This document shows, piece after piece, positions 1-64,000 of a stretch of DNA of 64,000 nucleotides. The stretch covers positions 15,872,001-15,936,000 of the forward strand of contig NC_086124.1 in the NCBI RefSeq assembly GCF_963921235.1. The letters run 5' to 3'. The stretch comes from Mobula hypostoma. Taxonomy: Eukaryota. Each line of letters begins with the position of its first letter. The first letter of the stretch is position 1. Under the pieces are notes generated by a model. The model had not been told where the DNA came from. It saw only the letters and a program-made list of their open reading frames with translations, and did not search any database. Position numbers and translations under genes: made by a program.

Positions 1-446
1 ACATTACACTGAGGTCTAAATTTACCCTCCCAGAGCTCGCAGTGTCCCTTCTTCCAATACCCCTCTTGTTCCTTTACTCTAGTTCATGGGTGGTCACCAG
101 CCAGTTTGGGACAGCTCTGGCACCCGTGTCTGGTCTCGATTCTTCTGCCTTGAGCAAGTCCGATGGATGGGCTCACCCCAGTCCAGTCTCGACTTCTATC
201 TTTCAAGCAAGCCTCACGGATGGGTTCATTCGGAATCCCGTGTCGTTGCCTTGCAACTCCGTCAATGTCAGGTTACATCTTATATTTAGGCAGAAAATTT
301 TGGGCAATAGCCAAACGTTAAACATACTTATTGACTTTGAGAAGCATTCGTTAGGAATCTGACAGTTTTTATCTGTTCCCGCTCGATACATAAAATTAAC
401 GAGACAGTCTTAGGCGAATGTTGACAATACCTCATTACTGGCATAA

Positions 447-600
447 TAAGACCATAAGACATAGGGGAAGAATTGGGCCATTTGGCCCATCGAGTCTGCT
501 CACCATTCAATCATGACAGAACCTTTTTTTCTTCCCCTCCTGAACCCCAGCTGCCGGCATTCTCTTCTTAACCTTTGATGCCTTGTCCAATCAGAAACCT
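447..600 (-). mobile_element. CR1 LINE 3' terminal fragment
   Basis: Reverse complement of the CR1-type 3' end (accataagacatagg...ggccatttggcccatcgagtctgct) recurring through the window. Confidence 0.6.
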
Positions 601-784
601 ACTGTCAGCTAGCAGAAGCAAAGCAATGTGTGCATCTTATCCTGTCACTCTCATGACCCAATTTTGAGCAATACACAGCTAGTCAAGCTTGACAACAAAA
701 ATTAATGCAAAATTTATTTTTCATCCACACTGGCGTATATGATAAATAAACTCTTCTTGGGCATCCAGCCAGATACAGGTATCT

Positions 785-1584
785 GGAGGCATGGAGTCTG
801 GATGTTCAAGAGTACATACAAGAAACTGAGTGGGAAATGGCATGTTTAGAAGCCCAAAAACAATCAATTAATATGAGAATAAAGCTATTACAATCAAATG
901 GTTAGTGAGAACTTATATTACCCCGGTCAAACTGAACCGTTGGTCCCCTGACATCCCGGATACTTGTATTAAATGTTTAGAAGAAAAAGGTACTCCATTT
1001 CACTGTGTATGGGACTGTCCAACATTAAAAAAAAAATACTGGAAAATAGTTGTTCAGACTATATCTGAGATTGTTGGAGTAAAGGTGCCTCACCAAGCAA
1101 AAATGTGTGTACTAGGTGTATATCCAAAAAACTTCAAAACAGTCAACTTTAATTGAATTTGGACTCCTCCAGGCCAGGAGGATGATAGCTTTATCTTGGA
1201 GAAAAATGGATATACCTTTAATACATGTATGTGTGAAGGAGATGGCATCTTGTATTGTATTGGAGAGACTGACTTACATAACCAGGGGAAGGGCAGGAGA
1301 ATTTGAAACTGTCTGGAAACCTTTATTGGAGATTCTTGGACTTCAAGGTGCACAGTCATTTTGAAATAGCTGTACGCTGTTGAGTACTTCTACGTTTTTT
1401 TTCTGATGTGTTTTTATTTTATTTCTTTGTTAAATATATGAAATATGTTTAATGTTATATTTCTTTTCCTTTGATGATGGTGAAAAACATAAGGACATGT
1501 TTCACTATTTAGTTTTTTATTATTATTGTTTATTTGTATATGTGAAATGTATGTAAAATTCAATAAAAATATTGTTTAAAATAA
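785..1584 (+). mobile_element. L1-clade LINE 3' fragment (ORF2 C-terminal zinc-binding region, frameshifted)
   Basis: ORF 905-1156 has CIKC-x5-TPFHCVWDC..YW (zf-RVT-like motif), continues in frame 1116-1364; T-rich 3'UTR and AATAAA/A-rich end near 1562-1584. Confidence 0.7.
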
Positions 1585-1589
1585 TCAGT

Positions 1590-2470
1590 ACACAGAAGTC
1601 CCAATTAGAGAGTTTGTGATGCTTGATCTGCTATGGGGAATGAGACAGGGCAGGTAACAGAAGTTTGTGTATGGGGAATACTTTGTATCTAATGATCACA
1701 AGTCCATTAGTTTCAAAATAAATATACAGCAAGGTAGATCTAGTCTGTGGGTTCTAGTCTTGCTCCAATTCTAAATTGAAGCAAGGCCAATTTTGATGGT
1801 ATCAGAAAGCATCTGGCAAGTGTAGATTGGGATAGGCTGTTTTCTGGTGAAGATGTACTTGGTAAATAGGGAGCCTTCAAAAGTGAAAATTTGGAAGTAC
1901 AAATCTTATATGTGCCTGTCAGAATAAAAAGTGTAGGGACCTAGTTTTTCCAAGAAATATTTAGGCCATGGTTAAAACAAAGGACATGCATCACAGGTAT
2001 CAGCTAGTAGGAACAAATAAGGTGCTTACAGAGAATAAGAAATGCAAGAGAACACTTGATAAAGGAATAAGGAAGGCTAAAAGAAGGCAGGAGGTTGTCA
2101 AGCAGATTCTGAAGGAGATATGTTAAGAGCAAAAGGCTTGCAAGGGAAAAAATGGTTGACTGAAAAATCAGGCTGAACTGATAGAAGTATACAAGATCAT
2201 GTGGGGCATTCACAGGGTGAAAATGCCTAGTCTATTTTCCAGGGTAGGTGTGCAAATAGCAGGAGATTATTAGCTTCTGATCAGAGTTGAGAGATATAAA
2301 AGAGACATCTGAGGCAGCTGTTTCTTCGTTAAAAGGCTGCTCTTTGCTTGGAATGAGCTGCCAGAAACAGTGGTTGAGGCAGGCACTTGAGCAACATTTT
2401 AAAAACCATCGAGATAAGTAGATGGAAAGGGGAGGTTCAGAAGCTGTGGGCCAAACATTGACAAGCAGGA
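1590..2470 (+). mobile_element. Decayed CR1 ORF2 fragments
   Basis: Similar to the reverse complement of the CR1 at 51300-51660 (KANFDGI..LASVDW.RLF motif); many stops. Confidence 0.6.
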
Positions 2471-2743
2471 CTAGCTCCTCCCTGTCCACCATTCAGGGAC
2501 TGAATGAGCGCTTCCAGGTGAGGCTGAGATTCACCACCTGGCTGTTTCTGTGGCTCTGGCAAATTTGAGAAGAGCAACCCATCCATAAGCTAATGTGTTT
2601 CCACAAAGAACCAGAAATTCCTAAAGTCAGCAGTGGAACAATTAATTTACATTCTGTATGGACAGAAGTGGAGTAGTCATGCAGGGAATCCGTGTCCATA
2701 CAGAGATTTGTAATTGATTTATATTGTAGACCATCCATTTATT

Positions 2744-2930
2744 TTTTGGCGGGCTTTTCAAATTTCAGAATTTTTGGTGACTGACTGTTATTTTCCGCGC
2801 CTCTGTTGCTGCCACTGATCATTGGAGAACCGGACAGCTCGCTCATTCGGTTATTCCAGATAACCAATCTGAGAAAGCGTTGCACCACCAATCGTAAGTA
2901 CCCTTCCTCATTCCCCCAGAAGCTAGAAAA
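2744..2930 (+). promoter_or_regulatory. H2A-type promoter of pseudogene (CDE/CHR-like, E2F-like, CCAAT boxes)
   Basis: TTTTGGCGGGCTTTTCAAA 2744-2762, TTTTCCGCGC 2791-2800, CCAAT near 2865 and 2888; homologous to upstream of H2A at 18.7-18.85 kb. Confidence 0.65.
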
Positions 2931-2979
2931 AGGGTGAATCCGGAAGCTTTCGCCATTCTTTGTGAGGAGCTTTACTAGA

Positions 2980-3085
2980 ATGAGTAGATGAGGGAAAACC
3001 GGTGGTAAGGCTAAAAGCAAGCCTGCCGGGCAGGACTGAGGTTCCTGGTGGGCCGTGTTCACAGGTTCATGAGAAAGGGAAATTA
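2980..3085 (+). pseudogene. H2A: Histone H2A pseudogene, 5' fragment
   Basis: Reads M-S-R-stop-GKTGGKAKSK, then after a frameshift RAGLRFLVGRVHRFMRKGN-stop; rest of CDS and stem-loop absent. Confidence 0.85.
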
Positions 3086-3839
3086 ATGAGAAAATTCTCT
3101 GGGGTTCGCTCTGCCCGTTACTTTCTGGAGCAATGCAGTCAGCGAAAAGACCGATTCACTAATGAACAGGTGACAAAAAGAAATTCTCCAAACTAACTTC
3201 AGTCCCCACAAAATGTAAATACCACCAAGATTATAATTGTATCCATTGATCAAAAATAAACATAGATGTGTGAACAGGATTTCACCGTTAGAGTCCACAC
3301 TCATTTACGATAAAGACCGTGTGTGGATTCATAACATAAGAGAGATTTAATGTTGCCCCACTTCCCAAATCTATTTGTAAACTATTGAGATAAAGACTGA
3401 TTCACAGAATGCAACCAGGTTAGTCTAATATGCAGAACGCATTAGCTTGTCGTCATGTCACCACTTACAAACTGCAGTCGGAGCAGAGTCTGTCGGTTCT
3501 GTGAAAGGACTCGAGTAAATCTATTGTGGTCGCGAATTGAAATACAACTCAAACCATTTGTAACACAGGGGCGTATTCACAGCAACTAAATCACTTCAGC
3601 AACAGCTAACATCTTCACCTCAATCGGCTCTATGTGTAAAGCTTTGTGTGCGAAAATCGCGACAAACTGACGGAAGTGAGTGGGCAAAATGTCCGTCTTA
3701 GGCCAGTGGGCGACAATGGAATTGGACGGAGCAAAGAAAGAATACTCAACATAAAAATAAATAAAATTACCTCTAATGACAAGCTTGTAGCGATCCAATG
3801 TCTAATCATTAGTACAACTCTTCAACGGAAACTGTGAGT

Positions 3840-3855
3840 GGCTCTTAAAAGAGCC
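3840..3855 (-). terminator. Histone 3' stem-loop (H2B copy 1), HDE near 3814-3823
   Basis: GGCTCTTTTAAGAGCC then ACTCA and GAAGAGTTGT on - strand. Confidence 0.95.
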
Positions 3856-3882
3856 GTTGGGTTGTCTTAGTACTCAGCCGCT

Positions 3883-4254
3883 TCACTTGGAACTAGTATA
3901 CTTGGTTACCGCTTTGGTCCCTTCCGACACAGCGTGCTTGGCTAGTTCTCCGGGCAGCAGCAGGCGCACCGCGGTCTGGATCTCCCGAGAAGTGATGGTC
4001 GATCGTTTGTTGTAATGAGCCAGGCGGGAAGCCTCCCCAGCGATGCGTTCGAAAATGTCATTCATGAATGAGTTCATGATGCTCATGGCCTTGGAGGAGA
4101 TGCCGGTGTCAGGCTGGACTTGCTTCATTACCTTATAAACGTAAATGGAATAAGTCTCCCTCCTCGCCCTCTTGCGTTTCTTGCCTGCTTTGCCTTGCGC
4201 TTTGGACACGGCTTTCTTGGCGCCCTTCTTGGAAGCTTTCGACGGCTCAGGCAT
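3883..4254 (-). CDS. H2B: Histone H2B, replication-dependent (copy 1, 123 aa)
   Basis: Full intronless H2B translation with stem-loop and TATA/octamer-like promoter. Confidence 0.97.
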
Positions 4255-4305
4255 CTTTTCAACTAGATTTGGACACAGAAATAAACAAAATGACTTGGAG
4301 CGCAG

Positions 4306-4370
4306 CTTAAATAGGCAGTGTGTCCCCGCCCTATGCTAATAAGGAATCGGTAAAATTAGGTTTCCATTGG
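4306..4370 (-). promoter_or_regulatory. H2B promoter: TATTTAAG, GC box, octamer variant ATTAGCAT, CCAAT
   Basis: Motifs at 4306-4313, ~4325-4331, 4333-4340, 4366-4370 in the H2B-typical order. Confidence 0.75.
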
Positions 4371-4603
4371 TCGATTTGGACGAATGAAAGTTAGCATTTC
4401 AGTCTAACGCTTTGATTGGGCAATGTGAACTGGCGAAACACATCACAGGGTGACACAGTTAGCAGGGTTTATTGGTTAAATAAGACAAGCGGACATAAAA
4501 ACTTGGTTATCCTATATTGGAAACAGTAATAGAGTGTTGGGAGTACTTCATTCGTAAGGTCTTCAGTTTTGGGTGGAAAGGAAATGAACGGACACAAAAT
4601 ATT

Positions 4604-5597
4604 CAAACACGAGGAAATGTGCAGATACTGGAAGTTCAAGCAACACACGTGAAACTTGTTGGTGAACGCAACAGGCCAGGCAGCATCTCTAGAAGAGGCA
4701 CAGTCGACGTTTCGGGCCAAGACTCATCGTCAGGACTAACTGAAAGAAGAGCTAGTAAGAGATTTGAAAGTGGGAGAGGGAGATCCAAAATGATAGGAGA
4801 AGACAGGAGGGGGAGGGATGGAGCCAAGAGCTGGACAGTGGATTGGCAAAAGGTATATGAGAGGATCATAGGACGGGAGGCCTAGGGAGAAAGAAAGGGG
4901 GAGGTGGGGCATTAACGGAAGTTAGGGAAGTCAATTTTCATGCTATCAGGTTGGAGGCTACCCAGATGGAATATAAGGTGTTGTTCCTCCGAGTGTGGCT
5001 TCATCTTTACAGTAGAGGAGGCCGTGGATAGACATATCAGACTGGGAATGGGATGTGGAATTAAAATGTGTGGCCACTGGGAGATCCTGCTTTTCCTTGC
5101 GGACAGAGCGTAGGTGTTCAGCAAAACGGTCTCCCAGTCTGCATCGGGTCTCGTCAATATATAGAAGGCCGCATCGGGAGCACTGGACGTAGTATATCAC
5201 CCCAGCCGACTCACAGGTGAAGATTCGCCTCACCTGGAAGGACTGTCTGGGGCCCTGAATGGTAGTGAGGGAGGAAGTATAAGGGCATGTGTAGCACTTG
5301 TTCCGCTTATAAGGATAAGTGCTGGGAGGGAGATTGGTGGGGAGGGATGGGGGGGGAACGAATGGACAAGGGAGTCGCGTAGGGAGCGATCCCTGTGGAA
5401 AGCAGAGAGATGGGGGGAGGGAAAGATGTGCCTAGTGGTTGGATCCCGTTGGAAGTGGTGGAAGTTACGGAGAATTATATGTTGGACTTGGAGGCTGGTG
5501 GGGTGGCAGGTGAGGACAAGGGTATCCCTATTCCTAGTGGGTTGGCGGGAAGATGGGGTGAGAGCAGATGTGCGTGAAATATGAGAGATGCATTTCA
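4604..5597 (-). mobile_element. Penelope-like element (Neptune-like), 5'-truncated
   Basis: GIY-YIG ORF 4958-5233 (GVIYYVQCSRCGLLYIDETR..LGDRFAEH); terminal repeat shared with other copies. Confidence 0.9.
4701..4742 (-). ncRNA. Minimal type I hammerhead ribozyme motif (helix II mismatch)
   Basis: AGTC-CTGACGA-T-GAG..CCC-GAAA-C-GTC-GACT on - strand. Confidence 0.7.
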
Positions 5598-5689
5598 GTG
5601 CGTGAAATTATTAATGTGGAATATGATCCTAATATATCTCTTTCTGTCCCTTCATGATTTTCCCTTTTGCCTGTGGTTGATTTCAGCCT

Positions 5690-6842
5690 TTGAGAAAAAA
5701 TCAAGCTGAAGATTGATTGTATATCAGTAACACAGGTAGCTCAGCGATATGTGCAAGGCAGACATTATGGATTCTTACACTCTACAATGATGGTTCAAAA
5801 GATCTAGTGATCTGTTGTTCAGGGTTTTCTGTTTATGTTCCAAAGTTTCAGGTGATTACTAAGAAGATTATTAGTTAAAGTATCAGAATTCACATCTGAG
5901 ATCATTTTTTATCATTTTCGCCTTCAAATGGGTTGAATAAGTCTGCCCTAATTCTGTACTTTGATTAGTTTTTAGTTTTGTTCATGATGTGAGGATACGC
6001 ATGACATTGACGATCATAGTTTTTCACAATTTTCTCCACAGAAGTAGTTTATCATTACCTTCATCTGGGCAGTGGCTTTACAAGTTTTGGTTTTGACATT
6101 GATTAAAACAGGTATATCCAATTATAGGCCAAACATTATTTTTGGTTTCGTTGAGGTTGCAGGGTGGAGGTGTATGTATATAACTGTTATGGGTCACTGC
6201 CCATGTTGGAGTTGAACAAAATGAAGTGGCAGATATTCTAGCCAACCAATCAGTTAATTTTAAAGATATCAATATCATGGTACCTTTGCATATAGGGGAA
6301 ATGAAAGCCATAACTAAAAGGTCAGTTTGATCACTGTAGCAACAATCTTTGGATAAGGAAAGGAAAGGATGGCATTTATAGCAAATTTAGATGATGGTGA
6401 AAACTCAACTGGGAAATGGGTATAAAAGAAGGGAAGAAGTTAAACTTACACATTTACATATTGGAAGTACTAGGCTGAATAATTCCTTGTTCACAATTAA
6501 TATGCATGATATGAACATTTGTATGGAATGCACGTCTCAAGAAATGGCGCAAAATAGATTGTTTGAATGCAATTCCCATGAAGTGCAAAGGAAGCATCTA
6601 AATTAAGATCTTTGGAACAGACTCAATTTAACATGGAAGGTTTGTTAGGATATCACTGCCATTGTAATATATACATGTCTGTATTTGACGTTCTGAAAAG
6701 CAATAGACATTTTGATATTTTTGAGGGAGAATTTGATTGGTATTCTTCCTGTCTCTTTACGCCACACCCCAGCTCAGTTGGTGGTAATGCACCTTATGTT
6801 ACTCTGCCAACTGCTATTAAAACTTACAAGAAGAACAACAAT
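5690..6842 (+). mobile_element. Nimb/I-clade LINE 3' fragment with RNase H remnant
   Basis: 6190-6243 encodes WVTAHVGVEQNEVADILA (RNase H motif); 3' end ggtaatgcacctta...aagaagaacaac shared with the copy ending near 40030. Confidence 0.7.
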
Positions 6843-7299
6843 TAGAAAGGCTTTTTTCCCTTAAAATCTGATCATCTTGATTTGATTGGATATTTTTAAG
6901 AGGTAAAAATATATACTGATGAGGGTAGTTTCTGAGTTTGACTCAATGACTTAAAAGGGAGAAGTTCAATGTGGATGTATTGGTATTACAGTGGAGTAAC
7001 AGGAATTACAGAAACATAAGAGGTGCTGACCAAGTTGATTGAAAGGAGAGATTAGCAGGGATGACAGTAGTACAGCAACAGCTGGAGTTTCTGGTAATAA
7101 TTTGGAAGGCACAAGATAGATACATTCCAAAGTTGAAGAATTTTCTTTTCGCTCACAGTTTTCTTTTTTCCATAGATACTGCCTGGCCTGATGAGTTCCT
7201 CCAGCATTTTTTGTTTTCCAAGCATGGATAGAAGATTGGCTGATTGGCAGGAGGCAAAGAGTATGAATAAAGGGGGCCTTTTCTGGGTGCCCGACTCTT

Positions 7300-7560
7300 T
7301 TAGTAGTGCTTTCAATTCTGTTAGGAAAATTATTAACACTATCCTTGAAACAGGAAGTTTTCCAGATGCCTTCAAAACTGCAGCCGTCAAACCTCTACTA
7401 AAAAGCCAAACTTCAACAGTGAGGTACTAGCTAACTGCGGGACTTTCTCAAAACTTCCCATCCTGGGTAAGATTCTTGAGAAAGTAATATTCTAACAATT
7501 CAACATTCTGAATGAGAACAATATTCGAGAAAATTTCAGACAGGCCCTCACAAAATCTGT
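7300..7560 (+). mobile_element. L2-clade LINE RT fragment
   Basis: IINTILETGSFPDAFKTAAVKPLLK, typical pre-RT motif of L2 ORF2. Confidence 0.6.
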
Positions 7561-8243
7561 CAGAAACCTTAGGTTCAGCACTGAGAGAGGAAGAGAGTGA
7601 ACATTTCAGGTCAGAATTTGGAAAGTGAAGCAAAAGCAAGTTTGTTTTAATTTGCAGAAAAGAATGGGGAGAGATCGATGGGATGAAATTAACATCAGTA
7701 TAAACCAATGCCAGGTGGAACAGGTTAATGGAGGCAATTATAAATATGATTATCATTCATCAGGTTTCAAGTAGAAGAGTACGTAGATTCACACTTTCAC
7801 AGAATGTTACAGAACGAAAACAGGCAATTTGGCCCATCCAGTCCCTACTTTTGTTCCTTTTCTAGAATATCATTGTTTATTTTCTGGAGAATTGAGTACA
7901 ATTCTGAAAAGGTACTGTGTCAGTTATCCAGGACATTCGATAGCAATGTTACAGACTAACCTTAAATATGAGACCGTAGTAAAAGGGAAATTGATCCAAA
8001 CCATCTTTCCGGGGAACATTCGAACATTTTGTAGACACCAGCAAAAAAACTCCCTCAGCTCCGGAAATGATTCAGCAAACATCTCCACTCATCGACAGAA
8101 ACCAGTTAAGATATGTTAGTCGGACTTTAGTGTTTTTGTAGAAGGAACTTACTCAGAAACATTTCGCAGTGACAACGAAACCCGTGTCCTTTACCCCGCG
8201 CTTATGGAATCCGCAGAGCAGCCCTTCCACAGAGACTGTGAGC

Positions 8244-8259
8244 GGCACTGAAAAGAGCC
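8244..8259 (-). terminator. Mutated histone stem-loop of H2A pseudogene
   Basis: GGCTCTTTTCAGTGCC (one stem mismatch); flanks match those of the intact H2A at 18177. Confidence 0.85.
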
Positions 8260-8289
8260 TTTGGGTCACTGGGTTCAGATTCTGTCTCT

Positions 8290-8630
8290 TCACTTGCTGG
8301 CACCGCCGGTTTTCTTGGGCAACATCACGGCCTGAGCGATGGTCACCCCTCCCAGCAGCTTGTTGAACTCCTCGTCGTTGCGGACGGCCAGCTGCAGATG
8401 CCTGGGGCTGATGCGGATCTTTTTGTTGGCCCGGGCCGCGTTGCCGGCCAACTCAAGGGATACTCGAGCACAGCAGCCAGATAGACCAGGTCTCAGGCAC
8501 TCACTCCCTCAGCAGAGTTACCCTTTCTCAGAAGCCTGCGAACGCAGCCTACGGGGTACTAAGGGTCCAGGGTCGAGCGAGACTTGGCCTTGGAAAGAGC
8601 TTTGCCGCCCGATTTTACTCGTCTACTCAT
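8290..8630 (-). pseudogene. H2A: Histone H2A pseudogene, full span with deletions and frameshifts
   Basis: Aligns by eye to 18222-18602; lacks the 24 nt encoding GGVLPNIQ (between CCTG repeats), other indels; retains [28 protein letters not shown]. Confidence 0.92.
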
Positions 8631-9350
8631 TTTTCATAACCTTAGTAATTCTTTCAGAGAGAATGAGGAAATATTGTACTTCCGGCCCTCGACCTTCATA
8701 TAACATCTGGGCGAATGCTGTGCGACGTTTATGATTGGTGCAATAACGTTTAACTTCATCGGATGATTAGCTGTCTCCAATCGGAGAGCTGCCTTATTTA
8801 CCAATCAAAATCAAAAGCAAAAGCGCGGAAAACAACGGCTTCCTCTCCGAAAACAAAGAGAAAATTCAAACAGCCCGCCAAAAATCTTTGGTTCAAGGCT
8901 AATTGAAATCAAATAATTGCAAAGCTACTAGTTGGCTTATTCTCCACAGTAACACATTACTGAAGACCGGCACGTCTAATCTTTCAGTGCAGCAAATATT
9001 GCAAAAGTGTCTTGGGATTTATTTCTTAAACAAGGGAAAATCGGCAGATGCTAGAAATCCAAGCCACACACATAAAATGCTGGAACTCAGCAGGCCAAGC
9101 GGCATCGATGTGCTCTGTGGGGTTGCAATTCACCGATTTCTCCACTCAGAACTAAAGTCCATTGTCAGTTGCAGTCCCCGATCAGTCATAGTGTGAATTG
9201 CATATGAACTAGTTGAGAAGTTGCTCTTCTCAAACTACGGCTGAAGTTTAGCCTGCAATTTTAACGAATTATTGGTAAAAGAACTGTCTGGCATTGAAAT
9301 GGGATTCAGGGAATATGAAGAAATACAGCTCTGTTAATGAAATATTGAGT

Positions 9351-9366
9351 GGCTCTTAAAAGAGCC
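9351..9366 (-). terminator. Histone 3' stem-loop (H2B copy 2), HDE near 9325-9334
   Basis: GGCTCTTTTAAGAGCC-ACTCA then ACAGAGCTGT. Confidence 0.95.
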
Positions 9367-9397
9367 TTTGGGTTTCCAGTTGTTTTGGCAACACTCT

Positions 9398-9769
9398 TCA
9401 CTTGGAGCTGGTGTACTTGGTCACTGCTTTTGTCCCTTCCGACACGGCGTGCTTGGCCAGCTCCCCGGGGAGCAGCAGGCGCACGGCGGTCTGGATCTCC
9501 CGGGAGCTGATGGTCGACCGCTTGTTGTAATGGGCTAGGCGGGAGGCCTCGCCAGCGATGCGCTCGAAAATGTCGTTCACGAACGAGTTCATGATGCTCA
9601 TGGCCTTGGAGGAGATACCGGTGTCAGGGTGAACTTGCTTCATCACTTTGTAGATATAGATGGAGTAACTCTCCTTCCTCAGCCTCCTACGTTTCTTGCC
9701 AGACTTGCCTGATGGTTTCGGCAGCGCTTTCTTAGCGCCCTTCTTGGGAGCGGGTTTCTGGTCGGGCAT
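9398..9769 (-). CDS. H2B: Histone H2B, replication-dependent (copy 2, 123 aa)
   Basis: ATG at 9769 ([10 protein letters not shown]); canonical core; TATTTAAG 9823-9830 and octamer-like TTTAGCAT 9849-9856 upstream. Confidence 0.97.
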
Positions 9770-10299
9770 TTCTTCCGTCGAACTGAGACCCAGCAATGAG
9801 AATAATAACCTTCGGAGCGCGGCTTAAATAGGCAGTGCTGACAGCGATATGCTAAAGAGGGATAGGAAATTGAGGCATTTTCATTGGGCGCTTGGAGAGA
9901 CGAATCACTCTTTGAATTTCACACGATGGATCTTTTCATTGGATATCGGAGGGAACATATTATAATCACAAGCTCCACCAATGAGAAGCCTCCCCCAGAC
10001 TGCGGACCGGGACGTTGCCAAATCATGGCGGTTCTCGGTCCCAGATTTAATACGACAAGAGGGCAGAGAGGGGGTTGGGACTGAAATTACACAATGGGAA
10101 ACGTAAAATACAATTGCAGATGGAAGAAAAACACTTTCAGATGAGAAGTTAAGCGAACTCATTAGCAAAGTACATAATGTCACTATCAACAAGCATGATT
10201 CATTTTCTTACGGACATACTCAATAAATCGATAACAGAATATTAGACTTGATAGAATAAATGGAAGACCGATCCAACTTGGAGATTCAACCACTGTGCT

Positions 10300-10760
10300 G
10301 AAGACTCAAAATATGCAAATAAAAAATAAAGAAAAAATAAATAAGCAAAATATATTGAGAAAATGAGATGAATAGTCCTTGAAAGTGAGACCAGATTGTG
10401 GAAACATTTAAGTCATGAAGAGGAAGTTCCTTTGGTTCAGGAACCTGATGGTTCAGAGATAATAACCATTGCTGACGCTGATTGTGTGAGTCGTGAGGCT
10501 CTTTTACCTTCTACCTGTTAGTGGCAATGAGAAGAGAGCATGTCCTGTGAGGTGGGGGAGGGTGATCCCTGATGATAGCTACCGATTTCCTGAAACAATG
10601 TGCTCATTGCGAGGGAGGACTTTGCCCATGACGGACTGAGCTGCATCCACTCGGTTTTTGTAGGGCTTTCCATTCAAGGACATTTGGCATTTCCATACCA
10701 GCTGTGATGCAGCCGGTCAATATACTTTCCAGCACACATCTATAGAAGTTTATAGAATAT
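10300..10760 (-). mobile_element. Rex1/Babar-like LINE 3' fragment
   Basis: NFYRCVLESILTGCITA motif, same as in ORF 44684-45310. Confidence 0.6.
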
Positions 10761-10789
10761 GAAATATTGCAATATTGAACATTAAAAAT

Positions 10790-12050
10790 ATTGAACATAG
10801 AACAATACAGCACAGGAACAGGCCATTTGGCCTACAATGTTGTGCCAAAACAGCTAAAAAACAAATCATAAACGTGCAAACACTAATTTCTCCTACCTGC
10901 ACCATGTCCATATTTCTCCATCATCCATACATCCACGTCCCTATCCAATCGTCTATTAAAAGCCTCTTATTTATTTGCCTCCACCACCATTCCAGGCACC
11001 AATGACTCTGGGTAATAAACACCCATCATATTCCCCTTGAACCTATCCCTGTCTCCTTCAATGCATGCCCTCTGACACTTCAATCCTGGGAAACAGGTTC
11101 TCTCTGTCCACTCTACGCCTTTCATAATTTTGTAAACCTCTTATCAGATTTCACCTCAGCCTTTAATGCTCCAGAGAAAACAACTCACTTATCTAAACAC
11201 TCACTACTACACATGCCATCTAAACCAGGCCGCATCTTGGTAAACCTTTTCTGACCCCTCTACAAAGCCTCAATATCCTTCCTGTAGTGGGGCAACCAGA
11301 ACTGTAGGCTGTACTCTAGATGCAGCCTAACCAGAGTTTTATAAAGTTGCAACATAACCTCCTGACTTTTGAATTTGTGCCTTGGTTAATAAAAGCAAGC
11401 ATTTCATAAGCCTTCTTAATGACTTTTTCAATCTATGTAGCCACTTTCAAGGAGCTACGAACTTGGATTCCAAGATTTCTCTGCTCAGCAACACTGTTAA
11501 GGACCTGTACTGTAAGTTTCTTATTTCATGACCAATGGCAGCAGGAGACCAATTAAGAAAATTCAGATATCAGAGGTACAAAGGAACTCATGCAAGTTTC
11601 CAAAAGGTTAATTTGCAGGTTGTATTGGTGGTAAGGATGGAAAATGAGAAGTTCATATTCATTTGAAGCGGATTAAAATATAAATGCAAGAAAATAATAT
11701 TGAGGCATAATAAGGCATTGGTTAGATGGTACTTGGGATATCATGAGCAGTTTTGGACCCCTTGTCTAAGAAAGTATGTACTGGCATTGGAGAAGTCCTA
11801 CAGGAGCTTCACGATAATTATCATGGGAATGAAAATGTTAAAGTATGAGGACAGTTTAATGGCTCTGGCCCTATATTCACTGGAATTTAGAAGAATGAGG
11901 GGGAATCTCATTGAAACTTATCGAATGTTGGAAGGCCTAGAAAGTGTTTCCTGTAGTGCAGGAATCTCAAACCAGTGGGAATTAACTCAGCAGAAAAGGT
12001 CATCCCCATAGAACAGAAACGAGGATGAATTTCTTTATCCAGAGAGTGGT
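10790..12050. mobile_element. Two CR1 3' fragments (10790-11510 minus, 11560-12050 plus)
   Basis: ORF 11700-12011 LYSLEFRRMRGNLIETYRML is the CR1 ORF2 C-terminus; minus part shows the CR1 tail. Confidence 0.65.
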
Positions 12051-12329
12051 GGCAGAACAGAATGTAAGCCCTGTACAGTAACAAGATGAACCAAATCTTT
12101 GAGAGCTGGACTTCCCTTTGTGCAGTTTTTCTTTGAGTAGAAGTTCAGTCAGGCCCCAGTCAAGATGACAAACTGACAGAGACAGTGTGCAGACATAGTA
12201 CAGTCATCCAGGCCAAACACGGCTCTTGAAAGTCTAACTCTCCTTTGTACAGCCTTTCTGAACCAAGGTCACGAAATATAACAAGATGAAGTTGGAAACA
12301 AATGAACCTAGGGTAGTATCTGCTACTGG

Positions 12330-13729
12330 TGTCATACGTGGGGCTGCTGGGAGAGGACCCAAATGCAAGACACAGACACTGAAGTACTAGGAAGAGGACT
12401 TGACTAGAGAGTTGGGACAAGAACACAGACATGGTCTAGGACATTGGCTAGGCAAGCAGGACCAGGACAAGGAACTGGGAACTAGGAGCCTGGGCTTGGA
12501 CTCCGAGCCGGAGACTGGACAAGAACCTAGAACCTGGGTCTTGACCTGGACCCGGATCCCAGAACTAGGTGAAGACATGACGTGACTACAGGACTGGACA
12601 TGGCCTGGGTACTTCAAGGCGAAGACATGACGAGGCTTGGGTTCTTCGAGGCAAGGGCATGACTAGCCTTGGATTCGGACTCCGAGCCAGAGCCTGGACA
12701 AGGACCCAGAACCTGGATCTAGACTTGGGCTCAGACTCTGGAATTAGGCGAAGAAATGACGTGGTCTTGGGGGACAGGACTAGGCAAGGGTATAGGACAG
12801 AACGAGAGGCTCCTGGGCAAGACGAGGGAACTCCAGCGCAAGACGAGGGAACTCCAGCACAGGATGAGGGAACTCCAGCACAGGATGAGGGAACTCCAGC
12901 ACAGGACGAGGCACATAGACAGGACAAAAACACGAAGTCTTGACTTGGTACTCAGGAACAACCGAGCCTTGGACTGGGGACAGCAGGAACCTCGGAACCT
13001 TGGACTTGGGACAACAGGAACGCAGAGCACAGAGCCTCGGTCTTGGGGAGGACAGGAACACAGGGACATGGAACGCAGAGCCGGGACCCCTCCTTGGGAA
13101 CAGGACTTAGGGCCGGGACTCATATACGGAACACAGAGCCAGGACCCTCCTTGCGAACAGGACTTGGGGCTGGGGCTCGACACAGAATGCTGAACATGAC
13201 GAGACAGTTCCCAACACTAGGTAGCGACAAATGGCTGGACCTACCTAGTGAAGGCGTGGACACAGAGACAGTTCCAACTCAACGATAGACAGTTCCTTAC
13301 CTTGACACAGCAAGGCTCCGGTCTCGCTCTGGTGGTGGAACTTAACAAGGCTGAGGGCGAGGCTCCAGATACAGGTTGTGTGCAAGGCTCCAGAAGGAAG
13401 GGGAAGGGAAGGGAACAGTCCAGCCTCAGGGTAACAGCAAAGGCGGCCTGGCTTACCCAATGGAGGCAAGGACAGGGAGGGACAGATCGAACTACAGGGT
13501 AACAGCCAAGACAGCCTGACTTACCCCACAGCGGCGAGGACGGGATACTGACGAGATGAACCAGCAACCACACACGAACCCAGGGTCACTTATACTACCA
13601 GCTCAAGATGAGCATCAGGTGCCTATGATGAAATGCAGCTGAAGCAAGGTACAGCCGGAAGACCTGGAGTCCGGAGCCAAGGACCAGAGTGTGAACCGGA
13701 ACGCGGACTATATGGACTAGACCATGACA
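12330..13729 (-). mobile_element. Solo LTR, family A (1400 bp), 5-bp TSD ACTGG
   Basis: TGTCAT...ATGACA termini; ACTGG at 12325-12329 and 13730-13734; homologous to 35752-36855 and 62932-64000; strand inferred from TATA-like motif. Confidence 0.85.
12821..12910. repeat. 21-bp tandem repeat (~4 copies) inside LTR
   Basis: GA(C/T)GAGGGAACTCCAGCACAG repeated. Confidence 0.9.
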
Positions 13730-14059
13730 ACTGGTCTGTTATTTCACTAATTCTCAAGCCTTATTGACCTATAGCATGTAGATTTAGTTGATTTTAATAC
13801 CTGAAATATGTATTATGATTGATACTTAGACAGGAAATTGATGGAATTCAGAAGTGCAGTATCTATTGGACCAATATCTGTATGTGGCCAGTCAATTTCT
13901 GTATAAGAATAGTATTGCTTTATTCAAATGTCAGAACAATGCGGTGACAGGGGCCAAGCTGTTCCTTTACACAATGAAGAAGAGTGTGATTGAGGAATAT
14001 TGGAAGGATTCAGAGTCCAGTTAATCATAGAAGAGACTCTCAGTATATCATATACTCAT

Positions 14060-14465
14060 AAACAAAATGGATTCTGCAAATGCTGGAAATCCAGAGCAAC
14101 GTACACAAAATGCTGGAGGAACTCAGCAGGTTAGACAGCATCTATGGAAATGAATAAATAGTCAGGATTTCAGAACAAGACACTTCTTCAGGATCAGGAA
14201 TAAAGGAGGAAGATGCCAGCATAAAAAGTGTGGAGATGGGAATGGCTAGAAGGTGATAAGTGAAGCTAGGTAGTTGGGAAATGTAAAGTGCTGCTAGAGA
14301 AGGAATCCAATAGGACAGGAGAATGGACCATGGGAGAAAATGAAGGAGGGGCATCAGGCGGAGGCGATAGGCGGATGAGGAGAAGAGTTAAGAGGTCAGA
14401 GTGGGGAATAGAAGAGGAAGGGTGATGGAAAAAATTACAAGAACGATAAATTGATATTCATGTCA
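14060..14465 (-). mobile_element. Old PLE 3' remnant with degenerate hammerhead
   Basis: Tail ctgcaaatgctggaaatcc...ggaggaactcagcagg and purine-rich UTR as in other PLE copies. Confidence 0.65.
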
Positions 14466-14739
14466 CATGTGTCGATCCCTGAGTTCATTCAGAGAAAGTA
14501 ATTCAAAGCATAAGTACTTTAAGGTAGTACAAAAAGGAAAATAAAAAGAAATGCAGAATACATCATTATATATTCAGAGAATGTGCAGTACAAGGACACA
14601 CAGAGGGAGCTTGGAGTTCAAGCTCACAGCTCCTTGTTGCTGGCTACATACCAGGTGGTAAAGAAGGTGTATTACACATTTTACTTTATTAGATGAGGTG
14701 ACTGCAGGAGTCAGGAAGTTATGTTGTAGCTTCAGTTTG

Positions 14740-15080
14740 GAGTCTACTGAGGCTGCCCCTAAAAGTACTGTCTCGGCTTCCTCTAGTATAGAGTCTAAAA
14801 GTCCAGTTGGGCCTCCTACGGAGTAGAATCTAAAAGTAATTTGACCACCTCAGGATAAAAAATTTGTTACGTCATCTCTGGGGGGAATCTAAAAATCTAG
14901 TTAGACCACCTCTGTAGTAGAGTCGAAAGGTCTAGTTAGTCCTACACTGGAACAGAGTCTAAAGGTTTAGTTAGGCCTACTCTGGAGTACTGTCTAGACC
15001 TCCTTTGCAAAAGAGCTTGGAAGTCTAGCCAGGTCTCATCTAGAGAAGAGTTTAAAAACTAGTTAGGCTACCTCTGAAAT
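14740..15080 (+). repeat. Degenerate ~35-bp minisatellite (~9 units) inside a CR1 fragment
   Basis: Units such as GAGTCTAAAGGTTTAGTTAGGCCTACTCTGGAGTA and GAGTCGAAAGGTCTAGTTAGTCCTACACTGGAACA. Confidence 0.75.
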
Positions 15081-15149
15081 TCTGCATTCCATTCTGATTG
15101 CTGCATTATAGAAAGAATTAAAGACTTTGGAGAGGATTCAAAATAGATT

Positions 15150-16760
15150 TAGACCATAAGAAAAGAAATAGGTCATTCAGTCCATCGATTTTGCTCTGTC
15201 AGTCCATCACAGCTGTATTATCCTTGTTAATCCCATTCTTCTGCCTTCTCCCTCTAATCTTTGACATCCTGACTAATCAAGAACCTATCATATTCCTTTT
15301 TGAATATACTCAATAACTTGGCCCTCCACAGCTCTCCGTGACTATGAATTCTACTGAATAACTACTCTCTGGTTAAAGAAATTCCCTCTCACCTCTGTTC
15401 TCAAGAGAAAGCTCTCTATTCTGTCATTGTGCCATTTGGTCCGAAACTCACCCACTACAGGAAACATCGTCACCACTTCTACAACATCTAGGCCTTTTAA
15501 CATTCAATATGTGTCAAAAAGATCACCCCTCATTCTTCGAAACTTCAATGAGTTGAGGCCCAGAGCCATCAAATGCACAAAATACATTCACACTTTCATT
15601 CCTGGAATCATTCTTGTGAAACTCCTCTGGACCCTCTCGAAGGCCAGCACAACTCTTCTTAAATAAGCAGCCAAAAACTGCTAACAATACTCCAAGTGTG
15701 GTCTGACCAATGACTTATAAAAAAAAATCCTTACTTTATGTCCTTGCTGTTATGTTTTTGTCACATAAAAATTAATGCTAACATTGAATTTGCCGTCCTT
15801 ACCATTGGCTCGACAGGCAAGTTTATCTTTACAGAATCCTGAACGAGTACTCCCAAGTCCCTTTGCACCTCTGATTTTTTTAATCTTCTCTCTTTTTGGT
15901 AAATAGTCTATGCTTTTATTCCTTCTACCAAAGTGCAGGACAACACATTTCTATGCACTATATTGCATCTGCAACTTCTTTGTCCATTCTCCAAATCTGT
16001 TAAGTCCTTCTGCAGACTCCCTGCTTCCTCAAAACATCATACCCCTCCAACTGTCTGTATCATCCATTAACGGCCAGAAAACCATCAATTCCATCAACCA
16101 AATAATTTACGTATAACATGAAAAGGAGTGGTATCAACACTGAAACTTGCAGCATACCACTAGTCACTGGCAGCTGACCAGAAAAGATTTCCTTTATTCC
16201 CAGTCTTTGCCTCCCGCTAGTCAGCCAATCTTCTATTCATTTTATACTTTTCCAGTAATACCATGGGCTTTTATCTTCTTAAGCAACCTCATTTTCAGCA
16301 ACTTGTGCAAGGCTTTCTGAAAATCCAAATAACCAACATCTACTGACTTTCCTTTGTCTATTTTGCGTGTTATTTCCTCAACAACACGCAAAATAGGTCT
16401 CAGGGTACTTGCAGACCAATGATAAAACAGTCCGTAGAGTCAGTATGGTTTCCTCAAGGGAAAATCTTGCCTGAAAAATCTGTTGGAATCCTTTGAAGAA
16501 ATAACAAGGATAGACAAAGGAGAATCAGTTGATGTTGGGCGCTTGGATTTTCGGAGGTGCCACACCTGAAACTGCTCAACAAGCTACGAGCCCAAGGTAT
16601 TACAGGAGAGATTCTGACATGGACAAAGCAGTGGCTGCTTGGTAGAAAACAAAGAGTGGGAATAAAAAGGGAGCCTTTTCTGGATGGCTGCCGGTGAATA
16701 GTGGTGTTCTGAATATCAGCATTTAATTTTCAGAGAATTGAGCACAAAGCTGATGAGGTT
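15150..16760. mobile_element. CR1 fragments (15150-16380 minus, 16390-16760 plus)
   Basis: CR1 tail at 15150; RT-region remnants; plus part encodes QYGFLKGKSCLKNLLESFEE. Confidence 0.65.
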
Positions 16761-17015
16761 TTGGGTCAGTTATCCCGGGGGTTGTGTGGTAATGTTACAG
16801 TTTGTGTTCCCTTGTGGCTAAACCGTTGAAAATTGGCGGTAGCGGATCAGGAAACTGAGAGGCCGGTCTCTGCTCTGGCCGTCCCTCTGACTCTGCCTCT
16901 GCCTCCACCCCTCCCCCCTCTCTCTCCCTTACTGCGCGTTTCTCGGGCAGGTCGGGGCGCTGTGTATAAAGGAGACAGCAGCGGTCGGTTCGTCACTTAG
17001 CAGCGTCTGTGGTGA

Positions 17016-17336
<321 letters not shown>

Positions 17337-17368
17337 GTAAGTCTCCGTTCCCCTGAACACAACACAAA

Positions 17369-17384
17369 GGCTCTTCTAAGAGCC
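17369..17384 (+). terminator. Histone 3' stem-loop (H4)
   Basis: GGCTCTTCTAAGAGCC-ACCCA then purine-rich AAAGAGGGAG. Confidence 0.95.
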
Positions 17385-18176
17385 ACCCACCACCTCAAAG
17401 AGGGAGTATTAACCGGACCGGAAAGAGATGTCCTTCATTTATGAACCCAGCCGTGTGTTTTTCCGTAGTTTATTTAACACAGGGGGTGAGTGCTCTGCAC
17501 GTTACGACCCGACTTGGGTCGGCTCCCCTGTACCACACTGTGCTGTTCAATGTAAAGTAGTGAGAATGATACTTAACATGGAACTCGCAAGTTTAGCAGT
17601 CTCCCGCAGAAAACTACCTCAACTCCGAAAGCGATACAGTAAACTACTCCGCACATCCAAACACGGTTTAAGATAATGAACATAGCAATTTTAAATAAGG
17701 TTGGGATAAATTCCATGTTTCTGCAAAATTAACTTGCTCAAAAACCATTCCCAGTGACAGCGAAATGTTCGGGTTATCCGCAATGGAAACTGTAGCCAAT
17801 CATTTCGGACTGGCTGAAGTCCGACTTCCAGTCACACACATCGGTACCTAGGCACAGATGTTGCTCACCCCACTCCCCCGTCGTTCTGTAAGGGGAGGTG
17901 TTTGATTTCGATAGCGGACACGAAGCCAACCACACCGCCGGGGCCCTGTTATAGACGTGATCGGGGCGGACATTCAACTACAACAGTCGGCGGAGGACCC
18001 AGCTCCGACATTTCAGACTGTGCAACCACCGTTAACTTTGTGAGTTGCATTTCGCACTAGTAAGGAATTTCAAAGCACCCTGCCTGCTAATTAGTTCAAC
18101 AATCTCATCCGAAACTGAGCTCTTTCCCCCATACTCAGGGTATCCGCAGAGCAGCCCTTTCACAGACACTGTGAGC

Positions 18177-18192
18177 GGCTCTGAAAAGAGCC
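18177..18192 (-). terminator. Histone 3' stem-loop (H2A), HDE near 18151-18161
   Basis: GGCTCTTTTCAGAGCC then GAAAGGGCTG. Confidence 0.95.
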
Positions 18193-18221
18193 TTTGGGTC
18201 ACTGGGTCAAATTCTGTCTCT

Positions 18222-18850
<629 letters not shown>

Positions 18851-19174
18851 GCATCTATTAAACCTTAAATCAAATCATTTCAGGTCTGTTTGGCGGCGTA
18901 TCTCCGCATTAACCCATTACTGAAGCCCGCCAGATCAAATATATTGTAAGAGTGTCTGCGCATTTCTTTCAACAGAAAAAAAACTCAAAACAAAAATCGA
19001 TTCTCAGTGTCTGTTCCCTGTCGGTCATTGTGTGGGTCGGATCAGGTTATGAACGAATTGTTCTTCTGGAATGGCAACTGGAGTTAAGCCTACAGGTTGT
19101 GCAATGTAAAGGGGCACAAAGGAAGTCAAAGCCAACGTATAAACAGAGAGGTCATATAATGGAGCAAAGATTAT

Positions 19175-20010
19175 TAGGTACAGTACTGCAGCTGTAATAA
19201 TGTTTGTCTAACTTCCACCAAAACGTTTGGAGAACTGTTGGACAGATCCACCTTACGATAATGCAAAACAGAGAAGGAATCAGAACAGGCAACAATACAG
19301 TTCAGCTGTACTTCCTCTATCCACTGCAATGCAAGAAGGATTGCCACCATTTTAATAGTGTAAACCGGAAAATCATTAGATAACCTTTTTTCTAATTGAC
19401 ACCTGAAATTCTGGGTGTACATAGACTGCTTCACCAGTGTTATGAGATACACGGTCTTTAGAACCTTCTGGAAACAATGGAATCATATTGATAAAAGCAC
19501 AGACAGAATCACCACTGCCTCTTCAGTCACACGCCGGACACATTTTGACAACCTCCCCGGAAGAGTCAAGTCTACCCTAGGTAAAGCAAATAGCTAGGGA
19601 CGATTAATGGATAAAGCCACGTAATAGGATAGGCCCATGATATCTGCCTGTCCTTTTCTTTCCCACCCAAAACAGCAAATCTCGCGACCATGATATAGCA
19701 AAGAAATTTTCAATATATTCTGATTTGGATGATCATCCTCACGACCACTGAGGTGCAGTCAATAATTCATTGCCTTCTGCATTCTTCGCAAATACAATGA
19801 CATCAGACCCATTTCCCCCGCAGAACAGAAACAGACTGAACAGCATCACAACACAGACATAAAGCCTGGACGTGAATAACATCCAGGCATTTCAAAGCTG
19901 AGGGAGCAGCAGACTCATATGCAACAACATAATTGAAGACTATTCTAACCAATGCATAATACAAAGTAATCACAGATACCCTATTCGCCCTCCAAACGTC
20001 TGAAGATCAA
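19175..20010 (-). mobile_element. Nimb/I-clade LINE fragment (RT end and RNase H)
   Basis: MVAILLALQWIEEV..IVACSDSFSVL RNase H motif; related to 38400-40030. Confidence 0.7.
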
Positions 20011-20039
20011 ATTCCCATTTCTTCTGATGAGCGCAATAA

Positions 20040-20150
20040 GACAATCAGAGAGTCGCCTTACTCGCCAATGAACAGAGAGCAGCAAGAAAATCGACGAAAG
20101 TAACTGTCAGTTACCCGGATAACCTGAAATTTGAAAAGCCAGCCGAAAAC
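20040..20150 (-). promoter_or_regulatory. Orphan decayed H2A-type promoter
   Basis: Colinear similarity to the reverse complement of 2744-2830 and to 18740-18850; no H2A CDS downstream. Confidence 0.65.
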
Positions 20151-20477
20151 AATATTTATCTACTGATTTAGGAATTGACTAATTACATCACATTTTTTTT
20201 AAAAGTAACAGCCCAAGTGTTATTTCACTCGCTGTTTTAGTATTGCACGACATTTAGCTTCCACTGTTTACATTCTCGTTCGGTCTGGCTACAAACGTCA
20301 TCAGGTTTTGAACTTGTCTCTCTTGGCAAGCTGGGGTGTAAGGCGAGTTCGTAACGTGAAAAACAAGCTGTTCTGCGACAGAACCGGGATTCCAGCGTCT
20401 GCAGACTGTTGTGTCCCCGTGAATCTATCGTGGATTCGATTAGAACAAGAGCTGGAAAACTGCATTTACTACAACCA

Positions 20478-20502
20478 ACATACATCAAAGTTGCTGGTGA
20501 AC
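20478..20502 (-). mobile_element. 25-nt PLE tail micro-insertion with 10-bp TSD
   Basis: ACATACATCAAAGTTGCTGGTGAAC flanked by ACTACAACCA at 20468-20477 and 20503-20512. Confidence 0.8.
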
Positions 20503-20872
20503 ACTACAACCATTCTCCAAAATAGTAACAACCGCAAATACCTGGAAACGTTGCCCACAATAACCAGCTGCACACGGCAGGGATGTGGGACAGGGACACC
20601 CCAACGGCGAGGGTGAGGTTTTATCTCTGGTTTTCGCCCTGCCGTTAATCAGCGGCACAGAACTGATCGGCCTTGTTGGCGTTTCTGTGACAAACTGGGT
20701 AATCTTATTTCAGCTCTGAAATGGCTGGATGTTATTCACGTCCAGGCTTAACGTCTGTGTTTTTATGCTGTTACGACACATAGCACACACAATAAAAACT
20801 GGGGAATGGCAAGTCGTTAATACAAAAGGTTACTGAACAGAAACAGACAGCCCTTTCCATTGTCGGATTGGT

Positions 20873-20888
20873 GGCTCTTAAAAGAGCC
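20873..20888 (-). terminator. Histone 3' stem-loop (H3), HDE near 20847-20857
   Basis: GGCTCTTTTAAGAGCC-ACCAA then GAAAGGGCTGT. Confidence 0.95.
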
Positions 20889-20918
20889 TTTTTGTTGTAC
20901 TTGGTACCGGGGCCGGAC

Positions 20919-21335
<417 letters not shown>

Positions 21336-21394
21336 TCAGCAGTCCGAATGCAAGCTCAAATACCAGGATGAGACGATCGGAGCAGGCCCGGGAA

Positions 21395-21650
21395 CCGGAT
21401 TTTAAAGAGTTGATGAAGGACCACCCCAGTCTCACTGATTGGTTGCAAGGGAGATAGCCATTGCAGCATCTGAGCGTTGCGATTGGCTGTTTTTCCATCA
21501 CCAGCTTGAAGCTGGCCGCTGGAGGGGTTGGGGAGAGGTGGTGCGGACTATTACCTCTGACCAAATATGGAAATTGGAGACGGAGTCAGAATTCAGCCAG
21601 TCTGACTCCAGTGATTGGATGCCGGCTCAATTTCAAATCGCCCGCCAATT
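21395..21650 (-). promoter_or_regulatory. H3 promoter: TTTAAAA, CCAAT boxes, CDE/CHR
   Basis: CCAAT near 21438, 21482, 21614; TTGGCGGGCGATTTGAA at 21632-21648. Confidence 0.7.
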
Positions 21651-22176
21651 CCAAGGGTCAAAGGTTTTCTTACAATAAATAGAATCATGAATTCTCAAAT
21701 TCCACCTTCAACTAAATCGCCGATTTTCTTTCCTCAATTCGCTGAATCTGAATGTTTACATTTTTACTGAACAGGTGAGTGAATTCACTCCTGCCGGAAA
21801 CGGGAGGACAAAATTCGATCGATTTTGCTTTACTGTATTTACGAAATGGTTCTGCGGGAAAACAGCCGCAAGAGGTTTTCAAAAGGACCACAGGAACCAA
21901 CACTAAAATGAAATGTTGCTCAATATATCTACAAAGACATTCAATACAACCACATAATTAAGTTCCTCATCTTTTCCCGCTCCAAATCGCTGTTCAAAGG
22001 CAAACCGACGGCCGCTGTTTCCTTTTATAACATCACCCTGACCTGCCCGAGACAGACGAAGAAGGAAGTAGAGGGACAGCATCAAAGTAATAGAGCGGAG
22101 AGACCTCTGTCTTCCAGCTCCCTCCCAACGTTACTACAAATGTAAATGTTCTAACTCTTTCGTGGGAGATGTGAGT

Positions 22177-22192
22177 GGCTCTTAAAAGAGCC
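22177..22192 (-). terminator. Histone 3' stem-loop (H1), HDE near 22151-22161
   Basis: GGCTCTTTTAAGAGCC-ACTCA then GAAAGAGTTAG. Confidence 0.95.
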
Positions 22193-22219
22193 GTTGGTTT
22201 CAGGTCTTGCGCTTTCAGT

Positions 22220-22852
22220 TTACTTTTTGGCAGCCGCCTTCTTGGTTTTCACCGATTTCGCCTTCGACTTGGGTTTTGCCGACTTCTTGGGCGCTTTCGC
22301 CTTCGGAGCTGCGATCTTCTTGGGGCTCTTGGTCTTCTGCGCAGCCTTCTTGGCCGCTGGTTTCTTAGCTGCCGCTTTTTTAGCCGTCTGTTTCTTAACA
22401 CTTTGTTTCTTGGCGGGAGATTTCTTAGCTGTTTTCTTGGCCGCAGTTTTCTTGATCGCTGGCTTCTTGATCTGAGATGTTTTGGCCGCTGGTTTCTTCA
22501 CTTTTTTCACGACATTGGCATTACTTCCTTTTTTAGCGGCCTTCAAGGAGCCGGAGGCACCTGCGCCCTTGGTGTGAATCAGGGAGCCGCTTTCCAATTT
22601 CCTTTTAATGACCATCTTGATCTGACTTTTGAGCTTTTCCACATCGACGCCGTTGGCGGCCAACCCCTTCTTTATCGCGACTATGGACACCCCTCGGGGA
22701 CTGCGGCAATCCGCCACAATCTTGTCGATCTGTTCGCCCAGTTTGGGACCGGCTGGCTTGGTCCGGGCGGCCGCGTTCTTTTTCTTGGGAGCCTTGGTTG
22801 CAGCGACGGGAGCCGGTGGAGGAGCGACTTCAGCGGCTGCGGTCTCGGTCAT
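22220..22852 (-). CDS. H1: Linker histone H1, replication-dependent (210 aa)
   Basis: ATG at 22852 (MTETAAAE); globular domain ending TKGAGASGS; K/A/P-rich tail with SPAK and SPKK; stem-loop. Confidence 0.96.
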   Translation of the reverse strand: MTETAAAEVAPPPAPVAATKAPKKKNAAARTKPAGPKLGEQIDKIVADCRSPRGVSIVAIKKGLAANGVDVEKLKSQIKMVIKRKLESGSLIHTKGAGASGSLKAAKKGSNANVVKKVKKPAAKTSQIKKPAIKKTAAKKTAKKSPAKKQSVKKQTAKKAAAKKPAAKKAAQKTKSPKKIAAPKAKAPKKSAKPKSKAKSVKTKKAAAKK

Positions 22853-22929
22853 GTCGGCGACTCTGTACAAGCTCTCTCAAAACTCAGAACTGAGTGAGAA
22901 ATGAAGACAGAGGCGGCGGTGCAGAGCAA

Positions 22930-23354
22930 TTTAAAGGCAGTGGACGTACGGGGCGGAGTCATCCTGCTGTCAGCTCCCGGCCGCTCCGTCTCTCTGTGTT
23001 TCTTTCTCCTCAAAAACTCCCCTATACCAATTAAAATAAGGCACCTCCATCACCCAGTCCGCTCTCTGTCTGTGTCCGAGGCCGGATTCTTTGCTGTAAA
23101 TCAAGTTTGGTCCGAATCAAAGGGAACAGTTTTCATATAAATCCGTTTAACTGCTGCTCAGACTTCGTTCTCTCCCGCGATCGCCGGCATGTTCGCCGTT
23201 TTCCGACTGAAATATTGAAACCAACTAAAAATATGCGGCAATTCCCACTTCAGGACTGAGCTGGGGAACTGGGCCATCTAGCGACAGGGAAATCTTTTTA
23301 TTTTCCACAGGAGGGACGGCGAAATGCGGCGACGTGATCGGACTCACAAACACA
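22930..23354 (-). promoter_or_regulatory. H1 promoter: TTTAAA, GC box, H1/AC box, upstream TG box
   Basis: TTTAAA 22930-22935, GGGGCGGAG 22950-22958, AAACACA 22995-23001 (- strand), inverted copy TGTGTTT 23348-23354. Confidence 0.75.
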
Positions 23355-23559
23355 GCCGCATCGCATTCAAAGAGTGACTGGTTTATCTGTTCTGTACCTT
23401 GCAATATTTAATTTACGCACTTTATTTATTTACTTATGTGTAATCCCTCTGTAAATTTCATCCTCTGCACTCTTGTTCGGAGCAACGTTGTCTTGTTTGC
23501 TGGTATTTATGAATATTGTAAAATGGCAATAAACTTGACAGTGACACCAGACTACGCCG

Positions 23560-24975
23560 TCGAGCCCTTTAACTCTCTCTTTGACACACCGTTCATATCA
23601 GCATAGTCACCGCACAAACTATGGGCCCGGTGCACATTTCACATCACAGGTTTTCCTCTCCGCTCGCCTGTTATTTGTAGATTCCCAGCTCAGTAACATC
23701 TCAGCCGGTGGCAGAGCATTCCTAAGATTCACTACTCTCTAGCTACAAAAATTCCTCCTAGTCTCTGTTCAATGTCGAGTATGTGCCGTCTAATTCTGCA
23801 TACCCCCAACATAAGAAACATCCTCTCCACATCCACCCTATCAATTCCTTTCAATGAGACACCCCGAACCCACCCCCACCCCCCGCATTCTTCTATCTTA
23901 CAGTGAGTACAGGCCCAAAGTCGCCAAACGCTCCGTGTATGTTAACCCCTTCATTTCCGGAATCATCCCCGTGAACCTCCTCTGGCAACACATCCTTTCA
24001 AAGATATCGGGCCCAAATCTGTTGACAATTAAGTGCGGCCTTAGTAGTGTCTTATAAAGGCTCAGCAATATCTTCTTGTGTTTTTTTTTCTACTCCCCTT
24101 GACATAAATGCCAACATTGCATTTGTCTTCTTTACCACAGACTAAACCTGTAAATTAACCATCTGGGAGTCTTGTACGAGGAATCCCCAGTCCCTCTGAA
24201 CCTCTGATGTTTGAACCTTCTCCCAACTTAGATATTAGTCTGCACTATAAGAACATAAGAAATAGGAGCAGGAGTAGGCCATGAATACATTCATCGCTGA
24301 TCTGACCATGGACTCCTCTCCACCTACCTGCCTTTATCTCATAACCTTTGATTCCCCTACTATGCAACAAATGTTCCTTCTATTGTTCCTTTTACCAAAA
24401 TTCAGTATCATACATTTCCCAACACTATATTCCATCTGACATATCTTTGCCCATTCTCCAATATGTCTAAATCCTGCTGCAATTGCATTGCTTCCTCAGC
24501 ACTACCTGCCCCTCCACCTATCTCTGTATCTTCTGCAAACTTTCCAACAAAGCCATTATCCAACTCATTGACAAGCAATGTGAAAAGTAGCAGTCCCGAT
24601 GCTGGTCCCTAAGCAACACCACTAAACATTGGCATCCAACCAGAAAAAAATCTCTTTTATTACTACTCTGTCTCCTGCTTGTCAGCCATTTCTCCATCCA
24701 AGCCAGTATCTTTCCAGTAATATCATAGGATTTTATCTCATTAAGGAGCATCATGTGTGGCACTTATCAAATGCCTTCTGAAAATCCAGGTAAATGACAT
24801 CCACTGCCCCTCCTTTATCCATCCTGCTTGTTACTTCCTTGAAGAAATTGAACAGATTTGTCAGGCAAGATTCCCCTTGATGAAACCATGCTGACTTTGA
24901 CTTATTTTATCATTAGTCTCCAAGTTCCCGAAAACCTCATCCTTAATAATGGACTCCAACACTTTCCAAACCACT
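23560..24975 (-). mobile_element. CR1 ORF2 fragments, with a short younger CR1 tail inserted near 24245-24372
   Basis: ORF 24518-24763 (PH..LLNEIKSYDITGKILAWMEKWLTSRRQ) is CR1 RT; tail ataagaacataagaaataggagcagg. Confidence 0.7.
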
Positions 24976-25082
24976 GAGTGGATGAGAGAGGACCAGAGGA
25001 AAAAAAGATGGATGGAGGTGATACATAGGTGAGAAGAGGTAAGAGGCCAGAGTGAGGAATAGAAGATTAGATTATGGGAACA

Positions 25083-25946
25083 CTCAGTCCTCTTTTATTG
25101 TCATTTAGAAATGCATACATGTATGCCACAGCAAACAGCTGAGGCCAGTTCATTGGCTACATTTAAGAGGGAGTTAGATAAGGCCCTCGTGGCTAAAGGG
25201 ATCAGGGGGCATGGAGAGAAGACAGGTATAGGGTTCTGAGTTGGATGATCTGCCATGATCATACTGAATGGCAGTGCAGGCTCGAAGGGCCGAATGGCCT
25301 ACTTCTGCACCTATTTTCTATGTTTCTATGATACGATGTTTCTCCGGAGTGATATCACAGAAAACAGGACAAACCAAAGACTAACACTGAGAGAACCACA
25401 TAATTATAACATATAGTTACAGCAGTGCAAAACAATACCATAATTTGATGAAGAACAAACCATGGGCACGGTAAACAAAGTCTCAAAAGTCCCAGAGTCG
25501 ATCGACTCCCGAGTCCCCGCTAGCGGCGGCAAAAGGAAGAAACTCCGTCATAAACCTCCAGACACCGTCAACTTGCCGATGCCTTGGAAGCAGCCGACCA
25601 CAGCCGACACTGAGTCCGTCTGTCGGAAAACTTCGAGCTTCTGACCAGCCTCTCCAATACAGCTTCCCGAGCGCCATCGTCTGCTGGGTGCCTTTGACCT
25701 CGCCCCAGCCGCTGAAACACACAAAGCTGAGGATTTCGGGGCCTTCTGCTCCGGAGATTCCGGTTACCATACAGTAGCAGCAGCAGCAAAGCGGGCATTT
25801 CAGAAGTTTTCCAGATGTTCCTCCATACTCTCAAGTCTGTCTCCATCAAATCAGGATTGTGCACGGTCCCCTACTTGACAGATTTCAGACATCACCACCG
25901 AAGTGGCCACGTGCGCTGCCATCACGCCGCCATTTTCTCCTCCTCC
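25083..25946 (-). mobile_element. Non-autonomous retroelement with YY1-motif 5' end, interrupted by a CR1 3' fragment (~25125-25330, +)
   Basis: - strand starts GAGGAGGAGAAAATGGCGGCG, CpG-rich non-coding body, ends ...gacaataaaagaggactgagtg; 3' end copy at 38545-38626. Confidence 0.55.
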
Positions 25947-26144
25947 TGTAAGAGGGGAGATGGAGGGATTTTTTTTTTACCAGAAGGGGCAATTGGGATT
26001 CATGCCATCAGTTTATGAGACTCGTCAGACAGAATATGTTGCTCATCCACCCTGAGGGTAGCCTCATTGTGGTACAAGAGGAGGCCAGGGAACTGACATG
26101 TTGGAATGGGAATTGGAATCATAATTGAAATCTTGGGCCAGTTT

Positions 26145-27035
26145 GCTGCTGTAACATCACTCCACTAGTTGGCATATCTCACTCCTGTATGCCCTCTCAT
26201 CACCACCTGAGATTCTACCAATAACGGTTGTATCATCAGCAAATTTATAGATGGTATTTGAGCTATGTCTAGTCACATACTCATGGGTATAGAGAGAGTA
26301 GAGCAGTGGGTTAAGCACACACCCCTGACGTACGCCAGTGTTGGTCGTCAGCGAGGAGGAGATGTTATCACCAATTCGCACAGATTCTGATCTTCCAGTT
26401 AGGAAGTCCAGGATCCAATTGCAGAGGGAGGTACAGAGGTCCAGGTTCTGCAACTTCTTCATCTGGATTGTGCGAATGATGGTATTAAATGCTGAGCTAT
26501 ACTCGTTTACAGCATCCTGACATACCTGTAGTTGTTTGTGTTGTCCAGGTGGTCTAAAGCAGTGTGAAGAGCTATTGAGATTGCATCTGCCATTGACCTA
26601 TTGTGGTGATAGGCAAATTGCAATGGGTCCAGGTCCTTGCTGAGGCAGGAGTTCAGTCTAGTCATGACCATCCTTTCAAAGCATTTCATCACTGTAGATA
26701 TGAGTGCTACCGGGCGACAGTCATTAAGGCAGCTCACATTGTGCTTCTTTTGCACTGGTATAATTGTAGCCTTTTTGAAGCAAGTGGGAACTTCCACCAA
26801 TAGCAGTCAGAGGTTGAAAATGTCCTTGAATGCTCCCGCCAGTTGGTTGGCACAAGTTTTCAGAGCCTCACCAGGTACTCCATTGAGACCTTCAGCCTTG
26901 CGAAGGATCACTCTCGTTAAAGACAGCCTAACATCAGCCTCTGAGACAGGAATCACAGGGTCATCAGGTGCAGCGGGATCTTCACATTTGTAGTTATTTT
27001 CTCCCTTTCAAAGTGGGTATAGAAGGCACTGAGTT
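26145..27035 (-). mobile_element. Rex1/Babar LINE RT fragment
   Basis: [31 protein letters not shown] and [26 protein letters not shown] in ORFs 26507-26800 and 26157-26462. Confidence 0.85.
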
Positions 27036-28319
27036 CTAACTCTCTCTAGCTTTCAATACCTGTACCATGGGTAACATAGCTTGTCTATTTATCCAATCTA
27101 TTCCACATATCATTCTCCATACCTCTCATGTCACCTGTCTCCTTCACGACAGCAAAGTCAAACCAAGTTTCATTACATCACGTCTGTAGTGTGACGCCAA
27201 GAACTGCACACAATATTCCAAATGCGGCCGAACCAACTCATTATACATCTAAAACATGATGTCACAACACTTGTACTCAATTCTTTGGCTGATGAAAGCA
27301 GGCAGACCATACACCTTCTTCACAAGCCTGTCTGCCTGTGATGCTACTTTCAGGGACTGTGTAACAACACCTGAGGCATCTGCAAAGGTACTTCAATGGA
27401 CAAGGCACAGAGTGATATGGAATAAATGCAGGCAAGTGGGATAAGTATAGGTGAGCATGACAGTCAACACAGATGTGATGGGCTAAAGGGCCTGTTTCTG
27501 TGCTGTACAACTCTATGACTCCATGATACCCAACCGTTGCCTGCAGGGACTCTGGCTGCCTTGGACCTCAGCTCTGAGTTTGTCTCACTGAACCCCATGT
27601 CCTCTGAGATGATACAGGCAGCCTTATACTGTAATTGACCTGTCAGTTCTCTCCCTTAGTTTCCATCTGAACCTTTCCTATTGATTGTTGTACCTATCTC
27701 AGTGCCTTTTAAATATTGTAATTGTACCCACTTCTACCACTTCCTCTTGCAGCTGGTTCCAGCTACCCACCACCTTCTGTGTAAAAATGTTTCCCCCATG
27801 TTCCCTCTCTACTTAAATCTCTGCCCTCCAGTTTTAGATTCCCCACACCTGGAAAAATATTACTCACATCATCTATTTACTTATATCTGTTTCTGTAAGT
27901 GATTCTATACACTTACAGACTCACTTTGAAGGTCTCTACAAATCTGATAACCAGATTGATTGATTTGCAGAGTTTCTTTTGCACATGGGCTCTCTGTCAA
28001 TCTTTGTTTGTGTGTAGTTCTTCATTGCTTCTATTGTATTTCTTTGTTCTATTAGGAATGTCTGCAAGAAAACTGCAGCTGAGTATATGATGACATTCAT
28101 ACTTTGATAATAAGTTTACCTTGAACTTTTGAACTGAGGATTGGGAGATTGTTGACGGAGTAAAGGACTATCAAAGAACAGAGTCTGATATGGATCAGGT
28201 AGGAATGGAAGGAGCAAGCTTGGCTTAACTGTGGACATGGGAATATAGATATAGATGATAGACAGGAGAGCATGTCATACAAACTGGCATCAAAGTTAGC
28301 ACAATATCAGGGGCCAATC

Positions 28320-29305
28320 ACAAAACAAGAGAAAATCTGCAGATACTGGAAATCCAAGGAACACACACAAAATGTTGGAGGAACTTAGCAGGCCAGGCAG
28401 CACCTATGAAAAAAGAGTACAGTCAATGAAGTGTCGGAGGACCGCCGAGATCACGGCGGGGAGCAGTGAGGAAGGGTTTCACTGACCTTCCTTGTCCATT
28501 CATTCCAGCCCACTGATATCCCTCCTGGCACTTATCCTTGCAAGCAAAAAAAGTGCTACACCTCCACCCTCACTGCTACTCAGGGCCCTAAACAGTACTT
28601 ACACGTGAGGGGACACTTCACCTGTGAGTCTGTGGGGGTCATAGACTGTGTCCAGCGCTCCCAGTGTGACCTCCTGTATATCGATGAGACCCGACATAGA
28701 TTGAGCAACAGTTACGCCAAGCACCTATGCTGCATCCGCCAGAAGAGGCAGGATCTCCCGGTGGCTACCCATTTTAATTCCGCTTCCCATTCAGATATAT
28801 CAATCCATGGCCTCCTCAACTGTTGTGATAAGGCCACACTCAGGTTGAAGGAACAACGCCTTATATTCCATCTGGGTAGCCTCCAACCTGATGGCATGAA
28901 CATCGATTTCTTGAACTTCCAGTAATGCCACCTCCCCTTCACCATCCCCCATCCCCTTTTCCCTCTGTCACTTTATCTCCTTACCTGCCCGTCACCTCTC
29001 TGGTGCTCCTCCCGCCTTTTCTTTCTTCCATGGCCTTCTGTCCTCTTCTATCAGATCCCCCCTCTCCAGCCCAGCATCTCTTTCACCAATCAACTTCCCC
29101 GTTCTTTACTTTATCCTTCCCCGTTCAGTTTTCACCGATCAGCTTGTGTTTCTCTTTCCATGCCTCCCACCTTTTAAATCGACTCCTCATCTTTTCTTTC
29201 TCCAGTCCTGCCAAAGGGCCTCAGCCTGAAACGTTGACTGTTTACTTTTTTTCATAGATACTGCCTGGCCTGCTGAGTTCCTCCAGCACTTTGTGTGTGT
29301 TGCTT
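28320..29305 (+). mobile_element. Older-subfamily PLE with inverted 5' terminal arm
   Basis: GIY-YIG ORF 28605-28925; inverted tail 28322-28428; degenerate hammerhead 29203-29240; CAATATCAG(G/A)GGC on both sides. Confidence 0.85.
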
Positions 29306-29379
29306 CAATATCAGAGGCTGAATGGCCTGTACTCCTCTATGTCTGTTCTGTATTCCAAGAGCTCAAGAAGGGAATGTGA

Positions 29380-30030
29380 AATATCATAAGGAAGATTAAG
29401 AAAAATTCTAATAGTATTTTATACATATGTTTAAAAGAAGATTGTTTCTCTAGAGAACGTATACCTCTCAAGGATAAATGATGGAATTTCTGTATGAAGC
29501 CAGAGGATGTGGGTGAGATTATAAATGAGTACTTTCCATCTTTGTAACAGCAGACAGAATTGAATGCAGTCAAGTGTGAAGTGTTGTACTTCGGGAGGAC
29601 GGACCAGGGTAGGACTTACACAGTGAATGGTATAGCACTGAGGAGTGTGACGGAACAGAGTGATCTGGGAATACAGATGCATAATTCCTTTAAAGTGGCA
29701 CCACAGGTAAAGAGGGTTGTAAGGAGAGCTTCTGGTAGATTGGTCTTTATAAATTAAATGGTTGAGTGCAGGAGTTGGGATGTTATGTTGAAGTTTGTAA
29801 GACATTGGTGAGGCTAAATTAGCCGTTCTAATCACCTATCTACAGGAAAGATATCAATAAGATTGAAAGAGTACAGAGAAAAAGTGCAAGGATGTTGCAA
29901 GGATGTGAGGACCTGAGTTATAGGGAAAGGTTGAACAGGTTAGGACTTTAGAGTGTAGGAGAATGAGGGGAGATTTGACGGAATATACAAATTTATGAGG
30001 GGTATCGATAGGGTGAATGAATGCAGGCAT
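29380..30030 (+). mobile_element. CR1 ORF2 fragments
   Basis: NAVKCEVLYFGRT..YTVNG..L.SVTEQSDLGI motif. Confidence 0.7.
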
Positions 30031-30139
30031 TGTATTGTATTGTGACAAATGTGTTTGATCTTACAGCTATTGCAGGGACATGGTGACAGGCTGTCTGGGA
30101 CTGAGAACTCAGTATTTCAGCATATTCAGTGTTCCACAG

Positions 30140-30375
30140 CTATGCCATGGACGGTCCTCAGCCCAGTTGCAAAAGGAGCATTGGACAAGGGGCTAGTAAC
30201 CTCATCTTGTAAAAGCCCACAGCTACAGAAGCTCCAAGGACCTCAACCCTGGAAGAGAACGGATCCTCCACAAAGATGGCTTCACCTGAGTACCATGATA
30301 GACTGACTCAGGACAGAGGACTCTGGTGAGCTATTGTCAGTGGACTCTGTCACAGTAGGGGTGATGGCCTCAACT
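30140..30375 (+). mobile_element. Short bipartite RTE-derived non-autonomous element
   Basis: RTE 5'UTR-like GGGGCTAGTAACCTCATCTTGTAAAA (~30189) joined to an RTE 3'-end-like CAGGACAGAGGACTCTGG...GTAGGGGTGATGG; recognised from memory of RTE ends. Confidence 0.5.
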
Positions 30376-31578
30376 ACCTTACAATGTTCCACGCGGATTG
30401 GGACGGGGAAAGGAGGAGGGTGGCCTTGTTCATCATGTCGTGGTGAGGAGTTATATCAGGACAATGAACAGCCAGAGCCTCTGCACCCTTAGGTGTTACC
30501 TCTTTATGGGGTAAAACTAATTGGGCTGCAAGGTAGAGTGGAAGAGGAATTTGTGGAGTGGTCAGGGACTCTTTCTTATAGCAGTCTGTTACAGAACCTA
30601 ACCAGGAACAGGTCTCTTTAGTTGTAGCCTGCACAATGAGTTGAGATTAAATAACAAATCATCTGTGAAGGATCATTGGCGGAAAATTCCACCAGTACCC
30701 CCCCGCCACCCCAACGTGACACAGTTTAGACCATAAGACCGTAAGATATCGGAGGAGAATTAGGCCACTTGACTCATCGAGTCTGCTCTGCCATTTCATC
30801 ATGGCTGATCCAATTTTCCTCAGTCTCAATCTCCTGCCTTCTCCCCATATTGCTTCATGCCCTGCTCCATCAAGAATCGAGAAACCTTTGCCTTAAATAA
30901 AAATAAAGACTTAGCCACCACAGCTGCCTGTGGCAAAGAATTCCACCATAGGAAACATCCTCTCCACATCCAGTCTATCAAGGCCTTTCACCATTTGATT
31001 GGTTACAATGGGGTCACCCCTCATTCTTTTAAATTCCAGTGAATACAGGGCAAGAGTCATCAAACGCCCTTCATATGACAAGCCATTCAATACTCAAATC
31101 ATTTTTGTGTACCTCCTTTGATGGTGAACACATGTCCAGAAGCAATGTCGTCAACCTAAATAAGGCCAATTTCACAGATGTGAGGGTGTTGATGTCTGGA
31201 GTGGGTGTGGTAAATAGGCTCAGGGATCAGATCAGTAGATGAAGTAACAGATGAAGCAGACATTGGCTGCAATTAGACAGAGGGATCCAGGAGAAAGTTG
31301 AACATCTGTGGTCGACAAACAAGGTCAAGGGAAATATTAAATCAAAAACTAAAGCACAGAGGGTGACAAGGGCTAGAGGTAGACCAGCAGACTGAGAATC
31401 CATCAGGAACCAGCGGCGAGAGACTCAAAAGCTAAAACTAACAGGGAAATTGCAATAAATTAAATTCCGTACTGTCAATAGTGTTCATATCAGAAACATG
31501 ACAAACATCCCAAAAATAATATTTGGTTGACATTTCAACACTGCAATAGTCACCATCACGAGAGAGAAAAATAAGTAG

Positions 31579-33863
31579 AAACACGAGGAATTCTGATGAT
31601 GCTGGAAATTCAAGCAACACACATCAAAGTTGCTGGTGAACGCAGTAGGCCAGGCAGCATCTCCAGGAAAAGGTACAGTCGACGTTTTGGGCTGAGACCC
31701 TTCGTCAGGACTAACTGAAAGACGAGCTAGTAAAAGATTTGAAAGTGGGAGGGGGAGGGGGAGATCCAAAATGATAGGAGAAGACGGGAGGGGGAGGGAT
31801 GGAGCCAAGAGCTGGACAGTTCATTGGCAAAAGGGATATGACAGGATCATACGACAGGAGGCCCAGGGAGAAAGACAAGGGGGGGGGGACCCAGAGGATG
31901 GGCAAGGGATATAGTGAGAGGGACAGAGGGAGAAAAAGGAGAGAGAGAAAGAATGTGTGTATATACATAAATAATGGATGGGGTACGAGGGGGAGGTGGG
32001 GCATTAGCGGAAGTTTGAGAAGTCAATGTTCATGCCATCAGGTTGGAGGCTACCCAGACGGAATATAAGGTGTTGTTTCTCCAACCTGAGTGTAGCTTCA
32101 TCTTTACAGTAGAGGAGGCCGTGGATAGACATATCAGAATAGGAATGGGACGTGGAATTAAAATGTGTGGCCACTGGGAGATCTTGCTTTCTCTGGCGAA
32201 CCGAGCATAGGTGTTCAGTGAAGCGATCTCCCAGTCTGCGTCGTGTCTCGCCAATATATTGAAGGCCACATTGGGAGCACCGGACACAGTATGTCACCCC
32301 AGCCGACTCACAGGTGAAGTGTCGCCTCACCTGGAAGGACTGTTTGGGGCCCTGAATGGTGGTGAGGGAGGAAGTGTAAGGGCATGTGTAGCACTTGTCC
32401 TGCTTACAAAGATAAGTGCCAGGAGGGAGATCGGTGGGGAGGGATGGGGGGGGCGTGAATGGACAAGTGAGACACGTAGGGAGCGATCCCTGCAGAAAGC
32501 AGAGATGGGGCGGGGAGGGAAAGATGTGTTTAGTGGTGGGATCCCGTTGGAGGTGGTGGAAGTTACGGAGAATAATATGTTGGACCCGGAGGCTGGTGGG
32601 GTGATAGGTGAGGACAAGGAGAACCTTATTCCTAGTCAGATGGCGGGAGGATGGAGTGAAAGCAGATGTGTGTGAAATGGTGGAGATGCGTTTGAGAGCA
32701 GAGTTTATGGTGGAGAAAGGGAAGCTCCTTTCTTTAAAAAAGGAGGACATCTCCCTCGTCCTGGAAGGAAAAGCCTCATCCTGAAAGCAGATGCGGCGGA
32801 GATGGAGGAATTGCGAGAAGGGGATGACATTTTTGTAAGAGACAGGGTGAGAAGAGGAATAGTCCAGATAGCTGTGAGAGTCAGTAGGCTTATAGTAGAC
32901 ATCAGTAGATAAGCTGACTACAGAGACAGAGACAGAAAGATCTAGAAACTGGAGGGAGGTGTCGGAAATGGACCAGGTAAACTTGAGGGCAGGGTGAAAG
33001 TTGGGGGTAAAGTTAATGAAGTCAACAAGCTCAGCATGCGTGCAGGAAGCAGCGCCAATGCAGTCATCGATGTAGCAAAGGAAAAGTGGGGGACAGATAC
33101 CAGAATAGGCACGGAACATAGATTGTTCCACAAAGCCAACAAAAAGGCAGGCATAGCTAGGACCCATACGGGTGCCCATAGCTACACCTTTAGCTTGGAG
33201 GAAGTGGGAGGAGCCAAAGGAGAAATTATTAAGAGTAAGGACTAATTCCGCTAGACGGAGCAGAGTGGTGGTAGAGGGGAACTGGTTAGGTCTGCAATTC
33301 AAAAAGAAGCGGAGAGCTTTGAGACCTTCCTGATGGGGAATGGAAGTATACAGTATAGGGACTAGACATCCATGGTAAAAATAAAGCGGTGGGGGCCGGG
33401 GAACTTAAAATCATCGAAAAGTTTAAGAGCATGAGAAGTGTCACGAACATAGGTAGGAAGGGATTGAACAAGGGGAGATAAAACGGTGTCGAGGTATGCA
33501 GAAATGAGTTCCGTGGGGCAGGAGCAAGCTGAGACAATAGGTCTGCCAGGACAGGCAGGTTTGCGGATCTTGGGTAGGAGGTAGAAACGGGAAGTGCGGG
33601 GTGTGGGAACTATAAGGTTGGTAGCAGTGGATGGGAGATCCCTTGAGCGGATAAAGTCGGTGATGGTGTGGGAGACAATGGCCTGGTACTCCTTAGTGGG
33701 GTCATGATCGAGGGGTAAATAAGAGGAGGTATCCGCGAGTTGTTGCTGTGCGTCGGCAAGGTAGAGGTCAGTAGGCCAGACTACAAAAGCACCCCCCTTA
33801 TCAGCGGGTTTTATACTAAGGTTAGGATTAGTGCGGAGGGAGTGGAGAGCAGAGCGATCGGAA
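31579..33863 (-). mobile_element. Penelope-like element (Neptune-like), RT + GIY-YIG, 5'-truncated and frameshifted
   Basis: ORFs 33362-33976 and 32004-33302: IKPADKGG, FYLLPKI.K..PGRPIVS, FTMDV, GVAMGT, YIDD, Cys linker C..DKCYTC, GIY-YIG. Confidence 0.95.
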
Positions 33864-34563
33864 CTCCCAATGTGGCCTTCTATGTATTGGCGAGACCCAA
33901 CGCAGACTGGGAGATCGTTTTGCTGAACACCTACGCTCTGCCTGCCAGAGAAAGCAGGATCACCCAGTGGCCACACATTTTAATTCCACATCCCATTCCC
34001 ATTCTGACATGTCTATCCATGGCCTCCTCTACTGTAAAGATGAAGCCACACTCAGGTTGGAGGAACAACACCTTACATTCCGACTGGGTAGCCTCCAACC
34101 TGATGGCATGAACATTGACTTCTCTAACTTCCGCTAATGCCCCACCCCCCCCTCGTACCCCATCCGTTATTTATTTATATACACACATTCTTTCTCTCAC
34201 TCTCCTTTTTCTCCCTCTGTCCCTCTGACTATACCCCTTGCCCATCCTCTGGGTTCCCCCCACCTTTCTTTCTCCCTGGGCCTCCTGTCCCATGATCGTC
34301 TTATATCCCTTTTGCCACCCACCTGTCCAGCTCTTGGCTCCATCCCTCCCCCTCCTGTCTCCTCCTTTCATTTTGGATCTCCCCCTCCCCCTCCCACTTT
34401 CAAATCTCTTACTAGCTCTTCCTTCAGTTTGTCCTGACGAAGGGTCTCGGCCCGAAACGTCGACTGTACCTCTTCCTAGAGATGCTGCCTGGCCTGCTGC
34501 GTTCACCAGCAACTTTGATGTGTGTGGCTTGAATTTCCAGCATCTGCAGAATTCCTCATGTTT
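33864..34563 (+). mobile_element. Inverted PLE 3' segment (GIY-YIG end plus terminal repeat)
   Basis: Near-identical reverse complement of 31579-32278. Confidence 0.92.
34425..34466 (+). ncRNA. Minimal type I hammerhead ribozyme, intact core
   Basis: GTC-CTGACGA-A-GGG(TCTCGG)CCC-GAAA-C-GTC-GAC; predicted cleavage after C34461. Confidence 0.8.
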
Positions 34564-34764
34564 GCGTTCGGAAGGAGTAAGGGAGTAGTGGGTCTAAAAG
34601 CAAAACGTCACCAGGTCCCAACGAGCTGCACTCGATAATTTTACAGGAAATGCTTGGAGAGAAGGTGGAGATATAAGTTGATTTTTTTTCAAAACTCACT
34701 GTGTTCTAGGAAGGCCCCGGTGTCTCAAATGCGTCTCCATTGTTCGAGACAAATTCATCCCCAC

Positions 34765-34995
34765 TCCGGACCGTTGCCACGGAAACGACGTCAGTGAAGG
34801 ATCACCATCTATGACGTCAGCGCGCTCCCGGTAAGGAAAAGTCCGCCTTATCACGTGACTGTGAGGCAGTAGCCCGTGAGGTAGGAAAGAGGGAGCTGTC
34901 AATCAGAGTAGCCGCTGGGAACCTTATGAAAATCGTAAATAGCTCACTGAACTCTTCATGAAAACAAAGGGCGTCGCTGAAAAACATTTGTCAAA
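34765..34995 (-). promoter_or_regulatory. Promoter-like module, copy 1 (X-box, CRE x2, E-box, PBX/PKNOX decamer)
   Basis: GTTGCCACGGAAAC 34773-34786, CGACGTCA 34786-34793, TGACGTCA 34812-34819, TCACGTGA 34851-34858, CTGTCAATCA 34896-34905; strand inferred. Confidence 0.65.
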
Positions 34996-35540
34996 GTAAA
35001 TTTACTATCAAACTATGTATATGTCACCATATACGACCTTGAGATCCTTTCTTTGCAGGCAAGTGCAGGAAAATAAATGCAATAGAATTATGAAATCTAG
35101 AAATGACACGGATTGACAAACAACCAACGTGCAAATAATAAAAAAAAATACTGAGAGCATGAGTTGTTGAGAACTTGAAAGTGAGTCCGCATATTGTGGA
35201 ATCATTTCATTGAAGTTTTCTGTGTTTCAAAAGCATGATTGGAAGGAGGCTCCTGTATCTCCTTCCTGATGGCAGCAGCGAAAGGAGAACACGGCATAGA
35301 TCACGGACGTCCTTGATGATGGATGCTGCTTTCTTATGGCAGAACTCCTTGTAACTGTTTTCAATGATGGGGAGAGCTTTGCCTGGGATGAACTTGGCTG
35401 TATCCATCACTTTTTAGAGACCTCCATTCCAGGACATTGGTGTTTCCAGACCAGGCTATCATCCAACCAGACCAGGCTGTCATCCAGCCACTGTGAATCT
35501 GTATAAGTAGTCAAAGGTTTAGATGACATGCTGATTATCC
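34995..35540 (-). mobile_element. Rex1/Babar-like 3' fragment
   Basis: KKAASIIKD..LSLLPSGRRYRSL motif and gtaaatttactatcaaa tail. Confidence 0.7.
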
Positions 35541-35751
35541 TCCAAGATAGCTTGCTGATGCTACTTGGGAGAGTTTTGTACAGAAGTGGGAACCAAAGCA
35601 CCAGGTCAGCAAGGGAAGGATCAGAACAGAAGGTCGATGTTAGGGAAAGAATTGAAAGGCAAAATCAAAATAACAGGTATGATGGGTCAGATAGGTTGAA
35701 GACTGTGTATTTTAACAGTAGAAGTATTGTAGTTAAGGGTGATGCACTTAG

Positions 35752-36855
35752 TGTCACGTTCCGGTCCGTGAACTCTGCGTTCCAGTTCACGGTCTGGTCC
35801 ATTGATCCTCATTCCAGGTTTTCCGGTTTTCCCTTGTTCTGTTGGGGTGCCTCTATTGAGGCACATGATTCTTATTTTGGGCTGATACATAAATAGTTGC
35901 TGGGTTCAGCTTGAGTAGCTGGACTGTTTCCCTCCTTCTGTAGCTCTTGGCTAAAGTCTCACCTGCTACCTTTCACCTGAAGCCTTGCCTGCGTCCTTGC
36001 CTATTCTTGCTGTGAAGTTCTACTGCTGGAGCAAGACAGGAGCCTTGTTGTGTTTAGATAAGGAACTGTCTTTCATTGTTTGGAACTGTCTCTTTGTGTC
36101 CCTGCCTTCGCTAAGTAGGTCTGGCCATTTGCTGCTACCTCGAGTTTGAACTGTCTCCGTGTCCACTCCTTCACTAGGTAGGTCTGGCTGTTTGCTGCTA
36201 CATAGTGTTGGGAACCGTCTCTGTGTCCACACCTTCGCTAGGTAGGTCTGGCTGTTTGCTGCTACCTTGTGCTGGGAACTGTCTTGTCGTGTTCAGCATT
36301 CTGTGTATAAGTCTTGGCCCTACGTCCTGTTCCCAAGGAGGAGTCCCAGCTCTGTGTTCCGTGTATGAGTCCCGGCTGTATGTCCTGTTCCCAAGGAGGG
36401 GTCCTGGCTCTGTGTTCCGCGTTCCTGTCTCCCAAGACCAAGGCTCTCTGTTCCGCGTTCCTGTCTCCGAAGACCAAGACTGAGCTTCGTTTCCTCATCC
36501 TGCCCAGAAGTCCTGCGTCCTGCCACCACGTCCAGTCCTGTTGCCTTGCCACGTCTTGTCCTCGCCTAGATCCGGAGTCCGAGCTCGAGTCAACACCCAG
36601 GTTCTGGGTCCCTGGCCAGTCTCTGGCTCGGAGTCCTTGTCCAGGTTCCAAGTTCCGAGTTCCTCGTCCAGGTGCTGCTTTCCTAGTCTAGTCCTAGCCC
36701 AGGCCCTGTATCCTAGCCTTGTTCAGGGCCTGTGTCTTTTCCAGCATCGTTTCTTCCCCACTTCCCTTGCTTTCTTGACACACCTAGTCCTGTTCCTTGT
36801 ACTTCAGTGTCTGTGTCTTCCATTTGGGTCTGCCATCAACGCCCACCTTATAACA
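35752..36855 (+). mobile_element. Solo LTR, family A (1104 bp), 5-bp TSD CTTAG, inserted in a CR1 fragment
   Basis: TGTCAC...ATAACA termini; CTTAG at 35747-35751 and 36856-36860; CR1 sequence continues across it. Confidence 0.85.
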
Positions 36856-37239
36856 CTTAGGGCATGAAACTACAATGTTGTAGCCATTACTGAAACTTGG
36901 TTGAGAGAGAGGCAGGTTTTTGAAGTTTTAGAAAAGATCGATATGCCTACCTTTTTATTTCCAACATGGATCAGTTAATGTTGCACCTTGGATCATTTTC
37001 AATCTTGTCAAAATCATAAATTAGTTAGATTTGTAGCACAGTTTATTTGATCTTATTTCCTTAAACAAGAGATTGGGTGGCTGCAGTGTCAGGCCTCTCC
37101 TGTGTTCAGTGATTTGTTACTTATATGAAATTCATGTTGTGATAATCCCACTGTTTAAATTATAATATTACAATTCATGTATTTATCTTGCAACTTGTAA
37201 TTAATCGAGTGCTTTGTTCTTGCAATATGTACCACTGAG

Positions 37240-37920
37240 GGATCCTCAGTGGCCAGTATCCTGACTGGTTGGACGATGGCCTAGTCTGGAAACACCAATG
37301 CCCAAGACTAGAGAAGATGACAAAAAGTGGTGGATACAGCCCAGTTCATGTCAGGCAAAGCTCTCCTCATCATTGAGCACTGTTACAAGGAGTTCTACCT
37401 CTTCAAGAACATCTGTCATCAATGCCATATTGTCTTCTCACTGCTGCCATTGGGAAGGAGATACAGGAGCTTTAGGTCCCACACCACCAGGTTCAGCAAG
37501 AGTTGTTACCCTACACCATTCATGCTCTTGAAACTGCAGAGATAACTTCACTGAACTGATTCCAGAATCGACAGACTCGCTTTCAAGTTCTCTACAACTT
37601 ATGTTCTCAGTATTATTTGTTTATATAATTTGCACGATTTGTCTTTTTTTGCATATTGGTTGTCAATTTGATTTATTTGTTTATTTATTATTATCTTATT
37701 TTATTTATTATCATTATTTTTTTCTCTCTCTGCTAGATTATGTATGGCATTGAACTGCTGCTGCTAAGTTAACAAATTTCACGTCACATGCCGTGATAAT
37801 AAACCTGATTCTGATTCTGTGCCATTTATAGATTTCATAAATTCTATTGCATTTATTTTCCTGTAAGTGCCCACAAGAAAATTAATCTCAAGGTAGCATA
37901 TGGTTTGATAATAAATTTGC
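37240..37920 (+). mobile_element. Rex1/Babar-like 3' fragment
   Basis: VDTAQFMSGKAL..FSLLPLGRRYRSF..TTRFSKSCYP and tttgataataaattt tail. Confidence 0.7.
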
Positions 37921-37924
37921 ATAG

Positions 37925-38154
37925 ACTATGACAAATGTTCTTTAGTGACGCTCTTTGTTTTCATGAAGGGTTCGGTGATTTATTTATAATGTTCACAAAG
38001 TTCCTAGCGGTTCCTCTGATTGACAGCTCCAGCTTTCCCTCTGGCCGGGCTGTAACCCCACCGTCACGTGACACCCTGTGATTGCCGACCCTTGGCGCGT
38101 TGACGTCACAGAGTGGGCTCTTCACTGACGTCGTTTCCCCGGCAACGGACCGGC
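37925..38154 (+). promoter_or_regulatory. Promoter-like module, copy 2 (inverted relative to copy 1)
   Basis: TGATTGACAG 38017-38026, GTCACGTGAC 38063-38072, TGACGTCA 38101-38108, TGACGTCG 38126-38133, GTTTCCCCGGCAAC 38133-38146. Confidence 0.65.
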
Positions 38155-38399
38155 AGATCCGGGCGGCAAGTACAAAACCAGTGGGCAGGCGGATGGGGAT
38201 TTAAGCTTTCAATAGCTAAAACTCAAATTATGTTTCACAAGAAGAATTAATAGAAATCCTTGAATCAGTCTTAAAACAGGTCATTCTAGCACTTGAATGG
38301 AAATTATATAGCAGGTACTTGAAGAAGTGTCGGCGGTAATATTTCCAGGCATGTGGATGGATAATAATCGGATATAGAAGCATCATATCAGCAAAATAA

Positions 38400-40030
38400 T
38401 TGGTAAATATTTAATATTCTCAGGTGTCTATGTGGATATTCTGGGGGTACTACACGAAAATATTTATTGGCAATTTATCTTTGTTTAATTAGATTTCTTG
38501 TTTACGACTGTGTGGCTTCTGGTCAGCTTTTAGGTTATGAGGACATTCACTCCTCGTTTATTGTCATTTAGAAATGCATGCTTTAAGAAATGATGCAACG
38601 TTCCTCCAGTATGATATCACAGAAACGTCATCGTCAACTTTAAGAAGGTTTGGATGTGATACAAGCAAAGGGTTTGAGATTGTGTTGTGGTGCAGTAAGG
38701 TAGCCCCCTGTTCCGGCTTTACAGGTTGAAATGGAACAATTGCCCTTACAATTTCAGAGGTTGAAGTTGATATTAACACACTGGATTAATTTGTCTGGGC
38801 AGTGGAATGATCACCCTGTTAAGATGTAGTGGAAACTGTTAGGAACATCAGAAGAAGTGCTTTTAGTTTTGGGTAGTTGGGTTCTTATCACGCCAGGAAT
38901 ATGGGTTTGTTGGATTACACAGTATGTCCTGTAGCTTTCTTGGTAACCCCACCTTGCTTTTTTCCAGTGACTTTAGTTGATTTTAGATTACATGTTTTAA
39001 TAAATTCCAAGGATTCTGTTATGCCCGAGAGTCTGTTGGTTCATCAATATATTAAGAAAAATTATTATGATATGTTAACAATTTTTACCAAAGGATCAGA
39101 AGATAATTTAACTGGGAATGTTTGTGTGGCTGTTATTGTACCTGAATTCCAGGTAGCGTTAACAAAAAACAACTTATTAACCATTTATCGGTATATACCG
39201 TTGAACTGGTTGCCATCATCTGCGGCTTACAGTGGGTGGAGGAAATTTGTCCGTGTAAAGTTGTAATTCGTTCAGCTTCCTTTTCAGTTTTGATGAGTCT
39301 TAAAACAGGTCATTCTAGCAGTAGGTCAGATTTACTGTTGGAAGCTCATCAAACATTGTTTCGCCTACAAAGTATTGGTATATATGTTGGCTTCATATGG
39401 ATCCCAACATATAGAGGTGTTGAGGAGAATGAGTGGGTTGATAGTTTAGCTGAGAAATCTGTTAAACTTTCAGCAGTGGATATAAAACTCCCACTTATCA
39501 AATCAGAAGGGGTTGGTAGGATTAAGAATTAGGGAGTTATGTCAAGACTTGTGGGATATTGGGCATAAGTGGAGACACCTTTACAGAATACATAATACTA
39601 TGGGGGAAGAGGGTAAAACACGAAGGGAAGGGATTATTTTGACTTAGAATTGGGCATTCTATGCTTAATTATTCCTCATATCTTGTTGGAAAACATCACT
39701 CTGGGGTGTGTAGGTTCTGTCATCATTATGAAACAGTTGAACATTCTATTCCAGTGTGAAGCATATAAGGTTGAAAGAAATCAAATGCAGACTTCATTAC
39801 AATCTTTGGAGTTCATAGTTTTCATGTAAATGTTGTTAAGTTATGGGAGTGACTTTAATTCTCGATATCATCTTTCGTTACTTAGAATCTATCTTTTGGT
39901 GGTAATTTAGCTTTCATTTGAAAGAGAAGTTGTAGGAGTTTTGTTTCCATAACTTTCTACACCGCAGTCCAGTCCAGTTGGTGACAGTAATGCACCTTAA
40001 AGTTGGACTGCCAACCAACATAAAAGGTCA
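38400..40030 (+). mobile_element. Nimb/I-clade LINE 3' part with RNase H
   Basis: IFTKGSED (DGS-like) and FIWIPTYRGVEENEWVDSLA motifs; 3' end as at 6770-6842. Confidence 0.75.
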
Positions 40031-40309
40031 GAAGGTGAAGTGGGGTCATTCTGTACTTGCTGCATTTCGACGCCACTGTGAGCATCAGCCTCTTCACATC
40101 CTGCCTGCCGCCCCGGGGACAATGAGTATCTGTCAGTTCCTTACTGCCCCGGCTCCCTGCCTCATGTTTCCCATTCTCATCCTCGGGCTCACATCCCTCC
40201 TTGGTCCTCACCCATCACTCTCTCTGTAACCTCCCCCCATCCTGATAAACTCTCACAGATCTGCTCTCATCCCTCCGTGGCCCTCCTGCATCTACACATC
40301 TGCTTCCTT

Positions 40310-42960
40310 TTCAGATTGGAGACCTGTGACCAGTGGTGTGCTACAGGGATTGGTGCCTGTACCCCTGTTCTTTGTCATGTACATTAATGATCTGGATGTG
40401 AATGTCGATAAATCAATTCACTGATGGTTGCAAAGCTGGTAGTAAGGTACAACAGGATGTGGATAAGCTAGATGGAATTTAACTCAGAAATTCAAAATGT
40501 TGCACTTCTGCAAGTTAAACGAGGATGGGACTTAGGCAGAAAGTGGCAGAACCCAGGGAGTGTTGTAGAACAGCCAGATCTTGGAGTACATGGTTTATTC
40601 AAAATGATGATAGTGTTGACCGGGTGGTGAAGAAGTCCGGTGTCATAATGCTTCATCAGGGAACTGAGTACAAGAGTTGGGGTGCATTATTACAAGTGTA
40701 CAATATATTGATGAGACTGGAGTTGAATTGTTGCCAAACAATGGAAAGGAAATGATTCATTTGGAGGGGATGCAGGAAAAATTCACACTGATGTGACTGG
40801 GACTGAGCTCAAAGGAGAGGCTGAAAATACTGGGTCTGTTTTACCCAGAATGTGGAAAGCTGAGCATTGAGCTTATGTAGAGAATGTTGTCCCTCGTCCC
40901 CCTGTTTTAAATCTTTCCCCACTCTCAAATCTATGCCCTCAAGTTTTAGATTCCTCTGTGCTTGGGAAAGTCTGTGTCCATTCACACTGTTTATGCTCCT
41001 CATGATTTTATGCTCTCTTTAATTTTACCCCTCATCCTCCTAAGCTCCAGGGGAAAAAAAGACAAACCTATGCAGTCTCTACGTATAACTCAATCCCTCC
41101 TCTCCCATGATATCATGGTGAATCACCTCTACAGTGCAATCACATCCTTCCTATACTGTGGCCCGATTCATCTTTTAAAAGTCCTTCCAACACTTCCGTT
41201 CTGAACCCCAGCTAATGAAGACTGGCATTCTTCACTCTATCTATCTGTTTCTGCCACCTTCAGGGATCTTTGTATCCGTACATCAAGATCCCTCTATTTC
41301 TCAGTACTCCCTCAGACCCCACCATTTATGGAATGTCCTACCCTTATTTAACTGAAGATAAGTGTTGTCTCACAACTATCAAGATTAAATTCTGTGTGGC
41401 CATTCAGCACCCCAAAGTCTCCACTGTTGTCACCCACAATAGCCTGAGATATATCTAATCAGGCACTGGGGATTTATCCACCTTTAACCCTGCTAAGACA
41501 TTTAATATCGCCTCCTTTGTTAATCTTCACCTGCTCTGGAATTTCACTGCACCAATTGAAATCTCCAAACGCAATACCTTTCTCTTGGTGAATATAGCAG
41601 GGAGCTAGTCATTTCAGACCCTGTCCACTTCCTCTGGTCCCGTACACAGGGTGCCACTTTGCTCCACAACAGGCCCCACTCATTCCCTGGTTACCTATTG
41701 TTCTGAGTAACCTTAAAGCACTCGTTAATATGCATATATTATTAACACTTGTTGAGCATACCCTTAAATTTTCCTTCCACTGGTAATTTGTGATTTGTCT
41801 TTGCCCTTCTAATTTCTCCTTTCAAACTCTCCACACACTCTCTCCATGATCAATCTTTTTCTCTTACATTAGGAGAGTTTTGGACTCCCCTAAACTTTTT
41901 GCCCCTTTCCAGCTTAATGACATTCTTCCTATAAATGGGTGAGTAGATCCACACAAAATATATTGTGGTCTCACCACTAACTTGTATAGTGACAACATGA
42001 AGTCCAAACTTCTGAACTCCAAGCCACAACTGATAAAGGCCATGCGCCAAATGTCTTCCTCACCACCCTGTCTCCACTTTCAGAAAACTATTTACTTGTC
42101 CTCCTTGGTCTATCTGTTCTCCAACTCTCTCGAGTACCCTACTCATTGCCACAGATACACTTGTGTGTGCCCCTGGCTGAAGAGTTTTCTGTCTCTGTTG
42201 ATCACCAAGAACACAGAACAGTACAGCTCAGGAACAGGTCCTGCTTCCCACGATGACTGTGCTGAACACAATGCCAAATGCAACTGAATCTCTTCTGCCT
42301 GCATGTCATTCATATCCTTTCATTTCCTGTCTAAAAGCCTCTTATCATATCTACTTCCACCACTCTACATAGCAGCCCACATCAGACCCCACGACTGTAA
42401 ATAAAACAAAACTATTACTTGCACTGCCACCACCTTTAAACTCTCACCCTGTCATCTGAACGTTATGTTTCCTTGTATTAGACATCTCCACCCTGGGAAA
42501 ATGATTCTGACTCTCTACCTTATGCACACTCTCATAGTTCTATAAACTTCTGTCAGGTCTCCCCTTAGCCTCCTTCACTCCGGGTAAAACGGTCCCAGCC
42601 CATCGAATCTTTCCTTGCAACTCAATCCATCCAGTCCAACCAACTTTCCTGTGAATCTTTTCTGCACCTTTCCAGCTTAATCACATCCTTCCTGTAGTGT
42701 GGTGACCAGAACTGCACAGGGTGCTCTGGATGTGGCCCAACGAATGATTTGTACAACTGTAATGTGATGTGTCCGAACTCCTCTCAGTGCCTTTACCGAT
42801 GAAGGTAAGCATGCCATGCACCTTCTTCTCGACGTTATCTACCTGTGTTGCCAATTATGTACCTGTGTCCAAAGGTCTCAGTTCATTCACACTCCCCAGG
42901 ACTCTGCCATTCACTGTGTATGTCCTGGCCTGCTTTAACTGGCCAACATCCATCACTGTA
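40310..42960. mobile_element. Mosaic of old CR1 fragments
   Basis: accagtggtgtgctacagggattggtgc RT motif (+) and repeated minus-strand CR1 3' remnants. Confidence 0.55.
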
Positions 42961-42964
42961 ACAG

Positions 42965-43700
42965 TGATTCAAGATTCTAGCCTGTTCATTGTCATTATTC
43001 CGTACATGACTGTAAAGTAGAACGAAATGATTGTTACTCCAGATCTGATGCAGCATTAAAAAAAAACACAATCAACATCAAGAACACAATTAAAAAATCT
43101 ATAAATGTAGAAGTAACTGTAAGACAATGTAACTGTATTATACATTGACTGTGCTCTGTTCATAAAGTGACGCTTGGTGATGTGTATGTCGTGGTAGTGT
43201 GTGGGTTAAGGGGTGAAGGTGTTGATCAGCCTCATGGCTTGGGGGATGTAACTGTTTTTGAGTCTAGTGGTCCTGGTGTGGATGCTGCGTAGCATTTTCC
43301 GGATGGGATTGGGACAAACAGTCTATAAGCAGTGTGGGTAGATTATTCATGATATTGCTGGCCTTTATCTGTCACCTTTCTGTATATATACAGTATGTCC
43401 TTGATGATGGGTAGAATGGTACCGGTGATGTGTTGGGTAGTTTTCACTTCCCATTGTCCAGTTCTCCTGTGCATTGCAGTGCAGTATCTGCACCACACAA
43501 TGATACAGCATGTTAGGATGCTCTCTACTGCACGCCTGTTGAAGGTTCTGAGTATTGATGTGCATAGATCAGTACTCCTGGGCCTCCTCAGAAAGTAGAG
43601 GAATTGGTGAGCTTTGCTGTCTGTGGAGATGTGCACTGGGACCATGAGAGGTTGTGTGTGATGTGCACTCCCAGGAGTTTAAAACTGCTCACTCACTTCA
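42965..43700 (-). mobile_element. Rex1/Babar 3' fragment
   Basis: KAHQFLYFLRR..TFNRRAVESILTCCIIVW. Confidence 0.75.
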
Positions 43701-44354
43701 GTATTTGTCTGTACCAACCAGCCAGCAATGAATGTCAATGCACCGTTCACTTTCCAAACATCACACAGCTCCAGTCTGCTGTTTTGTTGTGCAGGACAAC
43801 ACCTGGATCCCTCTCTAATTCCCTCATTCACAATTTCCTTTTACATAAATAATAGCCTGCATGTCGATTCCTCCTACCACTGTATGTGCCATCACACTTT
43901 ACCACATAAAGCTCCATTCAGCAAGTTTTCACCCACTTTGTATCCGATTGTAGAGACCTCGGACACTTCCCATCCTCCCTGCCTGAAAAAGGACTGTTTA
44001 TTCTGTTTACATCTTCTGTCTTCTATGTGATAACCAGTCTTCATTCCATATTAACACACTTACCTCAGCACGATGCGCTCTGGTCTTGTGCACCAACCTT
44101 TTTCGTAGCATCTTGAAAATCCAAACACACGACTTCTTCAGCTTCCCCTGTAAAGTCTTGAAGATCTCTGGCACATTTGACAAACGTACCGGACGAACCT
44201 TTCACCAAACCAGCTGACTGGTTCTCAAACCAGGTCGCAGGAGGACAGGGTGGTGAAGGAGGTCTTTGGAATGCTGGCTGTCATTGGTCAGGATGCCGAG
44301 TATAAAGTTGGGATGTAATGTTACGGTTGTGCAACATGTTACTGTGGCCACATT

Positions 44355-45580
44355 TCAAGATTCAAGCTTGTTTAATATCATTTCCAGTACACAAGCGTTG
44401 GGGAAAACAAAATCATTGTTACTCCAGATCCGATGCAGCAAAAAATGCAATAATGAAAAAAATCAAATATAAATACACAAATAGTTTATAAACACAGATT
44501 GATTGTATGTCCATAAAGTGGTGCTAGACACAGGAGTGTCTGTACATAAGTAGATGACAGGAAATGATAAAATAGTGGTGGTAGTCGGGGTGAGCAAGGG
44601 TGGGCTAGTGGGTGGATGTGTTGATCAGTCTTACTGCTTCGGGAAAGTAACTGTTTGTGAGCCTGGTGATTGTGGCATATTTGCTAGGTAGCCTCATCCC
44701 TGATGGAAGTGAGACAAAAAGTCCATGAGCAGAGTGACTGGTATCCTTCATGATATTGCTGGTCTTTTTCTGGCACCTTTCTGTATATATGTACTTGAGG
44801 CTGGGTAGACTGGTACAGGTGATATTTTGAGCAGGTTTGAATACCCATTGCAGTGCTTTCCTGTCTGCCGCAGTGCAGTTTACCTATTATGCAGGTTAGG
44901 ATGCTCTCTAATACACATCTGTAGAAAGTCGCGAGCATTGGTGTGCATAGTCCAACTTTTTTCAGCCTCCTCAGAAGGTAGAGTTGTTGGCGAGCTTTCC
45001 TGATTGTGTCGGATGTGTTCTTTGACCATGAGAGTTTGGGCAAGATGTGCACTCCCAGGAGTTTGAAACTGCTTGCAGTTTCTACTATTCTGCGGCCGAT
45101 GTAAGAAACAGTGTGAGTGGTGTGACTTCTGAAGTCGCTAACCATCTCCTTTGTCTTATTGACATTGAGGAACAAGTTATTTGCCTGGTAGCAGGCCTTC
45201 AGCTCTTCCACCTCCTCCCTGTAGACTGTCTCATCATAGTTGGTAATGAGCCCCTCCTCTGTCGTGTCATCAGCAATCTTGACAATGTGATACCTTGTGT
45301 GTTTGGCCATGCAGTCTTGTGAGCAGAGTGTACAGCAATGGGCTCAGCACACAGCCTGGGGGTGGGAGGGGGGTCACATGTGTTGAGGATGATGGGAGAC
45401 GAGGGCAGTTGTGCGTTCTGATGATCTGAGGTCTGTGGTTAGGTAGTCCAACACCTAAATGCATAGTGGTATATTTAAACCTAAGATTAAGAGTTTATTC
45501 ACCAAGTCTGAGGAACAATAATGTTGAATACCGAACTGAAATCAGAAACAGCATTCTCACATAAGTGCCCTTGTGTTTGA
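44355..45580 (-). mobile_element. Rex1/Babar RT C-terminal fragment
   Basis: ORF 44684-45310: VKIADDTT..LNVNKTKEM..FKLLGVHI..KARQQLYLLRRL..FYRCVLESILT. Confidence 0.85.
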
Positions 45581-45609
45581 AATATGGTAATATAAGTATT
45601 TGGAATATG

Positions 45610-45783
45610 GTAACACATGCAAAATGCTGGAGGAACTCAGCAGGCCAGGCAGCATCTATGGAAAAGAGAACAGTCAACGTTTCGGGCTGAGACCCTTCAG
45701 CTGGACTTGCCTGCTGCGTTCCTCCAGCATTTTGTGTGTGTTGCTTGAATTTCTAGCATCTGCAGATTTTCTCTTGTTTGTGC
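45610..45783. mobile_element. Fold-back mini-PLE with degenerate hammerhead, 11-bp TSD
   Basis: Inverted tail arms around a hammerhead remnant (45671-45707); TTTGGAATATG at 45599-45609 and 45784-45794. Confidence 0.8.
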
Positions 45784-47212
45784 TTTGGAATATGCCGTTA
45801 AGTTCGGGTTACCCTGCTGGAAGACAGGGACCATTAAGCTGGAAAGAGCGCAGACGGGATTTGCGGATATTGCTGGATCTTGAACGACATTTACAGAGAG
45901 AGTTTCAGCAGCTTTGGACAATTTTCATGGGAGTATCAGAGAATGTGTGGTGATATTATAGAGGTGCATAATATTATGAGGGGCCTAGATAGGGTCAGAA
46001 AACATGGTCTTTTTGCCAGGGTTGGGGAATCAAGAATTGGCGGGCATTGGTTTAACATGAGAAGGGAGAGATTTAACTGGAACCTGAAGGGCAATTTTTC
46101 TACACAGAGGGTGGACAATGTGTGGAATAATCTGCGAGTGGAACTGGTTGAGGCATGTATACTAATGATGCTAAAAAGGTATTTCGACAGGTAGATGAAA
46201 TGAAAAGGATTTGAGCAATATGAGCCTGGGGGTGGGTCAGGCTCACATGGGAACCTTGGTCGGCTCGATCATTTGAACCATTAACTCGGGTTGATGACAT
46301 TAAACTATTCTAAATGACTTGCTATTTCTTCATCGATCACATATTCCAGTACATTGCCAGTAACAGATGAGAAGTTAACAGGACTTCAGTTACCTACTCT
46401 TTGTCTTCCACTCTCAAGTGGAGTCACATTTCAGGTTTTCCAACCCACTGGGACCTTCCTGAAGCACAATGAATTTTGACAATCTTCAAATAATGTCTCC
46501 ACTTTCTCTCCAAACCCTAGGTTGCAGGTCATTTGGACATTGCGATGTTTGTTTTAGATTTTCCCTTGAAATAGTGATTATTGCCTAGTGTTGACACGTC
46601 ACTTCCGAGATATCTATGGCAAGTTTGCTGTGTCCGTACCATGAACACTGATCAAATTATTGAGTTAACTTATCTGCTTTTCTTGGTTAATTTATTTTTT
46701 TTGTCTCTTCTCACTGCTTCTTGAAATATTCTCTATACTGTGGCCTACTACCAGCCCTTACCTCTTTATGTACTCTTTGATTCTATATTTACCTTGATGA
46801 TTTTCATTGACCACAGATGGTTCACCTTTCTGTCTAATTGGATCCCTCTGGCTAATTGGAGTCAATGTCTTCTGAGCATTATCAACCAGCTCTTTAAACG
46901 ACTGCACTGCTCATCTACTGATCTGTCCCTGAGTCTACTTACCTTATTCACCCCAGGCAACTCCACCGTCATACCCGTGTAGCTGCCCTTATTTAGGTGG
47001 AGGATATCGGTTTGGACGCAGGTATTTGTTCTTAAATTGTGTCTGGAATTCTCCGAAGTTGTGATCATTTTTTCCTCGGGGATCCTTCACCACAATCTTT
47101 CTTATTATTCTGACTTCATTACACAGAACTACATATGAAATAGCCTGTTCCTGGGTGGGTTCTGTAACATACTGCTGTAAAGAACCTTCCCTAACCACTG
47201 CATGAATTCCTC

Positions 47213-48557
47213 CCTCCCCTTTCTAGATCTTTCTGTCTCTGTCTCTGGAGACAGCTTATCCACTGATGTCTACTATAAGCCTACTGACTCTCACAGCTAT
47301 CTGGACTATTCCTCTTCTCACCCTGTCTCTTGCAAAAACGTCATCCCCTTCTCGCAATTCCTCCATCTCCGCCGCATCTGCTCTCAGGATGAGGCTTTTC
47401 ATTCTAGGACGAGGGAGATGTCTTCATTTTTTAAAGAAAGGGGCTTCCCTTCCTCCACTATCAACTCTGCTCTTAAACGCATCTCCCCCATTTCACGTAC
47501 ATCTGCTCTCACTCCATCCTCCCACCACCCCACTAGGAATAGGGTTCCCCTGGTCCTCACCTACCACCCCACCAGCCTCCGGGTCCAACATATTATTCTC
47601 CATAACTTCCGCCACCTCCAACGGGATCCCACCACTAAGCACATCTTTCCCTCCCCCCCTCTATCTGCATTCCGCAGGGATCGCTCCCTACACAACTCCC
47701 TTGTCCATTCGTCCCCCCCATCCCTCCCCACTGATCTCCCTCCTGGCACTTATCCGTGTAAGCGGAGCAAGTGCTACACATGCCCTTACACTTCCTCCCT
47801 TACCACCATTCAGGGCCCCAAACAGTCCTTCCAGGTGAGGCATCACTTCACCTGTGAGTCGACTGGGGTGATATACTGCGTCCGGTGCTCCCGATGTGGC
47901 CTTTTATATATTGGTGAGACCCGACGCAGACTGGGAGACCGCTTTGCTGAACATCTACGCTCTGTCCGCCAGAGAAAACAGGATCTCCCAGTGGCCACAC
48001 ATTTTAATTCCACATCCCATTCCCATTCTGACATGTCTATCCACGGCCTCCTCTACTGTAAAGATGAAGCCACACTCAGGTTGGAGGAACAACACCTTAT
48101 ATTCCGTCTGGGTAGCCTCCAACCTGATGGCATGAACATTGACTTCTCTAACTTCCGCTAAGGCCCCACCTCCCCCTCGTACCCCATCTGTTACTCATTT
48201 TTATGCACACATTCTTTCTCTCACTCTCCTTTTTCTCCCTCTGTCCCTCTGAATATACCTCTTGCCCATCCTCTGGGTCACCCCCCCCCCTTGTCTTTCT
48301 TCCCGGACCTCCTGTCCCATGATCCTCTCGTATCCCCTTTTGCCTATCACCTGTCCAGCTCTCGGCTCTATCCCTCCCCCTCCTGTCTTCTCCTATCATT
48401 TTGCATCTCCCCCTCCCCCTCCAGCTTTCAAATCCCTTACTCACTCTTCCTTCAGTTAGTCCTGACGAAGGGTCTCGGCCTGAAACATCGACTGCGCCTC
48501 TTCCTATAGATGCTGCTTGGCCTGCTGCGTTCACCAGCAACTTTGATGTATGTTGCT
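47213..48557 (+). mobile_element. Young PLE, 5'-truncated, inserted in a CR1 with 10-bp TSD
   Basis: Uninterrupted 319-aa frame (RT thumb, CKRSKCYTC, GVIYCVRCSRCGLLYIGET); TGAATTCCTC at 47203-47212 and 48558-48567. Confidence 0.93.
48453..48494 (+). ncRNA. Minimal type I hammerhead motif (ATC cleavage triplet)
   Basis: AGTC-CTGACGA-A-GGG(TCTCGG)CCT-GAAA-C-ATC-GACT. Confidence 0.7.
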
Positions 48558-48903
48558 TGAATTCCTCTTCCTTGTACCTTGCCAATTTAATTAGATTCAT
48601 CAATATACAAATCAAAATCAAGTTGCAACATCACTGTTGACATATTGTCTTCACTGTCATCCTTACTTGAGTCACTGGTGGCCACGGTACGAGTCCCTGT
48701 TATGTCTATCCTGCAGTTCTTTGGATTTCACATGGTGTCGCTGTCTCAGAGAATTGTCCGATGTAGGCTGTAATTCCACAGAATTCAGATAGTGTCACTG
48801 TTTCCAGAGACGGTTTGATGTAATTCTATGGAGTTCCCACAGTGGCAGTATACAGGGGGACTATTAGTTTCCCAGGGCGGAGCTTGAGAAGTACGTCGAA
48901 TAT

Positions 48904-49023
48904 GAGAAAATCTGCAGACGTGGGTCCTGGTGAAGGGTCTCGGCCCGAAACATTGACTGTTTACTCTTTCCCATAGATGCAGTCTGGCCTACTGAGTTCC
49001 TCCAGCATTTTGTGGGTGTTGCT
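48904..49023 (+). mobile_element. Mini-PLE terminal fragment with hammerhead remnant
   Basis: Short inverted arm gagaaaatctgcagacg joined to gtcctggtgaagggtctcggcccgaaacattgactg and tail. Confidence 0.7.
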
Positions 49024-49173
49024 TTAAAAAGTAGATGCTGCCCTGGGTGGAGCACCAGCAGTGGCGTTCTGGCAGCGTCACAAGCAGGATTGCCCACTTG
49101 AAGTCACGCCTGCACTTTTAAACCTTATTTCCATTTGTTTCTGAGCGCCAAGCAATACACATTGATTGAATTT

Positions 49174-49358
49174 AAAACACAAGATTCTGCAGATACTGAA
49201 AATCCAGAGCAACACACAAAAACACAACTTCACGAAGGGTCTCGGCCTGAAACGTCGACTGCACCTCTTCCTACAGATGCTGCCTGGCCTGCTGCGTTCA
49301 CCAGCAACTTTGATGTGTGTTGCTTGAATTTCCAGCATCTGCAGAATTCCTGTTGTTT
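49174..49358 (+). mobile_element. Fold-back mini-PLE with partial hammerhead
   Basis: Inverted arm 49174-49220 plus acgaagggtctcggcctgaaacgtcgactg and complete tail. Confidence 0.75.
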
Positions 49359-49429
49359 GACTTCAACTAAATTACCACCTTTGTCTTTCGCTCATTTGGT
49401 TAATGCAAAGATTTGCACTTTAGGCATGT

Positions 49430-52400
49430 TGGTCATAAAGAAATACAGCATAGAAATAGGGCATTCGGCCCATCTTCTCCATGCCGAAAACCTTTAAACT
49501 GCCTACTCCCATCAAAGTGCACTGGGACTGTAGCCCTCCTAACCCTTACCCTTCATGTAGCTATTCAAACTTCTCTTAAACATGGAAATTCACTGCTTGT
49601 GCTGGCAGCTCATTCCACATTCCTACGACCCTCTGAGTAAAAATGTTTTTCCCTCATGTTCCCCTTAAACTTTTCACTTTACACCCTTAACCCACGACCA
49701 CTGATTGTAGTTGCACACAACCTCAGTGGAAAAAGCCTACTTGCGTTTAACCTGTCTATATCCCTCATGATTTTGTATACCTCTATCAAATCTAGTAGTC
49801 TTCTACATTATAAGGAATAAAGTCCTAACCTATTCAGTATTTCTTTCTTACTCGGGTCGTCCAGACCCGGCAACATCCTTCTAAATTTCCTCTATACTCG
49901 TTCAACCTTATTTACACCTTTCCTGTAGTTAAGTGACCAAAACTCCACACAATACTCCAAATTAAGCCTCACCAATGTCTTATTCACCTTTAATATAATA
50001 TCCCATCTCCTGTACTCAGTACAATTGATTCATGAAGACCAATGTGCCAAAAGCTTTCTTTATGACCCTATCGACCTGTGACACCACTTTCAATGAATTA
50101 TAGACCTGTCTTCCCAGACTACACTCCTCAGTGCCCTATTATTCACAGTGTAACACCTACCCTTGTTGGTCCTACTGAAGTGCAACACCTTGCATTACTC
50201 TGCATGAAATTCCATCTGCCATTTTCAGCCCACTTTTCCAACAGATGCAGATCCCTTTGCAGGCCAGCATAGCCTCCCTTGCTGTCCACTACATCCCCAA
50301 TCTTGGTTTCATCTGCAGATTTGCAGATCCGGTTAACCACATTATCAACCAGATCATTGATATAGATGAAAGACAACAATGGACCCTGCACCAGTCCCTG
50401 CAGCACACCAGTACTCACAGACCTCCAGTCAGAGAGGCAACCCTCCGTGACCACTCTTTGGCTTCTCGCACAAAGTCAATGTCTAATCAAATTTGCTACC
50501 TCATCTTGAATGCTGAGTGACTGAACCTTCTTGACCAAACTTCCACGCGGGACGTTGTCAACCTTTCTAAAGTCCATGTATCCAACAGCCAGTGCCTTGC
50601 CTTCATCTACTTTTCTGAGAACCTCCTCGAAAAACCATGACCTACACACATGAAGCCATGCTGACTATCCTTAATTGGTCTATGTCTATCAAACTTCTTG
50701 TATATCTGGTCCCTTAAAATAACTTCCCACAAGTGATGTCAGACTCACTGGCCTTTAATTTCCTGGTTTATGTTTAGAACCTTTCTTAAAAATTGGCCAT
50801 CATTGGCTATCCTCCATTCCTCTGGTATCCCCGCCGTCACTAAGGATGATTTAAATATCTCTGCTGGGGCCCTGGCAATTCTGCACTTGCCTGCCAAAGG
50901 GTCTGAAGGGTCACACTAGTGATTTATCAACCTTGATTTGACATCTGTAAACCTAATCTGTACCGGGTCCATGAAGTTGATGTCACTTTCACTCACTTCA
51001 ATAGACTCTGGCCGTCTCCTGAGTAAATGCAGATACAAAATATTTATTTAAGGTCTCCCCCCATCTGTTTTGGCGTCACACATGGATTACCATTATGATC
51101 TTCTAGAGGACCAATTTTGTCCCTTGTAGTCATTTTGCTCTTAACATATCTCTAAAATCCCCAAGAAAATATCCTTCACCTTCTCTACCAGAGCAACTTC
51201 AAGTCTTCTACATGTCCTCCTGGTTCTTTTTGAAGTGTTCTCCACTTGAATTTCTTATACTCCTTAAGCACCTCATTTGTTCCAACCTGCCAATATCTAT
51301 GCACCTACTTTTTTTTTCTCAATATCGCTTGAAAACCAAGATCTCTACACCTGTTATCTTTGCTTCTTATTCTGACAGGCACATACAAGTTTTGTAGTCT
51401 CAAAATTTCACTTTTTAAGTTCTCCCACTTTCTAAGTGCGTATTCGCCAGTAAACAGCCTGTCCCAATCCAAACTTGCCAGAGCATTTGTGATACCATCA
51501 AAATTGGCCTTTCTCCTATTTAGAATCTCAACCACAGACCAGACCTATCTTCTTGCATATTTACTTTGGAACTAATGGTATTGTGGTCACTGGATGCAAG
51601 GTGTTCCCCTACACAAACTTCTGTCACCTGCCCTGTCTCATTCCCTAATATCAGATGTAGTACTGCACACTCTGCCACTGGGACTTCTGCATACTAATGA
51701 ATGAAACTACTCTGAACACACTTGACAAATTCTATCCCATTTAATTCTTTTACAGTAGGGGATTCTCAATCAATATGTAGAAAGTTAAAATCACCTGCTA
51801 TAACAAAGTTATGTTTCTTACAACAGTCTGTGGTCTCTCTACAAACTTGTTCTTCTACATCCCTCGAACTGTTGTGTGGTCTGTAATATAGCCCCATTAA
51901 TGTGGCTGTACCTTTCTTATTTCTCAGTTCCAGCAGGCTGAGGGTAGCAGAAACCAACAGAATCAACAAACTCATTCGTAGGGCCAGTGATGTTGTGGGG
52001 ATGGAACTGGACTCTCTGACGTTGGTGTGTGAAAAGAGGATGCTGTCCAAGTTGCATGCCATCTTGGACAATGTCTCCCATGTACTACGTAATGTACTGG
52101 TTGGCCACAGGAGTACATTCAGCCAGAGACTCATTCCACTGAAATGCAACACAGAGCGTCATAGGAAGTCATTCCTGCCTGTGGCCATCAAACTTTACAA
52201 CTCTTCCCTTGGAGGGTCAGACAGCCTGAGCCAATAGGCTGGTCCTGGACTTATTTACTGGCATAATTTACATATTACTATTTAACTATTTATGGTTTTA
52301 TTACTATTTATTATTTATGGTGCAACTGTAATGAAAATCAATTTCCCCTGGGATCAATAAAGTATGACTACAACGATGACTACTATGACTAATACCTCAC

Positions 52401-52890
52401 TAGAAGAGTTCTCCAGTCTGTCCCGAGGGAGCACTGCCATGATATTTTTCCTGACTAGTTACATCACCCCTCTTCCTTTAATCCCTCTCACTCCTTCACA
52501 TCTAAAACAACAGAACCCTGGAATATTGAGCTGCGAGTCCAGCCTGTCTTGCTACCAAGCTACAATATCAAAATTCCAGGTGTTGATCCATGCCCTGAAC
52601 TCGTCTGCTATTCCTACGATATTCCTTGTATTGAAATATACACAGCTCAGGACACCAGTCACACCATGCTCAACCTTTTGATTCCTCACTTCTTCTGAGG
52701 TCTTCCCAACATCTGTCTCCGCAATCTTTCCAATAACTCTTCTGGCACTCTGGTTCCCATCCCCCTGCAACTCTAGTTTAAACCCCACCATGCAGCATTA
52801 ACAAACCTTCCTGTCAGGATATTAGTCCCCTTCTAGCTCAGGTGGAAACTACCTCCTCTGCACAGTTTCCAATTTGCCTGGAAGAGAGCC
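49430..52890 (-). mobile_element. CR1 element, ORF1 end through ORF2 with internal deletions
   Basis: LSCVYFNTRNIVG (EN start), VIAGDFN, STGVLQGLVQGPLLSFIYINDL..KSADETKIG, CR1 tail near 49435. Confidence 0.85.
51932..52390 (+). mobile_element. Rex1/Babar 3' fragment nested in CR1
   Basis: NRINKLIRRASDVVG..TERHRKSFLPVAIKLYN; AATAAA and ATGACT-type tail. Confidence 0.8.
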
Positions 52891-54764
52891 CAGTGATCTC
52901 ATAACTGTCATGCTGTTTTTGTAGTTTATCATAAGTTTCATGTTTCTTTTGATTCGTAAAAGATTTTACTTGTCCTGTTAACTCTTTCAGTCGCTCACAC
53001 ATTCGATCAAACTGACCACACGGTCTTATCACTAAATCAGTAGTAGTCATTTCCTGACAATATCATCAGGAGCCACATTTTATTAGGTTCATCATTGATG
53101 GTATATTTCAATAACCTTATCAAACTTAAATGTTTCGCAATTTTGCCCACTGTTTTAATTCAATCTGAAGTATGTACTTTGCCCATGATCTCAAAATTTT
53201 AACAGGTTGTCCTGCAACACAAATTTAGTTATTTTCCCCATGCTCTACCAGTTTGCCTGAATTTAGTAGCTTTTTCAATCTGTGCTCCTCTGCTTCTATG
53301 ATTTCAATGTTTTGATTGCTCTGAGCTCTGAATCATGCCAACTACATCATTTGACATATTTTGGTGTTTAAGTCCAACCGTCTTTTAGAAGTCAGGAATG
53401 AGGCATAAAACTGGTTGCTTCACAATTGTTTTATTAAAAGTTAATAGAACAGGAACAGAACAGTGACAGGGGTCTACTACTTGAAGGAGAGAGAGAAAAA
53501 CAAAAGATGGCACCCAGCAAAAAGCAACTACTTCTATACCCAAAGATAAGAAAAATTCCATTCGGATCTATAGACAATGATCCAATTAGAATGTACTTGT
53601 CAGTGCTGCAGTAAAACTTAACCAATGAAGAAACACTTACTCACTTAATGAATTGCAAAGAAGCTCCAGAATTCTACTTTGTACAACCATTAGAGACATA
53701 TTAAACTGTTAAGCATACAAAGGCTACTTCAAATACAAGTAGATAATTATTTGTTAAACTGCAAATAAAATGACAATAAAAATTAAACAATTGGATCCAA
53801 CAGATTCTCGGCACCTGCACACTCAATTCGTAGCAATAGTACATTCTAAACCTCTCAGGGTTCTGGGTAAGAGCAGTGCCATTGAAAGGGGGCTTCCTGT
53901 AAGGTCTTAGCCCAAAATATCTACTGTTTATTCCCATCCATAGATGCCGCCTGATCTGCTGAGCTCCTTCACCACATTGTGTGCATAGATTTCCAGCATC
54001 TGCAGTACCTCCTGTGTGTATCAACCAGTCAATATTTTTACGAGAACACAACAAACAATTTAAAACAACAAGCTCCCACAAGCAATATACCCTCTGTCAA
54101 CAGGCATAGTGTGTCAAATTTCAACCCAGTTCTTTACTCTATCAATCGGCTTCCAGAAGTCGCTACTCTGCCATTCATTGCAACACCCCCCACTCCCACC
54201 GGCTGTTTCCCTGCTCATCATTATGTGCTCTTACTACTGTCCAGAGTCCCAAACTCTGCCCTGTCCTGACCTGCCTCTGGTTTCCAACTCTACTCCATTG
54301 AACGTCCAACTAATGATTCCCCAATCTGCTTTCAGACTTTGGAGAGCAGTGGTGTGTTCTAAGAACCCGACTGTGTGAGACAGAGCCCTTGAGAAGCTGT
54401 GAAGATGGCCCATAATGTTGAAAAGAGCAGGGAAGTAGGAGGTTAGCTGTCAATGACATTCTTCCTCAGCCCAGAAATATGCTAAATGAAGAACATATCA
54501 GACATAACTACAGTCAGCTCATCTTCTTTCATTCTGCAAAAAGTCGCGCAGGAAATTCAAGGGAAACCTCACCCACAGAGTGGTGATTATTTGGATCCCA
54601 TCACCACAGGAAAAGGCAGAGGCGAACAGCAGGGATGGATTTAAAAGGACTATCGAGGTAGAGAAAGTCTGGCAGGGAGCAGCTGGGCTGAGTTGATTCC
54701 CTACTGTACACTGTAGGTGTTGTAGTTTCACCAGGTACCTGAGACGAGCTTAAAATAGAACTGA

Positions 54765-54770
54765 TTTATT
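54765..54770 (-). terminator. Candidate polyA signal of the ZNF gene
   Basis: AATAAA on - strand about 205 nt after the stop codon. Confidence 0.5.
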
Positions 54771-54974
54771 AGTCACAGATCCAGAATATTAAACTCCAAT
54801 CCCATTAAAGGCAAACATCAACAGAGGAAACTCCTTTCATGCCCAGTGACAAGAGTGCAGAACTGGGTGTGATGAACAGCAGCAATAACTGCAGAGTTTG
54901 GCACCAACAGTCATCTTTGAACTTGCCTCCGGATTCAGCAATCGCAGTGGTTAAATATCCAGAATGCAACTTAT

Positions 54975-55907
54975 TTAAACTTTTCCCCCCGTGTGAACCC
55001 GATAGTGTGTCACAAGGTTGGATGACCGAGTGAATTCCTTCCCACATTCAGAGCAGGTGAATGGTCTCTTCCCAGTATGAACTCGGTAGTGTGTCACAAG
55101 GTTGGATGAGTGAGTGAATCCTTTCCCACATTCAGAGCAGGTGAATGGTCTCTCCCCCGTGTGAACCCGGTAGTGTGCCACAAGGGTGGATGACTGAGTG
55201 AATCCCTTCCCACAGTCAGAGCAGATGAATGGCCTCTCTCCAGTGTGAACTCGGTGGTGTATCTGCAGACTAGATTGCTGAGTGAATGCCTTACCACAGT
55301 CTGAGCAGGTGAATGGCTTCTCCCCAGTGTGAACTCGCTGATGTATCTTCAGTTGAGATGACCGAATAAATTCCTTCCCACAGTCTGAGCAAATGAACGA
55401 TCTCTCCCCAGTATGAACTGACTGGTGTGCTAACAGGTCAGAGGATCGAGTGAATCCTTTCCCACAGTCTGAGCACGTGAACGGCCTCTCCCCAGTGTGA
55501 ACTCGCTGATGTAGCTTCAGATGAGATGACCGAGTGAACCCTTTTCCACAGTCTGAGCAGATGAATGGTCTCTCCCCAGTGTGAATTGACTGGTGTGCTC
55601 GTAGGTCAGATGACCAAGTGAATGTCTTCCCACAGTCTGAGCAGGTGAATGGCCTCTCTCCAGTGTGAAGTCGCTGGTGTGTCTGCAGGCTGGATGACTG
55701 AGTAAATGCCCTACCACAGTCCGAGCAGGTGAACGGTCTCTCCCCGGTGTGAACTCGGTGATGTAGCTTCAGTTCAGATGGCCGAGTGAACCCCTTCCCA
55801 CAGTCTGAGCAGGTGAATGGCCTCTCCCCAGTGTGAAGTCGCTGATGTATCTTCAATTGATATGAGTCAGGAAATCCCTTCACACAATCTGAACAGGTAA
55901 ACGGCAT
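54975..55907 (-). CDS. C2H2 tandem zinc-finger protein, 11 fingers from the first in-frame ATG (310 aa), no KRAB or other effector domain
   Basis: Repeated F(T/I)CS(D/E)CG..F.....L..H...HTGERP; ATG at 55907; one more intact finger just upstream of the ATG. Confidence 0.85.
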
Positions 55908-56343
55908 CTCCACAGTATGAAAACGCTTGTGTGTCAGAAGACCAGATGATGGTGTGAATCTTTTCCCACACACACAACAGTTGAATGGTCACTCTCCCTT
56001 GGGAACTCACTGGAGCGACAGCAGGTTGCCTGAGTGAGTGAATCTCTTCCCAGACATGGGATAGGTGAACAGTCTCTCACAGGTGTGAATTTTCTGATGT
56101 ATTTCCAGCTTGGCTGACAAAATTAATTAATTCCCGCAGACAGAACAGGTGAATCCTTTCATATATGGTGTGAACGGGCTAATATTTCTTCAGGCTGGAT
56201 AACTGAGTACATTCCTCACCCACACAGCAGGTGACTTGCCTCTCTCCATATTAAACTCACTGGGGTGTCTGCGAACCGGCGGCTGCGTGAGTGAACTCCT
56301 TGTGTTTGAGATTCCCAGATACAAATTCTTTGCTGTTTCAATC

Positions 56344-56937
56344 CTGTAAAAAAAAAATTACAAAAGACATTGATGGGTGAAGAACATTCCAGATGAGATA
56401 AGTATAGTCTCTATGGTGAGCTCTGATAGCACATTGTTACAACGAGGTAGTTTTTTCCAAGAACTAAAGCAGATGAAGGAATTTTGTTTTTTATCCACGC
56501 AGCACTGACATTTTCCTAGACTGGAGGGTAGAGAGAGTCAGAATTATAATTTTCTCAGACTTGGATTTAGATAGCTGGAGCCTGGCAGTGTCTGAGAGAT
56601 CCGTTTGATCCCATTTACTCTACCTGCGCTTCCAAATACATCCTACAAAAAGTTGGGAAAGCGTTGGTAGTGGTATCCATGGCTGTCTCTGTACCCAGAA
56701 ACCCCCACGAAGAGAGAGACCCCTCTATCCTGCCACTGTTGCAGCGATGCGCATGTGCTGCAGACATGACGGCAAACCTTCGCTCATCAGCAGAAACCTG
56801 GGACTAAGAAAATTGGAATAAACCGAAACTGTCTCGGGGTGCAGAGCTACGGTGAGTCCGGCCTCACAGAAATTGCTTCTCAATTGCGGTGCTCACGCCG
56901 ATACCAATGAAACCCCCAACCGGAACGCCGTTCTTAC
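56344..56937 (-). other. Predicted intron 1 of the ZNF gene
   Basis: Donor CAG|GTAAGA at 56938/56937; poly-T tract with ACAG|G acceptor at 56344/56343. Confidence 0.6.
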
Positions 56938-57070
56938 CTGCGACCGATTCTGCAGACCCTTTTCTCCACTGAGCGCATGCGCGAATTCGGAGCTGTCTGT
57001 GACCCTTACGCCTGCGCGTTTTATCGTTGGGTCTCGCCGGCGAATTGTGCATCACGAAGGTTACTGGGTA
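56730..57070. promoter_or_regulatory. CpG-rich promoter region with NRF1-type motifs
   Basis: TGCGCATGTGC near 56748, GCGCATGCGC 56973-56982, CGCCTGCGCG near 57009. Confidence 0.65.
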
Positions 57071-57789
57071 AGCAAGGTTCAAAGCGTATTTATTATTAAA
57101 GCCTGGAGAAATTATACAACTTTGGGATTTATCTGTCTACAGATAGCCACAAAGCGAGAAACCCGAAGGAACTTAATTAAAACTCAGAAAGACCAACATT
57201 CATTGCGCTTAGCGCCGAACAGTTTACTGAACCAGATTGAGTTATTAGATCCGAATCCCTGGAATAGGCCCGAGCCTTGGTCTCAGCTCATCATATTAGC
57301 GGTGGAAACCGCCGGTAAGCTTGCAGAGAGGAAACGCAACAGCCTGGGGTAGACTCATAGCCTCAGCGTCGCGGAATGAACATTGCGAGAGAGCGTGGGA
57401 AATCGGCCCAACCCTCCCCTCCGGTCCCGATACCCTGCCTTTGTAGGCTATCTGGGCCGGTTTTTTTTTTATTGTCCAAACAACTGATTGTGCCTCACCG
57501 CAGCAAAACGCTCTGGGCCAAGACCACGGCACCAGCCCGAAGCAACGGGCTACCAGTACGGCTCATCCCTCGAAATCGCTCACCTCATCATTGTTTGCCT
57601 TGACAATTTACCACGATTTACTGCATAATATGTTGTTATATGCTTTACTCAAATTTCGTTCCTTTGGGACTAGCAGTAAGCTGTCACTCACCTTCAGGAA
57701 CATGATCTTAAACCGAAAATTCTGCGAATAGTGTCCATAAGCACAGGGTCCACACCACATGCCGCAAAAATATTCAGTTTTTATGTAGA

Positions 57790-59700
57790 GTACTTTGCAG
57801 CTTCTTTAACGTAGGAAGCTCCCACAAACAATCCTGCCCTAGTTTAACATAGCAAAGTGCAGTACCTTACACTGTCCAAATTGCAATCTATCCGCCATTC
57901 TTTGTCCATTGCCCCATTTCATCGAGATCCCATTGTAACCTTAGATAAACAGCTTCACTGTGCCCTACATCCCCAGTTTTAGTGTTAGCTGTGAACATAT
58001 TGATAGTGTTAAAAAAAATGTTAATATAGATGGCAAACAACAGTGGGCCCAGCACTGATCCCTCTGGCACATTAGTCACAGACCTCCAATTCTCCAACAT
58101 CAACTGCCGTCTCCTTCCATGAAGAGAAATTTGCACCCATTGGCTTGCTCACCCCGGATTCCACGTGAACTGAGCTTCCAGACCATTCTACCTTGCAGGA
58201 CCTCACAAAAGGCCTTGCTGAAGTCTGTGGAGACAATGTGTCAATCCTCTTGTTCACCTCTCCAAAGAAAAAACTCAGATTGATGAGACACAATTTCCCG
58301 TATGCAAAGCCAGGCTGATGATCCCTAATTAGTCTTTGCCCTTTCATTGTTGGAAACATTCTTGTGAACCTCTTCAGGGCTCTTTCCAATTCTACTGCAT
58401 CCCTTAGATGAGAGGCCAAAACTGTTGATAATACTTGCAAGTGCATTCTGCTCCTCTCAAAATGAATACTAGTGTTTCGTTTCCCTTTAATACAAACGAA
58501 TCAATGGCTGCAGGGAGTCCTGCACAAGAATTTGCAAGTGACATATCAGATTGGAATTCTGGTTTGAGAGGGCGCTGATGAAGTACAGTGATTACTTGCT
58601 AGCGGCAAATGAAACAAAGAAAACAATTAAATATTAATCATACTTTTTCTGGTAAGTGGCCATTGCCAACAATATACTAACTTCCCTGTAAGATTGATGC
58701 TGTTGAGTTGCCTGTAGCATCTGGTATTTTTGCGGTGGGAACTGAAGTCCCAAAGGTGCAGAACGATTGCTTTGTGGAGTGTGAGGGCCCAGTCGAGACG
58801 GCGAGGTCTGGACTGGTGAGCGGGGAATTGGCCAAGTATGGCCATTGCTGGTGCGGACTTGGAGGCAATGAGATCCGGCAGAATCGTGTCGAGGTTGATG
58901 GATTTCTTTAGATTTAATGGGATCTATTGGGGTTTCTTTGTTTTGTGGCTGCCTGTAAGGAAACAAATCTCGAGGTTGTAAATAGTATACAACCTTGATA
59001 ATAAATGTACTTTGCTAATATCTGTGGTTGATTAAGCATTCTTATTTGTTTAAATAACTGTAGGTGACTGCAAGGGTAAAAAGACCCTGGTGGGTGTTCT
59101 TTACTGGCCTCCGAATGTAGCCACAATGTGGTATACAAGTTACAATGGGAAATAGAAAAGTCGCGTCAAAAAGGAAAAGTTATGTTAGTCAAAGTGTAGG
59201 CAGATTAGGAAAAAAGTAGCATTTGATGCTGGATCCCAAAGGACAGAATTTGAAGAATACCTGTGAGATGGCTTTTTAGAGCAGCTTATCATTGAGCACA
59301 CTAGGAGATGGGCAATTTTGGATTGGGTGTTATGTAATAACCCAGATTTGATTAGGAAGCTTCAGGTAATAGAACCCTTGGAAGACCGTGATTATATTTT
59401 GTAAGAATTCACCCTGCTGTTTGAGAAGGAGAATCTAAAATCAGACATACCACTATTATCGTGGAGTAAAGGGAATTACAGAGGCATGAGAGATTAGTTG
59501 GCCAAAGTTGATTGGATTCTATCAATGATGATGTCAGAACAGCAATGGTTGAGTTTCTGGGAGAAATTAAAAAGGTACAGGTAAGATGCTTGCCAGAGAT
59601 AAAGAAGTATTCTAAAGGACATCTGAGGCCACTGAGGCTGCCAACAGGTCATAGACAGCATAAAAGTAAATGGGAGGCATATAATATCACAAAAATTGTT
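57790..59700. mobile_element. CR1 fragments (57790-58480 minus, 59050-59700 plus) and a Rex-tailed element (~58640-59015)
   Basis: VPEGSVLGPLLFAIYIN RT motif; EN-region AILDWVLCN; ttgataataaatgtacttt tail. Confidence 0.6.
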
Positions 59701-60106
59701 GGTCGTAGGGCCTGTAATGTGCTGTACTATTCTATGTTCTATGTTCTTTGTAACATATAGCATTTTTCTTATTGCTTCCATAGTAATGAAAACACATATC
59801 AACACTTTTTCGGACACAGCTCAGAGTGGATGATATATACTCATATCTATTGGAAATTCAATATAGATTTATTAATAACTGTAAAAGGGTCCCTAATGTC
59901 TATCAGAGCGCTAAGGCTTTCAGTTAGATTTGCATGAGATATGTCATTGGGAAAATAGGAAGCAATGATAGAAAACTCTGATAGAATAGGACTGAATGAT
60001 CTCCCTCTCTGTCATGAGGAGCTGTGACCTGTTTCAATGATTTTGCTTCGATGAGATCGCCTCCATTCTGTGACTAATCTTAAGGCTAAATATAATATAA
60101 TATAAT

Positions 60107-60990
60107 TGTTACGCACCCCGTAACTGGGTTGTCAAACCAGTAGAAATGGAACACTCGTTGGTGTCTGTGATTACTAGAAACTAATAAAGTTTTTTTTAGT
60201 TTAGAAAATAAGTAATACAGTATACTAACCGCAAGGATATAAATGTAACAGCTTAGAGATGATAGTATACACATATACACAGAAATAGGGTAATAGGAAT
60301 CAACCAAGCTCTATCGCAGTCTAGGGGTAAATTGTCAGTCTTAAGGTGAAGCAGAGTTCAGTTCAGTTTACTGTGGTTCGAAGTAATCGCTGTTGTTGTA
60401 CCGTTGGGGGGGGTGAGGTGGAGAGAGGGAGAGAGAGAATGAGAGATACGGTTGAGGTTTCAGGCAAACCTTTCGATGCCTTCTGATCCCGTTGTGGTCG
60501 CCGACTGTGACCCCTCCGTTCCGGATGCGATCGTTCTTTCATGGTGAACCCGGCACACAGGCATGGGCGGACACACAACAGGTTCCCACCGGTCGTAACT
60601 TTACACTCTGTGAGCCTCTGACCGATTTCCGCGAATCGGTCCTCCAAGCTCTCACCAACTTGTGGGGCACAATGCTCTTTCCAGGGTCTCGTGGCGTGTG
60701 TGTCTGTGCCTTAGCAAACCTGCTATTTTATCCTCCCCCTGATGGGGTATCACCTGTCCATCAAACTTCACACTTCCTATTGTCTCAGAAGGATTGTTAA
60801 TGAGCAGTTCAGGTTCAACGCAAACTGTCTGTGGCAGACGCCAACATACTGAATTGTGTGTGTGTCTCTCTCTCGTTATCTCTCTCTTCTCTCTTATTAG
60901 TATTTTGAATGGCTCTCCCTTATCTCTCGTTATCTCTCTCTCTCATTAACGGCATCTGTTCTGCAGCTCTGCTTGGCTTCACACATGACA
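60107..60990 (-). mobile_element. Solo LTR, family B (884 bp), 4-bp TSD TAAT, in a (TATAA)n tract
   Basis: TGTTAC...ATGACA termini; TAAT at 60103-60106 and 60991-60994; strand inferred. Confidence 0.75.
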
Positions 60991-61004
60991 TAATATAATA
61001 TAAT

Positions 61005-62890
61005 CTGCACGATATGAACCCAGCTGCAGCTCTTTACATGCGTGTTAGAGAACTGCAGCTCCATCTGGCTGACCTTCGGCTCGTACGGGAGAATGACGAT
61101 GTGGTAAATAGGAGCAAAAGTGACATAGTCACCTGTAGGTTGCAGCATCCGTGTAGCAGGTAGTCAGAAGAGGGATAGCAAATTGAAAGTGTGCAGACTA
61201 CCCTTCTGGTCATTCCCCTCATTAATAACTCTACCACTTTCGATACCGTTGCGGAAGGAGGAGCTAATGACGTCAGCAGCATCTGAGTCTCTGGTTCTTG
61301 AGTCTGGCTCTGGCTCAGAGGGGAATGGGGAAGAAAGGGAGTGCAGTGGTAATGGGGGATTCCGTAGTTAGAAGAGCAGACAGGAGAGTTTGTGGATATG
61401 AAGGAGACATCACGATGGTATGTTGCCAACCAGGTGCCGGGGTCAGGGACGTGTCCGATCAGGTCCACAGCAGACAGAGGGACACTGAATAACCAGAAGT
61501 CGTGGAACATGTTGGTACCAACGATATAAGTAAGAAAAGGGATGGGGTCCTGAAGCTGCAACAAGGGGATTTAGGTAGAAAGCAGGACGTCATATGCAGT
61601 TTTTTCTGTATACCGGCCTGTACCACGCGTCAGTGAGAGTAAGAAAAGGATGTGTAGGCAGGTGAATGTGTGGCTGAGAAATTGGGTCAAGCCTTCATAT
61701 TTCTGGATCACTGGGATTTTCTTTGGGAAACATATGACCTGTACAAACAGGATCCGTTCCACCTGAAATTGGGTGGGGCAGTGTTGCGCAAGTTTGCCGC
61801 AACTGTTGGATAGCGTTTAAAGAAATTGACAGGGAATTTGGAACCAGAGTGATCGGGCGGAGGACGGGGCAGTTAATATACAAATAGGTGCAGTGTGTAG
61901 TGAGATGGTGAAGAAGGATAGAAAGTTGATCCAGCAAAATTGTAGTCAGTGGGATGCGTTAAAATGGGCCTTTAATCGAAATAGTAGGTTCAACAGTTCA
62001 ACGGTTTGCAGAAGTAAGAATACCGGAAGGAAAGTGCCGGGGAAGTTGCAAAATCTCAAGACAAAATAAATAGACGTAAAGGTTTAGAAATCGATAGGAA
62101 TTTAACCTCTGGTAACAGGAACCTAAGGAAAACTGAAAACAAATACAGGACTGCATGTGTTGTATTTCAAGGCACGCAGCATACAAGGTCGATGATCTTG
62201 TAGAGCAGATGGGGACTGGCAGGTACGACGTTGTAGGCGTCACCGAGTCATGGATGAAAAAAGATCAGTAGTTGACAGTCTAACAGGAAAGGATACATAT
62301 TTTGACTAAAGATGGGCAGTTAGGCTGAGGGGAGGTGGGTGACGCTGTTGGCAAAAGATGAAACCAAAACCTTATAAAAACTTAACATGGGATAGGAAGA
62401 TGTAGAATCCTCGTGGGTAGTTTAAGAAACTACAAAGTCAGAAAGACCCTCATGGCTTCCAAACAGTAGTAGGATTTGGGGTACAAATTGAAACGGAAGA
62501 TAGAAGACGCATGTAAAATGGGCAATGGTGCGATAGTCACGAGAGAGTTTGATACGCGGGTAAACATCAAGGGTTGAAGTTTTAGGGAACTATTCAGAAA
62601 ACCCAGGTGAGATACATTACAAAGAAGAATACTAAAGGCAGGATGCCACCACCGCAGCTGACAAGGGAAGTCAAACACAGCATAAAAGCAAAAGAGAGGG
62701 CAGAGAATATATCAAAATTAAGTGGGAAGCGAAAGGTTTGGGAAACATTTAAAAACCGACAGAAGACAAGCAAAAGATATAAAGGAGATAAAAGATGAAA
62801 TATGAAGATGAGATGCCGATAGTGTAAATGAGGACACCAAGGTCTTTCTTTTCGCAGATACATAAAATCTAAAAGAGAGCTAACAGTGAA
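61005..62890 (+). mobile_element. CR1 5' part: ORF1 esterase (SGNH) remnant and ORF2 start
   Basis: AVVMGDSVVRRADRRVCG..MVCCQPGAGVRDV, then catgttggtaccaacga (HVGTND); EN start YDVVGVTESW. Confidence 0.8.
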
Positions 62891-62931
62891 TAAGCTCCTC
62901 AGACAATTCGACTGTCCTTCTGTGCACCCAC

Positions 62932-64000
62932 TGTCATACTCCGGTCCGTGAAGTCCGCGTTCCGGTTCACGGTTCGGTCCGTGGACACCGGACTCTGGGT
63001 CTTCCAGCTGTCCCTTGTTTCATAGAAACATAGAAAATAGGTGCAGGAGTAGGCCATTCGGCCCTTCGAGCCTGCACCGCCATTTATTACGATCATAGCT
63101 GATCCTCCAACTCAGAACCCCGCCCCAGCCTTCCCTCCATACCCTCTGACCCCCGTAGCCACAAGGGCCATATCTAACTCCCTCTTAAATATAGCCAATG
63201 AACTGGCCTCAACTGTTTCCTGTGGCAGAGAATTCCATAGATTCACCACTCTCTGTGTGAAGAAGTTTTTCCTAATCTCGGTCCTAAAAGGCTTCCCCTC
63301 TATCCTCAAACTGTGGCCCCTCGTTCTGGACTTCCCCAACATCGGGAACAATCTTCCTGCATCTAGCCTGTCCAATCCCTTTAGGATCTTATACGTTTCA
63401 ATCAGATCCCCCCTCAATCTTCTAAATTCCAACGAGTACAAGTCAGTTGGGTTTAATCATAGGCACCCAATGCTGGTCTTGGGGCTGGGAATATTAGTGC
63501 AACCTGTGTCTGGATCCTTGCCTGCAACCTTGTCAAGTTCAACCACTGGAGCCAGACCGGAGCCTTGCCGTATCAAGATAGGGAACTGTCTATCGTTCAG
63601 TGGGAACTGTCTCTGCGCCCAAGCCTTCGCTAGGTAGGTCCGGCCGTTTGCTGCTAGCTAGTGTTGGGAACTGTTTCTATGTCCACGCCTTCTGTAGGTA
63701 GTCCTGGCCGTTTGCTGCTACATAGTGTTGGGAACCGTCTCGTCGTGTTCAGCATTCTGTGCATGAGTCCCAGCCCTACGTCCTTTTCTCAAGGAGGGAT
63801 CCCGGCTCTGTGCTCCATGCCCCTGTGTTCCTGTCTCTCAAGTTCAAGGCTCCATGTTCCCGTACTCTAGACCAAGGCTCTGTGTTCCTGTCCTCCCCAA
63901 GACCAAGGCTCTGTGTTCTGCATTCCGGTAGTCCCAAGTCCAAGGTTCCCTCGTCCTGTGCTGGAGTTCCCTCGGGGTCTTGCCCAGGAGTCTCTCGTTC
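62932..64000 (+). mobile_element. LTR family A, third copy, running off the window end
   Basis: Starts TGTCAT-actccggtccgtgaagtccgcgttccggttcac like the 35752 copy; shares the internal repeats. Confidence 0.8.
63021..63443 (-). mobile_element. Young CR1 3' fragment inserted in LTR copy 3
   Basis: Open 109-aa ORF2 C-terminus YSLEFRRLRGDLIETYKIL..FFTQRVVNLWNSLP; (TTTCTATG)-type tail. Confidence 0.9.

What the first reader, a model, noticed from the sequence alone, without database searches (positions are those of the whole stretch)
34765..38154. Inverted duplicated promoter module with five conserved motifs and no visible gene
Seen: 34765-~35540 and ~37240-38154 are diverged inverted copies facing outward. 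Both keep, in the same order, a PBX/PKNOX decamer (TGATTGACAG), an E-box (TCACGTGA; GTCACGTGAC in copy 2), a full CRE, a second CRE-like site and an RFX X-box, while spacers have drifted. Both abut a Rex1-like tail at about the same point. These CpG-containing motifs survive in a CpG-poor region. Copy 1 is followed by a canonical donor (ACA|GTGAGT, 34700/34699). Inference: a pair of active divergent promoters for non-coding RNAs, or for distant or lost ZNF exons, between the histone cluster and the ZNF gene.
Basis: partly seen in the sequence, partly recalled or inferred. Interest (0 to 1): 0.72.

Follow-up and report, generated by a model that had tools for sequence, protein, structure and literature searches.

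The report
Duplicated orphan CpG-island regulatory module
An old inverted duplication copied a LINE tail plus about 225 bp of single-copy DNA, and in both copies that DNA has stayed a small CpG island with the same five transcription-factor sites, so it is probably a promoter- or enhancer-type element whose target is unknown.

Summary
Arms 34766-~35493 (-) and ~37243-38153 (+) are inverted copies. About 82% of aligned bases match in the LINE part and 75.5% in the motif module.

Most of each arm is the 3' end of a high-copy LINE. Only the outer ~225 bp (34766-34990; 37932-38153) is the module. All five named motifs are present in both arms in the same order.

The module is not a high-copy TE. 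In DNA contigs of three related organisms it has single-copy-like depth (10-31), against 10^4-10^6 for the flanking repeats. Both arms and their breakpoints occur in those organisms.

Both modules are CpG-island-like, with CpG o/e 1.09 and 0.98 against 0.27-0.41 in the LINE arms. Eleven CpGs are shared at aligned sites, against none in the LINE arms. Motif cores are intact (2 mismatches in 48 columns), while the spacers between them diverged faster than the LINE arms.

This points to long-term germline hypomethylation and constraint on the sites, that is, a duplicated orphan CpG-island regulatory element.

Direction and target are unresolved. A probable RNA library covers only the E-box/CRE segment of both modules and none of the outward flanks, so the proposed outward exon and donor are unsupported. 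Ordinary kind, moderate interest.

The parts
34766..34990 (-). Module copy 1: about 225 bp of non-TE, CpG-island-like DNA. Read outward on the minus strand it carries the DECA site, E-box, CRE, CRE-like site and X-box.
   Evidence: GC 0.50 and CpG o/e 1.09. Single-copy-like depth of 9.8-23.7 in three related DNA runs. Aligns to copy 2. The LINE homology of other genomic copies ends at 34991 (loose ends).
34991..35493 (-). Arm 1 LINE part: 5'-truncated LINE, with an ORF2 C-terminal-like reading frame and a 3' UTR.
   Evidence: Depth of 10^4-10^5 in the DNA runs. 82% identical to arm 2 with K2P 0.21. The translation reads like a LINE ORF2 C-terminus. The LINE clade was not resolved.
35494..37242 (.). 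Spacer between the arms. It holds a LINE 5'-like piece split by a solo-LTR-like insert (35741-36854, TG..CA ends, CTTAG direct repeat) and a unique AT-rich stretch at ~36940-37200.
   Evidence: Sequence read directly. Copies of the insert lie at 62923-63944 and 12356-13347. Depth is 11-15 at 36943-37139.
37243..37931 (+). Arm 2 LINE part. It has an extra 145-bp very-high-copy block (37664-37808) that arm 1 lacks.
   Evidence: Depth reaches 5x10^5.
37932..38153 (+). Module copy 2: about 222 bp of non-TE, CpG-island-like DNA with the same five motifs.
   Evidence: GC 0.52 and CpG o/e 0.98. Depth of 24-31 in the DNA runs. The probable RNA run X1 has mean depth 50.8 in bin 37928-38124, confined to 38041-38128.
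38017..38026 (+). PBX:PREP DECA site TGATTGACAG. Its partner in arm 1 is at 34896-34905(-).
   Evidence: It sits inside a 17-nt block that is identical in both arms. The motif's identity as a Prep:Pbx site is from PMC6023610.
38065..38070 (.). E-box CACGTG. Its partner in arm 1 is at 34852-34857.
   Evidence: It lies in a 9-nt identical block, GTCACGTGA.
38101..38108 (.). Full CRE TGACGTCA. Its partner in arm 1 is at 34812-34819.
38125..38146 (+). CRE-like CTGACGTCG directly abutting the RFX X-box GTTTCCCCGGCAAC. Their partners in arm 1 are at 34773-34794(-).
   Evidence: The CRE-like site and the left X-box half-site lie in a 19-nt identical block (38120-38138) and the right half-site in an 8-nt block (38141-38148); the only two motif mismatches fall between them, in the X-box centre. 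In related organism B, 38129 reads T, which breaks this CRE-like site in copy 2.
34574..34765 (-). Unique outward flank of copy 1, carrying the candidate donor ACA|GTGAGT (34700/34699).
   Evidence: Sequence read directly. It has no homology to the flank of copy 2. X1 depth is 0. The PLE insertion begins at 34564.
38154..38220 (+). Unique outward flank of copy 2. It is followed from ~38220 by an RNase-H-bearing LINE fragment.
   Evidence: Weak RNase_H hit for 39236-39532. X1 depth is 0 in bin 38125-38321.

Best explanation
A single ancestral locus had a 5'-truncated LINE ending next to a short single-copy regulatory element. A DNA-level inverted duplication copied the LINE tail and about 225 bp of that element. 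The breakpoints lie inside the LINE and just past the X-box.

Both copies have since behaved as small non-methylated, 'orphan' CpG islands. Factors that bind the CRE/ATF sites, the CACGTG E-box, the RFX X-box and the PBX:PREP decamer are inferred to occupy them in the germline. That occupancy would keep them free of CpG methylation, so their CpGs persist while the sequence between sites turns over quickly. They most likely act as promoter- or enhancer-type elements for an unannotated, probably non-coding, transcript or for a distal gene.

Shown: the duplication, the single-copy status, the age, the CpG retention and the contrast between motifs and spacers. Inferred: factor binding, hypomethylation and regulatory activity. 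Direction and target are unknown.
For: Structure of the duplication:
- The LINE-module junction is shared by both arms.

Copy number and age:
- Depth over the modules is 10-31 in three related organisms, against 10^4-10^6 over the adjoining repeats.
- Contigs from organisms B, D and E cross the LINE-module junctions and the outer breakpoints, so the structure predates their split.

CpG content:
- CpG o/e is 1.09 and 0.98 in the modules, 0.41 and 0.27 in the LINE arms, and 0.46 for the window.
- Eleven CpGs are shared at aligned sites in the module and none in the LINE arms (Fisher P=7e-4).
- Seven of those 11 lie outside the five named motifs, which points to general protection from CpG decay.

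Motifs against spacers:
- Motif columns show 2 mismatches in 48, both in the X-box centre (hypergeometric P=5e-5).
- The DECA-to-E-box spacing is exactly 24 nt in both arms.
- The part B spacers show 34 mismatches in 68 columns, against an 18% rate in the LINE arms (P=2e-9).

Other support:
- In the 24-56 kb TE tract the only CpG-island-like 230-bp windows are these two modules and one other segment.
- X1, a probable RNA library of the window's species label, covers part B of both modules and nothing in the three neighbouring unique bins.
- DECA elements are described as conserved, nucleosome-depleted and TSS-proximal (PMC6023610).
- Orphan CpG islands often act as promoters (PMC2944787).
Against: - There is no direct measurement of methylation, accessibility, binding or transcription start.
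- X1 is labelled RNA only as a guess. Its cover is 88 nt at most on copy 2 and could reflect something other than local transcription.
- Across species the modules as a whole are not better conserved than their neighbours. In organism B the contig over module 1 shows 13 differences in 270 nt, against 30 in 1521 nt nearby (P=0.003-0.009).
- In organism B a C>T change at 38129 breaks the second CRE-like site of copy 2.
- No exon, ORF or structured RNA lies next to either module.
- The motifs were picked by a reader who was looking at conserved blocks, so the motif P-values are partly post hoc.
Confidence: 0.55

Rival explanations
1. The modules are a neutral relic. The duplicated DNA once was, or sat next to, a promoter, but neither copy works now. 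On this view the CpG richness and fast turnover reflect a local mutational regime, such as GC-biased gene conversion at a recombination-prone island or residual passive hypomethylation. The intact motifs would then be survivorship among short palindromes.
For: - The module evolves faster than its neighbours, both between the arms (K2P 0.30 against 0.21) and between species.
- No nearby gene was found.
- One motif is already broken in organism B.
- The outward flanks are TE-invaded within 70-200 bp.
Against: - A regime that scrambles the spacers to about 50% identity should also hit the motif cores, yet 46 of 48 motif columns are identical.
- The DECA site has no CpG and is kept inside a 17-nt identical block.
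- The 24-nt DECA-to-E-box spacing is preserved exactly.
- X1 cover falls on both modules.
Confidence: 0.2
2. The conserved segment is itself transcribed. On this view part B (E-box to CRE) is a short first exon of an unannotated spliced non-coding RNA, and the start sites lie inside the module. Candidate donors sit at homologous positions in both arms. Inward, they are ACT|GTGAGG at 34860(+) and ACG|GTGGGG at 38062(-). Outward, they are ATG|GTGATC at 34806(-) and AGA|GTGGGC at 38112(+).
For: - X1 cover is confined to 38041-38128 and to 34776-34925. There is no cover at 38040, 38129 or either outward flank.
Against: - X1 is not confirmed to be RNA.
- No splice joint was reported at these places among the joints that were shown.
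- The central unique bin 36943-37139 has no X1 depth.
- No RNA structure or Rfam family matches.
Confidence: 0.12
3. The module is part of a transposable element: a LINE 5' UTR, an LTR, or sequence carried along by LINE 3' transduction. The two copies would then be two insertions.
For: - The module directly abuts a LINE 3' end in both arms.
- The whole neighbourhood is TE sequence.
Against: - Depth is single-copy-like in three genomes at 85% or greater likeness, while every true TE bin reaches 10^3-10^6.
- There is no other copy in the 64 kb window.
- There is no poly-A or microsatellite tail and no target-site duplication at the outer ends.
- Both arms share the same inner LINE truncation point, and the copies lie 1.7 kb apart in mirror orientation.
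Confidence: 0.03

Closest known systems
Orphan CpG islands / non-methylated islands that act as unannotated or alternative promoters (PMC2944787; PMC5927659)
   Same: - Short CpG-rich islands in CpG-depleted DNA, away from any annotated gene start.
- They carry CpG-containing factor sites (CRE, CACGTG).
- CpGs have been retained over long evolutionary time.
   Different: - They are very small, about 225 bp, just over the 200-bp convention.
- They occur as a mirror-image pair created by duplication.
- The unmethylated state and transcription initiation have not been measured here.
DECA-motif (Prep:Pbx) elements of zebrafish and mouse (PMC6023610)
   Same: - An exact TGATTGACAG decamer sits inside a conserved block.
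- The described DECA elements are often conserved, nucleosome-depleted and within 5 kb of a TSS.
   Different: - The described elements pair DECA with nearby NF-Y CCAAT sites. Here the partners are an E-box, two CRE-type sites and an X-box.
- TALE factor binding has not been tested.
MHC class I/II SXY module (RFX X1 box directly followed by a CREB X2 box, then an NF-Y Y box)
   Same: - An X-box is directly followed by a CRE-type half-site.
- A CTGATTG-containing site lies further on.
- The setting next to a histone cluster and ZNF genes recalls the extended MHC of mammals (my own knowledge).
   Different: - The CTGATTG site reads ATTGAC, not ATTGG, so it has no CCAAT core.
- It lies about 100 bp from the X-box, not 17-20 bp.
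- No S box was identified and no MHC gene is nearby.
Inverted segmental duplications (palindromes) that carry a promoter
   Same: - Two mirror arms with a spacer between them.
- Sharp breakpoints.
- A TE-host junction copied intact.
   Different: - The arms are short (0.7-0.9 kb) and old (K2P about 0.2).
- There is no sign of arm-to-arm homogenisation in the module.

Membership tests
CpG island (sequence definition) | Length of at least 200 bp, GC of at least 0.50, CpG o/e of at least 0.6 | tested here: met
   34766-34997 is 232 bp with GC 0.504 and o/e 1.09. 37925-38153 is 229 bp with GC 0.520 and o/e 0.98. Both only just reach the length threshold.
Non-methylated island / orphan CGI promoter | Unmethylated in germline and tissues | not testable with these tools
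   Only indirect evidence is available. Eleven CpGs are shared by both arms in the module, against none in the LINE arms.
Non-methylated island / orphan CGI promoter | Transcription initiation or RNA output at the island | tested here: inconclusive
   X1, labelled RNA by guess only, covers 38041-38128 and part of 34776-34925. It has no depth on the neighbouring unique bins. Contigs do not reveal strand or start sites.
Non-methylated island / orphan CGI promoter | Not at a known gene start | tested here: met
   No host ORF or exon was recognised between 23 and 55 kb. No public annotation could be consulted.
Divergent (outward-facing) promoter pair | Transcripts leave each module outward, with a first exon and donor | tested here: not met
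   X1 depth is 0 at 34579-34775 and 38125-38321. The outward flanks are not homologous. This rests on one library, so the absence is weak.
High-copy transposable element (LINE 5' UTR or LTR) | Many dispersed genomic copies | tested here: not met
   Depth over the modules is 10-31, against 10^3-10^6 over the TE bins, in three organisms. The window holds only two copies.
MHC SXY regulatory module | X1-X2 followed by an NF-Y CCAAT Y box at a fixed spacing of about 17-20 bp | tested here: not met
   The CTGATTGACAG site lacks a CCAAT core and lies about 100 bp from the X-box.
Small structured RNA gene (tRNA, snRNA, Rfam families) | Match to a covariance model or a stable conserved fold | tested here: not met
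   No Rfam match at E of 1 or below in 34300-38400. No tRNA was found. Fold z-scores range from -1.5 to +0.1.
Inverted segmental duplication | Two arms homologous across a TE-host junction, with sharp ends, present in relatives | tested here: met

The most novel reading that the evidence does not exclude
The two islands are inward-facing promoters. Their transcripts would run through the mirror-image LINE arms and form a hairpin or convergent double-stranded RNA. The locus would then be a long-kept small-RNA source (hpRNA- or piRNA-like) aimed at that very abundant LINE family, driven by a duplicated RFX/CRE/E-box/PBX-PREP promoter.
Probability: 0.05. Interest if true: 0.7.

Novelty: new member of a known kind. 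Interest (0 to 1): 0.35.

Why it matters
If the modules are active, they are a natural experiment. Two paralogous copies of one small regulatory element have drifted apart for longer than the related ray species have been separate. The comparison shows what has to stay: five site cores, several flanking blocks, an exact 24-nt spacing and the CpGs. It also shows what is free to change: the spacers, which change faster than dead LINE sequence.

That pattern gives a compact and testable motif grammar for a cartilaginous-fish CpG-island element. It also marks an unannotated regulatory or transcribed site between the histone cluster and a ZNF gene. Otherwise this is an ordinary orphan CpG island made double by a local rearrangement.

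Tried and rejected
- High-copy TE origin: rejected on read depth.
- Assembly artefact: rejected. The arms are about 20% diverged, and their junctions appear in contigs from three other organisms.
- Gene conversion as the cause of motif identity: unlikely. Identity is lowest, not highest, around the E-box and CRE.
- Micro-inversion as the cause of the diverged part B: rejected. The direct alignment scores 20, the reverse complement scores -24, and shuffles average -21.5.
- Resumption of homology beyond the TE insertions on either side: none found.
- Structured RNA, tRNA or Rfam family: none found.
- Host exons in the 23-55 kb tract: only reverse transcriptase, GIY-YIG (Penelope-like) and LINE fragments.
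- LINE clade ('Rex1-like'): could not be confirmed. There was no Pfam hit, only a weak in-window protein match (E=0.12), and the Atlas gave only unnamed clusters.
- Fetching orthologous loci through exact-protein look-up of local ORFs: none of ten ORFs is in the collection.
- 3' transduction by the LINE: considered and thought unlikely. There is no tail or target-site duplication at the outer ends.
Full report
**What is there**

The region holds a true inverted repeat. Arm 1 runs 34766-~35493 on the minus strand and arm 2 runs ~37243-38153 on the plus strand. Homology ends sharply at CCGG on the outer side of each arm (34766-34769; 38150-38153). Beyond that, identity drops to 0.33-0.48, which is what MAFFT gives for unrelated sequence.

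Each arm has two parts.
- The inner 500-690 bp is the 3' end of a LINE. Its translation reads like the C-terminal end of a LINE ORF2 followed by a 3' UTR. In DNA contigs of three related organisms this part has summed depths of 10^4-10^5.
- The outer ~225 bp (34766-34990; 37932-38153) is the 'module'. Hundreds of contigs from other LINE copies stop matching at 34991, which fixes the LINE-module junction (loose ends).

The LINE-module junction is therefore part of the duplicated unit.

The spacer (35494-37242) contains a solo-LTR-like insert at 35741-36854 with TG..CA ends and a CTTAG direct repeat. Copies of it lie elsewhere in the window.

Outward of arm 1 there are 192 bp of unique DNA. Then comes a Penelope-like element (31579-34564) with inverted terminal parts.

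Outward of arm 2 there are about 70 bp of unique DNA. Then comes an RNase-H-bearing LINE fragment.

Five histone 3' stem-loops lie at 3.8-22.2 kb and an 11-finger C2H2 ORF lies at 54975-55973(-). The 23-55 kb stretch between them reads as TE debris only.

**The motifs**

All five motifs are present in both arms in the same order.
- The DECA decamer occurs only in the two modules in 64 kb, against 0.12 expected.
- The X-box pattern occurs only in the two modules, against 0.04 expected.
- The full CRE occurs at both modules and once elsewhere, at 61268.

TGATTGACAG is the described Prep:Pbx 'DECA' site (PMC6023610).

**Not a repeat family**

At 85% or greater likeness, the bins over the modules have depths of 9.8-23.7 (copy 1) and 24.1-30.9 (copy 2) in organisms B, D and E. 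That is the same order as the unique central bin 36943-37139 (11-15). It is three to five orders of magnitude below every TE bin.

Depths summed over contigs are not copy numbers, but the contrast is unambiguous.

Contigs from B, D and E cross the LINE-module junctions and the outer breakpoints (records 9, 15, 19, 23, 25, 30 and 31). The mirror structure is therefore older than the split of these organisms. They differ from the window by about 2% (B) and 6-12% (D, E). The arms differ from each other by K2P 0.21 in their LINE part.

**Evidence for constraint and hypomethylation**

1. CpG content.
   - CpG o/e is 1.09 and 0.98 in the modules, 0.41 and 0.27 in the attached LINE arms, and 0.46 in the window.
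   - Between 24 and 56 kb, only these two modules and one other segment pass a CpG-island-like filter.
2. CpG retention.
   - At aligned positions 11 CpGs are shared by both modules, with 5 and 4 private to one arm.
   - The LINE arms share none, with 8 and 6 private (Fisher P=7e-4).
   - Only four of the 11 shared CpGs lie inside the five named motifs. The protection is therefore general, as expected for DNA that escapes germline methylation, and not only site-specific.
3. Motif cores. The 48 motif columns carry 2 mismatches, both in the non-contacted centre of the X-box. The module as a whole carries 56 mismatches in 229 columns (hypergeometric P=5e-5).
4. Identical blocks.
   - The blocks of 8 nt or more that are identical between arms are listed. 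Five of the seven contain the named motifs.
   - The other two, TGACAAATGTT and CTTTGTTTTCATGAAG, are unassigned.
   - The DECA-to-E-box distance is exactly 24 nt in both arms, even though only half of those 24 positions agree.
5. Spacers.
   - The stretch between the DECA site and the second CRE-type site ('part B', 38036-38119) is only 59.5% identical.
   - Its non-motif columns show 34 mismatches in 68, against an 18% mismatch rate in the LINE arms (P=2e-9).
   - In 60-column windows the arms hold 0.77-0.88 identity everywhere except here, where it falls to 0.55-0.68.
   - Part B is still homologous in direct orientation.
   - The same excess shows up independently between species. The organism-B contig over module 1 has 13 differences in 270 nt, against 30 in 1521 nt for neighbouring contigs (P=0.003-0.009).

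So the module is a fast-changing stretch in which the site cores and the CpGs are held. The motif P-values are partly post hoc, because the motifs were noticed as conserved blocks. The motifs are, however, canonical sites defined independently of this alignment.

**Expression**

No run on record as RNA holds the region.

X1 is labelled 'RNA?' by the tool as a guess. It has 105 Mb of contigs, and its study lists several samples under the window's species label. I take it as probably RNA-seq, but this is inference.

X1 has mean depth 50.8 in bin 37928-38124 and 7.1 in bin 34776-34972. It has 0 in the unique bins 34579-34775, 36943-37139 and 38125-38321.

X1 also has zero depth at 37919, 37943, 37999, 38005, 38040, 38129 and 38191. 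Its cover on copy 2 therefore lies within 38041-38128, which holds the E-box and the CRE. Its cover on copy 1 lies within 34776-34925, the homologous part. Spill-over from the LINE bins is excluded by the zeros at 37919 and 34970-34976.

This is a specific enrichment of both modules. It fits local transcription, or accessibility if the library is not RNA.

It does not support the outward first exon. The proposed 34700-34765 exon and its donor have no cover, and the two outward flanks are unrelated in sequence.

Candidate donors exist at homologous positions in both directions.

**What it is most likely**

The modules are most likely a duplicated orphan CpG-island (non-methylated-island) type element. 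It would be a factor-binding platform of promoter or enhancer kind, kept unmethylated by occupancy of its CpG-containing sites. Its target is unknown. Orphan CpG islands commonly mark unannotated promoters (PMC2944787).

I put 0.55 on a functional regulatory element of this kind. The promoter-versus-enhancer question is left open.

The rivals are:
- a non-functional relic under a peculiar mutational regime (0.2);
- the conserved segment being a short first exon of an unannotated RNA (0.12);
- a TE origin (0.03);
- an inward-transcribed hairpin or small-RNA source (0.05, the most novel reading not excluded).

**Comparison with known systems**

- The X-box directly abutting a CRE-type site recalls the X1-X2 pair of MHC SXY modules. 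However, the would-be Y box has no CCAAT core and lies about 100 bp away, so membership fails.
- DECA elements described in zebrafish pair with NF-Y sites, not with this set of partners.
- No Rfam family, tRNA or stable fold was found.

**Species**

I did not test this. It agrees with my own recollection that these repeats look elasmobranch.

Jawed-vertebrate-type global methylation with unmethylated regulatory elements has been reported for a cartilaginous fish (PMC5437953, abstract only).

**Verdict**

This is a new member of a known kind and of moderate interest.

Noticed in passing
window 31579-34564: Penelope-like element with inverted terminal parts: 31579-32277 matches 34563-33864 at 91.7% identity. 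It has a 432-aa ORF with a weak GIY-YIG hit. Further copies or fragments lie at 47209-48563, 4604-5601, 28323-29312, 45612-45790 and 48924-49359.
   Followed up: partly
window 35741-36854: Solo-LTR-like insert of about 1.1 kb with TG..CA ends, flanked by a CTTAG direct repeat. It sits inside a LINE 5'-like piece. Related copies lie at 62923-63944(+) and 12356-13347(-). Its depth differs strongly among the three related organisms.
   Followed up: partly
window 37664-37808: A 145-bp block present only in arm 2, with the highest repeat depth of the arms (about 5x10^5). Contigs from other LINE copies skip 37618-37833. It is therefore either a nested insertion in arm 2 or a subfamily difference, and is probably not a deletion in arm 1.
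   Followed up: no
window 35455-35497: A short tandem duplication of about 21 nt inside the LINE part of arm 1, absent from arm 2.
   Followed up: no
window 38129: In related organism B both contigs read T instead of C. This turns the CRE-like TGACGTCG of copy 2 into TGATGTCG. Organisms D and E keep C.
   Followed up: no
window 56701-57650 and 61268: A CpG-island-like stretch with an NRF1-type palindrome (56973) lies about 1 kb upstream of the C2H2 ZNF ORF (54975-55973, minus strand). It is probably that gene's own promoter. The only other full CRE of the window is at 61268. Further CpG-island-like segments lie at 25381-25770, 60311-60730 and 62761-63160.
   Followed up: no
window 38240-39540: Fragment of an RNase-H-bearing non-LTR element, with a weak RNase_H Pfam hit at 39236-39532. 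A 28-nt piece of it is repeated at 38264-38291 and 39293-39320.
   Followed up: partly
window 37885-38153 (organism E contigs): Two different organism-E contigs, each about 90% like copy 2, both end within 3 nt of the duplication breakpoint at 38153. They may be two alleles, or a further module-2-like copy in that species.
   Followed up: no
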